Source: Flaccisagitta enflata (lineage: Eukaryota). Taken from it: 64,000 bases of DNA. Shown piece by piece: positions 1 through 64,000 of this stretch. The stretch is taken from NCBI GenBank assembly GCA_965153355.1, contig OZ231126.1, positions 2,046,001 through 2,110,000 on the forward strand, in the 5' to 3' direction. The position numbers and the translations under genes were made by a program. The notes under the pieces are model-generated. The model was given only the letters and a program-made list of their open reading frames with translations, did no database searches and had not been told where the DNA came from. Position 1 is the stretch's first letter; each line of letters starts with the position of its first letter.

Positions 1-42
1 CTCAATTCCACTTTTGCTTTTCTCGCTTATTTAACCTTGATT

Positions 43-2487
43 CCCGCGAAGCGGAGAAAAACATACGATGTGATTCTGATTTCCGAATGATGCTAGATTT
101 TTTTTCCTTTCACTCATTGCCTATTTAATTACTATTATTGAATGATACCCGATCCCGCGCAGCGGAGAAAATTGGCATATGGCAAAAAATGATAATAGTG
201 ATGAATGAAATAGCCATGAATTAAAACCCGCACAGCGGAGAAAAATTGAAAAATAATCAGAATTTTAATTTTTATTCTTTTTTTTGTTTCTCGAATAAAA
301 ATAAGATAGATTCATTCAATCTAACCAGTGATGTGACTCAAATATTCATTAAAATCAAACAAATGAAATAGCCTAACAAAATGAATTATGCATATCATAA
401 ATGCCAAATCCATAATTTTAGAATATTTTATTTTAATAACATTATTCAAGCTAAAATAAGACAAGATTTTGTATATCAAAAATCCTGCAAAATACTGCAT
501 ATTTAGCTGATGCCTACCCTTGTTTAAATGTCTAGACGGATGCCTAATTATTATTTCTGTTTTCATACCCGCTCGGCGGAGGTAGAATTATTGATTCTGT
601 TTTCATACCCGCTCGGCGGAGGTAGAATTATTGATTCTGTTTTCATACCCGCTCGGCGGAGGAAAATGCATTTTTGATTCTGTTTTCATACCCGCCCAGC
701 GGAGAAAAATGCATATTGTTTACTTCGGAAAATGTCGGATTAAGTTAGATATAACCTTTCCCACAAAGTGGAGGCATTAATAGGCACCTTACCCACAAGG
801 TGGAGGCATTAATAGGTACCCTTCCCACAAGGTGGAGAACTTAATAGTAACTATTCCCACAAGGTGGAGACATTAATATTTATTTAGCAACTGCCCATTA
901 TTGTACCCGCTATAGCGGAGGATTAAAACCATTAAAGCATGGGCGGATGCCCTAAACATTGCCCGCTAAGCGGAGGAAATTAGCTACTGGTAGCTTCGGC
1001 AGTATGCGCAAAAATTCCCCTAAGAAAGGGAGAGGTTCAATACCTTATGTTGACTAGGCTGAGGCCTAAGAATAGCCCGCTAGGCGGAGATAAAATACAT
1101 ATCCTTAGCTTCGGCAGAATGCGCAAATTTTTTGCTATGCTATAAAAAAAAAAAAAAAAAAAAAACTTTGCAACAATGTTAGGATCAATTAAAAATAATA
1201 GCGCATTATTAAAAATGATATGCATAATTCATCTTACCATAAACAGTATCATAAATTCTGAATAATATTACATAAACCCGTTGAACGGAGAAAACATAAT
1301 TGTGAGATTCAATTTCCTTTCTTAAGCCAAGAGCACCCAAGCTCACTCATGATTGAAGTTTTTTATTTTTAAAGAAAATCCTTAGTCATCAGAAGATACA
1401 GAAATGAAATCATAGAATAGCTACCAGCAAAATATCATTAAATTGTAATCAATACTAAAATCCCCGTAACGGATAAATGATTAATTATGAAAAATATTCA
1501 ATACTGGGCTAACTAATGGTTATTCAGTATGAATTGACTAAATCCCGCGAAGCGGAGAGTAAATGTTATGCCCATTACTATCTTTGACAGTATAGGAAAT
1601 TATTTTAATAACTCAAAATAACCATTAGTTGGCAGCTAGTAGAAAATTTTTTAAATGCTCAAACCCCAACAGGGAAGATATTGATACCCGCTAAGCGGAG
1701 GTAAAATCCATGATACACGTAGCATAAATTTAATATCAACACCCGCAAAGCGGAGAAATAATTTATGAGCATGAATCATGATTTTGATACTAATACCCGC
1801 GAAGCGGAGAAATATTCATGATGCATGAAACATGATACTTAATATTGATACCCGCGAAGCGGAGAGAAGATCATGATGCACGTAGCATAATACTTGATAC
1901 TGAAACCCGCAGAGCGGAGAGAAAAGAAATTAGTAATGCATAAAATGATACTTAATGCTAATACCCGCAAGCGGAGATAAATTCATGATACTTAATACTG
2001 AAACCCGTGAAGCGGGGAAGAAAATTCTAAAATGATTTTTTTTTATCTAAATAATTATACTGCAACTATTTAAAGAATTGCATGACATGATGCTTTATAC
2101 TAAATCCCAAAGATGGGAAGAAAAGCATGAAATTCTTTTATCCTTGGTATAAATTGCCTAAACCCGCGCAGCGGAGAATGAGATCAAAAATTTTTTTTAC
2201 TTTTGCTCATATGAATGATATTGAAACCCGCAAAGCGGAGAAACAAAAATTTTTTGATATTGAATCCCACGGAGCGGGGAAGAAAATCATGATGCACTAT
2301 GATTTTAATGATCATTGATGTTAAAAAATTGTCCCCGCGTAGCGGATGAAGAAAATCATGATGCACTATGATTCTAATGATCATTGATGTTAAAAAGTTG
2401 TTCCCGCGTAGCGGATGAAAAATGTCATGATGCAATATGATTTTAATGATGATTAATGTTTTAAAATGTTCCCCGCATAGCGGATGA
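43..2487 (+). repeat. Dispersed array of about 30 co-oriented mini-hairpin motifs (consensus CCCGC-N3-GCGGAG) in AT-rich, partly repeated spacers; may continue left of the window
   Basis: Copies read at about 43, 154, 227, 568, 608, 648, 691, 760, 792, 824, 856, 906, 962, 1076, 1277, 1462, 1544, 1687, 1742, 1796, 1851, 1906, 1964, 2004, 2106, 2163, 2227, 2266, 2333, 2403 and 2471. Local tandem blocks of 40 nt (568-690), 32 nt (760-870), ~55 nt (1687-2020) and ~69 nt (2266-2487). Confidence 0.93.
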
Positions 2488-2838
2488 AATAAATCAAAAA
2501 CCTATTTGTTAGCTTCGGCAGAATGCGCAAATTTTTTTTGATATGAGCAAAAACTTGAAGAATAGATCATGATTGACAAAGATTTTTTTTTAGAAAAATG
2601 TTAAGATAATACATGGCATCACGGAAATCAGAATTACATGAAATCACCCTCATAAAAGTCACTTTTTTTTCATTCATGATATGATAGTAATTGAGTTGAA
2701 CGCACCCGAAATATACATGAAAATAAGGAAACCGGATATGAGAAAGAAAATGCATTTAATAACATGATCATAACAAAAACAAATGAAACTTCCGCTACAT
2801 CGAGTTGTACAAAAATGTTTTGCTTTAAGTCGAGATGA

Positions 2839-3315
2839 GTGATTAAACTGTTTTGTTATTGTTTATGCACTATGTTTTGTTTACTCACAGAACAAATAAT
2901 TAAAGTGGCTGAATCTGTTGACACTACATCGATTGCTAGGCAAGCCGAGCAATTGGTAGAAAAAACCAAAGACGAACTTTTGCTAGAGTATAAGAGGCAA
3001 TTGTCTCAAAGTCAATTGAGAAATACGATCCATCAGTGCATAAATAGCAATTTGAGCGACAAAATCGAACTGATAAGAATCGAAAATCGTCATCTTAAGA
3101 CATTGAACAAAAATCTTCGCGAATTAGCCATCTCGAGTGAAGCAGCATTACAAAACAATACTCTTGACACTAGAATTAAAATACTGCGTGAATTAGTGAG
3201 AAATTGGCGTGAAAGCGTAACAACTTTGGAGGCGGCAAACACCGCTAACGACGCTCTTCGGCAACGGGCGGAAATCGAGGCGCTTGAATATCGACAAAGG
3301 CTTGAGGATATTTGA
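2839..3315 (+). CDS. Short predicted coiled-coil ORF (up to 158 aa; first ATG at 2872) directly upstream of the giant ORF
   Basis: Open frame with heptad-like E/L/R/Q-rich sequence (IELIRIENRHLKTLNKNLRELA; ANDALRQRAEIEALEYRQRLE). Its TGA (3313-3315) lies 2 nt before the next ATG (3318). Confidence 0.55.
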   Translation: MIKLFCYCLCTMFCLLTEQIIKVAESVDTTSIARQAEQLVEKTKDELLLEYKRQLSQSQLRNTIHQCINSNLSDKIELIRIENRHLKTLNKNLRELAISSEAALQNNTLDTRIKILRELVRNWRESVTTLEAANTANDALRQRAEIEALEYRQRLEDI

Positions 3316-3317
3316 GG

Positions 3318-6300
3318 ATGGAAAGGGACGGTATTAGAGGCGTGAGCTTGGAGTGTGGTGCTTGTGATGTCGTTGGCAGCCCGTTGGAGTCTGAATGGAG
3401 GTTGTTTTTGAATTGCCCTCATAGTGTGCACAAAGAATGTGCGGAAGGATGTGAGGGAGTCTGTCCCAAATGCGGATCCGCGTCGCCGTTCAGAATTGTC
3501 AATAGGGAGATTGTCACGTCCATCGAATTGGATAAGAGATTAAAGAAGGCGCTGAACAAGCACGAGACGAAAAAGAAGCATCTGATGGCGACGTTGGACC
3601 GTTCGGCGGGGGCATGGAGAAGTTTGGATCGCGTGATGAAATATCGCGTAGTGCAAGCGAGAGAGAAGCGGAAGTGGAGAATTAAGCAGAGGCTGCACAA
3701 CGAAAAGAAAGGGCGTAGATTGAATGACGCCGATGACGACGCCGAATCCGTCGGCACTTCCGGCGACGCCGAGGAATCCGCCGATAACGCCGCCGACGCC
3801 GCCAAATTAGGTGGCGAGAGTCGATCGGTGGAAGGCGAGGAAACGGGGGAGGAGAGAGACAAGCCATATCGAGGCGCGGAGACGCCGGATTCATCGGTCA
3901 TTCCTCCAATACCTGAGGAAGTGAGAAGAGAAGAGAAAGAAAGGCGTGACAAGGAAGAAATGGATAAAGCCTGGAAAGCGGTCAAAGAGGACATAATCAG
4001 AGGTTTGGGTGAAGATTTTGAAGGCGAGCCTGAAAAGGCAGCAGAGCTGTGTCTGTCCAACTTATTATTGGACGTCATTCAGTCGCATGAAATGCAGGAT
4101 GATTTGGCTCGCCAATGCGTTGGTTACCTAGACAACGTCACGGAGAATCAGGCGTTAGTGATGGAGTCGTTGTCCAAGACTCAACCGACGTTGTACAACG
4201 ACCTCATGGAGGCTCTTCCGGATGCTGAGGAAGACTTGAATGAGGCAGCGAGAATCATTTCTGAAATGAACAAGGAAAGAAATTATCAAAGGCACGCTCT
4301 TGAGCAACTTACAAAGTTCCAATCGACGCTGGAAATACGTCAAAGGGAGCAAAAAGAAGAAGATGAGGGCGTCGACAGGTCACCAAAGCCCCTTCAAGCC
4401 GTCCAAGAGACGATAGAACTGGGCAAAGAATTTGGGATCCATATCCAGACGATAAGGTCTGACGCCGCCGATCGCGTAGCCCTAGAAATGGAAAGAAGAG
4501 GAAGGGATTTGCCGGTTAATGCGTCAATCGTTGACATAATGACCATGTGTGACCTAAACAGAGAGATTCCTCCTCAGGGCAGAAGAGTTGACGTCTTCAA
4601 ATTCGACCGGGAAAAGCCCCCAAATTCCATCCCTGAATTGGTGAAGGAGGTGGAAGAATTAAAAAGGCAAAGAAACAGTTTTGCCTTGATGCTCAAAATG
4701 ACAGCCATTAGGCTTGAAATTTCAGAAAGGGGGATAAGAAACAGAGATAACACGCATGCAAAAATGGTTAGATTCCAAGAAGTGCGTCAAGAGCAGAACG
4801 AAGAAGTGCACATGGCCTTTGAAGTATTTATTTCCATGCTTCTTTCCGAGCTTTGCCGTGAAAGATTGATCCGGCAAGAGGCCCTCAAGATTTTGGAGGA
4901 GGTTCCCGAAAGAGCATCAGCCATGGTGGCCATGTTCAGGATGGACGGTCCACAAGATGACATGGGTGAAAAGAAAAAGATGACAATTCATCGAGATTCC
5001 ATGGCCTGTGACATCGATTTGGTGTCAAGAAAGTTGGCGACGGGGTTACCGCCTGAAGAAAAAGAAGAGAGGCTGGCGCAAATCAAAGATGGCATGACCC
5101 AGAAAATGAATCTGGTTTGGGCTGAGCCTCAGCCGGTGGACAAAAGATGGACCAAAGGTATGGCAGAAGCTCTATGGGAAGAGATGACCAATCCCGTACC
5201 GCAACTGGAATCCCTCGAAAGGAAAGAGGAGGAAGACAAAGGACCTTTGCCGCCAATAGTGCCGCTGTCCGATGAGAGGAGACAAGAGGCCCTGAACTTA
5301 GCAATCGCGGAAAGTGGAGGACCAAGATTGGGCCCTCATGATTCATACAAACCGCTTAGTCAGACAGAAAGAAGAGCGTTCATCAACGATCCATGGGTGC
5401 AAAAGATGAACAACGACTTCATGATGTGGAGCAACATCAATCTGCTCAAAATCCCAATTGATTACGAGGGGGTTAGAAAGGAGTGGGAGGATGCAGATTT
5501 GGAGACGGAGGAGGAAAAGGAAGAGAAGAAGAAGAATAAGAAAGGAAAGGAAGGAAAAAAGCAAAAGAGCAAGAAGGCCAAAGAAGGAGAAATGCTAACA
5601 ACAAAAGAAGAGTTGGAAGAAATGAAGAAGAGGGGAGGAGAAGACCAAGAAAAGACGGGTAAGGCGGGAATGATGGTCCAATGGACAAATCCCGACGGCT
5701 CATTGGAATTGCAATATTTCCCGCCCGAAGAAATTCCACGTCTGATAGAGGCCGAAAGAAGAGTAAATCAAAGAAAGGAGATTGAAAGGGAAATGAACGC
5801 CTTCTTTGGAGTCAAGAATTCTGACAGCGAAGATAGCAGTGAAGAAGATGAAAAATCCAAACCGCAAAGTTCACCGCCATCAAAAGCATCGCCCAGAGGC
5901 GCGAGTGGTAGTTCACCGAAGGCGATGTCTCTCCACACCCATTCAAGACAGCCAACACCGGGCAGAGGCCGTCCAGGTGCGTCTAGTTCCCCGTCAAACA
6001 TGGGAAAGACGTTCAGAGGCCCGAGGGAATTGACGTGCTGGCATTGTGGGATCAAAGGTCACCACATAAATGATTGCCCCACGATCAAGTGTTGGCGGTG
6101 CGGTGAAACAGGTCATCATCAAAAGGTCTGCCAGGCCCCGAAAACGACGAAGGAAATCTGGGATGGGGCCGACAAAGATGGCAAGAAAGAGAAGAAGGAT
6201 GACGACCAAGACAAGAAGAAAGATGGAAGTGGGCCGTCAATCTGTGCGGTAGAAATGGTGGAAATGGAAGGTCCTTCAGAAAATGAAGAGGAAGAAGAGA

Positions 6301-9300
6301 AGGAGCAGTTGGCTATGTTGGAGGAGGTTGAGTCCGACGACGATTGGATTAACCATCCACCTGGTCTTGCTTATCCCAGCTCTGAATCAGAAACCGAGAA
6401 TGATCTGATTGACAACAAGTCGATTGTGTTGGAAGAAGAGATGCAACAGAAGCTGAGCAAAAATCAGAAAAGAAAGCTCAGAGTGAAGAGGAAAAAAGAG
6501 TACAAAAAATCGCTTAGAGCAGCCTCTGATGGCACAAACACAATTGCAGCCCAGTCAGAGGAGCCAATTGCAGAAGCAAGCCCTGAAGGAGCAGAAGGTC
6601 ATTCAAAAGCTCCACCAACTCTTCCGTCAGAAGCACCGGCGACAAACAGCCAAGGGGCAACCTCAGACACATTGATCATGTCTGAGCGACAAAAGAAAGA
6701 TGAGCAAATCAAAGAAATGATAGCCATTGAGCCTAAAGGAGGAGATATGGTTTTTAAAGTAGTTGACAAGATGCTACTCAACCGTCTCTTCGAAAGCGTG
6801 CTGGAGGAGAATGTAAAGGAAATGGTGCTCAGCTTCCAGGGCCAATTCTTTCGTCAAGGCTACGAGTCCACCTCCAATGAGGGCATATTTGTCCCAGAAG
6901 CACAGATGACAATCCAGGAAGCCCTTGGATATCATTTTTTGATCTGGCATTGCGAAGATTGGATCGTTCAGAAATATGGGGAAAAACCCAAGTTGCGAAC
7001 TGAAGCAGAAATGCAAGACATCAATGCAAAGAAGATTTCTGCAATATGCAGAATGCTTCACTATGCACGAAGGTGCGCGAAATTGATGAAAATCAAAGGT
7101 GACATCAAATCAAACGAATCTCATGCAATCACCATGTGTGCTGTTAACGCCGGCAGTGATGATGAAATGGAGCACGAGGCATCTAAAGGACAAGAGGTGA
7201 TTGTCGATTCAGAAGAGGAGAGTGAAGTACCGGTGATCAAAGTCCTCGGGGGCGACGATGATGAAACCGACGCACCTCCGCGCATCATTGACGCTAGACC
7301 TCTGGATTGTCACAAAGTGTGCCAGGCTTACACATCAGCTCATGACAGTCTGATACCCGAGATAGCCGACAAAATGGAGCAAGGACCGCCCGATGACGAT
7401 TTGCAATTTGGGGATACAATCCAAAGTGAATATTTGAACAAAGGCGAAAGTAACCTTGGGGACAAAAAAAATGGCGGATTTTTGAAACCTTTCTTTTGAA
7501 CCATAACGCGATACAACGTAAGAAAAATGGATTAAACTTGGTGATGCCTGTAAAGCCCTTCAAAACATCTTTCATTTGAGTCGTGTCTGGTATCTGTAGC
7601 TTTATCCGATTAGAAATGGCATAGGTTTGAAGAAAAATATCACCAATTGGAAAAAGGGCAAATATTGTCTTTTTTTTCGATTAGCAATTTTTGTCTCAAC
7701 GTTTTTCTTAATAATGCAATTCAGAATTGCCACAGCTACTTGATATCCGTGAGCAAATTAAAGAGCTTTGAATTTTCTTCAAAATGGCGCCAAGAACGAA
7801 TTTGTTACTCAATGCGTTTAGTTTCTATGTTTCAACAAACAAAAACATGCAAATCCTAAAGTGAATTCTCAAATTCCAGACAACCTGTTTTCATCCCAAT
7901 GCCATTTCTAAACGAAAAAAGCTAGGACAAGCAGCAACGTCTCATTTGAAAGATCTTTCGCAGAGCTTCAAAATGGTCACCAATTTTTTATAGTTTTTCG
8001 CAATTTAAGATAGATAGAATTAGTTTTCCAAAATCCGCCATTTTTTATGTCCCCAAGGTTATCGAAATTGTATCCAGGTCTCAAACAGTCATCATTCTCT
8101 CGAGAGAACAAGGTCAGGGCAAAGTAGGCATGATCTCGTATGACAGCATGCAGCATCAAGACATGGTGAAGAATGGTGGCTGGTTGCACGACGAGAGTGA
8201 AATGGAAGAGCTAGAAAAGCAGATCTTATCGGGTGAGAAATCAGGATCAATCATGAAATTGCACAAAAGAATCGAAGGGACGGACAAAGTGGCCCTCGTC
8301 AAAGCTTTATGGTCACCAGGCAAAACAATCATACGACCAAGAAATCCGTCACCCGGGCTATCGCCTGTCGAATTCATCCATTACCTGCGCTGCCAAGGCA
8401 ATCAAGACGCGATTGTGGGGCAGGAAATCTCAGCGGCGTTCACACAGATTGATGGCAAAACCGTTGTTGAGCTTTCGGCGGCGAAAAGAAAACGTTCGCC
8501 ATCTCCATTCGAGAAAAACAAGAGGAAGGACAGCGACGTCAACATCGTGGGCGCCATCACCATCGACGACGATATCACCAGCGGTGACAACGACGAGAAT
8601 TTCATCCCAAACGTCCGCCTGGAAGAAGTTGAAGGGGATGAAGAGGAGGAGGAAAGGCGAGAAGAGGTGAATGAAGAGGCAATCGATCAAGTTGCGGAGC
8701 AGCAACCAGGCGCATCTGCAGCATCAAACACTTCATCTGCGGAGGAAACCCAAAACCAAACTCCGGCAGATGAAGGTCCCTCAGCAACGCCACTCACGGC
8801 AGAATCATTGGAAGTGGTGCGACCAAAGGCGTTGACAAAAAGCCAAGAAGAATTATTGGCAGAAATGGCAGTAATGGCGGGTAAATTGGAGAAAAAGAAC
8901 AAAGAAGTGGCCTGCCTCGTCAACAAGGTTAAAAAGCTTAAATGGGAGCTCAATCTTCGTTCACCCGTGGACAGATGGAAGGTGTTGAAGGGCAAATGGC
9001 CAAGAACCCCTTCGATGGAAATGAAAGCGGAAATTGTCGGAGTCCCCTTGCACATCTTGGAGCAAAACGAATTGCTGATGGAGTTGAATCAGTCGGAGGT
9101 GGCAGGAAGGGCGATGATATCCGGCGAAATCCGTCAAGCTGGCGAGACGATAACGGAAGCGGTAAATCGTCTCGGTCCAATGGGACTGAAAAATAGGAGA
9201 AAAGAATTACAAGCCAGCTCGGATTTGGAATGGAAAAAGTTAGTCCCCAAAACCTACGACGAGATCAAGGAAGAGGTTTTGGAGGCCGCGCGTGCGGAAG

Positions 9301-9497
9301 AGCAGCATTATCACTTCCGCGCGGAACGCATCGCAACACGCGCGAGAGAAAGATACCAGCCCGCGGAATGGTATTTTGGTCCTTCCTTCGGCGAGCTCTT
9401 GGAGCAGGAAGCCGAAAATAGAAGGCGAATCAACGCGGCGCGACAAGGTTCTTTCCAAGCGAATGTCACGCAATTGGACGACGACAAAAGTGGCTAA
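3318..9497 (+). CDS. Giant Gag-like/unknown protein (~1,856 aa after removing the MITE at 7453-8061): N-terminal RING-H2, coiled coils, acidic/basic tracts, two CCHC zinc knuckles; interrupted in this copy
   Basis: ORFs 3312-7499 and 8130-9497 share a frame. Deleting the MITE plus one TA gives ...NKGES|IEIVSRSQTVIILSREQGQGKVG-MISYD... with no stop. RING-H2 pattern C-x2-C-x16-C-x-H-x2-H-x2-C-x7-C-x2-C at ~3354-3473. CX2CX4HX4C twice (CWHCGIKGHHINDC, CWRCGETGHHQKVC) at ~6036-6131. Confidence 0.85.
7453..8059. mobile_element. Non-autonomous foldback MITE with TA target duplication (Tc1/mariner-type by TSD)
   Basis: Termini ACCTTGGGGACAAAAAAAATGGCGGATTTT / AAAATCCGCCATTTTTTATGTCCCCAAGGT, imperfect inverted similarity for roughly 200 bp inward, TA at 7451-7452 and 8060-8061. 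Confidence 0.92.
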
Positions 9498-10106
9498 AGA
9501 GACAATCTAAACAAATACGGACAATCCATGGAAATTGTCCGAATTGCAAATGTTTTGGAAAAACAAAATACCGTTGCTTTGATATTGTACGAGGTTGATG
9601 TTAGAAAAATAATCAAATTACGTGAACTGGTTTATGCGAGATGGAATTGAAAACGCGTATAAAACGTTCTACTTTTGCATGTTTGAAAATTCTGCAAGGC
9701 CAAGTAAAACCCGCATTGCTTTAAATCATGCTTAAAAATATCATGTTACTCTCGCATTAAATATTGAATTGCCAAAAGCAACCCATTGCATAATTTTTCT
9801 CGCCCGTGTAAGATACTATGATGGTCTAGTATTTGACGTCATATTCTATTGCCAGTGTTCTAAGAATTGCCATAAAATTGCCACTTCGCATTATTGATCA
9901 CTTAAACATTTTCATATTTTCTCTCAACTCAAATTCATGTTACATGTTCTTTTATATCAAAACAGGTTTCAGGAGAAAAAAATTGATAAGAAGAAAAGCT
10001 TCTTTTGCAAGCTCTTGGTTTGAACTCTTAAATAACAATTCGGAACATTCTAATCGAACATTTCGGAAGAAACATATTGAACATTTTCGATCAATAACCT
10101 GCGAGA

Positions 10107-11720
10107 ATGAGCGACGAAAGCGCCGGGAGGGGCGGTCAAAATGATCCGCCGAACTCTAGCGACGACGTCAACACGGCGACGAATTTCATGGCGCCATCGA
10201 TTGGCGCGATGATGCCGCTTCTACCGGGCGAAACAACTGCGCGCGCCAGGAGACGATCCGGCGCGTTGCACGTCGCGGAAACGATGATAAATATGTTTCC
10301 GCAGCCTCGGCGATCGCCGAGACACTCAAATGCGCCAAACCATCAAAATCAATCTGGCGTGAATTTAAACATTGGACAACAACCATCAGCAATGACGGAA
10401 GAAAATGTAAACATGGACTTGGCGTCTACAGATGTTTTCCAATCGGCAATGTCATCAGCTTCAACATCTCAAACGACAAATCCATCATCAATTCCACCAG
10501 AAACAGTTCAAACATCATCAATTCCATCAGCTGGAATAACATCATCAATTCCATCAGCTGGAATAACATCATCAATTCCATCAGCTGGAATTCCATCAGC
10601 AATTCCATCGACTGGAATTTTGTCGACTTTTCCATCAACACATAATCAAACGACAATATCATCAACGGGACATCAATCTGCAATACAATCAACAGAATTA
10701 TCCACGTCTCTTTCATCACATCATCAAAACGTGAATCCGTCAAACCGATCAAATGAAAACACTCACTGGTCTGAACTCACACCATCAATTCCATTCTCGA
10801 CTACGACTACGCCAATGAGCGGAATTCCATTGGCGATTCCATCATCATCTTCAAATCATGAATCGGCACCAATATCACAGAATGTCATGGACTTGACAAA
10901 AGCGCATGTTAATCCATCATCATCCGCGGCAGAATTTAACATGCCGTCATCATCAACAGTATCGATGATTACAACGCTGGGTACTCAAGGAATGGTCGGC
11001 AACGAGCTTGTCAGCAGCTGCCAAAGGAAATTGGCTTTAAATCAGGCCTTGATTAACACAAGCAATAGAAACAACGAAATTCAGTCGTCACCTTTGAGTA
11101 GTGAGGATGAAATGGAAACTTCGACGAGTGCATCGATAACGAGAAACAGATGTATTGATGGGGGTGAGGTCAGAGAAGGCTTGAATAAATTGCATATCGA
11201 CGAAGAATCGAATGACAGCCCGCTGGAAGATGAAAATGTAACAGCGGTTAAAAATCTGCTCGACTCAGAAAAAAGAAACGACGCATATGACCCAGAAAGG
11301 CCAGGCATGTCGTCAGAAGACGGCAGGGTCAGCGCAACAACACATCCCGTCCCAATTACCAATACCAGACGGAGTATGCTTGAAGACCGTCTCTCGGTCA
11401 TATACCCTGAGATAGGGGTGCCGCCGGGTACACAAAACGATGATAGTGCCATGACGGGTCAATTGATCGCTTATTATGAGGAAAATAAAAGGGACATAAA
11501 GAGATATCAAATTCCCTCATTCCCAAACCCAATTGACGCTCTGGTTGAAACCTTCACTACTCATCGTGAACACTACTCAGACGTGATTCAACGTCCTACC
11601 AACAAGAAAAATCGAGAATATTTGAAAAAAGTTCTGGTCGAGCCAGAATTGTTACCTGGCATGGAATCAAGAGCACTCAAGGCTGGAAAAAAGCAGGGCA
11701 CTGTCGGACCAATACTTTAG
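10107..11720 (+). CDS. Ser/Thr/Pro-rich, probably disordered ORF (537 aa as annotated); the last 7 codons come from an inserted transposon, so it is truncated
   Basis: Long intronless ATG-initiated frame with a 27-nt tandem repeat (SSIPSAGIT, ~10514-10620). A CACTGT transposon end starts at 11699 inside the frame. Confidence 0.75.
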   Translation: MSDESAGRGGQNDPPNSSDDVNTATNFMAPSIGAMMPLLPGETTARARRRSGALHVAETMINMFPQPRRSPRHSNAPNHQNQSGVNLNIGQQPSAMTEENVNMDLASTDVFQSAMSSASTSQTTNPSSIPPETVQTSSIPSAGITSSIPSAGITSSIPSAGIPSAIPSTGILSTFPSTHNQTTISSTGHQSAIQSTELSTSLSSHHQNVNPSNRSNENTHWSELTPSIPFSTTTTPMSGIPLAIPSSSSNHESAPISQNVMDLTKAHVNPSSSAAEFNMPSSSTVSMITTLGTQGMVGNELVSSCQRKLALNQALINTSNRNNEIQSSPLSSEDEMETSTSASITRNRCIDGGEVREGLNKLHIDEESNDSPLEDENVTAVKNLLDSEKRNDAYDPERPGMSSEDGRVSATTHPVPITNTRRSMLEDRLSVIYPEIGVPPGTQNDDSAMTGQLIAYYEENKRDIKRYQIPSFPNPIDALVETFTTHREHYSDVIQRPTNKKNREYLKKVLVEPELLPGMESRALKAGKKQGTVGPIL

Positions 11721-11837
11721 GCGCTATGAATTCTTTAATCTTTTTTTATTTTTCACATTTTCCGTATTTTTTCCTAAGATCATTATTTTTTATCAATCTC
11801 AATTTTGGGCCCTACATAACAACAAAAATGAGTTCAG

Positions 11838-12506
11838 CAGAGGGCAGAGGGAGGGAGGGAGAGGGACGGAAGGAGAGGGAGGGAGAGAGAGGGAAGGAGA
11901 GGGAGGGAAGGAGAGGGAGGGAGTGATAGGGAGAGTGGGAGAAGGAGTAAGGTAGGGTGGGAGAGGAAGGGAGAGGGGGAAGGGGGAGGGAGGGACAGGG
12001 AGGGAAGGAGGGAGAGGGAGAGTAGGAGGGAAAGGGGGAGGGGGAGGAAAAGGGAAGGAAAGAGAGAGGGGGAGGGAGGGACAGAGAGAGAGAGAGAGAG
12101 GGAGGGTGAGGGGGAGGGAAAAGAAGGGAGAGAGGGAGGGAGGGGTAGGGGGAGGGAGAGATTGAGGGAGGGAGAGAAGGAGAGAAAGCGGGAGGGAGAG
12201 GGTGAGGGGGAGGGAAAGGGATGGAGTGAGAAAGGGAGGGAGGGAGAGGGAGGGAGGGAAAGGGAGGTAGAGGGGGAGGGGGATGGAGAGTGAGAGGGGG
12301 AGGGAGAGTGAGAGGGGGAGAGAGAGTGAGAGGGGGGTGGTGAGGGAAAGGGAGGGAGCAAGGGAGAGAGGGAGAGGGGCAGGGAGTGAGGGAGGGAGAG
12401 AGGGAGAGAGGGAGAGAGGGAGGGAGAGAGGGAGGGAGAGAGGGAGGGGGAGGGAAGGAGAGAGGGAGGGAGCATGGGAGGGAGACAAAGAGAGAGAGGG
12501 TGAGAG
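11838..12506 (+). repeat. Low-complexity G/A-rich (GGGA-type) tract followed by short (CA)n
   Basis: Nearly pure purine strand with dozens of GGG runs; the overlapping Pro/Leu/Ser or Glu/Arg/Gly ORFs are by-products. Confidence 0.95.
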
Positions 12507-13139
12507 TCACACACACACACACACAAAACAACCCTTACAATTTTTTTCCGGTCGGCGAGAGCCGCCTTTACTGGTAACTGTGGGTTTTTCTGCATTTTTG
12601 AGCAGTATTGGGGTGTATGAGCATGTAACAAGCAAAAATAAAATCATTCCCCAAGCGCTTTTTTAGTAATCTTCAAAATAGAAAAAAAACTGAACCTATC
12701 TTTAATGCAGATTCTTATGAGTTGTACTGACTCATTTTTTGGTTCCATATTGTTTTTCTATATAAAATTTCCTTTCGTTTCATAGGTCACACTATATGGT
12801 TTTATATAGAGATTAGGTTTTCATATTTTGAGCCACCGTTACTTTTTTGTAACGGTGACTCAAAAAATAAAAATTTTAATTTATCGCAAAAGTATTGAGT
12901 GCGACCTATCAAATTAAAGGGAATTTTGCATAGATTAACAATATGGAATAAGAAATTTAGTCAACACATCCCAGAAGAATCTGCATTAAAATAAGGTCTA
13001 TTTTTTTTTTATTTTGAAGATTACTCAAAAAGCGCAAAGGAAATGATTTTGCTTTTGATAGTTTCATGCTCATATACCCCAATACTGCTCAAAAATGCAA
13101 AAAAACCTACAGTTATATGACTTTTCACTCAAAATTGTT

Positions 13140-13467
13140 CAGGCCTGTATATTCTTGAGTTCCCCCCCCCCTGGTGGGGGGGGGGGGAAAGAATCAAAGG
13201 GTCTAGAGATGGGGAAGGTAATCAAAAGGGGAAAAAAGAGAAAAAAAGGAATTTTGGGGAAAATATAACTTTTTACAGTACCAAATCATAAAACTCAATT
13301 AGTAAAACACAATTTAACACTATTTAAACCTTAACTACATAGTTTTATAGCTATATGGGGAAGAAAATCATGGATATAAAAATGTGACGCAACGCGTGGA
13401 AGGGAAGAAAATCAAAAGCAGGGGGGGGGGGAAAAAATCAAAAGCCACTCAAGAATATACACCCCTG
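13140..13467. mobile_element. hAT-type MITE (CAGG terminus, 8-bp TSD) nested in a CAC element
   Basis: CAGGCCTGTATATTCTTGAGT / ACTCAAGAATATACACCCCTG; flanks AAATTGTT and GAATTGTT. Related to the copy at 36115-36437. Confidence 0.85.
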
Positions 13468-13954
13468 GAATTGTTTTAAAAGCACAGTGAGGGCCGGACA
13501 CCAGTCTTTACAACCTCTAGTAATTATCATATATTTGGGTTAGACTCAGAATGGATGTTTGCAAGTTAGTTTTGCTAAATGGAAAACTAGGAGTGATGCG
13601 CGTAGTAACTAGTCGGTGAGGGCTCACAAGGCCCTCTTCCATATTTTTCAGTTTGGGTATAGTGAGGGATATTGTTCTACCTATCATAACATACAAGAGT
13701 CCGTTCCTTAAAAAATATTAAAGCATAAATTTAGAAATTCAACAATGAAGGAAAATAATCGATAATCGCAAAATCGTGAGTATTCAGCTTGGCAGCGATT
13801 TACCAAGGAAACAACTACAATGACAACAAGGATTTTACAAAGGTATCTTTCCCATGAACTGCTGTGGTTGGAGCAGGGGGTGACTTTTACTTGAGCGATT
13901 TTTCAACTAATTGTACACATGGAATCAGTTCCCTTCCAATCATGGTCAACTCGC

Positions 13955-16072
13955 CACTGTACTTTTAAAACAATTCTGGGTGAAAAGTCATAACTGTAGA
14001 TTTTTCTGCATTTGTCAGCAGTATTGGGGTGTAAGAGCATGTAACTAGCAGAAACGCTTTTTGAGTAATCTTCAAAATGGACCAAATTTCAATGCAGATT
14101 CTTTTGAGATGTATTGACTAAATTTCTGATTCCATATTGTTAATCTATGCAAAATTCCCTTTCATTTGTTAGGTCGCACTCTATACTTTTGCAAAGAATT
14201 AAGATTTTTAATTTTGAGTCACCGTTATAAAAAAATAATGATGGCTCAAAATATGAAAACCTAATTTCTATATAAAACCATATAGTGTGACCTACAAAAT
14301 GAGAGGAAATTTTGTATAGAATAATAATTTGGAATCAAAAAATGAGTCAATACAACTCATTAGAATCTGCATTAAAGATAGGTTTAATTTTTTTCTATTT
14401 GGCAAATGTCACGGTTCCACAGCATGCTTGAGGGCCCGACTTTCTGCCAATCTATGTTAGCTCAAGCTTCCGGTACATCATTGTAAATGATTTTAACGGT
14501 TCAAATACATCCACAACTACCAAGTGCACAATTTCAAACCATTTTTTGTGACCCTCCCTACCCCTAGGGGGTCCAAAAATTCAATCAAAGGGCTATTTTT
14601 GGCATGTCTCCATTCTGTCTCCAGTAGAAAAAAGCAAGCAAGACCAATCAAAAAATGTTTTGTCATATGAAATTATGAGTTTTCCCCAACCAGTATCAAT
14701 CCAACAGCATACACAAAAAAATTTAACTCATTACGCCAACGATAAGTTACCAAAAAATGGTAAATCAATCAGATTTAACCCTTCTCGATTTTTTTGCTTT
14801 TTTTCTCTCAAGGCTGAATATCATGGTATTTATCTTTTAAAACCCCCTTTGTCTTAAACATTAAGCATTTTTTCTTTTGCCATTCGTTGGACAACTACTT
14901 GAAGGGCATTCCTCCATTTTCATGTTACTGGGTTGATCCTAAGCAGAGAAATAGCATTTTTCTTGAAGCGTATCAATTCGCGCACACCCCCAAACTTCTT
15001 CCTAACGCTTACCTAACGCTTTAGATATGCCACTATTGTGCCAAAGTGACACAATTCACATGAAAACTGACAACACCATGCGAAAGAGCGTGAAATTTTG
15101 ATTCTACCCTGATAATTTGAAATCTTAACTCTCAAGCGTTTAGCCACAATGAAATTTCATATTTTGTTGGTCCTGAAGTGTGAACAGAATTGATACGCTC
15201 TTCGACGGCGCATCGTAGTTAATTTTTTGTTTCCACACAGCGCTTCTCACACAAATGCGCGATGCTTTTGTTTCTTAATTTGGTAAATTTTTTTAAAATC
15301 AAAATTGGCATATCTCAGGAACTGTTCGAGCTAGCCCATTGAAATTTTGCATGGTTGATACCTGGACCAAGAGGGTCCTTTGCCTAAATTCTGATGCGAC
15401 GTAAAGAATGTCGAGTAGTCCAACCAGACCAACCAGCCTACCAGATGAAAAAATGAAAAAATGGCATAACTTCTAAGATAATTGTCCGATCTGGTTGAAA
15501 TTTTGCATGAAGCTTCCTTCAAAAATTCCTCGTCACGGGCATAAAAAAGAGCTTGGGGAAATAATTTTTTCTTCCAACAGCCCATCCAGCCAGAAATGGT
15601 ACTTATAGAGATTTTTTTAAAAAACTTTAAAAATTCAAAAAAATTTCAGAAACATGATCACATGTTTGCTTGGACGTTATCATTGAGAATTTCACTGTCA
15701 TATTGATTTCTTCATTGTATTTAGCTAATTTTTCTAGTAATAAAATTGCCAACAGTATCTATTTAAGCCTAATTTGCATGAAAAATGAGCGTACTTAAGA
15801 AAATCCAAGTATGGATCCACACATAATAATAGCTAAGCTACATGATGACGTATGGTTTTGCTCAATTTTCAAACATGTAAAATTGATGAATTTCACCCCG
15901 TCCATGGTTGGCTTAGCATGACACCAGCCATTTTGAAGATTTCTCAAAAAGCACTCGGGGAATAATTTTGTTTCTGCTAGTAACATGATCATATACCCCA
16001 GTACTGCTCAAAAATGAAGAAAAACCCACAGTTTTATGACTTTCCACTGAGATTTTTTTTGAAAGCACAGTG
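13955..16072. mobile_element. CAC-terminal long-TIR non-autonomous transposon (Chapaev/CMC-like), copy 2
   Basis: CACTGTACTTTTAAAAC...GAAAGCACAGTG; flanks TCGC / CCGC (4-bp TSD with one mismatch); body near-palindromic once the 14401-15929 insert is removed. Confidence 0.82.
14401..15929. mobile_element. Unclassified insertion with GGC...GCC ends and 4-bp ATTT target duplication
   Basis: Host reads TTCTATTTTGAAG in the intact copy (~23048). Here it is split as CTATTT|GGCAAATGTCA...TGACACCAGCC|ATTTTGAAG, with imperfect TIRs. No transposase recognised. Confidence 0.7.
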
Positions 16073-17509
16073 CCGCTGGCCCATGGTTGTAAGAGCTAAG
16101 AGCGGTAAATTTTTTTCCCCTTTTTAGTCGCGGACACTTGACTCTACACCTTGCCGTGCCGTTGTCGGTTGGTAGGTCGGTTGGTCGGTATACCGCGGTA
16201 GGTCACATTTCTAAATTACGAACGGTTTTTGCATTACTGCTCCTGCCCAACCGTCCGCGACTGGATTGCCGTGTATCCGGCCTTGTTTGTGTACATGCAC
16301 TGTGCTTTTAAAACAATTCTGAGTGAAAAGTCATATAGCTGTGGGTTTTTCTGCACTTTTGAGCAGTATTGGGGTGGAAAAGCATGTAACTAGCAAAAAC
16401 AAAATCATTCCCCAAGTGTTTTTTGAGTAACCTCCAAAATCAGAAAAAAATAGACCCAATTTCAATGAAGATTCTTCTGAGATGAGTTGACTAAATTTTT
16501 GATTCTATAAAGTTAATCTAACAGGGTGTGCAAAATTATCTGGACTTGGCAATTACTTTTCTTAAAAACCCTGTAGAAAAAATGATTTTTGAATGCATGA
16601 AGGGTAGATATAAAAAAAAGTGTCCTTTTAGCATTAAAAACCAAAATTCACAGAAAATAAAAAAGTCAGAAACAAAATTTTTTGGGTAAATTTGACTCAC
16701 TTAAAACACTCCTTTAAAAGATTCATAAAAAAAAACCTGAAATCTTGTTGTTAGTTTTTCTTGCCCTTCAGGCTTAGTTTATTTGCTTTTTTGAGCTCCA
16801 TTGATGTTGATTTAACTTACCTCCCTCAGCATAATGTGTGTTAAGCATAGAAAGTCACTATGGAGTGGTTACTAATACAAAAATCTATGATTTTGCACAA
16901 TGGAATTGGCTTGGGCTTTTTGTATAACATCTGCTAAAATCTGATCTAGGGCGAGTATTGACACAATTTTTTTTTTCAAGAAAACCATTTAGGCAGTATA
17001 TCACTTTGAGCAAGGTTTCAAGTTTGAAAGAAGTGTGTAACATTGTAAAAATAGTGTGTCAATATTGCAACTTTATTCAGATTGAGCAATGGACATCAGT
17101 GGGAGTATGGCCAATAGCAGCATACCATCTTCCAAGTTTCAGCCAATCACAGCTTCCCCAGGGATCCCTGCTGTTTCCCTCCTATTCAAGTAGGGTGAAA
17201 GCACGCACAAAAGGGCAATCTAGTAGGGCCCAAAGTAGTTAAGGATTTCAAATTAACAAGTTAATAGTTAACTAACTACTTTTTTACCTAGTTAACTACT
17301 AAAGTAGTTAAAACCAGCTTAGATCAATATCTAGCCTATTATCTTTAGTAAGCCACTTACTTTAAAGATAAACAGTCGATTTTTTCAGTCTTGTTGAGTT
17401 TTATTAATCTATCATGATGGCGCTAAGCAAATGTGATCAACAACAAGTTCAAGTAGCAAAAAAAATTATGTTTGAAGATAACATCAACGTCAAATCAAAT
17501 CAGTCAAAC

Positions 17510-20500
17510 CTACATTCGAATACAACCAAACAAGGAGCAAATCGATTCAGGACATAAGTCAAAGCTTTTTCAAGTGGTTTCTAAGAAAGCAAAGATTATC
17601 GAGACTTTTGTCAAAGAGAGAAGCTCTCACTTTCGAAACAAACAGTCCGGCCGCACTAAAGGCTCTTTCTTCCTCAACAGAAGTCGGAGGAAGAGTTGAC
17701 GCTGCTTTTTAAACTCTTTCGAAACACAGAGGTCGTTGACCAGTTGCTAAAAAAAATGGCAAATTCATGTTTGATTTTGACAAGAATATCCGACGGAGAT
17801 GAAAATGATGATTTGTTTTGGTCAGCACCCAAATCACGACTCTGGAGGAAATCTCTCAACTCTTCAGCTTTCGATTTTTTTGGAGCCGGCTCAGTTGGTT
17901 CATCAGAGTCAGGCAAAGCGCTATCCTCGTTGGATCCTTGAGACCAAAAGAGACGAACATAAATGTCTCTGATTTTTTTGATAATCTCACTCTTGGGCAG
18001 ATATTTCAAGATGGCATTATCTGCATCCTTGTTGGGTGAAAGATAGAGAAGCACACCCGAGATAAGCCCGTTGCGTCGCTCCATGAGGTGTTGGTGAAGA
18101 ATGTCTAGCATTGCTTGTCCTAAGCCCGACTCATTCTCCTCCAGCTTTTTCAGCATGAACTCAATGACATGATCAGCATCAAGTAGCGAGTAATCGTTTG
18201 AGGCGATTTGAGTAGCACCAATCTCGATTGTTTCAAGCACATCAATCAAGTCTCCTACAATTTTGAGCTCGTCCTCGCTCAGAAAAAGATGTTGCAACGC
18301 AAGGTTGATTAGCGCTTTTTGAATTTCCGGTGAGAGTAAGTGAAAGCGGCGAAACATGGCGAGCAACATATGCCATCGAGTCTTTGTGTCCATGATCAGA
18401 TTCAACTCCTGTCCATGAGTAGGGGGTCATGGTTGGAAAAGGGGTCATTAAACCATCAATTGGACAAAGTTTGTTTGATAATCTAACTTTCCTGACTTCA
18501 TCAGCACTCATTTTGAAGGGCTAATTGCTGAAATGTCCAAATCCTGTTCATTTGTTCATAGACCAAGGTCATGATTGAAAAACGCGCCCTCTGAGAGAAA
18601 GGCGTCACATCCACTGGTTAAAAGTCACTTGTTTTGAAGCCTCTGTGGCTAGATGTCAAGTGTTCCAGTTTTTTTTCTCCCCAATTTGACACTTCCCTTA
18701 CAGGTTAAGGTTGAAAATCTCTTTGATGATAAATTTCTCCTCACAACCACTGCAAGCTTTGCCCAAACCTCCCCAAATTCAATGTTTTTAGTTGTAGCGT
18801 GGATCTGGCAGATATAGAGCTGGGATTTGGACATATGTGCTTTATCAAGTTTTATAGCATGATAATTTCTTAGTAGGGATGTCAATCACAATCAGGAACT
18901 GGTCATATATGGACTTTTCAATCTTCTATGAAAATTTAAGTCACTTCAAGACCCCCTAAATACTTATCCTTAAATTGACCTTACAGCTTTAAAATGGAGC
19001 TTCCAGGCTCAAATTTGAAGGTTAGCTAGGGGGTCATGGTTGGAGAAGGGGTCATTAAACCATCAATTGGACAAAGTTTGTTTGATAATCTAACTTTCCT
19101 GACTTCATCAGCACTCATTTTGAAGGGCTAATTGCTGAAATGTCCAAATCCTGTTCATTTGTTCATAGACCAAGGTCATGATTGAAAAACGCGCCCTCTG
19201 AGAGAAAGGCGTCACATCCACTGGTTAAAAGTCACTTGTTTTGAAGCCTCTGTGGCTAGATGTCAAGTGTTCCAGTTTTTTTTCTCCCCAATTTGACACT
19301 TCCCTTACAGGTTAAGGTTGAAAATCTCTCTTTGATGATAAATTTCTCCTCACAACCACTGCAAGCTTTGCCCAAACCTCCCCAAATTCAATGTTTTTAG
19401 TTGTAGCGTGGATCTGGCAGATATAGAGCTGGGATTTGGACATATGTGCTTTATCAAGTTTTATAGCATGATAATTTCTTAGTAGGGATGTCAATCACAA
19501 TCAGGAACTGGTCATATATGGACTTTTCAATCTTCTATGAAAATTTAAGTCACTTCAAGACCCCCTAAATACTTATCCTTAAATTGACCTTACAGCTTTA
19601 AAATGGAGCTTCCAGGCTCAAATTTGAAGGTTAGCTAGGGGGTCATGGTTGGAAAAGGGGTCATTAAACCATCAATTGGACAAAGTTTGTTTGATAATCT
19701 AACTTTCCTGACTTCATCAGCACTCATTTTGAAGGGCTAATTGCTGAAATGTCCAAATCCTGTTCATTTGTTCATAGACCAAGGTCATGATTGAAAAACG
19801 CGCCCTCTGAGAGAAAGGCGTCACATCCACTGGTTAAAAGTCACTTGTTTTGAAGCCTCTGTGGCTAGATGTCAAGTGTTCCAGTTTTTTTTCTCCCCAA
19901 TTTGACACTTCCCTTACAGGTTAAGGTTGAAAATCTCTCTTTGATGATAAATTTCTCCTCACAACCACTGCAAGCTTTGCCCAAACCTCCCCAAATTCAA
20001 TGTTTTTAGTTGTAGCGTGGATCTGGCAGATATAGAGCTGGGATTTGGACATATGTGCTTTATCAAGTTTTATAGCATGATAATTTCTTAGTAGGGATGT
20101 CAATCACAATCAGGAACTGGTCATATATGGACTTTTCAATCTTCTATGAAAATTTAAGTCACTTCAAGACCCCCTACCATGAGTTTCTTTCACATTTTTC
20201 TGTAGCGTGTCATTTGGAACGGGACTTTGGCGAAAAGCTTTGGAACCAGTCCGGACCTTTTTGACAACTGGTTGAAATCGCCGTTTGAGAACTGGTGGCG
20301 TTTCCGTCTCCATCTCACTTTCGTCATCATCCTCATCTGAACCGTCCTCAGAGTCACTGGGCGGATTTTCCTGTGAGGAAGTGTCGTAGAGAAGATCGCA
20401 AACGGCGAGATGTGCTCCATGTGAAAGACAAAGTTGTTGTTCAACTTCTAGCAGGCGACCAACTTTTTTCATGACTGCAGCACCGTCAGTCACAACGCAA

Positions 20501-21030
20501 AAGATGTGTCGCTTCCTGTCAAGTCCGAAAAGTGCGAGTCTTTCATCAAGAAGTTCCACGGCTTTTTCAGCTGGAAGAGAACCTGTGACACAAACCATTC
20601 CAAGCGACAACATGATTCTCATCATGTAGGTTGATGCTCATGAAGAGTCGATTCTTTATGGAGGTGTACTCATCGAGCGACACACTGAATCTTTCTCCGT
20701 TTTCAGCTCTCTGTGCAAGTTCTTTTTTAAGATCTTCCTTGACAGAGGCCGCGTGATGGAACACAATGTTTTTCACGCCATTCCCGCTTTCAGGCACTTT
20801 GTATCCTCTCGCTTTGAGACCAGCTACAATGTTTTTGCTTTTTGCGATTGTTTTGTAAGGAAGTCTGTTGACAGCACAAAGACGAGAAAGGATCAAACTT
20901 AAATCTTCTTTTTTCGGTTGAAAATGCGAAGATATGGTTGGCTGAGTTGCGGTCACAGTCGATGGCTTTTTTTGCTCGATTTCCACGGAAATTGAATGAG
21001 CTTTATCTAGATGATAACGCAAGGAGCTCG
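17510..21030 (-). pseudogene. hAT transposase pseudogene (frameshifts, internal insertion, 5' end lost)
   Basis: In order: BED-finger tail TSSLRYHLDKAH, FSVSLDEYTS, VVTDGAAVM, CLSHGAHL (CxxH), DTKTRW, and hand-translated C-terminal PPTSVEEERAFSAAG...LDNLCFL dimerisation motif. Confidence 0.93.
18420..20176. mobile_element. Three head-to-tail ~540-bp TAGGGGGTC...GACCCCCTA units joined by an identical ~68-bp linker, bounded by one 7-bp TSD
   Basis: Units start at 18420, 19027 and 19636 and are nearly identical. CCATGAG at 18413-18419 and 20177-20183; removal restores the transposase frame VKETHGQELNLIMDTKTRW. Confidence 0.9.
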
Positions 21031-21031
21031 T

Positions 21032-21640
21032 GAATTGTCCAAGCAATTGGAGGCTGTACAATCCAAGGCGACAGCACTAGTCATGGGACTCAAGAAGCTG
21101 AACTCGGAAGAAAGGCGGAAGAAGCTTGGACTGATGACGTTGGAACAAAGGAGGGAAAGGGGTGATCTGATCGAGGTATTTAAGATCCTCCATGGCCTGA
21201 CAAGGATAGACCCCGGGCACTTCTGGGAAGTCAGAAATGCAAGGGGGGTCCAAGATTGGTCAAGGCATTGGCGGAGAATGGACGGAAGCAGAGGCAATCC
21301 TTCTTCTCGTATAGAGTTATTCAAAAATGGAATCTCTTGGGAGCGGAACTTAAAACTGCGCCCTCCCTGGAAAGCTTCAAGAGACGGTTGGATGAGAGGC
21401 TGCTTGGCAGCAATTAGCTGACGGATGGGTGAATCAAAAGTGGTAGAAATTGCATCCTGGGAAGTGAGAGGCCGCTAGGTCTGGCCCTCACAGAACAGGT
21501 GGAAGTGGGTGACTTGTAAATAGGTAACCTTGGAATAGTGAGAGAGCCGCTTTGGCCCTCACAAAAATGATTGCTGGTGCTATCCTGGTGGCACCTCCTA
21601 CCCTTGTCGTTGATGGATGTTGGTGATTTTCATCGGCCGT
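21032..21640 (+). mobile_element. 3' fragment of a CR1-clade LINE (ORF2 C-terminus plus probable 3' UTR); boundaries approximate
   Basis: LEAVQSKATALVMGLKKLNSEERRKKLGLMTLEQRRERGDLIEVFKILHG and, after a frameshift, FFSYRVIQKWNLL: the typical CR1 post-RT motifs. Confidence 0.85.
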
Positions 21641-22470
21641 TAACTACTTCGGGCCCTACAATCTAGTACTAAATTTGATCATGACAGTTTGTCTTTAAGA
21701 TTAATAAACACCTTGAATCCCCTCTCCGGGGAACTTGAACTTTTTATGATGGAAAGAGAACAGGGTCATCTTTCATATATATCAGTAAGAAATTCCGCGG
21801 TGAGGGGATTCAACCCCAACCATATAAATGTTTTTAAAAAAGCGCTCCAAAATTGGACAAACCGTAACTAACGTCACTTCAAATAAGTAGTAAGAACCAA
21901 TTTTTTTTTTTCTCTAGTTTGTTTGCCGTTCCTTCCTCTTTCATTTGGTACCTTAAAACCCGCAAAGCTCTTTCTAGTTTTTCTGCCAGAGGGAATTTAC
22001 TGAAACAAGTTTTGCTCCCAAAAATCCTCTTAAAAACCGCGGTTGATCAATTTTAATATCATATTACTATGAAAATAGACACTTTTTTCCTCGAGTAAGG
22101 GCTCATTCCTTCCTCAAATTACATACACTTTTGGAAATTAACAAAAAAAACGCAAAAAAATGATTTAGATTCACCCTCTTTCAAAACTTACGACATTTGT
22201 TAATTACAATGTGTTTTGTTACCTATTTTCTGGATAAAATAAAATCCTGTCAAAATCAAAATCTTTGCTGCAAATCATTCAGCTCCCATAGTGACAAGGG
22301 ATTTAGAAAAGACCTACAATCAATTTTAGTTTCTAGTATGATTAATTGAGGTAGTCTGGCTTGAATTTCAAAGACCTGGGTTACTTCTAAGTATGGTTTT
22401 CCCTTTCTGGTACAAGTCCGGATAATTTTGCACACCCTGCACCACGTAATCTGAGGTGAGATAAAAACCC

Positions 22471-22761
22471 GGGGTATACTTGGGTATTTGGGTATGCTCG
22501 AGTATTGCTCGGGTATTGCTTGGGTATTGCTCGGGTATTGCTTGGGTATTGCTAGGGTATTACTTGGGTATTGCTTGGGTATGCTCGGGTATGCCCGGGT
22601 ATTACTTTGGCATTGCTTTAGTATCGCTCAGGATTGCTCGGGTATTTGGGTATGCTCGGGTATTGCTTGGGTATTGCCTGGGTATTGCTCGGGTATTACT
22701 TGAGTATTGCTAGGGTATTTTTTTGGTATGCTCGGGTATGCTCGGGTATTGCTTGGGTATT
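22471..22761 (+). repeat. Minisatellite of ~10-11 nt (GGGTATTGCTC/T)
   Basis: Directly visible tandem array. Confidence 0.95.
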
Positions 22762-23218
22762 AATCTCACATTTTTCTATTAGAGATTACCAGGTGCCCTG
22801 TTATACAAAATTCCATTTAATTTGATAGGTCGCACTCTATACTTTTGAAAAGAATTATAATTTTCATTTTTTTATTCACCGTTATAAAAAAGTAACGGTG
22901 GCTCTAAATATTAAAATCTAATTTCTATATAAAACCATATAGTGTGACCAACCAAATGAAAGGAAATTTTGTATAGAATAACAATATGGAATCAAAAAAT
23001 GAGCCAATACAACTCATTAGAATCTGCATTACAAATAGGTTTTTTTTTTCTATTTTGAAGATTACTCAAAAAGCGCTCGGGGAATGATTTTATTTTTGCT
23101 AGTTACATGCTCTTACATCCCAATACTGCTCAAAAATGCGGAAAAACCCACAGTTATATGACTTTCCACTGAGAACTTTTTTAAAAGCACAGTGCATGGT
23201 AAAAACAACTGTGTCTAT

Positions 23219-23359
23219 AACAAGGCCGGATAAACGGCCACCAGTTGCGGACGGGTGGGCAGGGGCGTTTTCCCACTTTTCAACTCGAGCGTGACGGACG
23301 GACCAATGGACCGACGGACGGACAAAGCCTCTTATAGAGTTGCGTGTCCGCAACTAAAA
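23219..23359 (-). mobile_element. Helentron-associated/DINE-1-like short element (HINE); representative of 15 or more copies in the window
   Basis: On the minus strand: T-run, hairpin AGTTGCG-GACA-CGCAACT, (GTCC)n microsatellite, distal sub-terminal inverted repeat GTCCGCAACT, GGCC hairpin, TTGTT; no TSD. Other copies near 16125, 23840, 24170, 27295, 27850, 29737, 30385, 30598, 31598, 41040, 41896, 44062, 45000, 58727, 59400-59688 and 61402. Confidence 0.82.
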
Positions 23360-23454
23360 GAAAACTGAGAAAAGTTGATTTGGTAGATATTCAGTATTTT
23401 AAATCATGTATACAGTGAAACCAAAATCATTTTTTCAAATGCAAGCCGTCTCAC

Positions 23455-26400
23455 CTGTTGAGTCAGTTTGATTTCCTCCTCCTCCTCCGCCACCAGTTAT
23501 CAAATTCTGAACGCTATCTAAGAAGTGAGGAAAATCAGTCAACAACTAACGCTAACATTTCTTACTGCTTTACTAGCTATTTAAAGGAATAAGCAAAACA
23601 AAAAACAAAAAACAAAAAACAAAAAACAAAAAACAAAAAACAAAAAACAAAAAACAAAAAACAAAAAACAAAAAACAAAAAACAAAAAACAAAACGTAAA
23701 CAGAAGAGCTAAAAAGAAAACATAAGTTCCACTGAAAATGGACCAATATCTCCCTCACTCCGTAAGGGATCAAACTAATCTGCAGTTTCTGCACATTCTA
23801 AAATTAACCTTGGACATCATCACCGGCCAATGAAGGACAAACAAGACCGGATACACGGCTACCCCAGTCGCGTGCGGGTGGGCAGGGGCCGAAATTGAGG
23901 TCACCAGATCATTTGGGCAGGAGCAGCAAAGCCAAAAACCGCAAAAACCTTAAAAGAATAAAGTGGGACGGACAGACGGACGGACCGACAAAGCGGGGTG
24001 TAGAGTCGCGTAGCACGCGACTGATAAGATCTTTTTCACTTCTACATATTCAGCGCAAGCGGGGTGTAGAGTAGCTTAGCACGCGACTAGTTAATTTTTC
24101 ACAAAGCTGTAAAACAGTAAAAAAGTTCACGTCCAGAGATGCTATCTTAGAAGTTAGTCGTTTTTAACCGCATGCAATGCAACTCTCAGAACACCCCGCT
24201 TTGTTCCGTTCGTCGGTCCATCCGTCTGTCGGTGTGTCTTTTGGTCCGTTCGTCACACTTTAATTTTTGGGGTTTTTGAGGTCTTTGACCTCGCTGCTCC
24301 TGCCCAAATGATGGAGTAATCTCAAACATAGCCCCTGCCCCCCCCCCCCCCCGCACGCGACTAGGGTAGCTATGTCTCCGGCCTTGTTATGGACAAACCC
24401 GTTTACAATTTACGTATAAGTGCACTTTATCACAGGAGTAATCAATTGGACTGATTAGCTAGACTGAGGTAGTCTTAAAAGACGTTTTCTTTTTCCACGC
24501 TACTCCCTTAAGTGGTTCTGATAACTAAGATAAGAATACCTTTAACATTCTTTATTTCATCTTCTAGAACTTGAATTCGATCCCCAACTTTTTTCATCAG
24601 ATTTGAAAGGTCAACTTGAACTGGGTAGATGTCCTTCTTGGATGGGTTTGGCTTTGGGTGTGCAGTATCTGTACATTCGAAATATGGCTTGATTGTGTAT
24701 GACTATTCTCAGTGTTTTACATAACAAAGATACGAGTTTAAAATCATCAGTGGTAAATATAAAAGGACGTTCATCACGCCGTTCCATCTTTCTGACACCG
24801 CTGCGCTTGTTGTCGGTCACAATTTTCATGAAGTATGTGGGGAAAAAAGTGACAGAAAAAATCTACAAACAACAACAGGAAACATAGTCATCCTGTTCCT
24901 CTGTCATCGAAATTCACCTTGTATCGTCTTAGTGATTGTTTCCAATTTGGATTCCATTGATGTCTCCAGACGTTTGAGATGCTCGCTGATGCGATCGAGA
25001 ATATTCCCTTCGGCGGCGCGCAAAGCTGCTTCTGATATCCCAACAGATAATCTGTCACTATGAGCTAGTCACTGAATCACAAACTTTGAGCTGGAAATGA
25101 GGCCAGTAGAGCCCCATTCCACTGAAGCACGACTTCGTGCTTCAGTGGAATTGACTTTTGACCTCTTTTCATATTGCAATGAAACAAAAAGTCAATCCAG
25201 TTTTTTTTGATTGGTCACAACAATTCATTTCAGTGCAATTTGAATATTCTTTATTTCTCTCATTCAAATAAAGATAGTTTTCTTTTTTGTCATAGATTCT
25301 TGTCTTTGGAAAATTCTCCTAATTCTTTTTATTTTTTTAAGGTTTTGTTTTCATACCAAAAATTTTTTCCTATCACATGAATTTAAGTTTTTATGAAAAA
25401 AAAGAGTTTTCCCACTTGAAGTTTTTACTGTGATAGAAACTTGATAGATGTAAAACTATGTTTTACCCTTGATATTGATAGGACGGCTTCCCTCCGAAGG
25501 CAACATTTGTGTTTCAAAGGATATCAAAATACAAAAAATGTTTAAATAAAACTGCAAAAATAAGTGAATAAAGATAACTGAGATGGCTCAGATATAATAT
25601 TTAAAAGAAAAATTTGCATTGATTCAGCATAAGGACCAAGTTTAGCCAATATTACCAAAAAAATTACTTTGAATATTTGTACTTATTTTATTTTTGGTCA
25701 CTGACAGGGGGCTGGTTGAAATTCTAAATTTGCATAGGAAATGAAAAAATGAAAAAACAAAGAACATAGTTCTCTTCCCAAATCGATTACAGAGAGAACT
25801 ATGTTTTTCAAAATGCAAAATTTCCCTGTATTTAGCTTTCTTAGAATTTCAACCACAGAAAATGAAAAAAAGTGTAAGCAGAAAATCACTAAAAATCATC
25901 ATTTTCTTGCTTGTTTTAATGTGAAACGCATGGTTCAAATTGCATTTTAATTCAGAATATGATAAAAATGTATGCACCAAGTATCCTTAGAGACAATTTG
26001 TCCACTTAAAGCATTCCAGCTTCATTATTGTCCTGATAATGATGCAAAAAGTATTGTGAAACACTTCATTTTCCTTCATAAATTTTCTGTCATATTCTTT
26101 TTATTTAGTAAGTCTACTTAGATGAAGAGAAAAGGTAAGAGGTAAAATGAAAGGAGATGATTTCTTCAGATAAAAGTAAATGAAGAATACTTTCACTATC
26201 TAGGCTAAAATGAAAAAAATCAGTAATTACCAATTCCATTGAAGCTCAAATTGCAGAGAGCACTAGTTAGTCTTTATTCCACTGAAGCACGACGTCGTGC
26301 TTCAGTGGAAATGATCTAAACTTAGGCACAATTTTCGTGATTGAATGGTTGCCTGACCACCATCTTTAACTGCCAAGCTATCAAGTTTGTCTTGATTTTG

Positions 26401-26752
26401 AATTATTGTATGTTTAGGCTTTTCCAGAATTTTGAATCATCTGCCAGTTTGTTAGTCTAATGAAAATGTGTAGTCAAAATACTACCTTGGGAACAAACGC
26501 AAAGGACTAGCTAAGTTACTTACAAGGTCAGTCTCCTGTACCAATGGAGGATATCAAAATGTCCTATACATTGCAATACTGTATATTAATGAGTCGTTAA
26601 AACTCACCTTCACCATTGATGGATTCATTTTTCAAATGTCCATACAAAGGAGAATCGGCATTTTCGAGATGTTCCCCAACAACGAAAATCGCTGACAAAA
26701 CTACGACGAAGGCCAATCTTGAAACTACGACGAAGACCAATCTTGAAAACAT
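23455..26752 (-). CDS. Spliced orphan gene, N-terminal part: hydrophobic signal-like start and coiled-coil exons; 3' end not found
   Basis: Hand-built GT-AG exons with matching phases: 26752-26608 (MFSRLVFVVVSRLAFVVVLSAIFVVGEHLEN...), 26563-26524, 25051-24918 (ISEAALRAAEGNILDRISEHLKRLETSMESKLETITK), 24668-24540 (VDLSNLMKKVGDRIQVLEDEIKNVK), 23517-23455 (SVQNLITGGGGGGGNQTDST). Confidence 0.6.
25076..26341. mobile_element. Non-autonomous element with ATCAC termini, 3-bp TGA TSD (PIF/Harbinger-like by TSD) and sub-terminal ~35-bp palindromes
   Basis: TGA|ATCACAAA...TTCGTGAT|TGA; ATTCCACTGAAGCACGA-c(t/g)-TCGTGCTTCAGTGGAA near both ends (~25117, ~26276). Confidence 0.75.
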
Positions 26753-27020
26753 TCTCGCGATGAAAACGTTGATTTTCTCTATCGACTTTTATTTCTTGCT
26801 CTTGCAGATTTGCGGTTAGGGAGACCGATAACTCTACAGACGAGTTCTATCGCTTTGTTTTTGTTTTGAAGTAATGTCTAACGCGAGAATTTTCCCTCTT
26901 ACAGTTGTATCTAAGGACGACTTGATTGGACTAAATCACTGACAGCATTCATAATCATAATCCGTCGTGCGAAATGAATCGTCATGTGCAGTTAGTCGCG
27001 ATCTTTCTGGTTTTTTTTTC

Positions 27021-27067
<47 letters not shown>

Positions 27068-27108
27068 GCCTGTCTCTTTCGATCTGTCTCTGTCTCAGTG
27101 TGTGTGTG

Positions 27109-27171
<63 letters not shown>

Positions 27172-27294
27172 GCGTGTGCGTGTGCGTGTGCGTGTGCGCG
27201 CGCGCGCGTGTGTGTGTGTGTGTATGTGTGCGTGTGTGTGTGTGTACGTCTGTGCGTCTGTCTATCTGTCTGTGTCTGTGCTAAAAAAAAAAAG

Positions 27295-27725
27295 ACAAGG
27301 CCGGATACACGGCTACCCCATACGCGTGCGGGTGGGCAGGGGCTGTATTTGCGGTCACTGGATCATTTGGGTAGGAGTAGTGTGGCCAAAGACCACAAAA
27401 ACCCTAAACAAGGCCGGATACACGGCCATCAGTTGCGGACAGGTGGGCAGGGGCATCCCACCCCCATCAATACCCTGTGCCCCTCTCACATATACAAAAA
27501 AAAAACATCTAAAACGCTCATTTTCGCACTTTTCGACTCGTGTCCACAGACCGACCGACGAACCGACGGACCGACGGACCGACCGACGGACGGACAAAGT
27601 CTCTTATAGAGTTGCGTGTCCGCAACTAAAAAGTAAAGTGTGACGGACGGACCGACGGACCGACGGACCGAGGGACCGACGAACTGACAAAGCGGGGTGT
27701 AGAGTCGCGTAGCACGCGACTAAAA
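27295..27725 (-). mobile_element. HINE inserted inside a HINE of another subfamily
   Basis: Outer AGTCGCG-type copy is split at an A-run by a complete AGTTGCG-type copy (~27407-27630). Confidence 0.8.
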
Positions 27726-28205
27726 TCAAATACAACTCACGTTTATTCGTTTATTCGTTAATTCGTTTATTCGTATATTTCGTATTTGTAGCCGGGACGA
27801 TGGACAGTGAATATTGAAGGAATATTCCATAATGATTTAATGCACTTTTTAGTTGCGGACACGCAACTCTATAAGAGGTTTTGTTGGTCCGTCCGTCGGT
27901 CCGTCCGTCGGTCCGCAATGATCGAGACGAAAAGTGGGAAAACGCGCCTTTCCGCCCCTGCCCACCCGTCTGCCACTGATGGCCGTGTATCCGACCTTGT
28001 TTGTAACTATATTGGTTGGTCCGTTGGTCTGTTCAAATCATTTATAGTTTGGAAATCCTTTGCAATACGGGCCACCAAAATCGCGTTGACATTCCGAGAT
28101 AGAAAGTGATTGGTTCTGTGTACAAAACAAATTTCTCATCGGATTTAAGATGTCCAATCCAATACAATCCACATCATTCTAGGTATACCAACAATATGAT
28201 AGAGC

Positions 28206-28319
<114 letters not shown>

Positions 28320-28730
28320 TTGCTGTTGTTGTTGTTGTTTTTAATGTACAATCCAATAAAGTCCGTACAGTTAATTCTTTTGTGGACGGGCGAAATTGAA
28401 AGAAAAGAAATTGAAAAGACAAAAAGACTTGATATTTGTTATTAGCGAAATTCCATTTCTGGCGGAACTGTTAAAGCGGGATTCACCAGTTTTTTCGTTT
28501 TTTTTTTCTTTCGTCATGAGTGACAGAGTTACGTCAATCGGCGGTTACTCGGAAAATCATCCAATTAATTGACTCAAATAAATCCTCTGGCGGGCTCTGC
28601 ATTTTATCAGGGAACATCTGATAATGGGAAAAAAGTCCTGAGCACAAAAATCGCTCACATCCGGAAAAAGATCAGTGGTAATTTCTTTTTTCAATATTCT
28701 GTTACATTTTTTTTTTTTTTTTTTTTGTAG

Positions 28731-29212
28731 ACGCTAGCGTTCGGCTGTGGTGATTTTATCTTACACGCAGTTGAATTTGATTTCAGAGCAAAATCTGAAT
28801 TGTTGAGGTCCACGGGTTTGTCTTTTTCAAGCTCTACATTGGGACTGATATTGCACTCGCATATCAACATTACTTGGATGATCATTGTGCTCATATGGGA
28901 CACAATAATGGTTCCATGATTTTCCCAGCAATTGAATGGAATCTATGGAAATCCCGACGTTGGTAATGATGGGGAATGGCTGGTGATAGTTGGTAATGGT
29001 TGGTGATGGTAGGTAATGATTGGTAATGGTTGTGCTTTTCACCTGCAAAATGGTCGTTAGCTTATATCAGTTGTAGCCAAGCAAATATCCCAATTGAACA
29101 AATTTGTGGATTTATTTCAGGAGCCTCATTCATTATAACCATGCAAGACCGATATCTGCTCCCTCTCTCGTTAGTTGACACTTATCTCCGTCTGTCTGTC
29201 TCTGTCTCTGTC

Positions 29213-29282
<70 letters not shown>

Positions 29283-31930
29283 GTCGGTATCGTCACCTGG
29301 CATTCTTTGGCTTAACTTCATTTTGGATCTGTCTCGGTGGATTTCTTCAAGTCATCGTCCTTCTTCGTTACTTCTGGTGCACTCACAAAACTGTCAAGTT
29401 AAAAGGCGTGTTTCTAGTTACGACCCAAAACACGGTTCTTCCCGTTGAACGCATTTTCAGCATAAACACCTATTCTAGAATTTCAACTGTCTCATGAGGG
29501 AGTGAGTGAAATGATTGAGCAAGCCTGCGAATAGAGCGTTACAAAGCAGAGCCCTGAGGAGCGAGTGAGCGGAATGAGTGGTGCGAGCGAACGAACATAA
29601 ACGAGGGACCGAGTGGCCCGATAAAAATGCGATCGTCTCTGATTAGAAACGCCCCCTAATTCTAGAATCCTCATAAATGACAGCATCTATCATTTTGCGC
29701 CAAGATTGCTGTGAATGCGGACCGAATGACCCGTCAACAAGTGACGCGGGGTCACAATATCGTTGCGGACGGATGGGCAGGGGCATCCAACCCCCATTCA
29801 CACCCCAACCCACCCCTAACACTCAAACATACACAAAAAGTATCGAAAACGCTCGTTTTCCCACTTTTCAACTCTATCACCATGACGGACCAACGGACGG
29901 ACGGACGGACGGACGGACAAAGCCTCTTATAGAGTTGCGTGTCCGCAACTAAAAACGCGATCGTCTGTGATTGGAAACGCGCCCTTAATGACTCGTGAAT
30001 GCCACCTGAAGTATAAAACACGCCTGCTTGGATCCTCTCCCGACGACGCTTCGTGTATTGTTGTTAGTCTGCGCGCCGTTTCTCATGGCTCCGGTCATTA
30101 CAAACCTTTTCGGCGCTTTTCTGATTATTCGAAATGACGCCAAGGACAAAGACAAACAGGACAAAGTCATCGGGTTGGAAATGGACATCTTTTTAGTGCT
30201 TGCTACTCTATGACTATGAGCCACTTTTCTGTCCGCCCGTCGGTCATAAAAAATCCTTTGGGTGTGTGTGTGGGGGGGGAAGGGTTCTCTGCCCCTGTGG
30301 TAGTCTATGTGCCCACCCACATGCGTTGTCTTAGTTTTCTGCATTCTTCAATCTCGACGTTTAAATTCACTGCGTCTGTTTTTCAGTTGTGGACACGCAA
30401 CTCTTTAAGAGGCTTTGTCCGTTCGTCCGTTGGTTCTTCGGCCCGCCAGTCCAACCCTTGGTCCATCACGCACAAGTTGAGAACGCAAAAACGCGCATTT
30501 ATGCAACTGTAGTGTGGGTGTGTGAGTGCGTGGCAGGAGTTGTTGAGGACCGTCCGCAACGGTATTGTGACCCCGCGTCACTTGTTTTTCTCTTTTCAGT
30601 TGCGGACACGCAACTCTATAAGAGACTTTGTCCGTCCGTTGGTCGGTCGGTCCGTAATGATCGAGTTGGAAAGTGTTTAAACGCGCTTTTCCGCCCCTGC
30701 CCACCCGTCCGCAACTGGTGGCCGTGTATCCGGCCTTGTTCCTTCCTTCCCCGATCCTTCAGTAGTTGACCAATGAACATACATCTAAATGATCACTGAT
30801 CAAGTGCAAATGTTTCTCTACTAAGCTTATTCATCTTAGATTGTATCTAATTTGTGCTATGCTCTCTTGTCATGATCAGTATCAATCACCTGGTGACTTC
30901 TTTGAAGATGGCAGAAATTGCGGGCGAATCCGTCCCTCAATTGGCAACTCAATGGGCTATCATTTTATCCCATGTCAACAGTCCTTCTTCAAGTGACTAC
31001 CATCACGGCGTCAGTTTTATTCAAGGGGCGTGTTTCTAGTGAACGCCAAAAACGCGTTTGTTCCCGTGAAACGCGATCACAGCGTGAACACATATTTAAG
31101 AATTTCAACCGTCCCACGAGGGAGTGAGCGAAGTGAGTGAGCGAGCCCGTGAACGGAGCAAGCGAGCGAAGCAAGCGTAGCGAAGCAGAGCGCTGCGGAG
31201 CGAGTGAGCGGAGTGAGCGGTGCGAGCGAATAAACGTAGCGAGCGACCGAGTGGCCCGTTCAGAACGCGATCGTCTCTGACTAGAAACGCCCCCTTATTC
31301 AAGGTGTGATATTCAATACCATCATGGCACAAGTTTTATTCGAGGTGTGATATACACTGATATACCGTGCCTCTCAGCTTTTGGAAACCAAATGAATATT
31401 TTGATGCGACTCAAATGACTTTTTTCCATGGCCGTAATTTTGCCTTAAACTTTTGGCCATAAATTGATTTGTACCATGTTACATGTACTTTTGAATCTGA
31501 GCAAGAAGGTTGTTAATGAAAATCATTGGAAATTGTAAAAATATTCCATTTCTTCATTGACACTCAATTGAAACGATATTCATTCTCTATTGTTTTAAGT
31601 CGCGTGCTACGCGACTCTACACCCCGCCATGTCGGTCCGTCGATCAGTCGGTTGGTCGGTTGGTTGGTCGGGCGGTTGGTGGGTCCGTCCCCTTTTTACT
31701 TTTTCGGCGTTTTTGAGCTTTTTAAGCATACAGCCCCTGCCAAGATGCCCTAGTGACCTTCTCCAGCACTGCTCCTGCCCACCCGCACGCGACTAGAGTA
31801 GCTTTGTATCCGGCCTTGTTTATTTCATTTAGGCACGTCAATCGCAACCTCGACAGCAACAATAATTCGATCTCTCATTGATTTTGTTGCTCTGCATCGA
31901 AGAGAAAAATTTGTATGCGACCAACATCCT
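28731..31930 (+). CDS. XK-related (Xkr/CED-8 family) multi-pass membrane protein, partial spliced model
   Basis: Mostly phase-consistent exons: 28731-28769, 28832-28962 (LYIGTDIALAYQHY), 29077-29169, 29284-~29380 (HLAFFGLTSFWICLGGFLQVIVLL), 30012-30173, 30880-~31009 (LKMAEIAGESVPQLATQWAII, resembling the XK ESAPQLxLQ motif), ~31378-31433, 31833-31930 (TSIATSTATIIRSLIDF). Start and 3' end unresolved. Confidence 0.65.
31024..31295. mobile_element. Unclassified MITE with AGGGGCG(TG)TTTCTAGT TIRs and a GAGC/GAGT-rich core; further copies at ~29403-29657, ~41332-41590 and a half copy at 58457-58603
   Basis: TIR pair and shared internal sequence in four places; apparent TATTCA duplication at this copy only. 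Confidence 0.78.
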
Positions 31931-32129
31931 GTAAGTCAACACTTATCAATTGTAAAGTTCATCAACCTCCTGTAAGTCAACACTGATCAGTGGTAAAGCT
32001 TACTTTACTTGAGGAGCTTAGTTTGTGTTGGCGTACAGTTTGTGGCGTCATTGCTTTAATGACATTAGGATCATGCCCTCAATCCGTAATTCATGTTTGT
32101 GTGTGGGTTGGGGGTTGGGATGGGTGCCT

Positions 32130-33075
32130 AACATTGTTCCTATCAACTGGAACCATCACCACCACCATGCTTTATTATTCATGTTCATTTCCCTGTCCTT
32201 ACAGCCTGCAGCTCCCCTCTTGCCCCTCACATTGTTCCTGTCGACTGGCATCATCACTCCCCCGACGCAGTTCTATTTCTCCTTCATTTCCATCTCCCTT
32301 TCTTTACAGCCTGCAGCTTCCCTTCTGCCCCTCACATTGTTCCTATCAATTGGAATCATAACAATCACCACGTAACTCCGCTTTATCATTCATGTTCATG
32401 TCCTTGTCCTTACAGCCTGCAGCTTCCCTTGAGCCCCTCACATTGTTCCTGTCCACTGGAATCACCACAGCCACAATGTCATTCCGTTTTTCCTTTATTT
32501 CAACCTCTCTGTCCTAACAGCCTGCAGCCTCAGCCTCAGTGGATTTAGCCCCCGTGCCTCCCACCTCTTTAACTCCATTTCCTTTATATCAAATTCTTTG
32601 AATATATTCTCTTTTAAGTCAAATACACCACTAAGCTTCTAATCAATAGTATCAGCGTTCATGTCATGATAACACAAAAACATGTAAGCATATATGATTA
32701 TTGCATGAAGCAGATGTTTTTGAGAACATTCATTTCATTGAAAGACACTTTTATTTGAACATGTAAATTAAGATTGATGATAAGAACCGCAATATGCAAA
32801 ATTCATTGTGGTGTGATATTGTCCCTAGAAAAGGAAACCAAATAAAAAAGTGTGTCAGTCCATCTCTCCCTTGGCCCTCTATGCATCAAATATGTTTAGC
32901 AAAAAATTCAATACACGCAGAGACACAGTCAGGACGCATCGTTGCCCGGTTGGGCTTGTTCCTTTATTTCCATCTCTCTGTCCTAACAGACTGCAGCTTC
33001 CCTTCTGCCTCTCACATTGTTTCTGTCTACTGGAATCATCACCGCCACGACGCAGTTTCGTTTTTCCTTTATTTC
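32130..33075 (+). repeat. Degenerate ~105-bp tandem repeat (about 5 units) interrupted by an insertion at ~32530-32960
   Basis: ACAGCCTGCAGC...CCCTCACATTGTTCCT core recurs at about 32201, 32306, 32412, 32517 (cut short) and 32986. Confidence 0.8.
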
Positions 33076-33222
33076 CGGTCCTGACATGTTTGAGTCTCGT
33101 TTGACAAACGCGTTTTGGATGTTCGATTTTGCTGCGTTTCTTTTCTCCGTCATTTTTTTCTGCATTCGGCGTCAAGATTCGTCGAGCTCAAAGGTAGGCA
33201 GTCAATATGGGGCATCATCTTA

Positions 33223-34458
33223 ATCACGAAATTCGTGCTTAAGTTAGAATTATTTTCACTGAAGCGCACCCTAGTGCTTCAGTGGAATGAAAAATAACTA
33301 GTGTCTTTTGCAATTTGAGCTTCAGTGGAATTGGAAGGAACTTATTTTGTCACAGTAGAAAAGATAGTTGAAGTAATTGCTTTAAATGCTTGTTTGAAGG
33401 AATCAAGGAATGCCCTTATTTCTTTCCATCTCTCCCTATTTCTTTTCATCTCATTCTTTTCTCCTTGAGAATTTTGATATCAAAAAGAAAACATTTCTTT
33501 TACATTTGCTTATTTTTCATCATTTTGGAAAAAAAAAAACGATGGCAAGTAAAAAAACTTATTTTCCTTCAAAAAAACAAAAATTGATAGGAGAAGAACA
33601 AGTATACAGTCTATGGACAAAACGACAATTGCAACTTTTGCTAATCAATGGTAGGATGCTAAGGTGTGATTTATTTTAATATGCAGGCTTACAACTGTCA
33701 TGTAAAAAATTGCTAAGGACTGAAGTAAACAAACAGAAGAACAATTACTACAGGGAGGCCATGTAAATTATTGAAATGAACTTTTTGAAAATTGAAAGCA
33801 TATGTTAGCATTGAGTCGCAGAGCTGGCCAAAAACAACAAGTTAAACAATAAGTTCAAAAATAAGTTCAACAACAACAATCAATTTGTAAGATTGACCTC
33901 CCTCTGGGCAGCTCTGCAACTTGATGCTAACATTTGCTTTCAATTCGTGAGAAGTTCTCTTAACAATTTTACATGACCTCTCTGTAGTAATTGTGCTTCT
34001 GTTAGTTTGTTTCAATCCTTAGTTATTTTCTACAAGGCAGTTATAAGCCTATATGATAAAAAAAATCACACAGCAGCATCTCACCAGTGATTAGCAAAAG
34101 TTGCGATTGTCGTTTTGTCCATAGACTGTATAGTAAATTATTTAAAGATAAAAGAAAGAGAAAAATTGAAATAAAAAATACAAAGATTATGATTTAGAAA
34201 ATGAAAAGAAAAAAAATTTTCTGAATTAAAAGAAATCAAATAAGTTTCTTGTTTCACTGAAATATTTGCAACCAATTGAGAGAAAAAAACCTTAGTGACT
34301 TCTTATTTCATTGCAGTATGAAAAGAGGTCAATTGCAGTATGAAAAGATGTCAAGAGTCAATCCACTGAAGCACGAATTCCAATTCCACTGAAGCACGAG
34401 GTCGTGCTTCAGTGGAATGGGCTTTGGCTAGCCTAATTCCCGGCCCAGAGTTCGTGAT
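33223..34458. mobile_element. Diverged, inverted second copy of the ATCAC/palindrome element
   Basis: TTA|ATCACGAA...TTCGTGAT|TCA; both ends align in reverse complement with 25076-26341, including the CACTGAAGC/GCTTCAGTG palindromes. Confidence 0.75.
33607..34128. mobile_element. Foldback MITE with TA TSD (Tc1/mariner-type)
   Basis: TA|CAGTCTATGGACAAAACGACAAT...ATTGTCGTTTTGTCCATAGACTG|TA; almost the whole element is an inverted repeat. Confidence 0.9.
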
Positions 34459-36114
34459 TCAATGGATAGGCCGTCGATATGTGTTAACTCAATGCGTTAG
34501 TAAAGTCGCATGGAATTAAGAAACACTCGTTTTGACAAGTTCCATTCCCCCACACCCATTCTCACCCCTGCACAGATGAATGGCTCCAAGGCCTTGATTA
34601 ACTTTTCTCTTTACTAATTTGCATTTTCGAGCTTCCATTCATCCCTGTAATCTTTTTCCTTTCCAGCGTCATCGATGGCGTATTTATTGCACTATCTTGC
34701 ATTCTTTACTGTGTTCCATTTATTGCACTATCTTTCATTCTTTGCTGTATTCTTTCTATCAGTTGCGTTCATAATCTTTTTTCCTCCTGACAGGGTAGTC
34801 GGTGGCATATTTATTTCACCATCTTCCGTTATTTGCTGCGCGTTGGTTCGATCAGTTGCATTTCTCATCTTCATACTCATAACCGGGTCATCGGTGGCGT
34901 ATTTATTGTACTATCTTCCATTCATTGCTATCTGTTGGTGCCATATGTGGCATTCAGAATCTGTTTTCTTCGTAACAGTGTTGTCGATGGCGTATCTATT
35001 GTACTATGTTTCATTGTTTGCTATGTGTTGGCGCCATTTGTTGCGTCGTCGCTGCCAAACTTCAGAATCACGAATCTGTTCGATCAGTCGTCGATTTTGA
35101 AGAGAAACACGACGCAGTCGATGTTTTCCGCTTCAACCTCATTTGCTGCCTCACTCACCTCATTCTAGGAATTCTGGTTTTACCATCGAAGGTGAAGATA
35201 GTTAGTTGCGTGCACGCGATTTGATAAACCGCTAAGTTGGTTCGTTGATCACTCCAACTGTCGGTCTGTCTTTTGGTGAGTTGGTGCGTCGGTAACATTT
35301 TGCTTTTCGGCTTTTATGGGCGATTTTTACGGCGCTGCGAGTGCCATGTTTCACTATTCTCATCTACCCACTTTAAAGCTAAGTCGATGTACTCAGATTT
35401 ATCACGTTCATTGGTTTCTTGTACCATTTGAGGTTAGAAGACATCTTCCAAAAACTTGTGATGATGGCATGATGCAAAACCTGAGCCTGGACACACCTCC
35501 TTTTTCATCATTAATCATTTGGAACGCTGAAGGAAAAATTTCCAGTTGCACAAATTCTATGTCTATGGAATATGAGGAGGGTGGCTGCAAACTGCACAGG
35601 TTGGGTACCATACTTAAGGGGGCGTAAAATGGGTCAAAAAGCTTAATAACATTTCGGATCTGAGCGCATCGACTCAATTTGAACCGGACTGATGTCTAAT
35701 CTTCACAGGAAATTGGCCATCGCCTTTTTGCGCCTTTGGTGATGATCTTCATCAGAAGCATGAAAGCGATTGCAATTGGATGCTGCAAAGGCAAATGCTG
35801 CAAAAGAAAATGCTGCAGAAGAAAATGCTGCGACGAGAAATTTCGCGAGAGCTGCATTGAGATGCTGGATGGATGGGCAAAACCGGATGGGTTGTCAGAA
35901 GAACTGACGGCTGAGGTTACAGATGGGGTAAGAGATGGGGTAACAGATGTGGAGAGAGATGGGGTGGTAGATGAGGTGGATGCGACAACGGGTGAGATGG
36001 GAGACGTCTTGGTTGATGAGATAAGGGACGTAGTGGCTGATGAGATGATAGACGTGGTGGTTGATGGGGCGATCATTGAGGTGTCCGATATCAATATTGA
36101 TGAGGAGACGTGCC

Positions 36115-36437
36115 CAGGGGTGTATATAGTTGAGCGGCTTTTGATTTTATTCCCCCCCCTGCCTTTGATTTTCTTCCCCGCGACGCGTCGCGTCGCATAA
36201 CAAAATCTTTGATTTTCTTCCCCTAAAAGCCATAAAACAGTATATTTTAGGTTCAAGTAGTGTTAAATTGTGTTGTAGTAATTGTATTTTACCTTCTGGT
36301 AGTACCAAAAGTGTTAAATCATCAAAAACTTTCTTTTTTCTTTTTTTCAAGCTTTTGATTTTCTTCCCTATCTCCAAACCCTTTGATTTTATTCCCCCCA
36401 CGGGGGGGGGGGGAATACTCAACTTTATACACCCCTG
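36115..36437. mobile_element. hAT-type MITE
   Basis: CAGGGGTGTATA...TATACACCCCTG with perfect 8-bp TSD GACGTGCC. Confidence 0.92.
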
Positions 36438-37333
36438 GACGTGCCATTAGACATGGAAAATGGTTATTAGTATCAAAATTGTCAAACTGGTTATGGATGA
36501 AAACGTAATAGACTATTTCTAATAGAGCATCGAGACGAAGGGGATGCAAGGAAACTTTTTCAAGAAAGAGCGTCCTATCCTTAAGACTAGAGCAAAAACA
36601 CCAAGATGACGTTAAAAGAAGGTAGAAGCTGAATAATCTTAATCTTTTCCCTTGTCCTGCGTCATTGCTTTGTGCAATCGTCTATCACCAATTTCTTTCA
36701 CTATCGGGCAATGGGTTGTTTCGCCATACTTGATTGATGAATATAATACAGTGTTTTTTTACTTCAGTTGTCAGTTAAGAAAAAGATATTGTTTAGCTTT
36801 GAAAAGAGGTTAATGAGATATAGCAACCAAAATTTGAATAGCTACCGCAATGTGAAATGCGGATGACAAAAAATGGACAAAAAATGGAGGAATGTAGGAA
36901 AGGTAGAAGGCTGAAATGCGTTTCCTAGATTACAAATATGACTGTCATATTAGATATGTATCGAATTTGCGTAGACAACTACAAGTCAAAAATCGTGTTA
37001 TTGATTGACCAATGAAAAAGGGACAAACAAGTTATGGAAGAGGGACTTCCTTGAAATTGAAAGGTGACGGAAAAATCCGGGAATCAGTTAATAGCAAGGA
37101 GGCAACATAGGAAATGGAGATCGGAATTTAGACCGGATTTGAGATCTGAATCAAGATCCGTGCTTTTTTGAAGCACGCTAAGGTTAACTAGGATATCAAC
37201 ATGGCACTAAGATGCCCATCGATTGTATTAATTGTTTTGAATTATTTCATTATGATCAAACGAAAACCCATTCTTTATTGATTGACATTTTGTTTTGCTT
37301 TATTTCTTTATAGTTCATTCATTCATCATTTTA

Positions 37334-38094
<761 letters not shown>

Positions 38095-38649
38095 GCAGAC
38101 AGATAGACAGATGGTCATACAGACAGACAGACAAGAAAACCGAAATGGATCATCATTAATGTCATGTCTTTTTTTGACAAAATCCTTTTTATGATCAATT
38201 CAGTAAAAAACGGTCAAAATGAGTTACAAGAAGAAACCTGGCGGTGCAGCGCAGAAAACGTATCTGACCCGCGTGTTGCTGCACGACAACGTCTCGCAGA
38301 AGCAGCTGCTCGATACGCGGCTCACGTCCATTGCCACGCAGCAACGGAGATCGGGTCGAATGTGGGACAACCATAAAAAGGCGTTTGTCAACAAACAATA
38401 CAGGTCGATAAAGATATCGAAGAACGATTTTGAGTATTGTTTATTGTTAATACGCCGCAACCGTTATCTGACTCGTTGGCAACTGTAGGATAACCTTAAA
38501 AAAGATTTATCTCATGAAAACAAGCCCAGGGGGGCAACTCGATGCGTCATCTGCGTGATATCAGAAGAGGAGGCATGGACAGCCTGTGGCCAGCCCAAAT
38601 CCAGCCCAAATCCAGCCCAAATCCAGCCAAGAACCTTTTATCTGCTTCA

Positions 38650-39690
38650 GCACTACTCCAGCTCCCGCTAGTTCCTCTCCCGCGGCTCCTGCTTAGCTTA
38701 TTCCCTTACTGCTGCTCCCACTAATTCCTCTCCCGCTGCTTCTGCTCCCGCAGCTCCTGTTTCAGTAGCTCCCGCTCCCGCAACTCCAGCTCCATCAACT
38801 CCCGCCTCCGCTCCCGCCCCCGTTCCGCAGTCGCAACTCCCGCTTCCGCAACTCCTCCTGCTCCTCTCGCTCCAGTACCTTCCGCTCCCGCTCCTCCCAC
38901 TTCTGCTCCTCCCTCTCCAGCTCCTCCCACTCCCGCGACTCCTGCTCCTACTCCTCCCGCACCCGCAACTCCCGCTCTTGCTCCTCCTCTAGCTCCTTTA
39001 CCTTCTGCTCCTCCCGCTCCCGCTCCTCCCGCTACTGCAACTCTCGCTCCTGCAACTCCCACTCCTACTACTCCCTCTCCCGCTCCTCCCGCTCCCGCTC
39101 CTCCCGCACCCACAACTCCCACTCCAGCAACTCCCGCTCCAGCAACTCCCACTTCCGTAACTCCCGCTCCTTCTGCTCCTCTCGCTCCAGTACCTCCCGC
39201 TCCTCCCGCTCCCGCTCCTCCCACTTCTGCTCCTCCCTCTCCCGCTCCTCCCGCTCCCGCAACTCCTGCTCCTACTCCTCCTGCACCCGCAACTCTTACT
39301 CTTGCTCCTCCTCCAGCTCCTTTACCTTCTGCTCCTCCCGCTCCCGCTCCTCCCGCTCCTGAAACTCTCGCTCCTGCAACTCCTATTCCTACTCCTCCCT
39401 CTCCCGCTCCTGCTCCTCCTGCATCCACAACTCCCACCCAGCAACTCCTGCCTCGCAACTCCTGCTCCTCCTGCTCTTGCTCTGGTACTCCTGCTCCTCC
39501 CCGCTTGCTCCTCCTGCTCCAGAAACTCCTGCTCCGGTATCTCCCACTCCCGCTCCTCCCAATCCCGCAACTCCCGCTACCCCCGCTTTAGCCAACTTCA
39601 ACTCCCGCTTCCGCAGCTTCCGCCCTCCACTTCCTCTGCATCAACTTCCCCCTCTCCCGCTTATTCCTCTCCCACCACCTCCGCCTATTC
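38650..39690 (+). repeat. GC-rich triplet-built minisatellite (CTCCCG/CTCCTG/CAACT units)
   Basis: Pyrimidine-rich strand with internal duplicated blocks; related array in opposite orientation at 44328-44920. Confidence 0.85.
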
Positions 39691-39965
39691 CATCCCCTGT
39701 TGTTGTTGTTGTTGCTGTTGTCATGTTGAATAACTCTCAATAGTCGGGCTCTCTCTGAAGAAAGGCGATCGATTATCGATGATCTATATCGATGGTGGCG
39801 ATGATGGTGTGACAAATTCCAAGTCTATAAACATTTTTCTTTGTTCTCACTCGGGACTGGGATCGAGGGATCGAAGGGTACTAGTTTAAACTAGATGTTA
39901 AATAAAAGTGAGGTAATGTTAACTTGTAAATAGACTCATAATGATTTGGTTGCTGATGGTAGTAA

Positions 39966-40056
<91 letters not shown>

Positions 40057-43000
40057 GACCATCGTCACTAGAAAAAAAAGTGTTAAGATGAAGTTAGTTA
40101 TTTTCAATGTTAGTTATTTGTGGTTTAAAGTATTCAAATTACATTTACTTCCTCAAACCAATTCAAAAAGTATTCTTTCCTTTTTCTCAAAACATCGAGT
40201 GCCATCAACATGACATCATAATCATTCTTAGTTTAATATTTGATGACTTTATAAGATATTTGAGATACTACGGCATTTAAGCAAAGCAGATAGATTTGTA
40301 TGAAGGCATCCTAAAGGCTTATTTGGCCAAAGCTGTCATTTCCTGCGCTGCTGTTACTCACGCTGCAGCTGCGGCGCTTATCATTCCAGTAATCCGCCAC
40401 TGTTTCTTGTCTTTCTTATCTACTCAATCTGTTCAAATTTTTGCCCCTGTACCACGCGAATACAGAAGAGAAGAAGCACTTCTTTACTTATAAAACAGAA
40501 AAAAAAAATATTCCAATAATTATCAGTTGAGTCATTTTTAAAGATCTTGTCAAATCTGTTATTCTAGACCAACTCCAGGTCTGTATCTCAAACGGTTAAG
40601 AAACTAGAGCTCTGCAAAGAGAAGCACTATTTAGTTAAAATGCATTTTTTTCATAGTATAGGGATTGCAAAACTGAAATAGGCAACATATTTACTCAAAC
40701 TAGTGCCATTCCTAAACAAAAAGAGCTTTAAAATAATCTAAGGTTTTAATTAGTTTCTTAAAATTGTATGGCTAAATGAGCTATTTGGAAGTGCGTTTTT
40801 TTTGTTTTTTCTTTTCATATGACCTCTTCTGGTGAAATGACTTTGGTGGAAATGAGCCCTGTAGCTTTTTTTGGTGCAAATTTTGATGGTGTGGCGTTTT
40901 ATTGATGAACACAAAGTGCCATTAACAACGACAGCTGCAGAATATTCATCAATTGGTTTTAAGGCGAGTTGCAATCAAGGCATTTATTTCCGGTGAAACC
41001 AAGCAGAGGGGGGGGGACTTAATTATATGCAGGCCGGTAATTTGACTCGATCACCTGTATGGACCAATGAACAGACGGACCCAAGGATAGACAGACGGAC
41101 AAAGCCTCTTATAGAGATGCGTGTCGGCAACTAAAGACTAAAACATTTTAAGGGCAATATAGTGCTTCTCTTTGCACTCTTTCTCTTCTAAACCGTATAA
41201 AATATAGACCAAGGACTGATCTAGATTGAAAGATTTTAAATTTTTTTTAAAATTGTCTCTAGTACCAAATCATAAATACTGATTATTAAAACACAATTTA
41301 CCAATATTCAAACCTTAACTACACTGTTTTAGCGCGTGTTTCTAGTGAAGATGAAAAACGCGTTTGTTCCTGTGAAACGCAATCACAGCGTGAACACATA
41401 TTCAAGAATTTCACTGTCCCACAAGGGAGTGAGCAAAGTGAGTGAGCGAGCCCGTGAACGGAGTGAGCTAGCAAAGCGAGCGCGATGAAGCGGAGCGAGT
41501 GAGCGGAATCAGCGGTGCGAGCGAATGAACATAGCGAGCTACAGAGTGGCCCATTCAGAACGCGATTGTCTCTGACTAGAAACGCCCCCTTACTAACTTA
41601 TGGGGAAGATTTTGAAACATGATGCGTTGCTTCACGGGGAAGATAATCAAAGGGGGGGGGGGAATCAAAAGTAACTCAAATTTATACACCCCTGAGTCGA
41701 AAAGTAAAAAAATGAGCATTCTAGATACTTTTTGAGCATGTTTGTTTATGGAGTTAAGTTTGGAGTGTGGATGAGGGTTGGATGCCCCTGCCCACCCATC
41801 TGCAACGATATAGTGAACCCGCGTCACTTGTTACATAGCAATTGCGAAACTCAAATGGACCATGTCTTCACTCAAACTAAATCATTTCTAAAACAAACAA
41901 GGCCGGATACATCGCTACTCCAGTCGTGTGCGGGTGGGCAGGAGCCATATTTGAGGCCACGAGGCCATTTGGGCAGGGGCAGTGAGGTCATACTACAAGA
42001 TTCATAAAAAATAAAATGTGAACGACAAACTTACAGACTCTGATCGACCAATGGACAAAGCGGGGTGTAGATTTGCGTAGCACGCGACTAAATAACAAGG
42101 CCGGATACACGTCTGCCCCAGTCGCATGCAGAAATTCACTAGGCAGGAGCAATGTGGTAAAAAAATATAATTCATGAATAAAGTAAAATTGTTACTGACA
42201 GAACAACAAACTGACCAACTGACCGACCGATGGAAGGACGGACAAAGTTTTTCTTAAATTCATAGGTAAAATTAGCCTTTCAAAAGAGTTTCTTTTTTGT
42301 TTTTTTGTTTTGTTTTTTTTTTTTTGTTGTATGGCAAATTGGCAAGTTACCAGAAATTCTAAAATTTCTAGTGGTGAAAGATTGACACCATAAGGGAACT
42401 TCAACGCCATGTATCTTCAATTCTCACGAAATGACTAAAGTCTTTGTTTTCACCCTGATTTTATTCTTTTTAGATTTGGAATTACAATGATCTACGACCG
42501 TTTCTTTCCTTTTCTCCAGAATTTTCGTTTATGACCTCAAGAAAGGCCATATCGCTCATTTCTTCATTGAGTTTTCAGGGCTGGATTGATTTTTAAGCTG
42601 CTACGTCATTCTTTCGTATAGCGCAGCCATTCCTTCCTTTGGTCGTGATTGAATATGTTACGTCAGTCCTTTGTTCACTTATTTGCAAACATAGAAGTGC
42701 TATATCTAAGTGCGCTTACGCACCTCAATAACCGGTCTTGTTTGTCCGTTGGTTGAACGGTCAGTTGGTTGGTCCGTCACGCAAATGTTTGACAATCCAC
42801 ACAACGCACCAATTGGCCTATATGGCCGATATTTGAGGGCGTTGTTCTCATCCTTAACTACCAATTTCAATCGGCGTATTTTTAGATACATCCTCGCTCC
42901 TCTATGACATGTCCGTTTGTTGGTCACACAAACATCCGACTTCCAAAATCTGAGGTTCTGTCAACAGAAAAGCAGTCAGCCTCTTAATTCTTTCGTACAT

Positions 43001-44327
43001 TTGATCATTCTTTCAATCATTCAAGCATTAGTTTATTCATTCATTCGTTCATTTATTAGTTCATTCATTCATTCATTCATTCATTCATTCATTCATTCAT
43101 TCATTCATTCATTCATACATTCATTCATTCATTCATTGATTCATTCATTCAATTATTCATTCATTCATAGAATCGTTCATTCATAAGAAACGTTCTTAAA
43201 ATGAAAAAAAGGGTTATAAAGAAAAAAAGAATATTTTTCCGTTTTATTTTCGGTTTTCTCAAATCTCGATAAGCATGAGCTGTAACATGGGATTTTTCAT
43301 AAACGAAAATTCCGCTTCCAAACGAAAAATCCATTGTAATTCGCACTCGATTCAGGGTGTTTTCCGTTCTCTCTCTGCATACCCTTTCTTACATCCATTA
43401 CCTCATCTTTCCTTTGATTTTCTTTTGTTTGTTTGTTTGTTTGTTTGTTTGTTTGTTTGCTTCTTTGTTTCTTTCTTTTTTTCTTCTTTTTTTCTTTCTG
43501 TTTTTCTTCTTTTTTTCTTTTTTTCTTTTTTTCTTTTTTTTTTTTTCTTTTTTTCTTTTTTTCTTTTTTTCTTTTTTTCTTTTTTTCTTTTTTTCTTTTT
43601 TTCTTTTTTTCTTTTTTTCTTTTTTTCTTTTTTTCTTTTTTTCTTTTTTTCTTTTTTTCTTTTTTTCTTTTTTTCTTTTTTTCTTTTTTTCTTTTTTTCT
43701 TTTTTTCTTTTTTTCTTTTTTTCTTTTTTTCTTTTTTTCTTTTTTTCTTTTTTTCTTTCTTTCTTTTTTTCTTTTTATCTTTTTTTCTTTTTTTTTCTTT
43801 TTTTCTTTCTTTCTTTCTTTCTTTCTGTTTTCCATTTCTACTTCCTAGTTTTTTCCCCGTTTCCCTTCTTTTTTTTATGTCTTCCTTTCTCTCTTTTTTT
43901 CTTTCCATTGTTTTCTTTCTTTCATCATTTCCATTTTTCGTCCTTCACCTAATCCTTTTCTCTCTCTTCCTATTTTCCTTGTTCTCTCTGTTAGTTTCTT
44001 TGTCTTTTTTCTCTTTTTTTTTCGTCGTTTCTCATTTTCTTCTTTTTTTCTCTCTCTTTTTAGTCGCTGCCTAGCGACTCTATAAGAGGGTGTGTCCCTT
44101 GGTAGGTCTGTCTGTCTGAATGTCTGTCTGAATGAAATAGGAAAATTTTGATGACGCCAAATCGACTGAAAAACGGATTTCTGACCATCACAGCTCCTGC
44201 CTGGCGTCAATACAGCCCGCGCCCAATTACATACCGCCCCTGCCCACCCGCATTACTGCCCCTGCCCACCAGCAGCGACTACGGATTGGCCGTGTATCCG
44301 GCCTTGTTTGATTTCACAAAAGTTTGG

Positions 44328-44920
44328 AGAGCGGGAAATGCGGGAGCGGGAGTTGCGGAAGCGGGAGCTGCGGGTGCGAGAGGAGCGGGAGCGGGAGAAG
44401 CGGGAGTTGCAGAAGAGGGAGGAGCGGGAGTTGCGGGAGCGGGAGGAGCGGGAGTTGCGGGAGTTGCGGGAGCGGGAGTTGCGGGAGCGGGAGGAGCGGG
44501 AGTTGCGGGAGCGGGAGGAGCGGGAGTTGCGGGAGCGGGAGGAGCAGGAGGAGCGGGAGTTGCGGGAGCAGGAGGAGTGGGAGTTACGGGAGCGGGAGGA
44601 GCGGGAGTTGCGGGAGCGGGATTGGCGGAATAGCCGGATGGGCGGAATAGCCGGATGAGCGGAATAGCGGGAGGGCAGAAGTAGCAGCAGTGGGGGAGAG
44701 CAGGATTGGCGGGAGAGTTGAAAAGTGCGAGAGGTTGAAGATTGGGAGTAGCAGGAAAGAGGAAGTTGCAGAACAGGCGGGAATTACAGAAGAGGAGTCT
44801 GGGGAGTGGCAAGAGAGAAGTTAGAGGAAATAAGTGGCGAGGAATGGACCGGGAAGAAAGGAGTCGAAAGCCAGAAGTGGCTGGAGAGATAGCCGGGAGT
44901 GAAAGTCTAGCGGGAGTAGC
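44328..44920 (-). repeat. Second, inverted copy of the GCGGGAG/GGAGTT minisatellite family
   Basis: GCGGGAGTTGCGGGAGCGGGAGGA 24-nt units, decaying rightwards. Confidence 0.85.
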
Positions 44921-45667
44921 ATATTGCCGCATTGGTTACACCTAAAAATTTGGGTAGGCCACAAACTGACCAAGGGTGCAGAAGAGGCGTTACGGATGGA
45001 CGGACGGACCTGACGGACGATGGGCGGACAGACAGACAGACAGACAGACAGACATACAGACAGACAGACAGACAGACGGACGGACGGTCAGAAAGAAGGA
45101 AGGAAGGAAGGAGGGAAGGAAGGAAGGAAGGACGGATGGACAGACGGACAGAAGGATGGACGGACGGACGGGCGGACAGACAAACCCTGTTATAGAGATG
45201 CGATGACGGATCTAATCCTTCATCTGCATACACAAAAAAATTGAGGGGGAATTCTTACAATTAGCTCTCTGCGCTCTGCGCTCGACCCTTCGTCATGCGA
45301 ATAACAGTTACTTCAAATCGTGAAACAATATGTACAGGTCTCATTTGTGAGCGAGTTCCGGTCCGCGATCAACTTACCATCAAAGACTAAACATGCAAAC
45401 ATGAGCAGTTAAATTCCCCTTTTGTTTGTAGGAAGCATCAAAAGTTTCGCGGTTTGGCCGTCGACGCCGACGCTGTTTGCCTCGTCTCTGCTACGCTTCA
45501 AAGGGCAAGTTGAAATTTGTTTGTTTGTTTGTTTGTTTGTTTGTTTGTTTGTTTGTTTGTTTGTGTTTGTTTGTTTGTTTAATTGTTTGCTTGTTTGTTT
45601 GTTTGTTTGTTTGTTTGTTTGTTTGTTTGTTTGTTTGTTTCTTTTTTTCTTTGTTTCTTTCTTTTTT

Positions 45668-45755
<88 letters not shown>

Positions 45756-45833
45756 TTTTTTCGTTCTTTCTTTCTTTCTTTCTTTATTTCTTTCTTTCTT
45801 GTTTTCTTTCTTGCTTTCTTTCTTTCTTTCTTT

Positions 45834-45900
<67 letters not shown>

Positions 45901-46395
45901 TCTTTCCTTCATTCATTTATTCAATCATTCATCCATTCATTCCTTCATTCATTCATTCATTTATTCTTTCTTTTTTTTCTTTCTTATAAATGACTCTTTC
46001 TTTGTGCGTTTCTTTGTTTATTCGTTTTTCTGCTGCTTTCCCCCGCCCCCTTTGCTCTGTCTCTCTCTCATTCTGTCTTCCTTTTTTGCAGGAAGCTATA
46101 TCCAAGTGTAGTAGTATACCCCAAGCATCTCACTTAATCCAGATTTCGTTAGTAAAATTTAGTGAAACAAAATTCTCGCCTTTTTGTTCCATTGTACATT
46201 CAAGAAAGCTGATTTCATTTATCCTGATATGACTGATCAAGATCCGAGTATTAAATCGTGACTGCTTTCTTCAGAGTAGCCAGTAGCCACCATCATCTAG
46301 TTGCTAATTACTCTTGAAATTATTCTGTTGATCAAATTCATCGCATTTATTCAAGCAAACACATCCAAGTGAATCAACTAACCTCGTTCTTGTAG

Positions 46396-46518
46396 GAATA
46401 TTCTGTGATTGACACCGAAATGGAGAGACCCACGACTCCATGCAATAGCAGTTGTGCTGAATTGCCTAGTTTGCCAGTCCTGCCCGCAATTCCAGATTCC
46501 AAAAATTTAACCGAAAGA
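46396..46518 (+). other. Isolated candidate coding exon (41 codons)
   Basis: ttcttgtAG|...|GTAAGT with an open phase 0-0 frame EYSVIDTEMERPTTPC...KNLTER; no partner exons or homology established. Confidence 0.25.
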
Positions 46519-47140
46519 GTAAGTCTGTTTAGTTGATTTAAAACGCTTCATTTACATAACGTTTTTTGATCATTTGTAACTGTGATTTTGAAAGAGTAAT
46601 CTTTCTAATCCCCTATTGATCAATGATCATGTTGTCTGTAACTCGTTTCACAGCGTTGATAACAAACAGGCCTGACTAATGACAGAATATCCTAATCAGG
46701 AGTAAAAACCTAACCTATTTAACACTTTTGTTTAATGAATAATGAATTTTAATGATCCCTTTCTTTTTCGTCATGTATGTATAACAGTTTCAACTAAAAA
46801 ACATTGATTCCTTCCGTCTTAATTTACTATTCATTAACCATTTGGCGCCAAACAGGATTATGGTCTGATGCTTCCTTTAATGCAAGACTCTAACTTGAGT
46901 CTTCAGGTAATCAAGTTGAGATTGAAGTGCTAAAAACTGTAATGGACTGATTTTGTTTTGATTACGCTGCAAACTCAGGTTTATGGGGTTTTGGCATCTG
47001 TGATTGTTGTATGGAAAATTAAACTTAAGGTTTAAGGTGACGTGAGGGCAATGGGGTCATGTGTGTCAAATATTAGTGGTGACTGAGTTTGAGACCATAA
47101 CGCTGACTCAAGATGGGGCTATTGATTATAAAATGATCGC

Positions 47141-48172
47141 TATAAGTTACGCCCACGAGTTTCAACTGGCACTGTCTATGAGCGTCTATCTGACTGACGA
47201 CTTGTGGTGAAAGAAAGTTGGCCGATTGGAAAATAGGAAGGCGATCGTCTCGTTTATTCCATAAAAAGTTCAACAACTGAAGAGAGGGGGAAAAATGAAA
47301 GGGAAAGTGGGCATTAATTGTGATCAGCAAACGCAAAAGATAACATGAAATCGAGATAGGACACAATAAAGGACAGAAACAGCACATGACAACATGTTCA
47401 TCTTCTTCAGAGCCCATGCCACCTGATAATACCTGCCCCTGCCCCGGCCCATCCCATTAAATTCATCCATATCATCCCTATAGCAAGCTGATCGGGCAAG
47501 CGATAAAAACCATACTAAAATCCGGCGATAAAAATGCAAAAGGGCAAAAGACAAAATAACAGACCGGAGGACAAAATAAAAAACAACGATAATAAAAGCA
47601 AACACGCGTCTATAAAACTTACTTTTAGGCCCACTTTCGTTGGTTTCAACCCACAGTCTGTCGAAGTCAAATTAACGTTAATTGTCCGTTCATTAGTTTA
47701 TCTGCAATAAAAAGATGAGAGATTATTGAAATTAGTGAATTCCAAGGGCGCATTCAAACGATCACGAAAAATCAATCAATCACTTTAAGAAGCAATGCCG
47801 CAAATAAATAAAATCAATCAATCCAAAAATTGGATGATACGAAAGACGAGATACGTATGTTCGCCTACGTAATAAAAACAAATGGCACAAAATACAAGGC
47901 GCAACCATATGGTTACCCATCTAGCGTTCAATATAAAAAATGGCGAGAAACAAAAGACGCGGCATTGAATAATCGAAGAAGAGAAAAAGCCAAAAGCACG
48001 CAAAAGAGACAAAAGCACACATACCTAAGGACGGACGGACATACATTTCTAACATTCTGCCCCATTTTTGGAATTTCACGAATTTCAAAAATCCGACATC
48101 AAGTTTCCAGTCGGGGAAACCCTACTAAAAAACCGATACTACCTTCCTTAAAAAAAAATTTACATAGACACA
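47141..48172 (-). repeat. 3' LTR (~1.03 kb) of the left copy
   Basis: Minus strand reads GGGGGGAGGGGCGGGGGTT (PPT) then TGTGTCTATGTAA; similarity to the right copy stops at ...GGGCGTAACTTATA. Confidence 0.72.
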
Positions 48173-48634
48173 AACCCCCGCCCCTCCCCCCCCGTCCACC
48201 GCCTCTTACATCCCCACCCTAACTATCAACAGATCGACGACTGCACGAATGATGATTCCGTCCGGAAAGGATCACCAGCAATTTGCAACGATCAAACAAT
48301 GACGACGCGGATGGAGACGAGGCGGCGACGAGAGGTTGAGGCGCCCGGTCTGAAAAAAAGTTAAAGGGAAGGGGGGGGAAAGGGGAACGGCCCATGGAGC
48401 ACTCCAAGGCCTGGGATTTGACTTGAGAGTGGAAAATGATAAAGACACATTGTAACATGTCATACGAAAGTATTTATTCGTAATAATGACTAAAAAGACC
48501 ATGTCTAAAACAAACACAACAAATTTACATGTTCCATGGAACCAAACAAAACAAGACAAAATAAATAAGTTACTAACTATATATAAAAACGAATCTGTAA
48601 GGGAAAAACAAATTAGTAAGTATCATGGAACGAC

Positions 48635-51357
48635 CTACATCACCTGCGCCTTCTCCATTACAGAGACGCGCGGGATCATTCCGGGAAGCTCCAACACCTC
48701 ACAATCCGTGGGCGAAAGGCGATAAATGATGTCGCCAACGGCATCAGCATCGAAAGGCGCAGGTGGTGCAGCCGTCTGAGAATGCATCCTCCTTGACGCG
48801 AAGCATAAGAAAGAGAGAACCGGGGCAGATTGATTAGCAAAGTTCTTATCGGTACACAGATTCAAATTTACAACAAAAACTCAACCTCAACCCTTCCTAA
48901 ACCATGAAACTTACGCGGGCGTTTTTCGCCAGGCCCCGGGGCGGACGTCATTCCCACGCCCCGGGTAGCGCCCCCGACTTGGCCGGCCTGTCCATCGATG
49001 GGATGAGGATGTGAAGGTGGAATACGATCCTCAGCGAATGGCGGCGCTCTCCACGCCATGTTGCAAATTGGTAGTTAAATTGAACAGCAACTGGGCGTGG
49101 CACCAATCAGCGTTTAGCTGGCGGTCTGATTTTTCCAAGGCCTGGTTCGATTTTTCTTATTCCCAGGCTTGGGAGCGTCTTTTTGCGACAGGATCTGCTG
49201 ACCGACTTTTTCTGCTGGAGAAGACGCAGGAGGTGGAGATGCTGCATCGCAATTCGGCGCCAGTCGAAATTTCGGACGTACAGCGGACGCAGTTTTAAAG
49301 TCGACGGCCATAGCCGCCTTTGCGCGTTCCACCGCTTCCTCTTTCTTCTTAGCCTTCATCGCACAGGCCTGCTTCTCCTTTTCAAGCTGCTTCTCCAGTT
49401 CCACGACTCGCTTATTGCCTTTGACCACCTCATTGTCCGCAGCCATTGCTGCTCGACGAGCATCGTCTCTCTCCTTTTGGATATTGCGACGAATCCTCTC
49501 GTCTAAGACTTGACGAGCCGCTTCAACTCGTTGACGCGGCGGAAGCGACGCGAAGAAGTCTTTTGGAAGCCTTGATGCTAAATTCTTCACCACCCCCAAT
49601 GGAGCATTTGAGGTCAGTAAAGAGGCTTCTCGTAGCAATGACTCGGCGATGTGGTGTCCATGCGCAGGATCAAAGGCTGGATCCGACGGGGGAGGCGGGT
49701 TCTGCACTTGCTGCAGACCTTGGGCAGACTCGGTTTGCTGACGAGGCGCTACACCAGCTTTAACAGATGCTGAAGCACCGCCAACTAGTTCGCTTCCTAC
49801 CGCTGCTTTTGATGGCTGCGAGTGAAAGGAAGACGCTCCCGTCTGCTGACCAGAGACTTGAGGTTTAACAGCGGACGCCCGAAGCACCGCAAGAGAACCT
49901 CCTTGGTTGCTGCTTTGTGCTTCTTCCTAGCTCTCTTGGTCTTCTTCCCCTTTGCTGCCGCTGCCCCAGGCGCCTGATCCAGCTTCTGGGTTGCTGCCAA
50001 CGTTGCCGTCGACGAACCGCTTGAAGCTTCTCCTTGGCCTTTGGGCGTTACTGCTGCAGGGGGCGCGCCTGGAGGCGCTTTGAAGGGGCCTTTGCTTTTG
50101 GAATTTGGCCCTTTTGTTGACCTCGGCACATTGCGCGTTTGTGGAGTCTTTCCCCGACGTGATCTCTTCGACTGTTGTGAGGGAGTGACGTCACGAGGAC
50201 CCTGTTGCTGCTGATTTGGGGGATGAACCAATCCAGGGCGCGATTGACGACTTCCTGATGCTGTAGAGTGAATTGCCGCTGATGTAGCTGCGGCTGCGTC
50301 GAGCACGAATACCGCTGGTGGAGTTGCGGAAGCGCCGACGGAAGTTGCACCAGGAGGCTTCGGAGCCGCATTCTTCCTCTTCGTCGCTTGGACCATGCGA
50401 CGAACCTCCTTATCATGCTCCCTCCTTCTCTTATTGCTTTGGATTTTGCGCTCCAGAGTCTCCGAGCCAAGCTCTGTTTGATTAGCCGATGAGTGCATGA
50501 GAGTTTGTTTGTTGCAGCATACCGAAAGTTTTTCAAACTCTTTGAAGAGGAGAGATACTCCGACGTCCGGACTGATGATACGATACCACCAACGCGCCTG
50601 CATCCGTTGGTGCTTCTCTTCCGGCGTCGCAGTGTCCACTTCCGGGTCAATGTCTTTCTCCACCGCCTCCCCATTCACCAACACCTCCTCCTCTGTTTCC
50701 ATCCCCTCCTCCTCCACTCTTGCTCCATCATTGACCGATCTCTCTCTCTCTTCGCCCCCGCTGCGTTGACGTGCAGCTGCAGACGCTTGATCGCGAGACG
50801 CTGGGCGACCGAAATCAAGGCAAAATTGGCGAGGCGATGGGGGCAAATCCGATGATGATGACGCTCGCCCGCGGAAGTGTGGATAAGTCCGTCGGGCGGC
50901 CGACTGACGAGATCCGCCGAACCTCCATCTCTGATGACCACCAATGGAGGAAGCGACGCGGGGTCAACGTGGTGCTGATGGCTGTTGATTTTATTTACCA
51001 ACGATCATCTGTTGACGCTTTATTCGCCATTTTTGCGCTTTCACGACGGAACGTATGTCGCCATTGAAGGCTGCCAACGCGACAGCCTCCTCCCCCGCCC
51101 CGAACGACGCTTCGTGATGCAGATCCTCTCGAGCCGGCCCGTTGAAGAGTCGATGAAGATCCAGCGATCCGTACGACGCCGACACGCCGGTTTCTGCCTC
51201 GAGACGCTGCTGACGGGACATCTTGACTTCGACGAGCGAATTTCAAGATGCTAACTGACTTCGTAGATGGAATGACGTCGTCAGCGGAAGCTTTGAAATG
51301 TTCGTAATCGAGAACTGATAATGGTAAGAACGGATTTTGGCACAATAATATGTACAT
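48635..51357 (-). pseudogene. Extra sense-strand ORF region (~2.7 kb, several frameshifts) between integrase and 3' LTR; unknown basic/coiled-coil protein
   Basis: Consecutive overlapping ORFs (50995-51357, 50991-51221, 50675-51001, 49797-50846, 49114-49887, 48635-48865). The same peptides recur in the right copy (e.g. HQRMQARWWYRIISPDVGVSLLFKEFE; LDERIRRNIQKERDD). Confidence 0.7.
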
Positions 51358-51573
51358 ATAGACAGAGCGAATGAATCAGTGTTTTGTGATGTGTGAGTGG
51401 AAATGGACAACATAATTAACAAGAGGAAAGATGAAAGCATGGATAATCAGAACCAAATATGAATAATAACAACTCTTTGTAAATATAACAAGTCAGAGAT
51501 ATCAATCACTCATATCTAGTTACTAATGGACAGGCCCATGCGCCTTTTTCTCTCTCTCAAAACTTAGCGTTTT

Positions 51574-53066
51574 TTATGAGTCCAATTGCCGCACAAGCCT
51601 GCGGCGGTCTTTCGTCACGATCTTTCCATCTTGGCGCCGGATGTGAGCCCTCCGGACATGGGCTGATGATCCCTCGACGCCCATGACACGTCCTAAGCTC
51701 CAATTGTGACGAGGTAGCGTTTCGTCCATGACGATGACCATGTCATCGACCGCAAAGTCTCTCTCAGATCTCGACCATTTACTTCGCGCATGAAGAAGCG
51801 ACAAATATTCGACCCTCCACGATTTCCAAAATGCATCCACACGGTGATTGCACGCCTCCATTGAATTCATGAGTCAAGTCGACCAGAATTGACGCCTTGT
51901 TGCACCAGATCCAGAGGGGCATGGCCGGATGTTGATGGATTGAGGATATGATTCGGCAAGGGCCTCAGAGTCATTTGGATCATCGCGGAGCGCTGTTAGA
52001 GGACGGCGATTGAGAATTCCTTCAACTTCACGACTTGCAGTGTTGAAGGCGCCGATGCGGGAGGATGGCGCCAGCTGAGATGGGGAGGCAAGATGGCGCT
52101 TAAAGAGAGCGACGATTCTCTCCCACACCCCTCCATAGTGGGGTGTTCTCGGCGTGATAAAATCCCACCGAAGGCCGCGCCGCTGCAATTCGGGAGTTGA
52201 CGAGCGGTTCCAAGCTTCCATTTCCTTCTTGAGGATGTTGTTGGCGCTGACTAGATTCGTTCCACAATCTGATGTGAAACGGCGGATTCCTGGGCGCCTT
52301 GCTGCAAAGCGGATGATTGTATTTACTATCGGATCGGCTGACATGTTGAAGAGCAAGTCCACATGGACGGTGCGTGACACGAAACAGGTGAACACTGCGA
52401 TCCACCCCTTGTGATCAGCACGCCTGGCTCATTTTTACCATATGAAATGCCCCCGACGCCCAATCCAGTCTCTGCAAAGACAGGCTACCGGATTGACGCG
52501 GTTTGATGGAAGATTGGCCATTTGCTGATTTGCGTTCTTTTTAAAGTTCTTCTGGCATCTAAAGCACGTGTTGACGACGCTCTTGACGGCCTGAAGACCT
52601 TTGTAATCCACACAAATTGGCGTAATTGGCACAATGTATGCTTTGCACCCGCTTGAAAATCATTATGATGATAATGGCGAATTAATGATTTCACATTCTC
52701 GTCTTTTGGCGGACAGGACGCAGGGAAATTTAGCGTCATGAGAGATGTCGGCATTCTCCAATCGACTGCCGACGCGAGGGATGCCGTCGTCGTCGACGAA
52801 AGGGTTCAGCTTCCGCATCTCCTTGTTCTTTATGATAAAGTCACGACGGCTTTCCGGCTTGAAGACTTTTCCCAATTCCAATTGTTCAAAGACGTCAGAA
52901 TAATGCTGCCGCTGCATTGACTTGACGAGCTGTTTGCGCGCCTCCACTTCCACGTCTTGCGTCACTTCCGGTTTGGGAAGGAGATCCTTTTGTTGCTCGT
53001 GGCTCGCCTTCTTGGATACGCTTCTCCACCTTTTGACTGCGATGAGAACTATGCCGAGCATCCGGC
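51574..53066 (-). pseudogene. Bel/Pao Pol C-terminus: integrase and DUF5641-type tail, frameshifted
   Basis: LNPFVDDDGIPRVGSRL, QQMANLPSNRV, FTCFVSRTVHVDL, SDCGTN, PHYGGVWER, EGILNRRPL, FWKSWRVEYL...SKW, WSLGRV. Confidence 0.93.
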
Positions 53067-53076
53067 NNNNNNNNNN
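53067..53076. other. Assembly gap (10 N)
   Basis: nnnnnnnnnn in the sequence; indel density looks higher on both sides. Confidence 1.
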
Positions 53077-56000
53077 AAGAGCGTCACACAACACGCATGG
53101 ACGCCAGAAGAACTTAAAAAGAACGCCAATCAGCAAATGGCCAATCTTCCATCAAATCGCTTCAATCCTGCGCCTGTTTTTGCAGAGACTGGATTGGACG
53201 TCATGGGGTATTTCATGGTAAAAATGAACGGGCGAGTTGATCATAAGGTGTGGATCGAAAAGTTCACCTGTCTCGTGTCACGCGCCGTCTATGTGGAATT
53301 GCTCTTCAACATGTCAGCCGATGCGAGCGGTACCAATCATCCGCCAGTGAAGCCAGAATCCGCCGCTTCACTTCAGACTGTGGAACGAATCAAGCCGGCG
53401 CCAACAATATCCTCAAGAAGTAGCTGGAAGCTTGGAACCGCTCGTTAACTCCCGAATTGCAATGGCGCGGTTTTCGATGGGATTTCATGACGCTGAGAAC
53501 ACCCCACTATGGAGGGGTGTGGGAGAGAATCGCCGCTCTCTTTAAGCGCCATCTTGCTTCCATCTCTATCACGCCATCCTCCACGCCGACGCTTCTTCAA
53601 CACTGCCGCTGCCGGTTGGGAAGGAATCTCAATCGCCGCCCTTCTGACAGCGCTCAGCGATGATCCAAATGACTCTGAGGTCCTTACACCGAATCATATC
53701 CTCAATCCATCAACCGGCCATGCCCCTGGGATCTGGTGCAACAAGGCGCCAACTCTGACGCCGACTCCGCGAAGATTCAATGGAGGCGCGCGCAATCGCG
53801 TGTGGATGCGTTTTGGAAATCGTGGAGGGTCGAATATTTATCGCCGCTTCACGCGCGAAGCAAATGGTCGAGATCCGAGAGAGACTTTGCGATTGATGAT
53901 ATGATCACCGTCATGGACTAAACGCTACCTCGCCACAATTGGAGCTTAGGACGGGTCGCGGGCGCCGAGGGTTCGTCAGCCCATGTCCGGAGGGCTCATA
54001 TCCGGCGCCAGGACGGAAAGATCGTGACGCAGCATCCGCATGGGCTCGTGCTGCTGGAATTGACTCCATAAAAATCGCGAAGTTTTGAGAGAGAGAAAAA
54101 GATGGGCCTGTCCATTAGTAAATTGTAGATAAGGAGTGATTGAGACTGACTTGTTATACTTGTTGAAAGAGTTAAGGTTATTCATATTTGGGTTCTATTC
54201 TTATCCAGTTCATCTTTCCTCTTGTCAATGGTGTTGTCCATTTCCTACTTTTTACACATAAACACTGATTCATTCATTTGCCTTATATGTACATGTTATT
54301 ATGCCAAAATCCGCTCTGCATTATCAGTTCTCAAACCAACATTTCAAAGCCTACGACGACGCCATTCCATCTACGGTTGCCCGCATCTTGAAGTCGCCGT
54401 CGAGTCAAGATGTCCGCCAGCAGCGCCTCGAGCTGAAGCGACGGTCGACGCTCGCACGGATCCTTGGACTTACTTCCATCGCCAACGACGCTCACTCGAG
54501 AAGTGATTCGCATCCACGACATTGCTCGGGGCGGAGGAGGAGGCTGTCGCGGCGCTGGCAGCCTTTCACTGGCATCCCTGTTCCGTCGCAGACCAGCCCA
54601 TGCAATAAAAGCGCCAACAAGATGATGCTGGTAATCGTTGGAATAGCCATCTTAACGCCAGTTTGATCTCCGCTGCCGCCTTCCATTGCGGTCAGAGATG
54701 AGGTTCGAGGCGGATTCGACAATCGCCGCTGACACGGGAGATTATCTTACCACTTCGCGGCGGCGCGCTATCATTTTCGTGGATTTGCCCCACGCTCGCC
54801 AATTCTTGCCTTGACTCCTGCCGCCTGTGCCGCCCGTGATCAAGCGCTTGTGCTGCATGTCAACGCAAGGGCGAAGAGAGAGAGATCGGTCAACGATGGG
54901 GCAAGAGTGGAGGAGGAGGGGATGGAAACAGAAGAGGAGGTAAGAGTGAATGGGGAGGTGGTGGAGAAAGACATTGACCCGGAAGTGGACACTGCGACGC
55001 CGGAAGAGAAACACCAACGAATGCAGGCACGTTGGTGGTATCGTATTATCAGTCCGGACGTCGGAGTATCTCTCCTCTTCAAAGAGTTTGAAAATCTTAC
55101 AGTATGTTGCAACAAACAAACTCGCATGCGCTCATCATCCAACCAAACAGAGCTTGGCTCGGAGACTCTGGGAGCGCAAAATCCAAAGCAACAAAAGAAG
55201 TAGGGAGAGCATGACATGAGGTCTGCCGCATGGTCCAGGCGATTTAAGAGGAAGAATGCGGCTCGAAGCTCTTGGTGCAAATTGCAAATCATCTGCAGGC
55301 AATCTCTGGCTGGGCGCTCGCAACTCCACAAGCTGTATTCTGTGCCACGAGCCGCAGCTACATCATGCACCATTCTATAGCATCAGGAAGTCACACCGCG
55401 CTTCTGGGATTGTTCATCCTCCCAAATCAGCAGCAAACAGGTCCTCGTGACGTCACTCCTCCAGCAGCTCAAGAGATCACGTCGGGGAAAGACTCCACAA
55501 CCCCGCAATGTGCCGAGTCAACAAAAAGGGCCAGATTCCAAAAGCAAAGGCCCTCTTCAAGCGCCTCCAGGCGCGCCCCTGCAGCAGTAACGCCCAAAGG
55601 CCAAGGAGAAGCTTCATGGCACCACGACGTGCACGCAGCAACCCAGAAGGAATCAGGCGCCTGCAGATGCAGCAAAGGGGAAGAAGACCAAGAGAGCTGG
55701 GAAATAGCTCTAAGCAGCAACCAAGGGAGGTTCTACTGGTGGTGCTTCGGCGTCCGCTGTTAAACCTCAAGTCTCTGGTCAGCAGTCGGGAGCGTCTTCC
55801 TTTCACTCGCAGCCATCAAAAGCAGTGGTAGGTTGCGAACCAGTTGGCGGTGCATTAGCATCTGTTAAAGCTGGTGTGGCGCCTCGTCAGCAAACCGAGT
55901 CTGCTCAAGGTCTGCAGCAAGTGCAGAATCAGCCTCCCCCGTCGGATCCAGCCTTTGATCCTGCGCATGGACACCACATCGCCGAGTCATTGCTACGGGA

Positions 56001-58456
56001 AGCCTCTTCACTGACCTCAAACGCTCCATTGGGTGTGGTGAAGAATTTGGTATCAAGGTTTCGAAAAGACTTCGTCGCGTCGCTCAATCTGCGCCAACGG
56101 GTTGAAGCGGCTCGTCTGGCCTTAGACGAGAGGATTCGCCGCAACATTCAGAAGGAGAGAGACGATGTTCATCAAGTTGTAATGGCTATGGACAATGAGG
56201 TGGTCAAAGGCAATAAACGAAACGTCGAACTGGAGAAGCAGTTTGAAAAGGAGAAGCAGGTCTCAGTGATGAAGGCTAAGAAGAAAGAGGAAGCCGTGGA
56301 ACGCGCGAAGGCGGCTATGGCCTGCCTCGACTCTTAAAACTGCGTCCGCTGTGCGCCCTGGGCCTGATTGATGCGCTTGGACACTATGAAGGCAGCATTC
56401 CACCCCAGTCAGCTTCTTTCTTCCTGCAGAAAAAGTCGGTCAGCAGATCCTGCCGCAAAAAGACGCCCTAAGCTTAGCCAGTAATCGAACCAGGCCTTGA
56501 AGAAAAAACTGGTGCATCCGCTGGTGTTAAACACTGATTGAGCTACGCCTGTGGCTGCTGTTCAATTTAACTACCAATTTGCAACATGGCGTGAAGAGCG
56601 CCGCCATTCGCTGAGGATCGTATTCCACCATCACATCCTTCTCCCATCGATGGACAGGCCGGCCAAGTCGGGGCGCTACCCGGGGCGTGGAAACGACGCC
56701 CGCCTCGGGGCCTGGCGAAAAACGCCCGCGTGCGTACAGCTGGTTTAAAGGTTGAGGCGAGTTTTGTGGTAATTTTGAATCTGTGTACGATAAGAACTTT
56801 TCTTACTAATCAATTCAGTTCTATTTCTTCTTTTTCTTTCTTTTCCTTCGGGAGATACATTTCAGGATTTGCCAGCACCACTCTGCGCTTTTCGATGCGG
56901 CCGCTGCGGACGCACTTATTCATCGCCGCCCACGGATTGACGCAGGTGTTGAGCTCCGGAATGACCCCGCCCGTCTCTGTAATGGAGAAGGCGCAGGTGA
57001 TGTGGTCGTTCCATGATGCTTACTAATTTCTTTTACCTTACAGATTCGCTTTTATATATAGTTAGTAACTTATTTATTTTGTCTTGTTTTGTTTGGTTCC
57101 TTGGAACATGTACATTTTTGTTTTGTTTGTTTTAGACATGGTCTTTTTAGTCATTACGTAATACTTTCGTATGACATGTTTTAGTAGTATGCCTACTCAT
57201 TATTTTCCACCTTAAAAATCCCAGGCTTGGGTGCTCCAAGGCCTGTTCCCCTTCCCCTTTCCTTAACTTACAGAACGGTGCCTCACCTCCTCGTCGCCGC
57301 CTCGCTCTATCCTCCGCGTCATCGTGATCGTTGAAAATTTGCTGGTGGTGGATCCTTTCCGGACGGGAATCATCATTCGTGCAGTCGTCATCTGTTGATA
57401 GTTAGGTGGGGATGTAAGAGGTGGTGACGGGGGAGGGGCGGGGCTGTGTCTATGTAAATTTTTTCTTAAGGAAGGTAGTATCGGTTTTTAGTAGGTTTAC
57501 TGGAAACTAGTGTCGGATTTTTGAAATTCGTGAAATTCCAAAAATGGGGCAGAATGTTAGAAATGTATGTCCGTCCGTTTCTTAAGTATGTGTGCTTTTG
57601 TTTCTTTTGCGTGCTTTGGCTTTTTTTCTTTCTTCTATTATTCAATGCCAGCGTCTTTTGTTTCTCGCCATTTTTATATTGAACGCTAGATGGGTAACCA
57701 TATGGTTGCTTGTATTTTGTGCCATTTGTTTTTATTATGTAGGCATATACGTAACTCGTCTTTCGTATCATCCAATTTTTGGATTGATTGATTTTATTTA
57801 TTTGTGGCATTGCTTCCTAAAGTGATTGATTGATTTTTCGTGATTGATTGAATGTGCCCTTGGAATTTGCTAATTTCAATAATCTCTCATCTTTTTTTTG
57901 ATAAACTTATGAACGGACAATTAACGAATTTGACTTCGACAGACTGTGGGTTGAAACCAACGAAAGTGGGCCTAAAGTAAGTTTTATAGACGCTCTTTGC
58001 TTTTATTAACATTGTTTTATCTTGTCTTCCGGTCTGTTATTTTTGTCTTTTGCCCTTTGCATTTTTATCGCCGGATTTTAGTATGGTTTTTTATCGCTGT
58101 TCATCAGCTTACTATGGGGATGATATGGATGAATCTAATGGGATAGGCCGGGGCAGGGGCAGGTATTATCAGGTGGCATGGGCTCTGAAGAAGATGAACA
58201 TGTTGTCATGTGCTGTTTCTGTCCTTTATTGTGTCCTGTCTCGATTTCATGTTATCTTTTGCGTTTGCTGATCAAAATTAACGCCCACTTTCCCTTTCAT
58301 TTTTCCCCCTCTCTTCAGTTGTTGAAATTTTTTTATGGAATAAACGAGACGATCGCCTTCCTATTTTCCAATCGGCCAACTTTCTTTCACCACAAGTCGT
58401 CAGTCAGATAGACGCTCATAGACAGTGCCAGTTGAAACTCGTGGGCGTAAATTATA
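53077..58456 (+). mobile_element. Second Bel/Pao copy, 3' half, opposite orientation (integrase ~53100-54070, extra ORF ~54280-57020, PPT ~57429-57444, LTR 57445-58456)
   Basis: ANQQMANLPSNRFNPAPVFAETGLDVMG, PHYGGVWER, FWKSWRVEYL; GGGGGAGGGGCGGGGC|TGTGTC; its LTR end abuts the interior of a GAGC-core MITE. Confidence 0.88.
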
Positions 58457-59854
58457 GAGTGAGTGAGCCTGAGAACAAAGCGAGTGTAGCAAAGCGGAGC
58501 GCTGCAGAACAAGTGAGCGGTGTGAGCGGTGTGAGCGAACGAATGTAGCGAGCGACCGAATGACCCGTTAAAAACGTGATTGTCTGTGACTTGAAAGGCG
58601 CCTTTTATAACAGCCGCGCGAGTTTACATCAATATAATGTAAAGTAAATGGGTAATTGGGAAATGAATAGTGGTACATCGCCGTACATCAATCCATAATG
58701 AGTTATGAGACCGCTGCAAGAGTTTAACAAGTGACGCGGGGTCACAATATCGTTGCGGACGGGTGGGCAGGGGCATCCAACCCCCTTCCTCACACCAACC
58801 CGCCTGCAACACTCAATCATACACAAAAAGTGTCAAAAACGCTTGTTTTCCCACTTTTCAACTCGATCACCATGATTGAGGGACAAACCAGCAGGCGGAC
58901 CAATGGACAGACCAACAGACGGACCTAGCCTCTTTTAGAGTTGCGTGTCCGCAACTAAAAATTGGTGATACACTGAATAGTCAAGAGAATTTTGGGCTGT
59001 AACAATTTCTGATTTGTAAGTTGAATGAATAACGGAAAAACTTCAAACTGGTTCAGTTCTTTCAACATGGCTATGAGATGTCCAATAGATGCGTCCTCTT
59101 TAGATCATAGATGTTAGAAAATAAGATACAAATCATTAAGATATAAAGATAGTAAGATATAATGATATGAAGTTATTAAATTATTGAAATAGAGAGATGA
59201 GGATCCCCTCTTCCTGAATATAAACAAATTCCCTCCTTCCCCCCTTGACGCCTCCTCCTGACCCAACCTCCTCCCCTACCCCTATCTACCCCCCCCCCAC
59301 GCCTCCCCAACCCAAACACCTCATCCCCCATCCCCCATGCCTCTTCCCTCCAACTCCCCCCACTCCTACTTCCCCCCCCCCGCCTCCTCCTTACAAAGAG
59401 ACATGGAGAGGAATGAAAGACATGATGAGACCTGTAGACACATGAAGAGACATGAAAAGACATGAAGAGACATGAAGAGACATTAAGAGACATGAGAGAC
59501 ATTGTGACACCTGAGGAGACATGTAGAGACATGGAGAGACATGAAACGACATGAAACGACATGAAGAGACATGAACGGACATGAAAAGAAATGAGGAGAA
59601 AACCGTGAAAATCGCATAAGAAAATTTCGCGTTCCGGACAGACCAAGAGACACACCCTCTTTTAAAGATGCGAGGACGCATCTAAAAATGAATAAGACAT
59701 TAACATCTTGATGAAAAAAATAAATCATAATGAATCATCAATTTGTGTATGTCTCGAATCCAGGATCAATGTAAGTATATTCTTTTTTATCACGTGCGTT
59801 ATGGAAAAAAAAGTGTGTTCGTCAGCCTGTTGGTTGAACAGACACGGTTTTTTT

Positions 59855-60112
59855 TTACGGCTTTGTTAGAATTGGGAAAAGCTCATTCTTGACTTTGTCC
59901 GTGTTGTGGAAATTGGTTATTGAATAAAAGGATTTTTTGGGTTCTCCGGCGATTTCATTCAATTTGGTTTGATTCATTCGTTTCCCGACTCCAACAGTCC
60001 AAATGTCGACTCCAGCGGAACGCAATTTGGCGGCGTTGTTCAACATTTGACGCCGGTTTTCAGAACGACAATCACCATCACTCAACAACACCGTGATTTG
60101 ACGCGCGTCGGG

Positions 60113-60203
<91 letters not shown>

Positions 60204-60320
60204 AAATTTTGCATGATTGTGTTTGCGTATTTCCAGAAAAGATGAGCACTTAACAGTTTTTCTTTAATCTGTATTTCTATATTACTATATATACCTAATC
60301 TCTCACTGTCTCTCTCTGTC

Positions 60321-60380
<60 letters not shown>

Positions 60381-62558
60381 CCCTCTACCTTTCATTCAGT
60401 TCCAAGTATTGCCTGACTGCTTCCAAGCCGTTGCCTATATATGTGCGATATATTTTCTTTATTCTTTTCATTTGATGGATTGTTTGTCTCAAGGTGTTGT
60501 AATCCACTGCGACAGAGTTTTCGAAAGTCAAGTCAGTTTGGGCCTCTTCTGCAAACTGTATGATAGCTAGCCGAGCATCCGATGAGGAGAACGGGATGGC
60601 TTCCTGCACAGTCACAGATCAAAACCGGATGTACAGGACTATGAGAGCAATAACGACTTAGACTGGAGGATAGATTTTAGATATCCTAATTTTATTTGTA
60701 TTAAGATATATTTGAGATTTAGGTTGATTAAAGGTTGCTTTATTTAGTGAATGCATTTGCGTCTCTCAAACTTTGATTTATGACAAGATTTCATTTTTCA
60801 AAGTTCTAACCTATTTCATTAGATTGAGCAAAAAATTCATGTAGTTTTGAAAAAAAAGTCAGACTATTTCTATAGGTTTGGTGGTTATCTTCAATGAACA
60901 TAGTTATTCATAGTTATTCAAATTAGTTTTAAGGCAAGATTTAAAATAGTAATAAAACTTGAAAAAATGGATTGATTGAATTGATTTTTTTTTTCAAAAT
61001 TATATAAAGTTTCTAAACCTATTAAGACATTTGAAAAATGAGGTTATGATAAGATTAAGTCGCGAGTTGAAGTTTGAGAGACAAACATTTTCACTCAATA
61101 CAGCAACTTTTAATCAGCCTAGATCTTAAATATTTCATGATACAAATTTTAAAAATCTAGGATACTGTCCTCCTATCTAGATCGTCATTACTCCCATTGT
61201 ACTGTACTCATTTTGGTAAATCGATGCCACTTTTGGTTGCTTTCGGAAATCCGCGGACAGAAAGTAAGAATTATGTCCATAACCTGTCACACTGATGTCA
61301 CACTGATGTCACACTGATGTCACACTGTTTCAAAAGTAAGTTTGAGGCCTAAAACTTTTAGAGTGAGCGTGGAACTATACAAACTTCCAGATCTAGAAAA
61401 AACAAGGCCGTATACGCGGCAGCATTAGTCGCGGAAGGGTGGGCAGGAGCAGAAAACCTCGAAAAAGAGCTTTGTGACCGACGGACCGACCGAAAAGTGG
61501 CTTATAGAGTCGCGTGTCCGCGACTAAAAAACAATTAAATCATTGTAGATTCAGATATGTTGATGAGTACAAAATAGTAACGGTGACGATGAGACATCAA
61601 TGTGACTGATTGTGGACATAGTTCCTACTTTGTATCTGCGGATTCCCAAAGACTACCTCGTAGATTGGTTTTTAGGCAGCGGCCCTCTCAGGCCTGAAAT
61701 CTCCCCTCTCAGGTCTGAAATCTGCCTTCTCAGGCCTGAAAGGGTAGACTTCAGTTTGAGAGGGCAGATTTCAGGCCTGAGAGGTCAGATTTCTGGCCTG
61801 AGAGGGCCTAGGGGGGGGATGGATGGATGGATGGACAGACGGACGGACGGACGGACAAACGGATGAACAAAAGTCCCCTTGTGTTCTACAGGACTTTGTC
61901 CCCTTCGGGGGCCGCTTCCCTGCTTCCTCCCACTCCAAATCACATTAATGCAAAGCAGGGCAACGGGTATAGCTGACCAGTTATATGAGTACACTCTTTA
62001 TTTTATATAAGGACCAGTAAATTTTTTCTGAGGCTGGGATGTTCTTAGATTTTAGTAAATTTTAGGCTGAAATGTCTTTAGCGTGTCCTTAATATTTTCT
62101 TATGATTTTCTTATGATTATTTTTTATGTATTGAAATAATTGATGTTAAGTATCATGAAACACAAGTTAGATATGACAATAATTGCTTTGTAGTTGTTTT
62201 TTATAGAACATTATATCATTTAGCAAAGATGAATGCTATCATTTCTTTTAAAAAGTAATTATTTTCTTTAAAAAGTTGCGTAAAGACAATCTAGATTTTG
62301 AATCAAAAAAATTTTTTATGCAAATCTGAGGCTGGGCTTTGTCCTTAAAATGTCCTTAATTTTTGGCAAAATTTCAGCCTCGATGTCCTTATAAACTTTG
62401 TCCTTACTCAAAATAAAGAGTGTAGTCGGAGATGATACCTTTTGGAAATACTTGACAAATTCTCCCACAAGGTCAACTTCTTGGTCAAATTCTTCCACTC
62501 TCAAGGTGGAGCTGGCATCGATGAGAAATACGAAGTCGGCTTTCAAACTGGCATCCGG
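59855..62558 (-). CDS. von Willebrand factor A domain protein, last three exons (62558-62439, 60603-60389, 60113-59855)
   Basis: ADFVFLIDASST (MIDAS-like), RLAIIQFA, TYIGNGL, ITVLLSDG, LRSAGVDIWTVGVG, LNEIAG; GT-AG boundaries with matching phases 0 and 2. Confidence 0.9.
60634..61204. mobile_element. Diverged foldback MITE with TA TSD in a vWA intron
   Basis: TA|CAG...CTG|TA with imperfect inverted similarity along both arms (e.g. TCTCTCAAACTT / AAGTTTGAGAGA). Confidence 0.7.
61992..62422. mobile_element. MITE with TA TSD in a vWA intron
   Basis: TA|CACTCTTTATTTT..TAAGGAC / GTCCTTA..AAAATAAAGAGTG|TA. Confidence 0.82.
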
Positions 62559-64000
62559 CTGAAAAAAAAAAGGAATTATCGGGAAAAAAGTTGTCTTTGA
62601 CTTTTTGACATATTCGAGAGAAACATGGTTATTCTTTCCTTAATTGAAAGTTTTGGAATTTAATTGAGCCATTATGCTTTCAATGAAATTGAAAGAGTAA
62701 GTAGATCTGATAATTCTCTTTCATTTGGGGCCAAGCAGAATAATCTATGATAGATTTTTTTTGAGTTATGATTTTTAAAGAAAAATTCTATTAGAATTTT
62801 TTCAATTTTTTTATGATTTTGTGTAAGATCAATAAAGGAGTGTATTCATATTTGATTGGGCAAACAAATACAAGAAAACATGTTTATGAGCATAGCTGCT
62901 CATCTGTGAGGGTCTTTTTTTCTGATTTCAAAGGCGATAAATGAATGAATATTTTCATATATATTTATACAAGACCGCATGTCAGTGAGCATAGCTGCTT
63001 ATCTGTAAGGGTGTTTGTAAGCACTCCAGTTAATTTAGCTCATTTAGCTCAGTTTTTTTCTGATTTGAAATGGGAAATAAAAAAATGTTTTGATGTGAGC
63101 ATGAAAATATAAGAAAGCATGTCAGAGAGCATAGATGGTTGTCTGGTTGAGTGATTTTGAGCATTTTAGCCCATCTAGCTCATCTAGCTCAGTCCTTTTT
63201 TTCTTGGATTTTCAGTGCAATCAATACATACAATTGCTTTTTATTTGATCTAAAAAATAAAAGAAATTGCAGTGACTGAAAACAAAAGCTTGGAGCAAAG
63301 TTACCAATGCTTTTAACTCTTTTCCTCACGGCGATAGCCACCATTATATCTCTGACAGGCTAACACTATCATCTATTTTGTTTTTAAAGATTCCAGAATG
63401 ATCAGTTATCATTGATTGCTCACCTTATGAAGTAGTCATTCTAACTTGATTATTTACTAAGCTATGACCCTGTAGGAGATTTTTTTCCCCAATGTGCTAA
63501 TTATCATATCATATTGATATGATTTAAGTTTTATTTTCAAGGCTATAGTTGATCTCTTGAAATAAACCCTAAGTAGCAATTAGTGTTCGCACGAGCAGGC
63601 AATTTGCTAGCAGCTCTGCTAGCAGAAATTTGCAACTGCTCTGCTAGCAGTAAGTTTTCAGCTGCTAGCAGTAAGTAGCAGTAAAAATCTTTATTTTTTC
63701 ACCAAATTTGTGTTACAAATCTGGTTTGATCATCTGAATAAGTTTTTTTTTATATTGTTAATATAAAATCTTCATTTGGATATTTCAAACATATACTTTT
63801 TCTTTTAAAATTAGGGCTTTCAGAATGATTGTATGTCAATTTTTCCAATTTCATTGACTTTGGAATACAAGGATGACTTTGGAATACAAGGATACAGTCG
63901 ATATTGAGGAAACATTTTCCTTGTTTTGATGAATTGGTTATAGACATTAAAATCTGACTCATACTCTATTGCTTTGAAGTTGCCTCTAAAAACATGTTTC

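Follow-up and report, generated by a model that had tools for sequence, protein, structure and literature searches.

A compound satellite-like repeat that keeps one directional dyad box, possibly acting in DNA, upstream of an orphan gene

A gene at position 3318 is preceded, at a distance of ~830 nt, by an AT-rich non-coding stretch with a series of short GC-rich palindromes, and the question raised by this locus is what is being kept there: a hairpin read in RNA or single-stranded DNA, a sequence recognized in DNA, or only the core of a minisatellite. The original prediction favoured the first, with the hairpin shape and a GGAG tail selected as a repeated binding site. Within the DNA analysed (64 kb, hereafter the window), the whole compound array runs from 43 to 2485 on the + strand and comprises 33 units, each with a box of the form C-CCGC-NNR-GCGG-AG, in a single orientation. 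Thirty of the units aligned here came from a relaxed hairpin finder applied to 1–2700, and three (~1461, ~1661 and ~2266) were picked by eye. Allowing up to two mismatches, CCCGCNNNGCGGAG had 32 matches in the whole 64 kb; 27 of these lay on the + strand between 43 and 2485 (17 of them exact), as compared with a mean of 5.22 and a maximum of 10 in 100 dinucleotide shuffles, confirming the predicted recurrence of CCCGC-NNN-GCGGAG in one orientation. Two matches on the − strand, at 2333 and 2471, merely reflect the palindromic overlap of + units, and the other 61.5 kb held only three, all weak (3760, 21793 and 36177). GC mini-hairpins beginning with CC reached 11.1 per kb in 1–2700 vs 0.28 per kb elsewhere in the window, and under the flank rule 30 mini-hairpins of the array were on the + strand and six on the − strand. 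No second array was found elsewhere in the 64-kb window.

The units follow one another at intervals of 32–341 nt, mostly 32–73 nt, and are separated by spacers of 26% GC with many low-complexity runs. TRF resolved tandem sub-arrays with periods of 40, 32, ~55 and 69 nt and 3.2–5.5 copies, and self-BLAST revealed nested local duplications within the array, in agreement with the head-to-tail TRF monomers. All of the following features are on the + strand. The 40-nt sub-array (A, 546–704; 3.9 copies, 91% matches) has boxes at 568, 608, 648 and 691, and the 32-nt sub-array (B, 753–878; 3.9 copies) has the variant box CCCAC-AAR-GTGGAG at 760, 792, 824 and 856, which are the four predicted copies of CCAC-AAR-GTGG. 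Boxes of the ~55-nt sub-array (C, 1684–2017; 72% matches) lie at 1687, 1742, 1796, 1851, 1906, 1964 and 2004, and those of the 69-nt sub-array (D, 2266–2496) at 2266, 2334, 2403 and 2472, the first with one A-C mismatch and the last with the tail GGAT instead of GGAG. The remaining units are single: 43, 154 and 227 (within 43–240); 906, with a 4-nt loop, 962, 1017, with a CCCT/AGGG stem, and 1076 (within 906–1089); 1277, with a CCGT/ACGG stem, 1461 and 1661, each with a 3-bp stem, and 1544 (within 1277–1676); and 2105, with a CCCA/TGGG stem, 2163 and 2227 (within 2105–2240). The variants CCGT-TGA-ACGG (1277) and CCCA-AAGA-TGGG (~2105) had likewise been predicted. We class the locus as a compound, copy-number-variable minisatellite or satellite with monomer families of 32, 40, ~55 and 69 nt in addition to single units. 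The co-orientation of the units is real, but head-to-tail duplication yields it automatically. Drift is also not the whole story of the spacers: those in the 55-nt and 69-nt families, together with that of unit 43, share homology and align with one another.

The box is conserved well beyond its flanks. In comparisons between families, the 11 fixed positions of the box had an identity of 0.89, the loop of 0.38 and the flanks of 0.34, against a random expectation of 0.28, although part of the excess in the box arises by construction, because units were picked by their motif. Units delimited by their period give a less biased comparison. In five units of the 55-nt family all 11 box columns were invariant, whereas among the 40 spacer columns free of gaps only 12 were (Fisher P=2.8e-5), so that conservation is indeed limited to an island of ~14 nt, and the proposed comparison of stem with spacer divergence showed the box to be far more constant. 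This conservation has a direction, in both flank and loop: in the aligned units the C before the stem is invariant and an A follows the stem, and each of the 27 canonical units has a purine as its third loop base (A in 20, G in seven).

All 33 units fold as the predicted mini-hairpin with a stem of 4–5 bp, and 28 of them reach −4 kcal/mol or lower, vs 6% of 3,045 control 20-mers. Stem positions were paired in 92.2% of 128 cells, compared with 27–53% when the partner was slid, and changes on both sides of the stem occupied eight cells at two pairs, a number reached in none of 500 shuffles. Pairing is thus mostly preserved among the stem variants, although the events are few, because the four CCAC/GTGG copies belong to one tandem family; this leaves ~3–6 independent events, beside two one-sided breaks (G-T at ~2004 and A-C at ~2266).

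These data bear directly on the possibility that the array is transcribed and that each unit is an RNA hairpin with a GGAG tail, the units together making up a multivalent platform to which an RNA-binding protein attaches and the hairpin shape being under selection. The stem-preserving variants CCAC/GTGG, CCGT/ACGG, CCCA/TGGG and CCCT/AGGG, the G-T (G-U in RNA) intermediate on the + strand at 2004, the strand asymmetry of the flanks with the purine at the third loop position, and the conservation of the box above the spacers are all consistent with it. On the other hand, the A-C break at 2266 corresponds to a wobble pair if the opposite strand is read, and the two intermediates therefore indicate no strand preference; the paired events, at ~3–6, are thin evidence; and the GG of GGAG sits within the stem itself. 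Nor do the units share a further structure: RNAalifold retained only the 4-bp box stem, no second conserved hairpin was found in the spacers, and the z-scores of −2.6 to −3.5 obtained on both strands for folds of 290–350 nt stretches came from pairing between units. No Rfam family matched at gathering threshold over the 64 kb, the only weak matches (E 0.8–10, in 1–3000) being C/D-like and miRNA-like. The poly(A) RNA run X15, of which about 6 in 100 was covered, gave no reads on 1–3600; the adjacent gene showed no expression in it either, and such a run would miss RNAs that are short or lack a poly(A) tail. Eight partial reads of X15 at 3740–3773 appeared to be spurious. Furthermore, DNA template switching can create, fix and maintain perfect stems without selection at the RNA level (PMC8794818).

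The neighbouring gene (3318–9497, + strand) has an exon at ~3318–7449, a GT-AG intron at ~7450–8057 and a second exon at ~8058–9497. Its product shows a RING-H2-like pattern and two CCHC knuckles, the knuckles being read from the translation; the Pfam zf-CCHC match had E=0.0054, under the cut-off. CCHC knuckles of Lin28 and of retroviral NC bind GGAG, and the presence of two CCHC knuckles in an adjacent gene product is a further point for an RNA platform. Across the window, none of 16 ORFs (four adjoining the array) had a Pfam match above cut-off, and these ORFs contained no Rep/helicase, transposase or reverse transcriptase, only two sub-threshold zinc-finger matches in one ORF. Homologue searches returned only unnamed metagenomic or transcriptomic proteins, and no relative of the downstream protein was found in viral contigs. 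In an Atlas search the best score was 0.75, a mere lead. We regard the gene as context for the array, its connection with the array being a candidate only. Taken together, the lines of evidence on both sides make an RNA platform unlikely in our judgement.

A different RNA-based account would treat the array as clustered genes for small RNAs, whether units resembling C/D-box snoRNAs or Pol III units that terminate at T-runs. The 69-nt units weakly matched C/D families in cmscan (snoR13, 25.5 bits, E=0.86; sR9, 20.2 and 19.4 bits, E=0.8–1.3), and T-runs at 1128–1133 and 2532–2540 follow a 20-nt element. These scores are far under the gathering thresholds of 36–60 bits (the best being 25.5 vs 60), the words resembling C and D boxes are not retained between units, and units of 32–40 nt are too short. 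The 20-nt element itself, GCTTCGGCAG-N-ATGCGCAAA, occurs on the + strand at 993–1012, after the last unit of a block, at 1108–1133, where it leads into a T-run and then a 24-nt A-run, and at 2512–2540, where with its T-run it marks the right end of the array. The element with its T-run (GCTTCGGCAG...GCGCAAA plus T-run) looks U6-like, but even with E allowed up to 10 there was no U6 match in 1–3000; a decayed unit with a duplicated flank may be what it represents. A small RNA cluster is therefore so improbable as to be close to refuted.

We then consider how the array varies, using contigs from organism-A and marine-metagenome DNA runs, which are short, with some sides under 30 nt and matched at 85% likeness. 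Contigs from runs X1, X3 and X6 contained joints in register with the monomers: 885 to 822 adds 64 nt, or two 32-nt units, and 1712 to 1876 removes 163/164 nt, or three units. In a further joint, 2239 to 2348 (also 2255 to 2348), the end of one box was fused to the end of the box of another, unlike unit. None of the 18 differing places among those listed for 1–2500 fell in a box, with boxes making up 18% of the stretch (P ~0.025). Summed word depth in X1 rose to 16,648 and 49,352 in the bins covering 601–1000, vs ~900–2,800 elsewhere, and X3 and X6 gave the same pattern; over the 32-nt units it was 10–40 times that of the neighbouring bins in the three DNA runs, a depth that is not a copy number. 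Loose contig ends linked these 32-nt units to other flanks. The locus thus varies in copy number among marine samples.

Such variation is what a neutral, functionless minisatellite would display, its palindromic GC core persisting for mutational reasons: template-switch correction of a quasi-palindrome, conversion seeded where alone the units share homology, and a quicker turnover of the AT-rich spacers by slippage and indels. The copy-number variants, in-register joints and nested duplications are all consistent with this, as are the small number of paired changes and the low-complexity-rich spacers, and template switching could make and maintain the perfect stems (PMC8794818). What neutrality accommodates poorly is the remainder of the box, in which the non-palindromic parts, namely the preceding C, the following A(G) and the third-loop purine, are as conserved as the stem, and correction of a palindrome fails to explain these parts. 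In addition, the 11 of 11 vs 12 of 40 comparison concerns substitutions in aligned, ungapped columns and not indels, and none of the loops is reverse-complementary to any other, contrary to the loop inversion expected from template switching. We therefore consider a wholly neutral origin doubtful, if still a live account of the locus.

The excess depth and the foreign flanks of the 32-nt units are also compatible with a mobile-element origin, in which the repeats would lie within a non-autonomous Helentron- or MITE-type element or would be 5'-truncated, head-to-tail retroposon 3' ends, each 3' end consisting of a stem-loop and an A-rich tail. An A-rich tract does follow each box, and an 18-nt inverted pair flanks the array (68–85 with 2622–2639, 94% complementary). 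By our estimate, however, such a pair is at about chance level for 3 kb of AT-rich DNA; a second pair was not mirrored, and no convincing terminal inverted repeats were found within the window, the left end falling outside it. The 16 ORFs lack any Rep/helicase, transposase or reverse-transcriptase match. Identity directly upstream of the box was only 0.2–0.48 between families, which is unexpected for truncated copies of one source. Helitrons obey an end rule, terminating in a CTRR-type end, and the hairpins here are not followed by one. With regard to published precedents, MITEs containing tandem repeats have been reported (PMC3879986), and HINEs, which are derived from Helentrons, have tandem repeats in their central part and a palindrome at the 3' end; however, HINE monomers are 140–180 bp long with a single terminal palindrome (PMC7492417), whereas here there is one palindrome per unit of 32–69 nt. 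A mobile-element origin is thus very unlikely.

Further candidates were also set aside. A metagenome scan for two boxes 18–48 nt apart yielded at least 120 loci, of which 120 were screened; nine in which GC was under 0.52 and one strand bore two or more boxes were looked at more closely. The loci proved to be GC-rich coding repeats or bacterial intergenic repeats and not relatives of the array. Four matches to the box pattern in viral contigs were attributed to chance. Comparisons by eye with consensus sequences led us to drop the hammerhead, the kink-turn, a CTCF-like site (which only the 32-nt family showed), E2F and Zn-cluster sites, and a Shine-Dalgarno sequence with a mini-ORF, because the positions that each requires vary between units.

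The reading that we favour, tentatively and with somewhat less than even confidence, is that the region is a satellite-like repeat whose conserved directional dyad box acts in DNA. The excess conservation, the enrichment and confinement of the box, its preserved pairing and directional flank and loop, the copy-number variants and the excess depth over one monomer family are observations; action of the box in DNA, binding by a protein and exchange at the boxes are what we infer. The box would be the element that is kept and propagated, as a recognition sequence at the DNA level. On opening of the duplex during replication or transcription it would fold back into a hairpin of 4–5 bp, and it would probably be bound by a protein. 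Since the box is the sole patch of homology between unlike monomers, unequal exchange and conversion could take place there. Duplex DNA does not stably extrude a cruciform with a stem as short as 4 bp, so folding would require transient single strands, and this need blurs the boundary with a reading in single-stranded DNA or RNA. Lying ~830 nt upstream of the gene, the array could also have a regulatory role.

Of the original interpretation, the island, the hairpin, the mostly paired changes and the distinction from CRISPR stand; its binding site in RNA or single-stranded DNA is a putative one, and a DNA-acting box in a satellite-like repeat fits at least equally well. Kept pairing together with a directional flank and loop is nevertheless the expectation under selection on a single-stranded hairpin. 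The box might accordingly be such a hairpin, in RNA or in opened DNA, read by a dedicated protein, with the array as a multivalent hairpin platform, which we think decidedly unlikely. Like other box repeats, it could then serve chromatin or centromere identity, with the fold selected besides the sequence, or it could be where the orphan RING/CCHC-knuckle protein encoded next door is tethered or packages its target.

The DNA-acting dyad box that we favour can be placed among known systems. CRISPR arrays have near-identical repeats of 23–55 nt, unrelated spacers of even length and cas genes. The array shares their repeat-spacer appearance and a palindromic repeat core; however, its conserved part is 14 nt, its 'spacers' are homologous and range from 18 to >300 nt (unit spacing 32–341 nt), the host is eukaryotic, as indicated by the GT-AG intron, and no cas match was found among the 16 ORFs, in agreement with the original view that it is not CRISPR. 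Jeffreys-type hypervariable minisatellites have a GC-rich core in differing units and a polymorphic copy number, and the array likewise combines a short GC-rich core with a polymorphic copy number; their core is G-rich and non-dyad, and we know of no description of paired stem changes in a classical minisatellite core. Homotypic site clusters, for instance the gypsy insulator with its 12 Su(Hw) sites or the repeated Sal-box terminators of rDNA spacers, consist of co-oriented sites of 12–18 nt with variable AT-rich spacing beside a transcription unit, but those sites are non-dyad and lack compensating changes, whereas the box here is a dyad.

Some satellite DNAs are already known to be organized in this way, as variable units with one dyad box in common. 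In nematode satellites, conserved motifs, including CENP-B-box-like ones, lie at the junctions of monomers that are 32–64% identical, and have been proposed to promote array rearrangement (PMC3694981). The shared motif is common to both, and the variant joining 2239 to 2348 fuses unlike units box to box; in the reference array, however, transitions between sub-arrays run mostly through unique spacers and not directly through boxes, and the abstract of that study does not present the junction motifs as hairpins.

The closest published analogue is the family of CenH3-associated box repeats of Meloidogyne incognita, in which monomers of 45–83 bp, 56–73% identical, share a fully conserved 19-bp box with dyad symmetry (PMC8097292). 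That box has ~80% GC although the genome is AT-rich, and the arrays that carry it are either monomeric or mosaic. The likeness lies in the short, unequal and dissimilar monomers (32–69 nt here), in the single GC-rich dyad box kept in an AT-rich setting and folding at about −5 kcal/mol, and in the monomeric or mosaic arrays amid unrelated sequence. The boxes themselves differ: the Meloidogyne 19-bp box had no match here with up to three mismatches, and the box of this locus is 14 nt with a free 3-nt centre and a stem that varies with paired changes, whereas the other is described as completely conserved. The Meloidogyne box marks centromeric chromatin (PMC8097292). If the present box proved to be genome-wide and protein-bound, it would offer a handle on the chromosome organisation of this lineage; if confined to the locus, it would belong to a variable minisatellite of the usual sort whose core happens to be unusually tidy. 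Satellites that keep a box while their monomers diverge are among the few cases that pin constraint to specific bases of a repeat. This locus adds a box-sharing example from a marine eukaryote, one in which the stem varies yet stays paired, so that fold and sequence would be separable by experiment.

The predicted recurrence of a CCCGC-N3-GCGGAG mini-hairpin was borne out. A search of the window with CCCGCNNNGCGGAG, allowing up to two mismatches, returned 32 matches, 27 of them on the forward strand within 43–2485 (17 exact), while shuffled controls averaged 5.2 matches and reached at most 10. The remaining matches were two on the reverse strand, which are palindromic overlaps of forward units, and three weak ones elsewhere. 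A relaxed hairpin finder yielded 30 units, including every stem variant named in the original prediction, and these, with three chosen by eye, make up the 33-unit alignment. The density of CC-started GC mini-hairpins was 11.1 per kb in the array versus 0.28 per kb in the other 61.3 kb; with a flank rule, 30 lay on the forward strand and 6 on the reverse strand. A covariance model of the units, run against the whole window with filters off, gave 31 hits (E≤0.18), every one of them on the forward strand and confined to 36–2495, and outside the array no hit was better than E=0.59; hits on the training units arise by construction, and the informative part is the absence of hits elsewhere. This is a real, cleanly defined feature. 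Our preferred, still tentative, reading is a satellite-like, copy-number-variable repeat whose conserved directional dyad box most likely acts in DNA.

Within the compound array, TRF delimited four forward-strand tandem sub-arrays with periods of 40 nt (546–704), 32 nt (753–878), 55 nt (1684–1989) and 69 nt (2279–2496), separated by single units and by stretches without hairpins that reach 340 nt. The consensus of the aligned units runs from an A/T-rich lead through a C, the CCGC stem, a 3-nt loop, the GCGG stem and AG to an A-rich run. Drifting spacers had been predicted; they are not arbitrary, since those of the 55-nt family, the 69-nt family and the unit at 43 can be aligned with one another. 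CRISPR was ruled out, as predicted, by the 14-nt core, the homologous spacers and the eukaryotic host. A 20-nt element with A/T runs occurs in three copies (993, 1108 and 2512), each right behind the last unit of a block, and the extra flank common to the second and third copies points to nested segmental duplication rather than a terminator. An 18-nt inverted pair (68–85 with 2622–2639, 94% complementary) lies around almost the whole array, at about chance level in AT-rich DNA by our estimate; the order of a second pair (127–145 with 2674–2692) is not mirrored. We regard a mobile-element origin of the array as distinctly improbable. Separately, a HINE-type element, as defined in PMC7492417, was rejected.

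The expected mini-hairpin folds in 33/33 units, as RNA or DNA, with a folding energy of −4 kcal/mol or lower in 28/33, compared with 6% of control 20-mers. In the alignment, 92.2% of 128 cells were paired, against 27–53% with the partner slid, and neither the 92.2% nor the covariation score was reached in any of 500 shuffles. Both sides had changed in eight cells, at two pairs, and these cells are not independent because the four CCAC/GTGG units form one tandem family. Counting CCGT/ACGG (1277), CCCA/TGGG (2105) and CCCT/AGGG (1017) together with the extended stem at 906 and the one shifted in register at 1461, we estimate 3–6 independent stem-keeping events. Set against these are changes on one side only at two units, G-T (2004) and A-C (2266). 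The latter would amount to one wobble per strand and so yield no strand preference, and RNAalifold on whole units kept the 4-bp box stem alone. The array might instead serve as an RNA hairpin platform, which we consider unlikely; this reading and the preferred one overlap, because a 4-bp stem folds only in opened duplex.

Co-orientation, also predicted, is in itself automatic from head-to-tail duplication, while the box itself is directional and more than a simple palindrome. An invariant C precedes the stem, an A follows it, and all 27 canonical units have a purine as third loop base, the first being unconstrained. Palindrome-correcting mutation (PMC8794818) can account for the kept pairing but cannot explain these asymmetric positions, and purely mutational persistence with no function appears doubtful.

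Between families, identity reached 0.89 over the 11 fixed positions of the box, compared with 0.38 for the loop and 0.34 for the 20-nt flanks (random expectation 0.28), a contrast that is partly circular because the units were found by motif. The fairer test defines units via tandem periodicity: in five units of the 55-nt family, invariant columns numbered 11/11 in the box versus 12/40 in the ungapped spacer (Fisher p=2.8e-5), and pairwise identity was 1.00 versus 0.63, whereas the younger 69-nt family showed no difference (0.88 versus 0.84). The predicted slower divergence of stems than spacers therefore appeared in the former family, and constraint on a small hairpin-forming island, the core of the original prediction, stands at modest strength; the predicted role as a binding site in RNA or ssDNA is conjectural. 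In contigs of other samples, 0/18 listed differing places in 1–2500 fell inside boxes, which occupy 18% of the stretch (P ~0.025 among the differing places listed).

Parts of 1–2600 were present in DNA runs of coded organism A and of several marine metagenomes, and their contigs contained in-register copy-number changes: 885 to 822 (+64 nt, two 32-nt units), 1712 to 1876 (−163 nt, about three 55-nt units), and a form joining the end of box 2227–2240 to sequence just past box 2334–2347, all indicative only, as the contigs are short, were aligned at a likeness of 85% and in some cases have short sides. Summed word depth, which does not equal copy number, reached 16,648 and 49,352 over the 32-nt units in DNA run X1, compared with ~900–2,800 in other bins, with the same relative excess in X3 and X6. 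Loose ends link these units to other flanks; taken with the depth, this suggests that the 32-nt monomer has longer alleles or occurs at additional loci.

The window has the character of eukaryotic nuclear DNA, with numerous microsatellites. The array forms its first 2.5 kb, so the left end may fall outside. On the forward strand follows a two-exon orphan gene (3318–9497). Its product has a RING-H2-like Cys/His pattern close to the N-terminus, two adjacent C-x2-C-x4-H-x4-C knuckles at ~residue 905, and nothing above the Pfam cut-off. The sole homologue found, metagenomic protein P0001 (1,856 aa), aligns at 96–97% identity to 3318–7451 and 8061–9494, across a GT-AG intron. A 158-aa coiled-coil-like ORF (2839–3315, forward) ends 2 nt ahead of this gene's ATG in a different frame; given a splice-acceptor-like polypyrimidine tract and CAG at ~2880–2889, it could be either an exon lying upstream or a small gene of its own. 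Farther along, a ~60-nt segment recurring in both orientations (12560–12640, 13050–13115, 13985–14045, 15990–16050 and 16335–16400) resembles the termini of a family of MITE-like elements. Long low-complexity arrays, purine-rich (GAGG-type) and CTCCCG-type, lie at 11846–12500, 38714–39578 and 44329–44628, the last two being reverse complements in kind. A GC-richer block (48–56 kb) holds a 348-aa reverse-strand ORF (49797–50846) in which no Pfam domain was found and whose homologues are only unnamed marine metagenome or transcriptome proteins (55–93% identity); an assembly gap of 10 N lies at 53067–53076.

In the poly(A) RNA run X15, of which ~6 in 100 was read, 0 reads fell over 1–3600, and 3740–3773 drew only 8 partial reads, mostly <90% alike. 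Since the neighbouring gene was uncovered too and short RNAs escape capture, the result speaks against no more than an abundant polyadenylated transcript of the array in that sample. That the units are small RNA genes is very hard to credit; the window contained no tRNA or Rfam matches, the latter ruling out membership of an Rfam family.

Similar boxes were seen in metagenome contigs. The bacterial-looking contigs L017 (reverse complement, ~3040–3145), L016 and L086 carry 2–3 tandem 34–35 nt units in intergenic DNA, each with the array's ACCCGC-NNA-GCGGAG mini-hairpin and another hairpin after it. Read by eye, the flanks in L086 are aminoacyl-tRNA synthetase genes, and the L017 repeat adjoins a release-factor-like gene; the repeat looks REP-like and is unrelated to the eukaryotic array. 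L083 (reverse complement, ~4960–5260; 51% GC) has a 42-nt tandem repeat of at least 6 copies combining the box with a second GC hairpin of GGGGA/TCCCC type.

Junctions of unlike satellite monomers are reported to carry short conserved motifs (PMC3694981). The published description closest to the array is that of the CenH3-associated tandem repeats of Meloidogyne incognita (PMC8097292). Every monomer there (45–83 bp, 56–73% identical) contains a 19-bp box that is fully conserved. Although the genome is AT-rich, this box is ~80% GC; it forms a dyad of ~−5.4 kcal/mol and occurs in monomeric and mosaic arrays amid unrelated sequence. Compared with the box described there, that of our array is shorter and different in sequence, which excludes it from that family; the likeness claimed is one of kind. 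On this shared architecture we file the array as a satellite-like box repeat, a kind of feature already in print.

Follow-up and report, generated by a model that had tools for sequence, protein, structure and literature searches.

The window analysed here, the whole 64 kb stretch of DNA, contains on its + strand an array of short GC-clamped hairpin motifs (43-2485), a small ORF (ORF1, 2872-3315), a very long ORF that is split by a non-coding insertion (ORF2, 3318-7451 and 8061-9497) and a further downstream ORF (ORF3, 10107-11720). An initial annotation had united all of these in one undescribed virus-like element of 11.7 kb. What stood of that proposal is an undescribed intronless unit of ORF1 and ORF2 with a virus-like design, which lacks a polymerase, whose two ORFs abut and which recurs in public contigs; the view of the 11.7 kb as a single element did not stand.

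ORF1 encodes 147 aa from the ATG at 2872 to the stop codon at 3313-3315. The coiled-coil ORF noticed earlier behind the array was borne out by the AlphaFold model, which is helical nearly throughout (helices at residues 2-15, 18-94, and 98-146; mean pLDDT 79). A start at a splice acceptor near 2889 was ruled out, because the relative P0028 matches the window colinearly from 2815 on. The same ORF1 sequence recurs unchanged on 44 contigs. Searches with ORF1 returned nothing usable from Pfam and no relative from IMG/VR.

ORF2 is found in an uninterrupted form of 1,856-1,857 aa in public contigs only. The continuous ORF of ~1,860 aa described before does not exist in the window, where the first part (3318-7451) corresponds to residues 1-1377/1379 of the relatives and the frame resumes behind the insertion at 8061-9497 with the last 479 residues. 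The protein consists of a RING-H2 at residues 13-52, a long charged region, CCHC knuckles at ~908-939, a conserved domain at ~1130-1260 and, in its last part, a beta-alpha-beta-beta-alpha domain followed by a helical C-terminal domain, both of which are common to divergent relatives. Pfam placed zf-C3H2C3 and zf-CCHC on ORF2 with 17.3 and 17.2 bits, which is under the curated cut-offs of 27 and 20.8. The ligand patterns are nevertheless intact, as the earlier assignment of RING and CCHC motifs would have it: the eight-ligand pattern C-x2-C...C-x-H-x2-H-x2-C...C-x2-C is present in all four full-length relatives, and two C-x2-C-x4-H-x4-C knuckles spaced by four residues are present in all nine long relatives. 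Among solved structures, the best matches of the knuckle pair were HIV-1 Gag/NC, although weakly (E 3.5e-4). Every relative reaching the C-terminus stops directly after glycine, and variable columns are unevenly distributed along ORF2, from 0 to 18 per 100. The identical ORF1s, the uneven variable columns and the intact RING and knuckles suggest that both proteins are under constraint.

A Pfam search of the four ORFs (E<=1) detected no RT, protease, RNase H, integrase, transposase or Rep, with the two weak zinc fingers as the only matches, in line with the earlier remark that no replicative enzyme was in view. On nine other ORFs of the window, Pfam gave nothing at E<=0.01. No capsid domain was recognised in ORF2. 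AlphaFold gave a poor model of its C-terminal 714 aa (pLDDT 43), and Foldseek of this model against the PDB yielded no match at E<=0.001. The ORF2 relatives likewise returned nothing usable from Pfam. In the protein atlas, the clusters nearest to ORF2 were RING proteins labelled Nucleocytoviricota, with a score of 0.75, below the usable level.

The 607-bp insertion (7453-8059) is flanked by TA at 7451-7452 and 8060-8061. It has 23-bp terminal inverted repeats with one mismatch and imperfect inverted arms of ~180 bp, and the ORF2 frame of the window stops inside it at 7497-7499. In the relatives, which lack the insertion, the site reads ES|IE. With its inverted ends, TA target-site duplication and absence of coding capacity, the insertion is, as far as its sequence can tell, a MITE, similar to the TA-targeting Stowaway or Tc1-mariner type. 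It shares with such MITEs the TA duplication, the 23-bp inverted ends, the 607-bp length and the lack of an ORF, but no second copy of it was found within the 64-kb window. An intron or introner was rejected, since the three possible excisions that regenerate the uninterrupted site start with TA, AA or AC, which are not splice sites, and the sole nearby GT...AG pair leaves one extra base and shifts the frame.

The stop codon of ORF1 lies 2 nt before the ATG of ORF2 (3313-3315 and 3318). The 443 nt that separate the two start codons are free of ATG in all frames. Mononucleotide shuffles of this stretch contained 8.3 ATGs on average and none of 2000 reached zero, and codon shuffles contained 4.3 on average (P = 0.0065). 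Of all ATG-free gaps on the + strand of the window, the corresponding one of 446 nt ranks fifth in size; the four larger ones lie, by our reading, in low-complexity repeats. Both start codons are preceded by A at -3, whereas +4 is T in ORF1 and G in ORF2. Under the start-context criteria given in PMC5902531, the ORF1 context is moderate and that of ORF2 favourable.

Upstream of ORF1, a TATA-like sequence, CATAAAAG, is located at 2651-2658 on the + strand, the only such motif in 2500-2875, and may be the core promoter of ORF1-ORF2. Downstream of ORF2, the spacer 9495-10110 has a single poly(A) signal of canonical type, ATTAAA at 9756-9761 (+ strand), which probably serves the same transcript. 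After subtraction of the insertion, these two elements predict an mRNA of 6473-6503 nt. However, eight ATGs occur in 2685-2871, that is, between the proposed start site (~2685) and the ORF1 ATG, which argues either against this start site or for additional control.

Full-length ORF2 was found on four public contigs of 9845, 6475, 7946, and 6479 nt, and ORF1 relatives on contigs of the same four sizes. Among the ten long contigs bearing ORF2, three measure 6475, 6479, and 6514 nt. Three ORF2 contigs exceed 6.5 kb (7946, 8306, and 9845 nt), indicating that the unit is not always assembled with fixed ends. A HMMER search added divergent ORF2 relatives of 24-56% identity (E down to 9e-92), which have the C-terminal module in common; all are unnamed proteins and all come from ENA assemblies. 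No ORF2 relatives were found in JGI metagenome contigs or IMG/VR, and no RNA run was listed among the public sequencing runs that carry sequence of the locus. Neither the gene pair nor the array was found described in the literature, with supplements outside the scope of that search.

The hairpin array proved to be real. A pattern count over the window gave 25 strict CCCG-N3-6-CGG[AG] motifs on the + strand of 43-2485, three loose + strand matches in the remaining 61 kb and two matches on the minus strand, one of them within the array. Under a looser definition, hairpins numbered 11.9 per kb in 1-2600 and 0.9 per kb elsewhere in the 64 kb. The motif (consensus ATAC-CCGC-NNN-GCGG-AG-AAA) occupies at least four different repeat units, with periods of 40, 32, 55, and 69 bp, besides dispersed copies. 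Because the window starts within the array, position 43 is not its true 5' limit. Pairing is kept through two double changes, CCAC/GTGG and CCGT/ACGG, a covariation count that is biased because the units were chosen for complementarity. Folding of 1680-2000 gave z = -3.3 on the + strand and -2.2 on the - strand and did not discriminate between them. Rfam 15 returned no match at the gathering threshold in the whole 64 kb, and at E<=1 over 1-3000 just two C/D-box-like matches (E 0.8).

According to PMC13037366, GCGNAGC mini-hairpin DNA is extraordinarily stable. The array resembles this DNA (GCGNNAGC) in 8 of its 25 aligned units, which contain GCGNAGC, whereas the other 17 have other loops. No oriented genomic array of mini-hairpin units was found in the literature, and searches for CCGCGAAGCGG led only to integron, cloning and unrelated papers. 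A two-hairpin DNA pattern matched at least 120 loci in metagenome contigs and 4 in viral contigs. These 124 loci have a GC of 0.41-0.75 (0.51-0.75 in the 25 richest in motif copies), and they are presumed to be prokaryote-type repeats unrelated to the array. The role of mRNA leader previously given to the array is unsupported: the array is full of ATGs and would thus be a poor leader for scanning, and the TATA-like motif lies downstream of it. More probably, the array is a distinct repeat region, oriented, that adjoins the ORF1-ORF2 unit on its 5' side.

Behind ORF2, the AT-rich spacer of ~600 nt and the ORF of >530 aa were confirmed. The spacer measures 609 nt with 33% GC, and ORF3 encodes a Ser/Thr/Pro/Asn-rich protein of 537 aa with four copies of a 27-nt repeat at 10511-10618. 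Among 5.8 billion proteins, where relatives of ORF1 and ORF2 are plentiful, no ORF3 relative of 295-940 aa was found, and the protein atlas held no usable match. The assignment of ORF3 to the element is therefore not supported, and we treat it as a separate downstream ORF.

Several known systems share parts of this layout. Badnaviruses and tungroviruses have a small upstream ORF and then a very long one. The polycistronic pregenomic RNA of these Caulimoviridae is translated by leaky scanning through an AUG-free upstream ORF, as outlined in PMC5902531. The unit is similar in its AUG-free upstream ORF, abutting stop and start, and very long downstream CCHC ORF. However, it has the CCHC motif only and not the MP-CP-PR-RT-RH polyprotein, it begins ORF2 with a RING-H2, its source is marine and presumably animal, and it has no relative in IMG/VR. 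A short helical ORF1 directly before a long ORF2 is also the layout of LINEs, whose ORF1 binds nucleic acid, and is seen here at the level of sequence. APE-type non-LTR retrotransposons carry a short ORF1 and then a long ORF2 on one transcript, as PMC3894237 describes; in contrast, ORF2 of the unit lacks endonuclease and RT, the knuckles are in ORF2 and not in ORF1, and no 3' tail was seen. Ogre, Burro and Terminons carry RT and have LTR or pLTR ends, and the unit has neither. Shared with these elements, the subject of PMC6431247, PMC8557442, and PMC5408684, are the large size and extra ORFs, of which some are coiled-coil. Penelope-like elements and Terminons are marked by a PLE-type RT, telomeric repeats and hammerhead motifs; here Pfam detected no RT and Rfam no family at gathering score in the window. 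With retroviral nucleocapsid the unit shares the two C-x2-C-x4-H-x4-C knuckles, but here they are embedded at about residue 908 of a RING protein of 1,856 aa.

We consider it about an even chance (roughly 0.5) that the unit, which measures ~6.5 kb, or ~7.1 kb in the window because of the insertion, is a discrete bicistronic pair of intron-free genes without a polymerase, which derives from a virus or retroelement and now resides and functions in a lineage of marine planktonic animals. A possible but unlikely alternative is that ORF1-ORF2 is a multi-copy non-autonomous mobile element with a LINE-like transcript, copied in trans by the enzyme of another element for want of its own RT, of which the window would hold one dead copy. 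The three contigs of near-equal size could be read in this way, although a full-length mRNA would explain them equally well. The only inspectable copy is broken by the MITE, and ORF3, 609 nt downstream, is absent from data in which ORF1 and ORF2 abound, as expected if flanks vary among copies. Moreover, in six of the ten long ORF2 relatives the frame opens at an internal ATG, GTG or TTG, which would suit an upstream disruption, and in five of these six part of the contig sequence is extra and unexplained; with the broken copy of the window added, decaying multi-copy elements would fit these data as well as a host gene. Of the words sampled from 2501-12000, a fraction of 0.52-0.63 is present in public runs, which is compatible with mobility; ORF1 and ORF2 make up 63% of this stretch. 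Against mobility, the ends and further copies looked for after the initial annotation did not appear: around the unit there are no sensibly placed terminal repeats of at least 10 nt, between 2490-2880 and 9495-10110 there is no LTR or TIR and no direct repeat of at least 11 nt, no poly(A) or microsatellite tail follows directly 3', and neither a second copy or fragment of the unit nor a long repeat involving this region was detected in the 64 kb.

That the unit is what remains of an endogenised virus, for example a pararetrovirus-like one or a large DNA virus, of which only the structural genes were kept, appears very unlikely. The AUG-free small ORF before a CCHC ORF of ~1,900 aa does resemble the badnavirus/tungrovirus layout (PMC5902531 for the translation strategy), and the Nucleocytoviricota label of the nearest atlas clusters points the same way with its sub-threshold score; movement protein, protease, RT and RNase H are lacking, however, neither ORF1 nor ORF2 has an IMG/VR relative, and there are no viral genes nearby. 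Least probable to us is the element originally proposed, at least 11.7 kb long with ORF3, whose transcribed hairpin array would be a leader bound by the ORF2 knuckles. The common + orientation of array, ORF1, ORF2 and ORF3 and the double changes that keep the pairing would suit it, and the contigs of 9845 and 8306 nt, if colinear with the window and free of ORF3, must reach upstream into the array. It is at odds with the lack of ORF3 relatives, the ATG-rich array, the TATA-like motif between array and ORF1, the absence of ends and enzyme, and the bias in the covariation count. A related and speculative proposal, improbable though somewhat less so than these two, is a selfish element or endogenised virus of marine zooplankton that would be new in kind, bicistronic and gag-like, with no polymerase. 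Its RING/knuckle protein would bind the multivalent mini-hairpin array, carried on the element's RNA or beside it, in packaging or in the control of translation, and replication would occur in trans.

In the preferred reading of a domesticated gene pair, both proteins would be expressed from one mRNA. Part of the scanning ribosomes would initiate at the ORF1 AUG in its moderate context, and the rest would scan through the AUG-free ORF1 and initiate at the ORF2 AUG, in optimal context 2 nt past the ORF1 stop. Because the ORF1 AUG has a purine at -3, this leakiness is perhaps modest; termination-reinitiation at the ORF1/ORF2 junction could be an alternative. The ORF2 protein may be a ubiquitin ligase or scaffold that binds nucleic acid, with ORF1 as its helical partner. 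The copy in the window was probably inactivated recently by the TA-flanked MITE.

Bicistronic units that rely on leaky scanning through a long AUG-free first ORF are a viral hallmark and, to our knowledge, are rare among animal nuclear genes. The ORF1-ORF2 unit is conserved and apparently widespread in marine samples, and its ORF2 represents a nameless family with no recognisable domains besides the RING and the two knuckles. As a host gene, it would exemplify a viral gene architecture retained after domestication; as a mobile unit, it would be retroelement-like and without an enzyme of its own. The adjoining oriented mini-hairpin array is a candidate ligand of the knuckle protein, as RNA or as single-stranded DNA.

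All long ORFs at 2.8–11.7 kb lay on the + strand. ORF1 (2872–3315, +) encodes a 147-aa protein predicted to be almost wholly helical, with helices at residues 2–15, 18–94, and 98–146 of the predicted structure (pLDDT 79), and its stop codon (3313–3315) is followed by 2 nt and then the ORF2 ATG at 3318. From the ORF1 start codon to the ORF2 start codon, no intervening ATG was present in any frame. Mononucleotide shuffles of the ORF1 stretch contained 8.3 ATGs on average and reached zero in none of 2000 trials, and codon shuffles contained 4.3 on average (P = 0.0065 for none). This 446-nt ATG-free gap was the fifth largest on the + strand of the window; the four larger ones are read as low-complexity repeats from their composition and ORF listings. 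The start contexts were A-3/T+4 for the ORF1 AUG and A-3/G+4 for the ORF2 AUG, which rank as moderate and favourable, respectively, by the criteria quoted in PMC5902531.

In Pfam, ORF2 matched only zf-C3H2C3 (17.3 bits) and zf-CCHC (17.2 bits), both below threshold. Domains of RT, protease, integrase, transposase, or Rep were not found, in agreement with the initial annotation, which had found no replicative enzyme. Among solved structures, the best match of the knuckle pair was HIV-1 nucleocapsid (E = 3.5e-4). When the 1,184-aa ORF2 member P0012 was used as the HMMER query against 1.84 billion representatives, 56 matches were obtained. Seven of these (P0035, P0036, P0038, P0039, P0042, P0060, and P0083) are taken to be true relatives, and most of the others were confined to the knuckle region. 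P0035 (493 aa) had 42% identity with an E value of 9e-92. The clusters of the seven relatives were all from ENA and unnamed, and included a complete 787-aa protein, P0100. A helical C-terminal domain was common to 10 of the 11 aligned relatives, each of the 10 ending directly after a glycine; P0036 covered only the N-terminal part of this domain and had a different end. The longer relatives also shared a beta-alpha-beta-beta-alpha domain and a domain upstream of it, and the RING and knuckles were absent from all five of P0035, P0038, P0095, P0100, and P0101. The structure model of the ORF2 C-terminus was poor (pLDDT 43), and a fold search with it returned no match.

Searching 5.8 billion proteins with ORF2 yielded one cluster of 16 members, all unnamed ENA entries with 96–98% identity to the window. 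Full-length ORF2 (1,856–1,857 aa) was present in four members, whose contigs measure 9845, 6475, 7946, and 6479 nt. The ORF1 search yielded five clusters: a main one of 29 members (97–99% identity among those aligned), three single-member clusters at ~90%, and a shorter variant matching half of ORF1 at 99%. Contigs of the same four sizes were among the 15 listed members of the main ORF1 cluster, so both ORFs appear to share one contig in 4/4 full-length cases. One ORF1 sequence was recorded on 44 contigs. The relative P0028 was colinear with the window from 2815 on, and thus the acceptor-like CAG near 2889 was ruled out as a splice site in that contig. Variable columns were unevenly distributed over ORF2 (0–18 per 100 in 10 sequences), and the RING ligands and knuckles were intact in 4/4 and 9/9 relatives, respectively, a pattern that fits protein-level constraint. 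Relatives of ORF2 were absent from IMG/VR and JGI contigs, and those of ORF1 from IMG/VR. Among the ORF1 relatives P0017–P0020, a second ORF1 lineage had ~90% identity and started 11 residues later. In variant P0019, the sequence before residue ~40 was different, and variant P0020, on 2 contigs, diverged completely past ...ESVTTL, which suggests that some copies have a further insertion or rearrangement.

The ORF2 relatives aligned to 3318–7451 and 8061–9494 in the same frame. Thus, the ORF2 of ~1,860 aa described in the initial annotation exists at that length in public contigs, but is split at 7451/8061 in the window. Between the two parts lies a 607-bp insertion (7453–8059), a MITE with 23-bp inverted ends (one mismatch) and imperfect inverted arms of ~180 bp. 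TA was duplicated at both edges (7451–7452 and 8060–8061), the relatives read ...ES|IE... over the empty site, and the frame in the window terminates within the insertion at 7497–7499. An intron was rejected because no GT-AG or AT-AC pair removes the interval in frame. No further defects were seen in either ORF2 half within the window, so the insertion looks recent.

Three ORF2-bearing contigs were nearly equal in size (6475, 6479, and 6514 nt). A TATA-like motif at 2651 (+) was the only one in 2500–2875, and a candidate poly(A) signal at 9756 (+) was the only AATAAA/ATTAAA in 9495–10110. With a start ~30 nt past the former, cleavage 10–30 nt past the latter, and the insertion subtracted, the predicted mRNA was 6473–6503 nt. 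The contig sizes fit a full-length mRNA, although this is arithmetic rather than data, and both the eight ATGs between 2685 and the ORF1 ATG and the three larger contigs (7946, 8306, and 9845 nt) count against it. A perfect 7-bp inverted repeat, GGACAAT-N8-ATTGTCC, was located at 9519–9540 (+), 22 nt past the ORF2 stop.

Upstream of ORF1, the hairpin array (43–2485, +) proved real, with 25 matches to the strict pattern CCCG-N3-6-CGG[AG], versus 3 loose matches elsewhere on the + strand of the 64 kb; the minus strand held 2 matches, one of them within the array. By a looser definition (CC, two paired bases, loop, GG), 31 hairpins were found in 1–2600 (11.9 per kb, against 0.9 per kb in the remaining window), with 7 on the array's minus strand. 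The window opens inside the array, of which 2.5 kb is covered. The motif was carried by four or more repeat units that are unrelated to each other (periods of 40, 32, 55, and 69 bp) and also stood in dispersed copies, the sole common part being the core ATAC-CCGC-NNN-GCGG-AG-AAA. When 25 units with 3-nt loops were aligned, 97.5% of cells were paired, and double changes at two stem pairs converted GC to AU in four units and CG to UA in one. The covariation score was reached by none of 500 shuffles. This test is weakened in that units were chosen for complementarity, all four CCAC/GTGG units trace to a single event through tandem copying, and some units, including near 2266, are degenerate. Three copies of GCTTCGGCAG-N-ATGCGCAAA (993–1012, 1108–1127, and 2512–2531, +) each lay 15–24 nt 3′ of a hairpin, with none expected by chance, and two were followed by a T-run. 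Their first 10 nt equal the U6 snRNA 5′ stem-loop and the tail resembles ACGCAAATT of U6; Rfam gave no U6 match. The 69-bp units (2354–2532, +) had weak C/D-box snoRNA-like Rfam matches (sR9, 20.2 bits; snoR13, 25.5 bits; both E ~0.8). In some 55-bp units, ATGATGC follows and CTGA precedes consecutive hairpin halves, which could also allow the GCGG...CCGC halves to pair across a unit. GCGNAGC, described in PMC13037366 as an extraordinarily stable DNA mini-hairpin, was present in 8/25 aligned units.

The length of ORF3 (10107–11720, +; 537 aa) rules out a chance ORF. It had no Pfam match, no relative of 295–940 aa in 5.8 billion proteins, and no protein-atlas lead, and its GC3 was 0.40 versus 0.52–0.56 in ORF2. 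Beginning 126 nt 3′ of it, a 650-bp purine microsatellite of GAGG/GGGA type (11847–12500) generates long spurious ORFs on both strands. Elsewhere in the window, 49117–50963 (−) and 54733–56334 (+) are inverted, nearly identical coding stretches that have peptide runs in common, for example ERSVNDGARVEEEGMETEEE, around a 3.7-kb centre with mirrored ORFs and a 10-N gap (53067–53076); five ORFs of this region had no Pfam match at E ≤ 0.01. Three adjacent long ORF pieces of 250, 157, and 169 aa at 17677–21076 (−) resembled transposases on visual inspection, but none had a Pfam match at the same threshold.

The initial annotation had proposed a single 11.7-kb element with the array as leader and three ORFs. 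The data give no support to such an element with ORF3 as a part, and nothing linked ORF3 to the ORF1–ORF2 unit. No direct or inverted repeat of at least 11 nt linked 2490–2880 with 9495–10110, and no second copy of any part was present in the 64-kb window. The unit may be a trans-mobilised element: the broken ORF2 copy, the start of 6/10 ORF2 relatives at internal ATG, GTG, or TTG codons, and the lack of ORF3 in the collections all fit the decay of dispensable copies. It may instead be a resident gene pair: contigs of equal size, signals for a promoter and for poly(A) addition, and constraint on the proteins agree with an expressed gene. Public runs labelled as marine plankton contained 0.52–0.63 of the sampled words of 2501–12000, which is only compatible with the 63% of this interval made up by ORF1 and ORF2. 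Taken together, the data support ORF1–ORF2 as a discrete bicistronic unit that lacks introns and a polymerase, follows a viral design for translation, and encodes a protein family not described before.

What the first reader, a model, noticed from the sequence alone, without database searches (positions are those of the whole stretch)
3318..9497. Two annotated ORFs are one giant RING-H2 + double zinc-knuckle protein split by a recent MITE
Seen: removing 7453-8061 (MITE plus one TA, 609 nt) fuses the 1395-aa and 455-aa ORFs with no stop, and the remaining 5.5 kb has no other lesion, so it was intact until recently. Known: RING-H2 domains are usually E3 ubiquitin ligases. Inference: an N-terminal E3-type RING joined to Gag-type knuckles ~900 aa downstream, with ~900 aa more after them, is an unusual architecture that could couple RNA binding to ubiquitylation or counter-defence. 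Short hydrophobic motifs ICAV, MCAV and VGAI, each followed by an acidic tract, might be polyprotein cleavage sites (speculative).
Basis: partly seen in the sequence, partly recalled or inferred. Interest (0 to 1): 0.72.

Follow-up and report, generated by a model that had tools for sequence, protein, structure and literature searches.

The report
RING accessory gene of giant retrotransposon
The long gene is not a host gene but an extra RING-finger gene carried in front of gag-pol by a 26-kb LTR retrotransposon family in a marine animal genome; related RING genes ride in several other retrotransposons of the same genome, which points to a shared accessory gene, perhaps a ubiquitin ligase that helps the elements against their host.

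Summary
A 607-nt TA-flanked MITE interrupts one ORF; 9 of 9 other copies spanning the site lack it and 4 of 10 are uninterrupted. The ORF is the extra 5' gene of a 26-kb Ty3/gypsy LTR retrotransposon (321-nt LTRs, 4-nt TSD, gag-TGA-pol). The window copy is also cut off inside gag. The ORF is under purifying selection (dN/dS 0.14, like pol). 7 of 9 sister families carry such an ORF, 5 starting with RING-H2. A homologous RING-helical gene lies behind pol in a very distant gypsy-like lineage. The knuckles are a late addition (2 of 10 proteins). This RING lacks the usual E2-contact Ile and linchpin Arg, which shorter relatives keep, so ligase activity here is uncertain. The cleavage-site idea gains moderate support. 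Best reading: a trans-acting RING/coiled-coil accessory polyprotein exchanged among giant gypsy elements. No description found in 10 literature searches. New variant of a known kind; function untested.

The parts
1..2838 (+). 5' leader of the retrotransposon, with 32-55-nt tandem repeats; the 5' LTR lies just outside the window at G000:C1:2044364-2044685
   Evidence: 96% identity to full-length copy C2b over the first 9.1 kb of the element; LTR place; repeats seen in copy C2b
2839..3315 (+). ORF0, 158 codons stop to stop, coiled-coil-like; its stop lies 2 nt before the ORF1 ATG; acceptor-like site near 2890
   Evidence: dN/dS 0.11-0.14; similar ORF abuts ORF1 in families F65 (ATGA overlap), F56, F51 (-28% identity); no Pfam hit
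3318..7452 (+). ORF1, 5' piece (codons 1-1378)
   Evidence: 98.9% identical to uninterrupted copy L042
3354..3473 (+). RING-H2 finger, C13 C16 C33 H35 H38 C41 C49 C52
   Evidence: 7 ligands invariant in 6 families; family profile hits RNF4 E 9e-10, RNF126, EL5 in PDB; pLDDT 76-85; Foldseek EL5 RING-H2 prob 0.95, rmsd 1.9 over 50 columns but E 1.3
4185..4877 (+). conserved helical/coiled domain (about residues 290-520)
   Evidence: leave-one-out HMM E 1e-12 to 1e-26 for 7 of 8 members; shared with lineage-2 RING ORFs
6036..6131 (+). two CCHC zinc knuckles (907-920, 925-938)
   Evidence: exact motif; homologue P0002 passes the Pfam zf-CCHC cut-off, E 2e-8
6240..6251 (+). ICAV, candidate site for the element's protease
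   Evidence: top hit of a matrix built from pol junctions; ISAI in P0002
6675..7112 (+). helical domain A (about residues 1120-1265), no known fold
   Evidence: pLDDT 68-92 by blocks of ten; conserved in P0002, F65, F56, P0065
7134..7145 (+). MCAV, candidate protease site
   Evidence: aligned with INAI, INAI, ICSI, ICSI, IGAI in five relatives; not in the matrix top 6
7453..8059 (.). MITE, 607 nt, 35-nt TIRs, TA duplication; interrupts ORF1
8062..9497 (+). ORF1, 3' piece, with alpha/beta domain B and the C-terminal domain
   Evidence: 98.5% identical to L042; model
8547..8558 (+). VGAI, candidate protease site
   Evidence: rank 3; VNAI in P0002
8841..9494 (+). conserved C-terminal helical domain (E-[TS]-Y-x-x-A-x-x-R-L-G motif)
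   Evidence: invariant G, E, RLG, G, R in six families; 26 hits among 1.84 billion representatives
9940..9966 (+). pyrimidine tract and CAG/G, splice-acceptor-like site upstream of gag
   Evidence: similar site 40-140 nt before the gag ATG in 6 of 6 ORF1-bearing families looked at; not shown by reads
10107..11684 (+). 5' part of gag; the copy is cut off here by another repeat
   Evidence: similarity to other copies ends at 11684

Best explanation
Shown: ORF1 is an accessory gene of a giant, env-less Ty3/gypsy LTR retrotransposon (LTR, leader, ORF0, ORF1, gag, TGA, pol, LTR; 26 kb), kept by selection on the element; the window copy is a dead, MITE-split, 3'-truncated copy. Its conserved core is RING-H2, a helical/coiled domain and a C-terminal helical domain; an RG-rich tract or, in this family, two knuckles sit between them. 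Inferred mechanism: ORF1 is read from unspliced RNA, coupled to ORF0 by stop-restart, while gag-pol comes from a spliced RNA with UGA readthrough. The module descends from a RING E3 ligase that gypsy elements swap and that acts in trans on host factors, most likely those that silence or destroy element RNA or particles. In this family the protein has grown into a polyprotein that binds element RNA and is cut by the element's protease after the knuckles and after domains A and B; its RING is now more likely a folded interaction module than a canonical E2-activating ligase. Identity about 0.95; the mechanism as a whole about 0.45.
For: Two full elements with identical LTRs, TSD, PBS-like and PPT-like ends; four LTR pairs about 26 kb apart; pol order PR-RT-RH-IN, nearest solved RT is Ty3. 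dN/dS 0.136 pooled over three disjoint pairs, 0.08 in the RING, pol 0.10-0.14. Extra ORF in 7 of 9 sister families, RING in 5. Homologous RING ORFs behind pol in a lineage whose RT is 22-25% identical: hhalign probability 99.3 to the N half, 83.6 to the C-terminal domain, at most 0.5 to gag; a gene that works on either side of gag-pol in unrelated lineages is unlikely to be a capsid part. Those RINGs and F41, F42, P0024 keep Ile, Pro and linchpin Arg (residues as described in PMC12103069). TGA-C at 11 of 12 gag/pol junctions, including the CARYYA, CGG and CUA contexts reviewed in PMC3542737. Motif test: 4 sites against 0.34 in shuffles for this protein and for P0002; Ty1 protease has Val/Ile at P2 and P2' (PMC6952103).
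Against: No activity, expression or cleavage is shown. Only 2 reads among 12.2 million records of one polyA run lie on the stretch, so splicing and stop-restart are untested. The RING here has Ala for the Ile and Gly for the linchpin Arg; 5 of 8 RINGs compared are degenerate this way, and families F51 and F50 lost the RING. The motif matrix was built after I saw the motifs; with the acidic-tract filter only 3 of 12 proteins exceeded shuffles, and the short ORFs have no such site. F41 and F42 ORF1 share only the RING detectably (helical HMM E 0.94 and no hit). Models are low-confidence overall (pTM 0.25 and 0.31).
Confidence: 0.55

Rival explanations
1. ORF1 is a second structural polyprotein (matrix/nucleocapsid helper) that co-assembles with Gag so that a 26-kb RNA can be packaged; the RING is only a zinc scaffold.
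For: Knuckles or RG-rich tracts, and protease-like sites, appear mainly in the large ORF1s; large-element families form one clade, SH-aLRT 95 in a quick tree; retroviral-type proteases act mostly inside particles (general knowledge); degenerate E2 surface.
Against: No similarity to the family's own gag N-terminus or capsid region (hhalign probability 4.2 or less); homologues sit behind pol in a distant lineage, without RG tract or sites.
Confidence: 0.25
2. One reading: an active RNA-guided E3 ligase in which the knuckles bring the RING to RNA-bound targets.
For: Both domains are real and conserved between this protein and P0002 at 36-39% identity; RING dN/dS 0.08; if the first cut is at ICAV, RING and knuckles stay on one fragment.
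Against: Knuckles in only 2 of 10 proteins; E2-contact residues missing in exactly these two RINGs (P0002 keeps a Lys at the linchpin place).
Confidence: 0.15
3. ORF1 is a captured host gene or passenger without benefit to the element.
For: Intronless RING ORFs with this module occur at loci whose context I did not resolve (L104, L105, L106).
Against: Purifying selection as strong as on pol; kept across families with 41-65% RT identity and diverged along with them; the three loci resolved or matched to each other (L107-L109) belong to a retroelement family.
Confidence: 0.05

Closest known systems
Burro/GYPSM1 giant gypsy elements of planarians (PMC6431247, passages read)
   Same: Animal gypsy-like LTR elements with about 25 kb internal region; extra domains tied to ubiquitination (AIR1 described as RING Zn-finger protein, Smc-like coil, MATH); an upstream accessory ORF in Dugesia tigrina.
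   Different: Burro has one 4,900-5,100-aa polyprotein starting with Gag and knuckles, with env homology, BIR, BCL2 and ankyrin motifs, thousands of copies, and LTR-inclusive size above 30 kb. Here the RING ORF is separate and upstream of gag, LTRs are 321 nt, gag-pol is split by TGA, no env-like segment was seen, about 11 copies. No sequence comparison with Burro was possible.
Ogre elements of plants (PMC6431247, passages read)
   Same: [quoted passage not shown]
   Different: Ogre size comes from 1.9-6.5-kb LTRs and an 11-13-kb internal region; plant lineage; no RING reported in the passages read.
Shared accessory ORFs of bdelloid LTR elements and Terminons (PMC5408684, abstract and first part of Results read)
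   Same: Non-env accessory ORFs (GDSL, DEDDy, coiled-coil) exchanged between distant retroelements; a GDSL-like ORF also follows the RING ORF in lineage 2 here (E 0.015).
   Different: Those ORFs lie 3' of pol and the part read names no RING type; they are a few hundred residues, not 1,100-2,200.
RING plus coiled-coil E3 ligases (TRIM-like; viral RING proteins)
   Same: N-terminal RING followed by long helices; ESM Atlas nearest clusters are viral RING proteins at 0.86 or less, a lead only.
   Different: No B-box seen, no homology outside the RING, E2-contact residues degenerate in this family. Baculovirus IE2/PE38 likeness is recalled, not tested.

Membership tests
Ty3/gypsy LTR retrotransposon | Direct LTRs with target-site duplication, PBS-like and PPT-like ends | tested here: met
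   321-323-nt identical LTRs AGT..ACT, 4-nt TSD (CTGT; TAAC), TGGTGACCC after the 5' LTR, AGTAGAGGGGGAG before the 3' LTR; the priming tRNA was not identified
Ty3/gypsy LTR retrotransposon | pol order PR-RT-RNase H-IN | tested here: met
   RVP E 0.015, RVT_1 8e-13, RT_RNaseH 3e-10, rve 9e-7 in that order; nearest solved sequences include Ty3 Gag-Pol, E 2e-14
Ty3/gypsy LTR retrotransposon | gag with capsid domain upstream of pol | tested here: met
   Retrotrans_gag E 5e-5 in sister family F42, which aligns to this gag at E 5e-20; no direct Pfam hit in this gag
Named gypsy clade (Burro, Tor, Mag, errantivirus) | RT groups with reference members in a tree | not testable with these tools
   No reference sequences could be fetched; all 19 RT relatives found are unnamed ENA proteins
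Env-bearing element (errantivirus or Burro type) | Envelope ORF with signal peptide and membrane anchor | tested here: not met
   ORF1 best 19-residue hydropathy 1.01; no plus-strand ORF above 119 codons 3' of pol in two full copies
RING-H2 domain | C3H2C3 ligands with RING spacing and fold | tested here: met
   single-sequence Pfam score below cut-off
Canonical RING E3 ligase | E2-contact Ile in loop 1, Pro and linchpin Arg in loop 2 | tested here: not met
   CGAC and CPKCG: Pro only (residues per PMC12103069). Met in F41, F42, P0024 and L102-L109
Canonical RING E3 ligase | Ubiquitin transfer activity | not testable with these tools
   needs a bench assay
Gag polyprotein (ORF1 as a second Gag) | Capsid domain or homology to the element's gag | tested here: inconclusive
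   No profile match to own gag regions and no capsid among fold hits, but the models are weak and domains were not folded singly
TA-targeting (Tc1/mariner-type) MITE | Short TIR element, TA duplication, high copy number, no ORF | tested here: met
   the partner transposase was not sought

The most novel reading that the evidence does not exclude
Giant Ty3/gypsy elements of this animal share a mobile family of RING E3 ligase genes, placed 5' of gag in one lineage and 3' of pol in another, as a virus-like counter-defence against host silencing; in the largest families the gene has grown into a second, protease-processed, RNA-binding polyprotein that helps a 26-kb genome replicate.
Probability: 0.35. 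Interest if true: 0.8.

Novelty: new variant of a known kind. Interest (0 to 1): 0.62.

Why it matters
Animal LTR elements above 20 kb are rare in print (the review read names Burro only), and their extra genes have no tested function. Here a graded series exists in one genome: no extra ORF (10.5-12 kb), 640-780-aa canonical RING ORFs (about 15 kb), and 1,100-2,200-aa ORFs (19-28 kb), plus the same module in an unrelated lineage. That makes two questions directly testable: whether retrotransposons encode their own ubiquitin ligases, and how they grow past the usual size limit. The MITE split itself is ordinary.

Tried and rejected
Host gene: rejected, it lies inside LTR elements. Env: no hydrophobic segment. 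Duplicate of gag: no profile match. Fold searches of both halves found nothing clear outside the RING: no Foldseek PDB hit at E 0.001, best wide Z 6.3, generic three-helix bundles Z up to 9.6, one viral hit at E 5e-4 with rmsd 48, disregarded; domains were not folded singly, so this shows no new fold. ESM Atlas gave no usable hit for domain A. A helical-domain profile search among longer proteins returned only P0001. No RNA holder listed. The reads laid gave no splice joints; one metatranscriptome contig shows the 609-nt skip at depth 2.8 and may be DNA. The 607/609-nt tandem at 18.4-20.2 kb is unrelated to the MITE. Three look-ups in earlier findings returned nothing. The careful RT tree did not finish; the quick tree has a very long outgroup and its root is not usable. 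Literature: 10 searches; none listed a paper on this family; Repbase, most subscription journals and supplements were not seen and may hold such elements.

Full report
1. Observation. The insert is 607 nt (7453-8059) with 35-nt terminal inverted repeats (2 mismatches) and TA on both sides. The ORF pieces on either side are in one frame and stop-free, read with an X at the break. The insert belongs to a large family: all 40 scored candidates of 4537 match at 94-100%, and 17 of 19 fetched copies show TA at both ends. Ten other copies of the ORF were mapped: 9 span the site and none has the insert; 4 are full-length and uninterrupted, 3 frameshifted, 3 truncated. An unnamed public protein of 1856 aa is 97% identical.

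2. What it is. Comparing copies with their flanks gave two complete elements of 26,007 and 26,083 nt with identical LTRs, 4-nt target duplications, a PBS-like TGGTGACCC and a purine tract; four LTR pairs lie about 26 kb apart in the genome (36 of 36 candidates scored). The layout is LTR, about 4 kb of leader, ORF0, ORF1 (the finding, 1857 aa), a 0.6-kb gap, gag (2149-2193 codons), one TGA, pol (1704 codons), 3 kb without a long ORF, LTR. Pol has PR, RT, RNase H, IN in Ty3/gypsy order, and Ty3 is among the nearest solved RTs, at only E 2e-14. A dUTPase-like segment between PR and RT is my reading by eye, not a call result. The window copy starts 1.6 kb before the window and ends inside gag at about 11684; no pol or 3' LTR was found nearby. 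It is dead with or without the MITE. The host is an unnamed animal with a 794-Mb assembly in 9 contigs; marine is inferred from the run labels.

3. Selection. ORF1 dN/dS is 0.136 pooled over three disjoint pairs of copies; 0.08 in the RING, 0.086 in the helical region, 0.05 in domain A, 0.094 in the C-terminal domain, but 0.38 in the knuckle stretch (3 synonymous, 5 other changes: few) and 0.56 in residues 61-200. Pol gives 0.10-0.14, gag 0.16-0.27, ORF0 0.11-0.14. Close pairs that include broken copies give 0.46-0.59.

4. Relatives. From 98 RT matches in the genome (97 of 844 candidates scored) I read 9 families at 39-65% RT identity. Seven carry an extra ORF before gag: F65, F56 (1531 codons, 22.3-kb element), F43 (1114, 19.2 kb), F42 (641, 14.8 kb) and F41 (781) begin with a RING; F51 (2186, about 26 kb) and F50 (2101, 27.6 kb) have no RING but share the helical and C-terminal domains; F40 (10.5 kb) and F39 (12 kb) have no extra ORF. 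Seven RING ligands are invariant in six families, F41 and F42 pass the Pfam RING cut-off, and the family profile finds 85 solved sequences at E 0.01 or better, the 60 shown led by RNF4 at 9e-10. Outside this genome, P0002 is a full-length homologue at 36-39% identity with RING and both knuckles, and P0024 (876 aa) joins a canonical RING to the C-terminal domain. The C-terminal profile finds only 26 proteins among 1.84 billion representatives; the ten clusters looked up carry no names. Knuckles occur in 2 of these 10 proteins; most others have an RG-rich tract in the middle (by eye). F41 and F42 share only the RING detectably.

5. A second lineage. Of 12 further RING loci fetched, two are F42-like with gag behind them, three have an unrelated C-terminal RING, one is a broken copy, and six are intronless 590-705-codon ORFs with a canonical RING-H2; five of the six hit the ORF1 helical profile at E 1e-7 to 1e-13, far above 100 shuffled and 5 reversed controls (21.5-46.2 bits against at most 5.9). 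As a group they match the ORF1 N half with probability 99.3 and the C-terminal domain with 83.6, and gag not at all. At L107 and L108 the ORF lies directly behind pol of a gypsy-like element whose RT is 22-25% identical to the first lineage and reads YADN; a GDSL-like ORF and several paralogous ORFs follow. The context of L104-L106 was not resolved.

6. How it most likely works. Shown: it is an accessory gene under selection, exchanged or inherited between distant lineages and tolerant of position. Inferred: gag-pol is made from a spliced RNA, since an acceptor-like site precedes the gag ATG in 6 of 6 ORF1-bearing families looked at; pol comes by readthrough, since 11 of 12 junctions read TGA-C, including the CARYYA, CGG and CUA contexts in PMC3542737 (passages read); ORF1 is reached by stop-restart from ORF0 (TGA-GG-ATG here, ATGA in F65; mechanism as in the same paper). 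None of this was seen in reads: one polyA run gave 2 reads among 12.2 million records, about 6% of the run. The short relatives keep the loop-1 Ile, the Pro and the linchpin Arg described in PMC12103069 (passages read), so the module most likely began as an E3 ligase acting in trans. This protein has CGAC and CPKCG, and 5 of 8 RINGs compared are degenerate in this way, so canonical ligase activity here is doubtful although the fold is kept. The three motifs fall in predicted linkers, after the knuckles, domain A and domain B. MCAV aligns with similar motifs in five relatives. A matrix from 18 pol junctions ranks ICAV first and VGAI third, with 4 acidic-tract sites against 0.34 in shuffles; the same holds for P0002, but only 3 of 12 proteins exceed shuffles under that filter, and a plain pattern gave 7 sites in 15 proteins against about 1.3 expected, none in the short ORFs. 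Both tests were designed after seeing the motifs. Ty1 protease sites have Val or Ile at P2 and P2' (PMC6952103, passages read). I put processing by the element's protease at about 0.55, and a counter-silencing role at about 0.4; the target is unknown.

7. Known and new. It meets the Ty3/gypsy tests; no named clade could be tested. Closest in kind are Burro and Ogre (PMC6431247, passages read) and the shared accessory ORFs of bdelloid elements (PMC5408684, abstract and first part of Results). Passages of PMC13524379, PMC4402516, PMC2774666 and PMC12460157, and the first quarter of PMC6338049, showed no RING accessory ORF. Ten searches listed no description of this family; Repbase, most subscription journals and supplements were not seen.

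8. Verdict. Observation confirmed; interpretation partly supported. The MITE split is ordinary; the element clade and its mobile RING gene are the find. New variant of a known kind; interest 0.62.

Noticed in passing
L116+L108 and L114+L107 (G000:C7:15969274-15999273; C9:59322765-59352764): Second giant gypsy-like lineage: RT only 22-25% identical to the others, YADN in place of the usual YXDD, TGA-CGG gag/pol junction, then RING ORF, GDSL-like ORF and several paralogous 210-220-aa ORFs; two copies match over about 27 kb; ends not found.
   Followed up: partly
L105:3920-7180 (-): 1087-codon Gln-rich ORF behind a RING ORF, with two Cys clusters that look like CXXC fingers by eye; no Pfam hit.
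   Followed up: no
L106:2567-3898 (-): 444-codon ORF with a signal-like N-terminus and a hydrophobic stretch, downstream of a RING ORF; no Pfam hit.
   Followed up: no
G000:C6:17941035-17949305, C7:20311415-20319685, C4:70164915-70170527: Three copies on different contigs have no codon difference in ORF1 where they overlap; two share the same frameshifts; the C6 copy lacks both LTRs. Recent spread of a broken copy, conversion or an assembly matter.
   Followed up: partly
L081 (family F50, G000:C5:65421001-65461000, -): 27.6-kb element with two more long ORFs (700 and 1303 codons) before ORF1, the second overlapping ORF1 in another frame.
   Followed up: no
L070-L071 and L094: ORF1 of family F65 is also interrupted by insertions: a repeat in one copy, a LINE-like element with a PHD-like ORF in another.
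   Followed up: no
L043-L044 (copy C2b): Gag of 2,000-2,700 aa in the large families, mostly coiled and low-complexity, with a non-CCHC C-terminal finger; a 65-nt A run lies 3' of pol.
   Followed up: partly
window 16522-22439: Broken transposase-like ORFs on the minus strand (hAT-like by eye; no such Pfam hit) between 27-nt inverted repeats, with a 607/609-nt internal triplication at 18420-20235 unrelated to the MITE.
   Followed up: partly
window 47263-58332: Large imperfect inverted duplication (87-97%) holding integrase-like fragments, BEL/Pao-like by eye; no Pfam hit at E 0.05.
   Followed up: no
L110-L112: Three ORFs with a coiled region and a C-terminal RING-H2 ending in EEFPPL, unrelated to ORF1.
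   Followed up: no
L036 (G000:C2:8437700-8441234): An unrelated gypsy-like gag and pol start about 2 kb after the 3' LTR of copy C2a.
   Followed up: no
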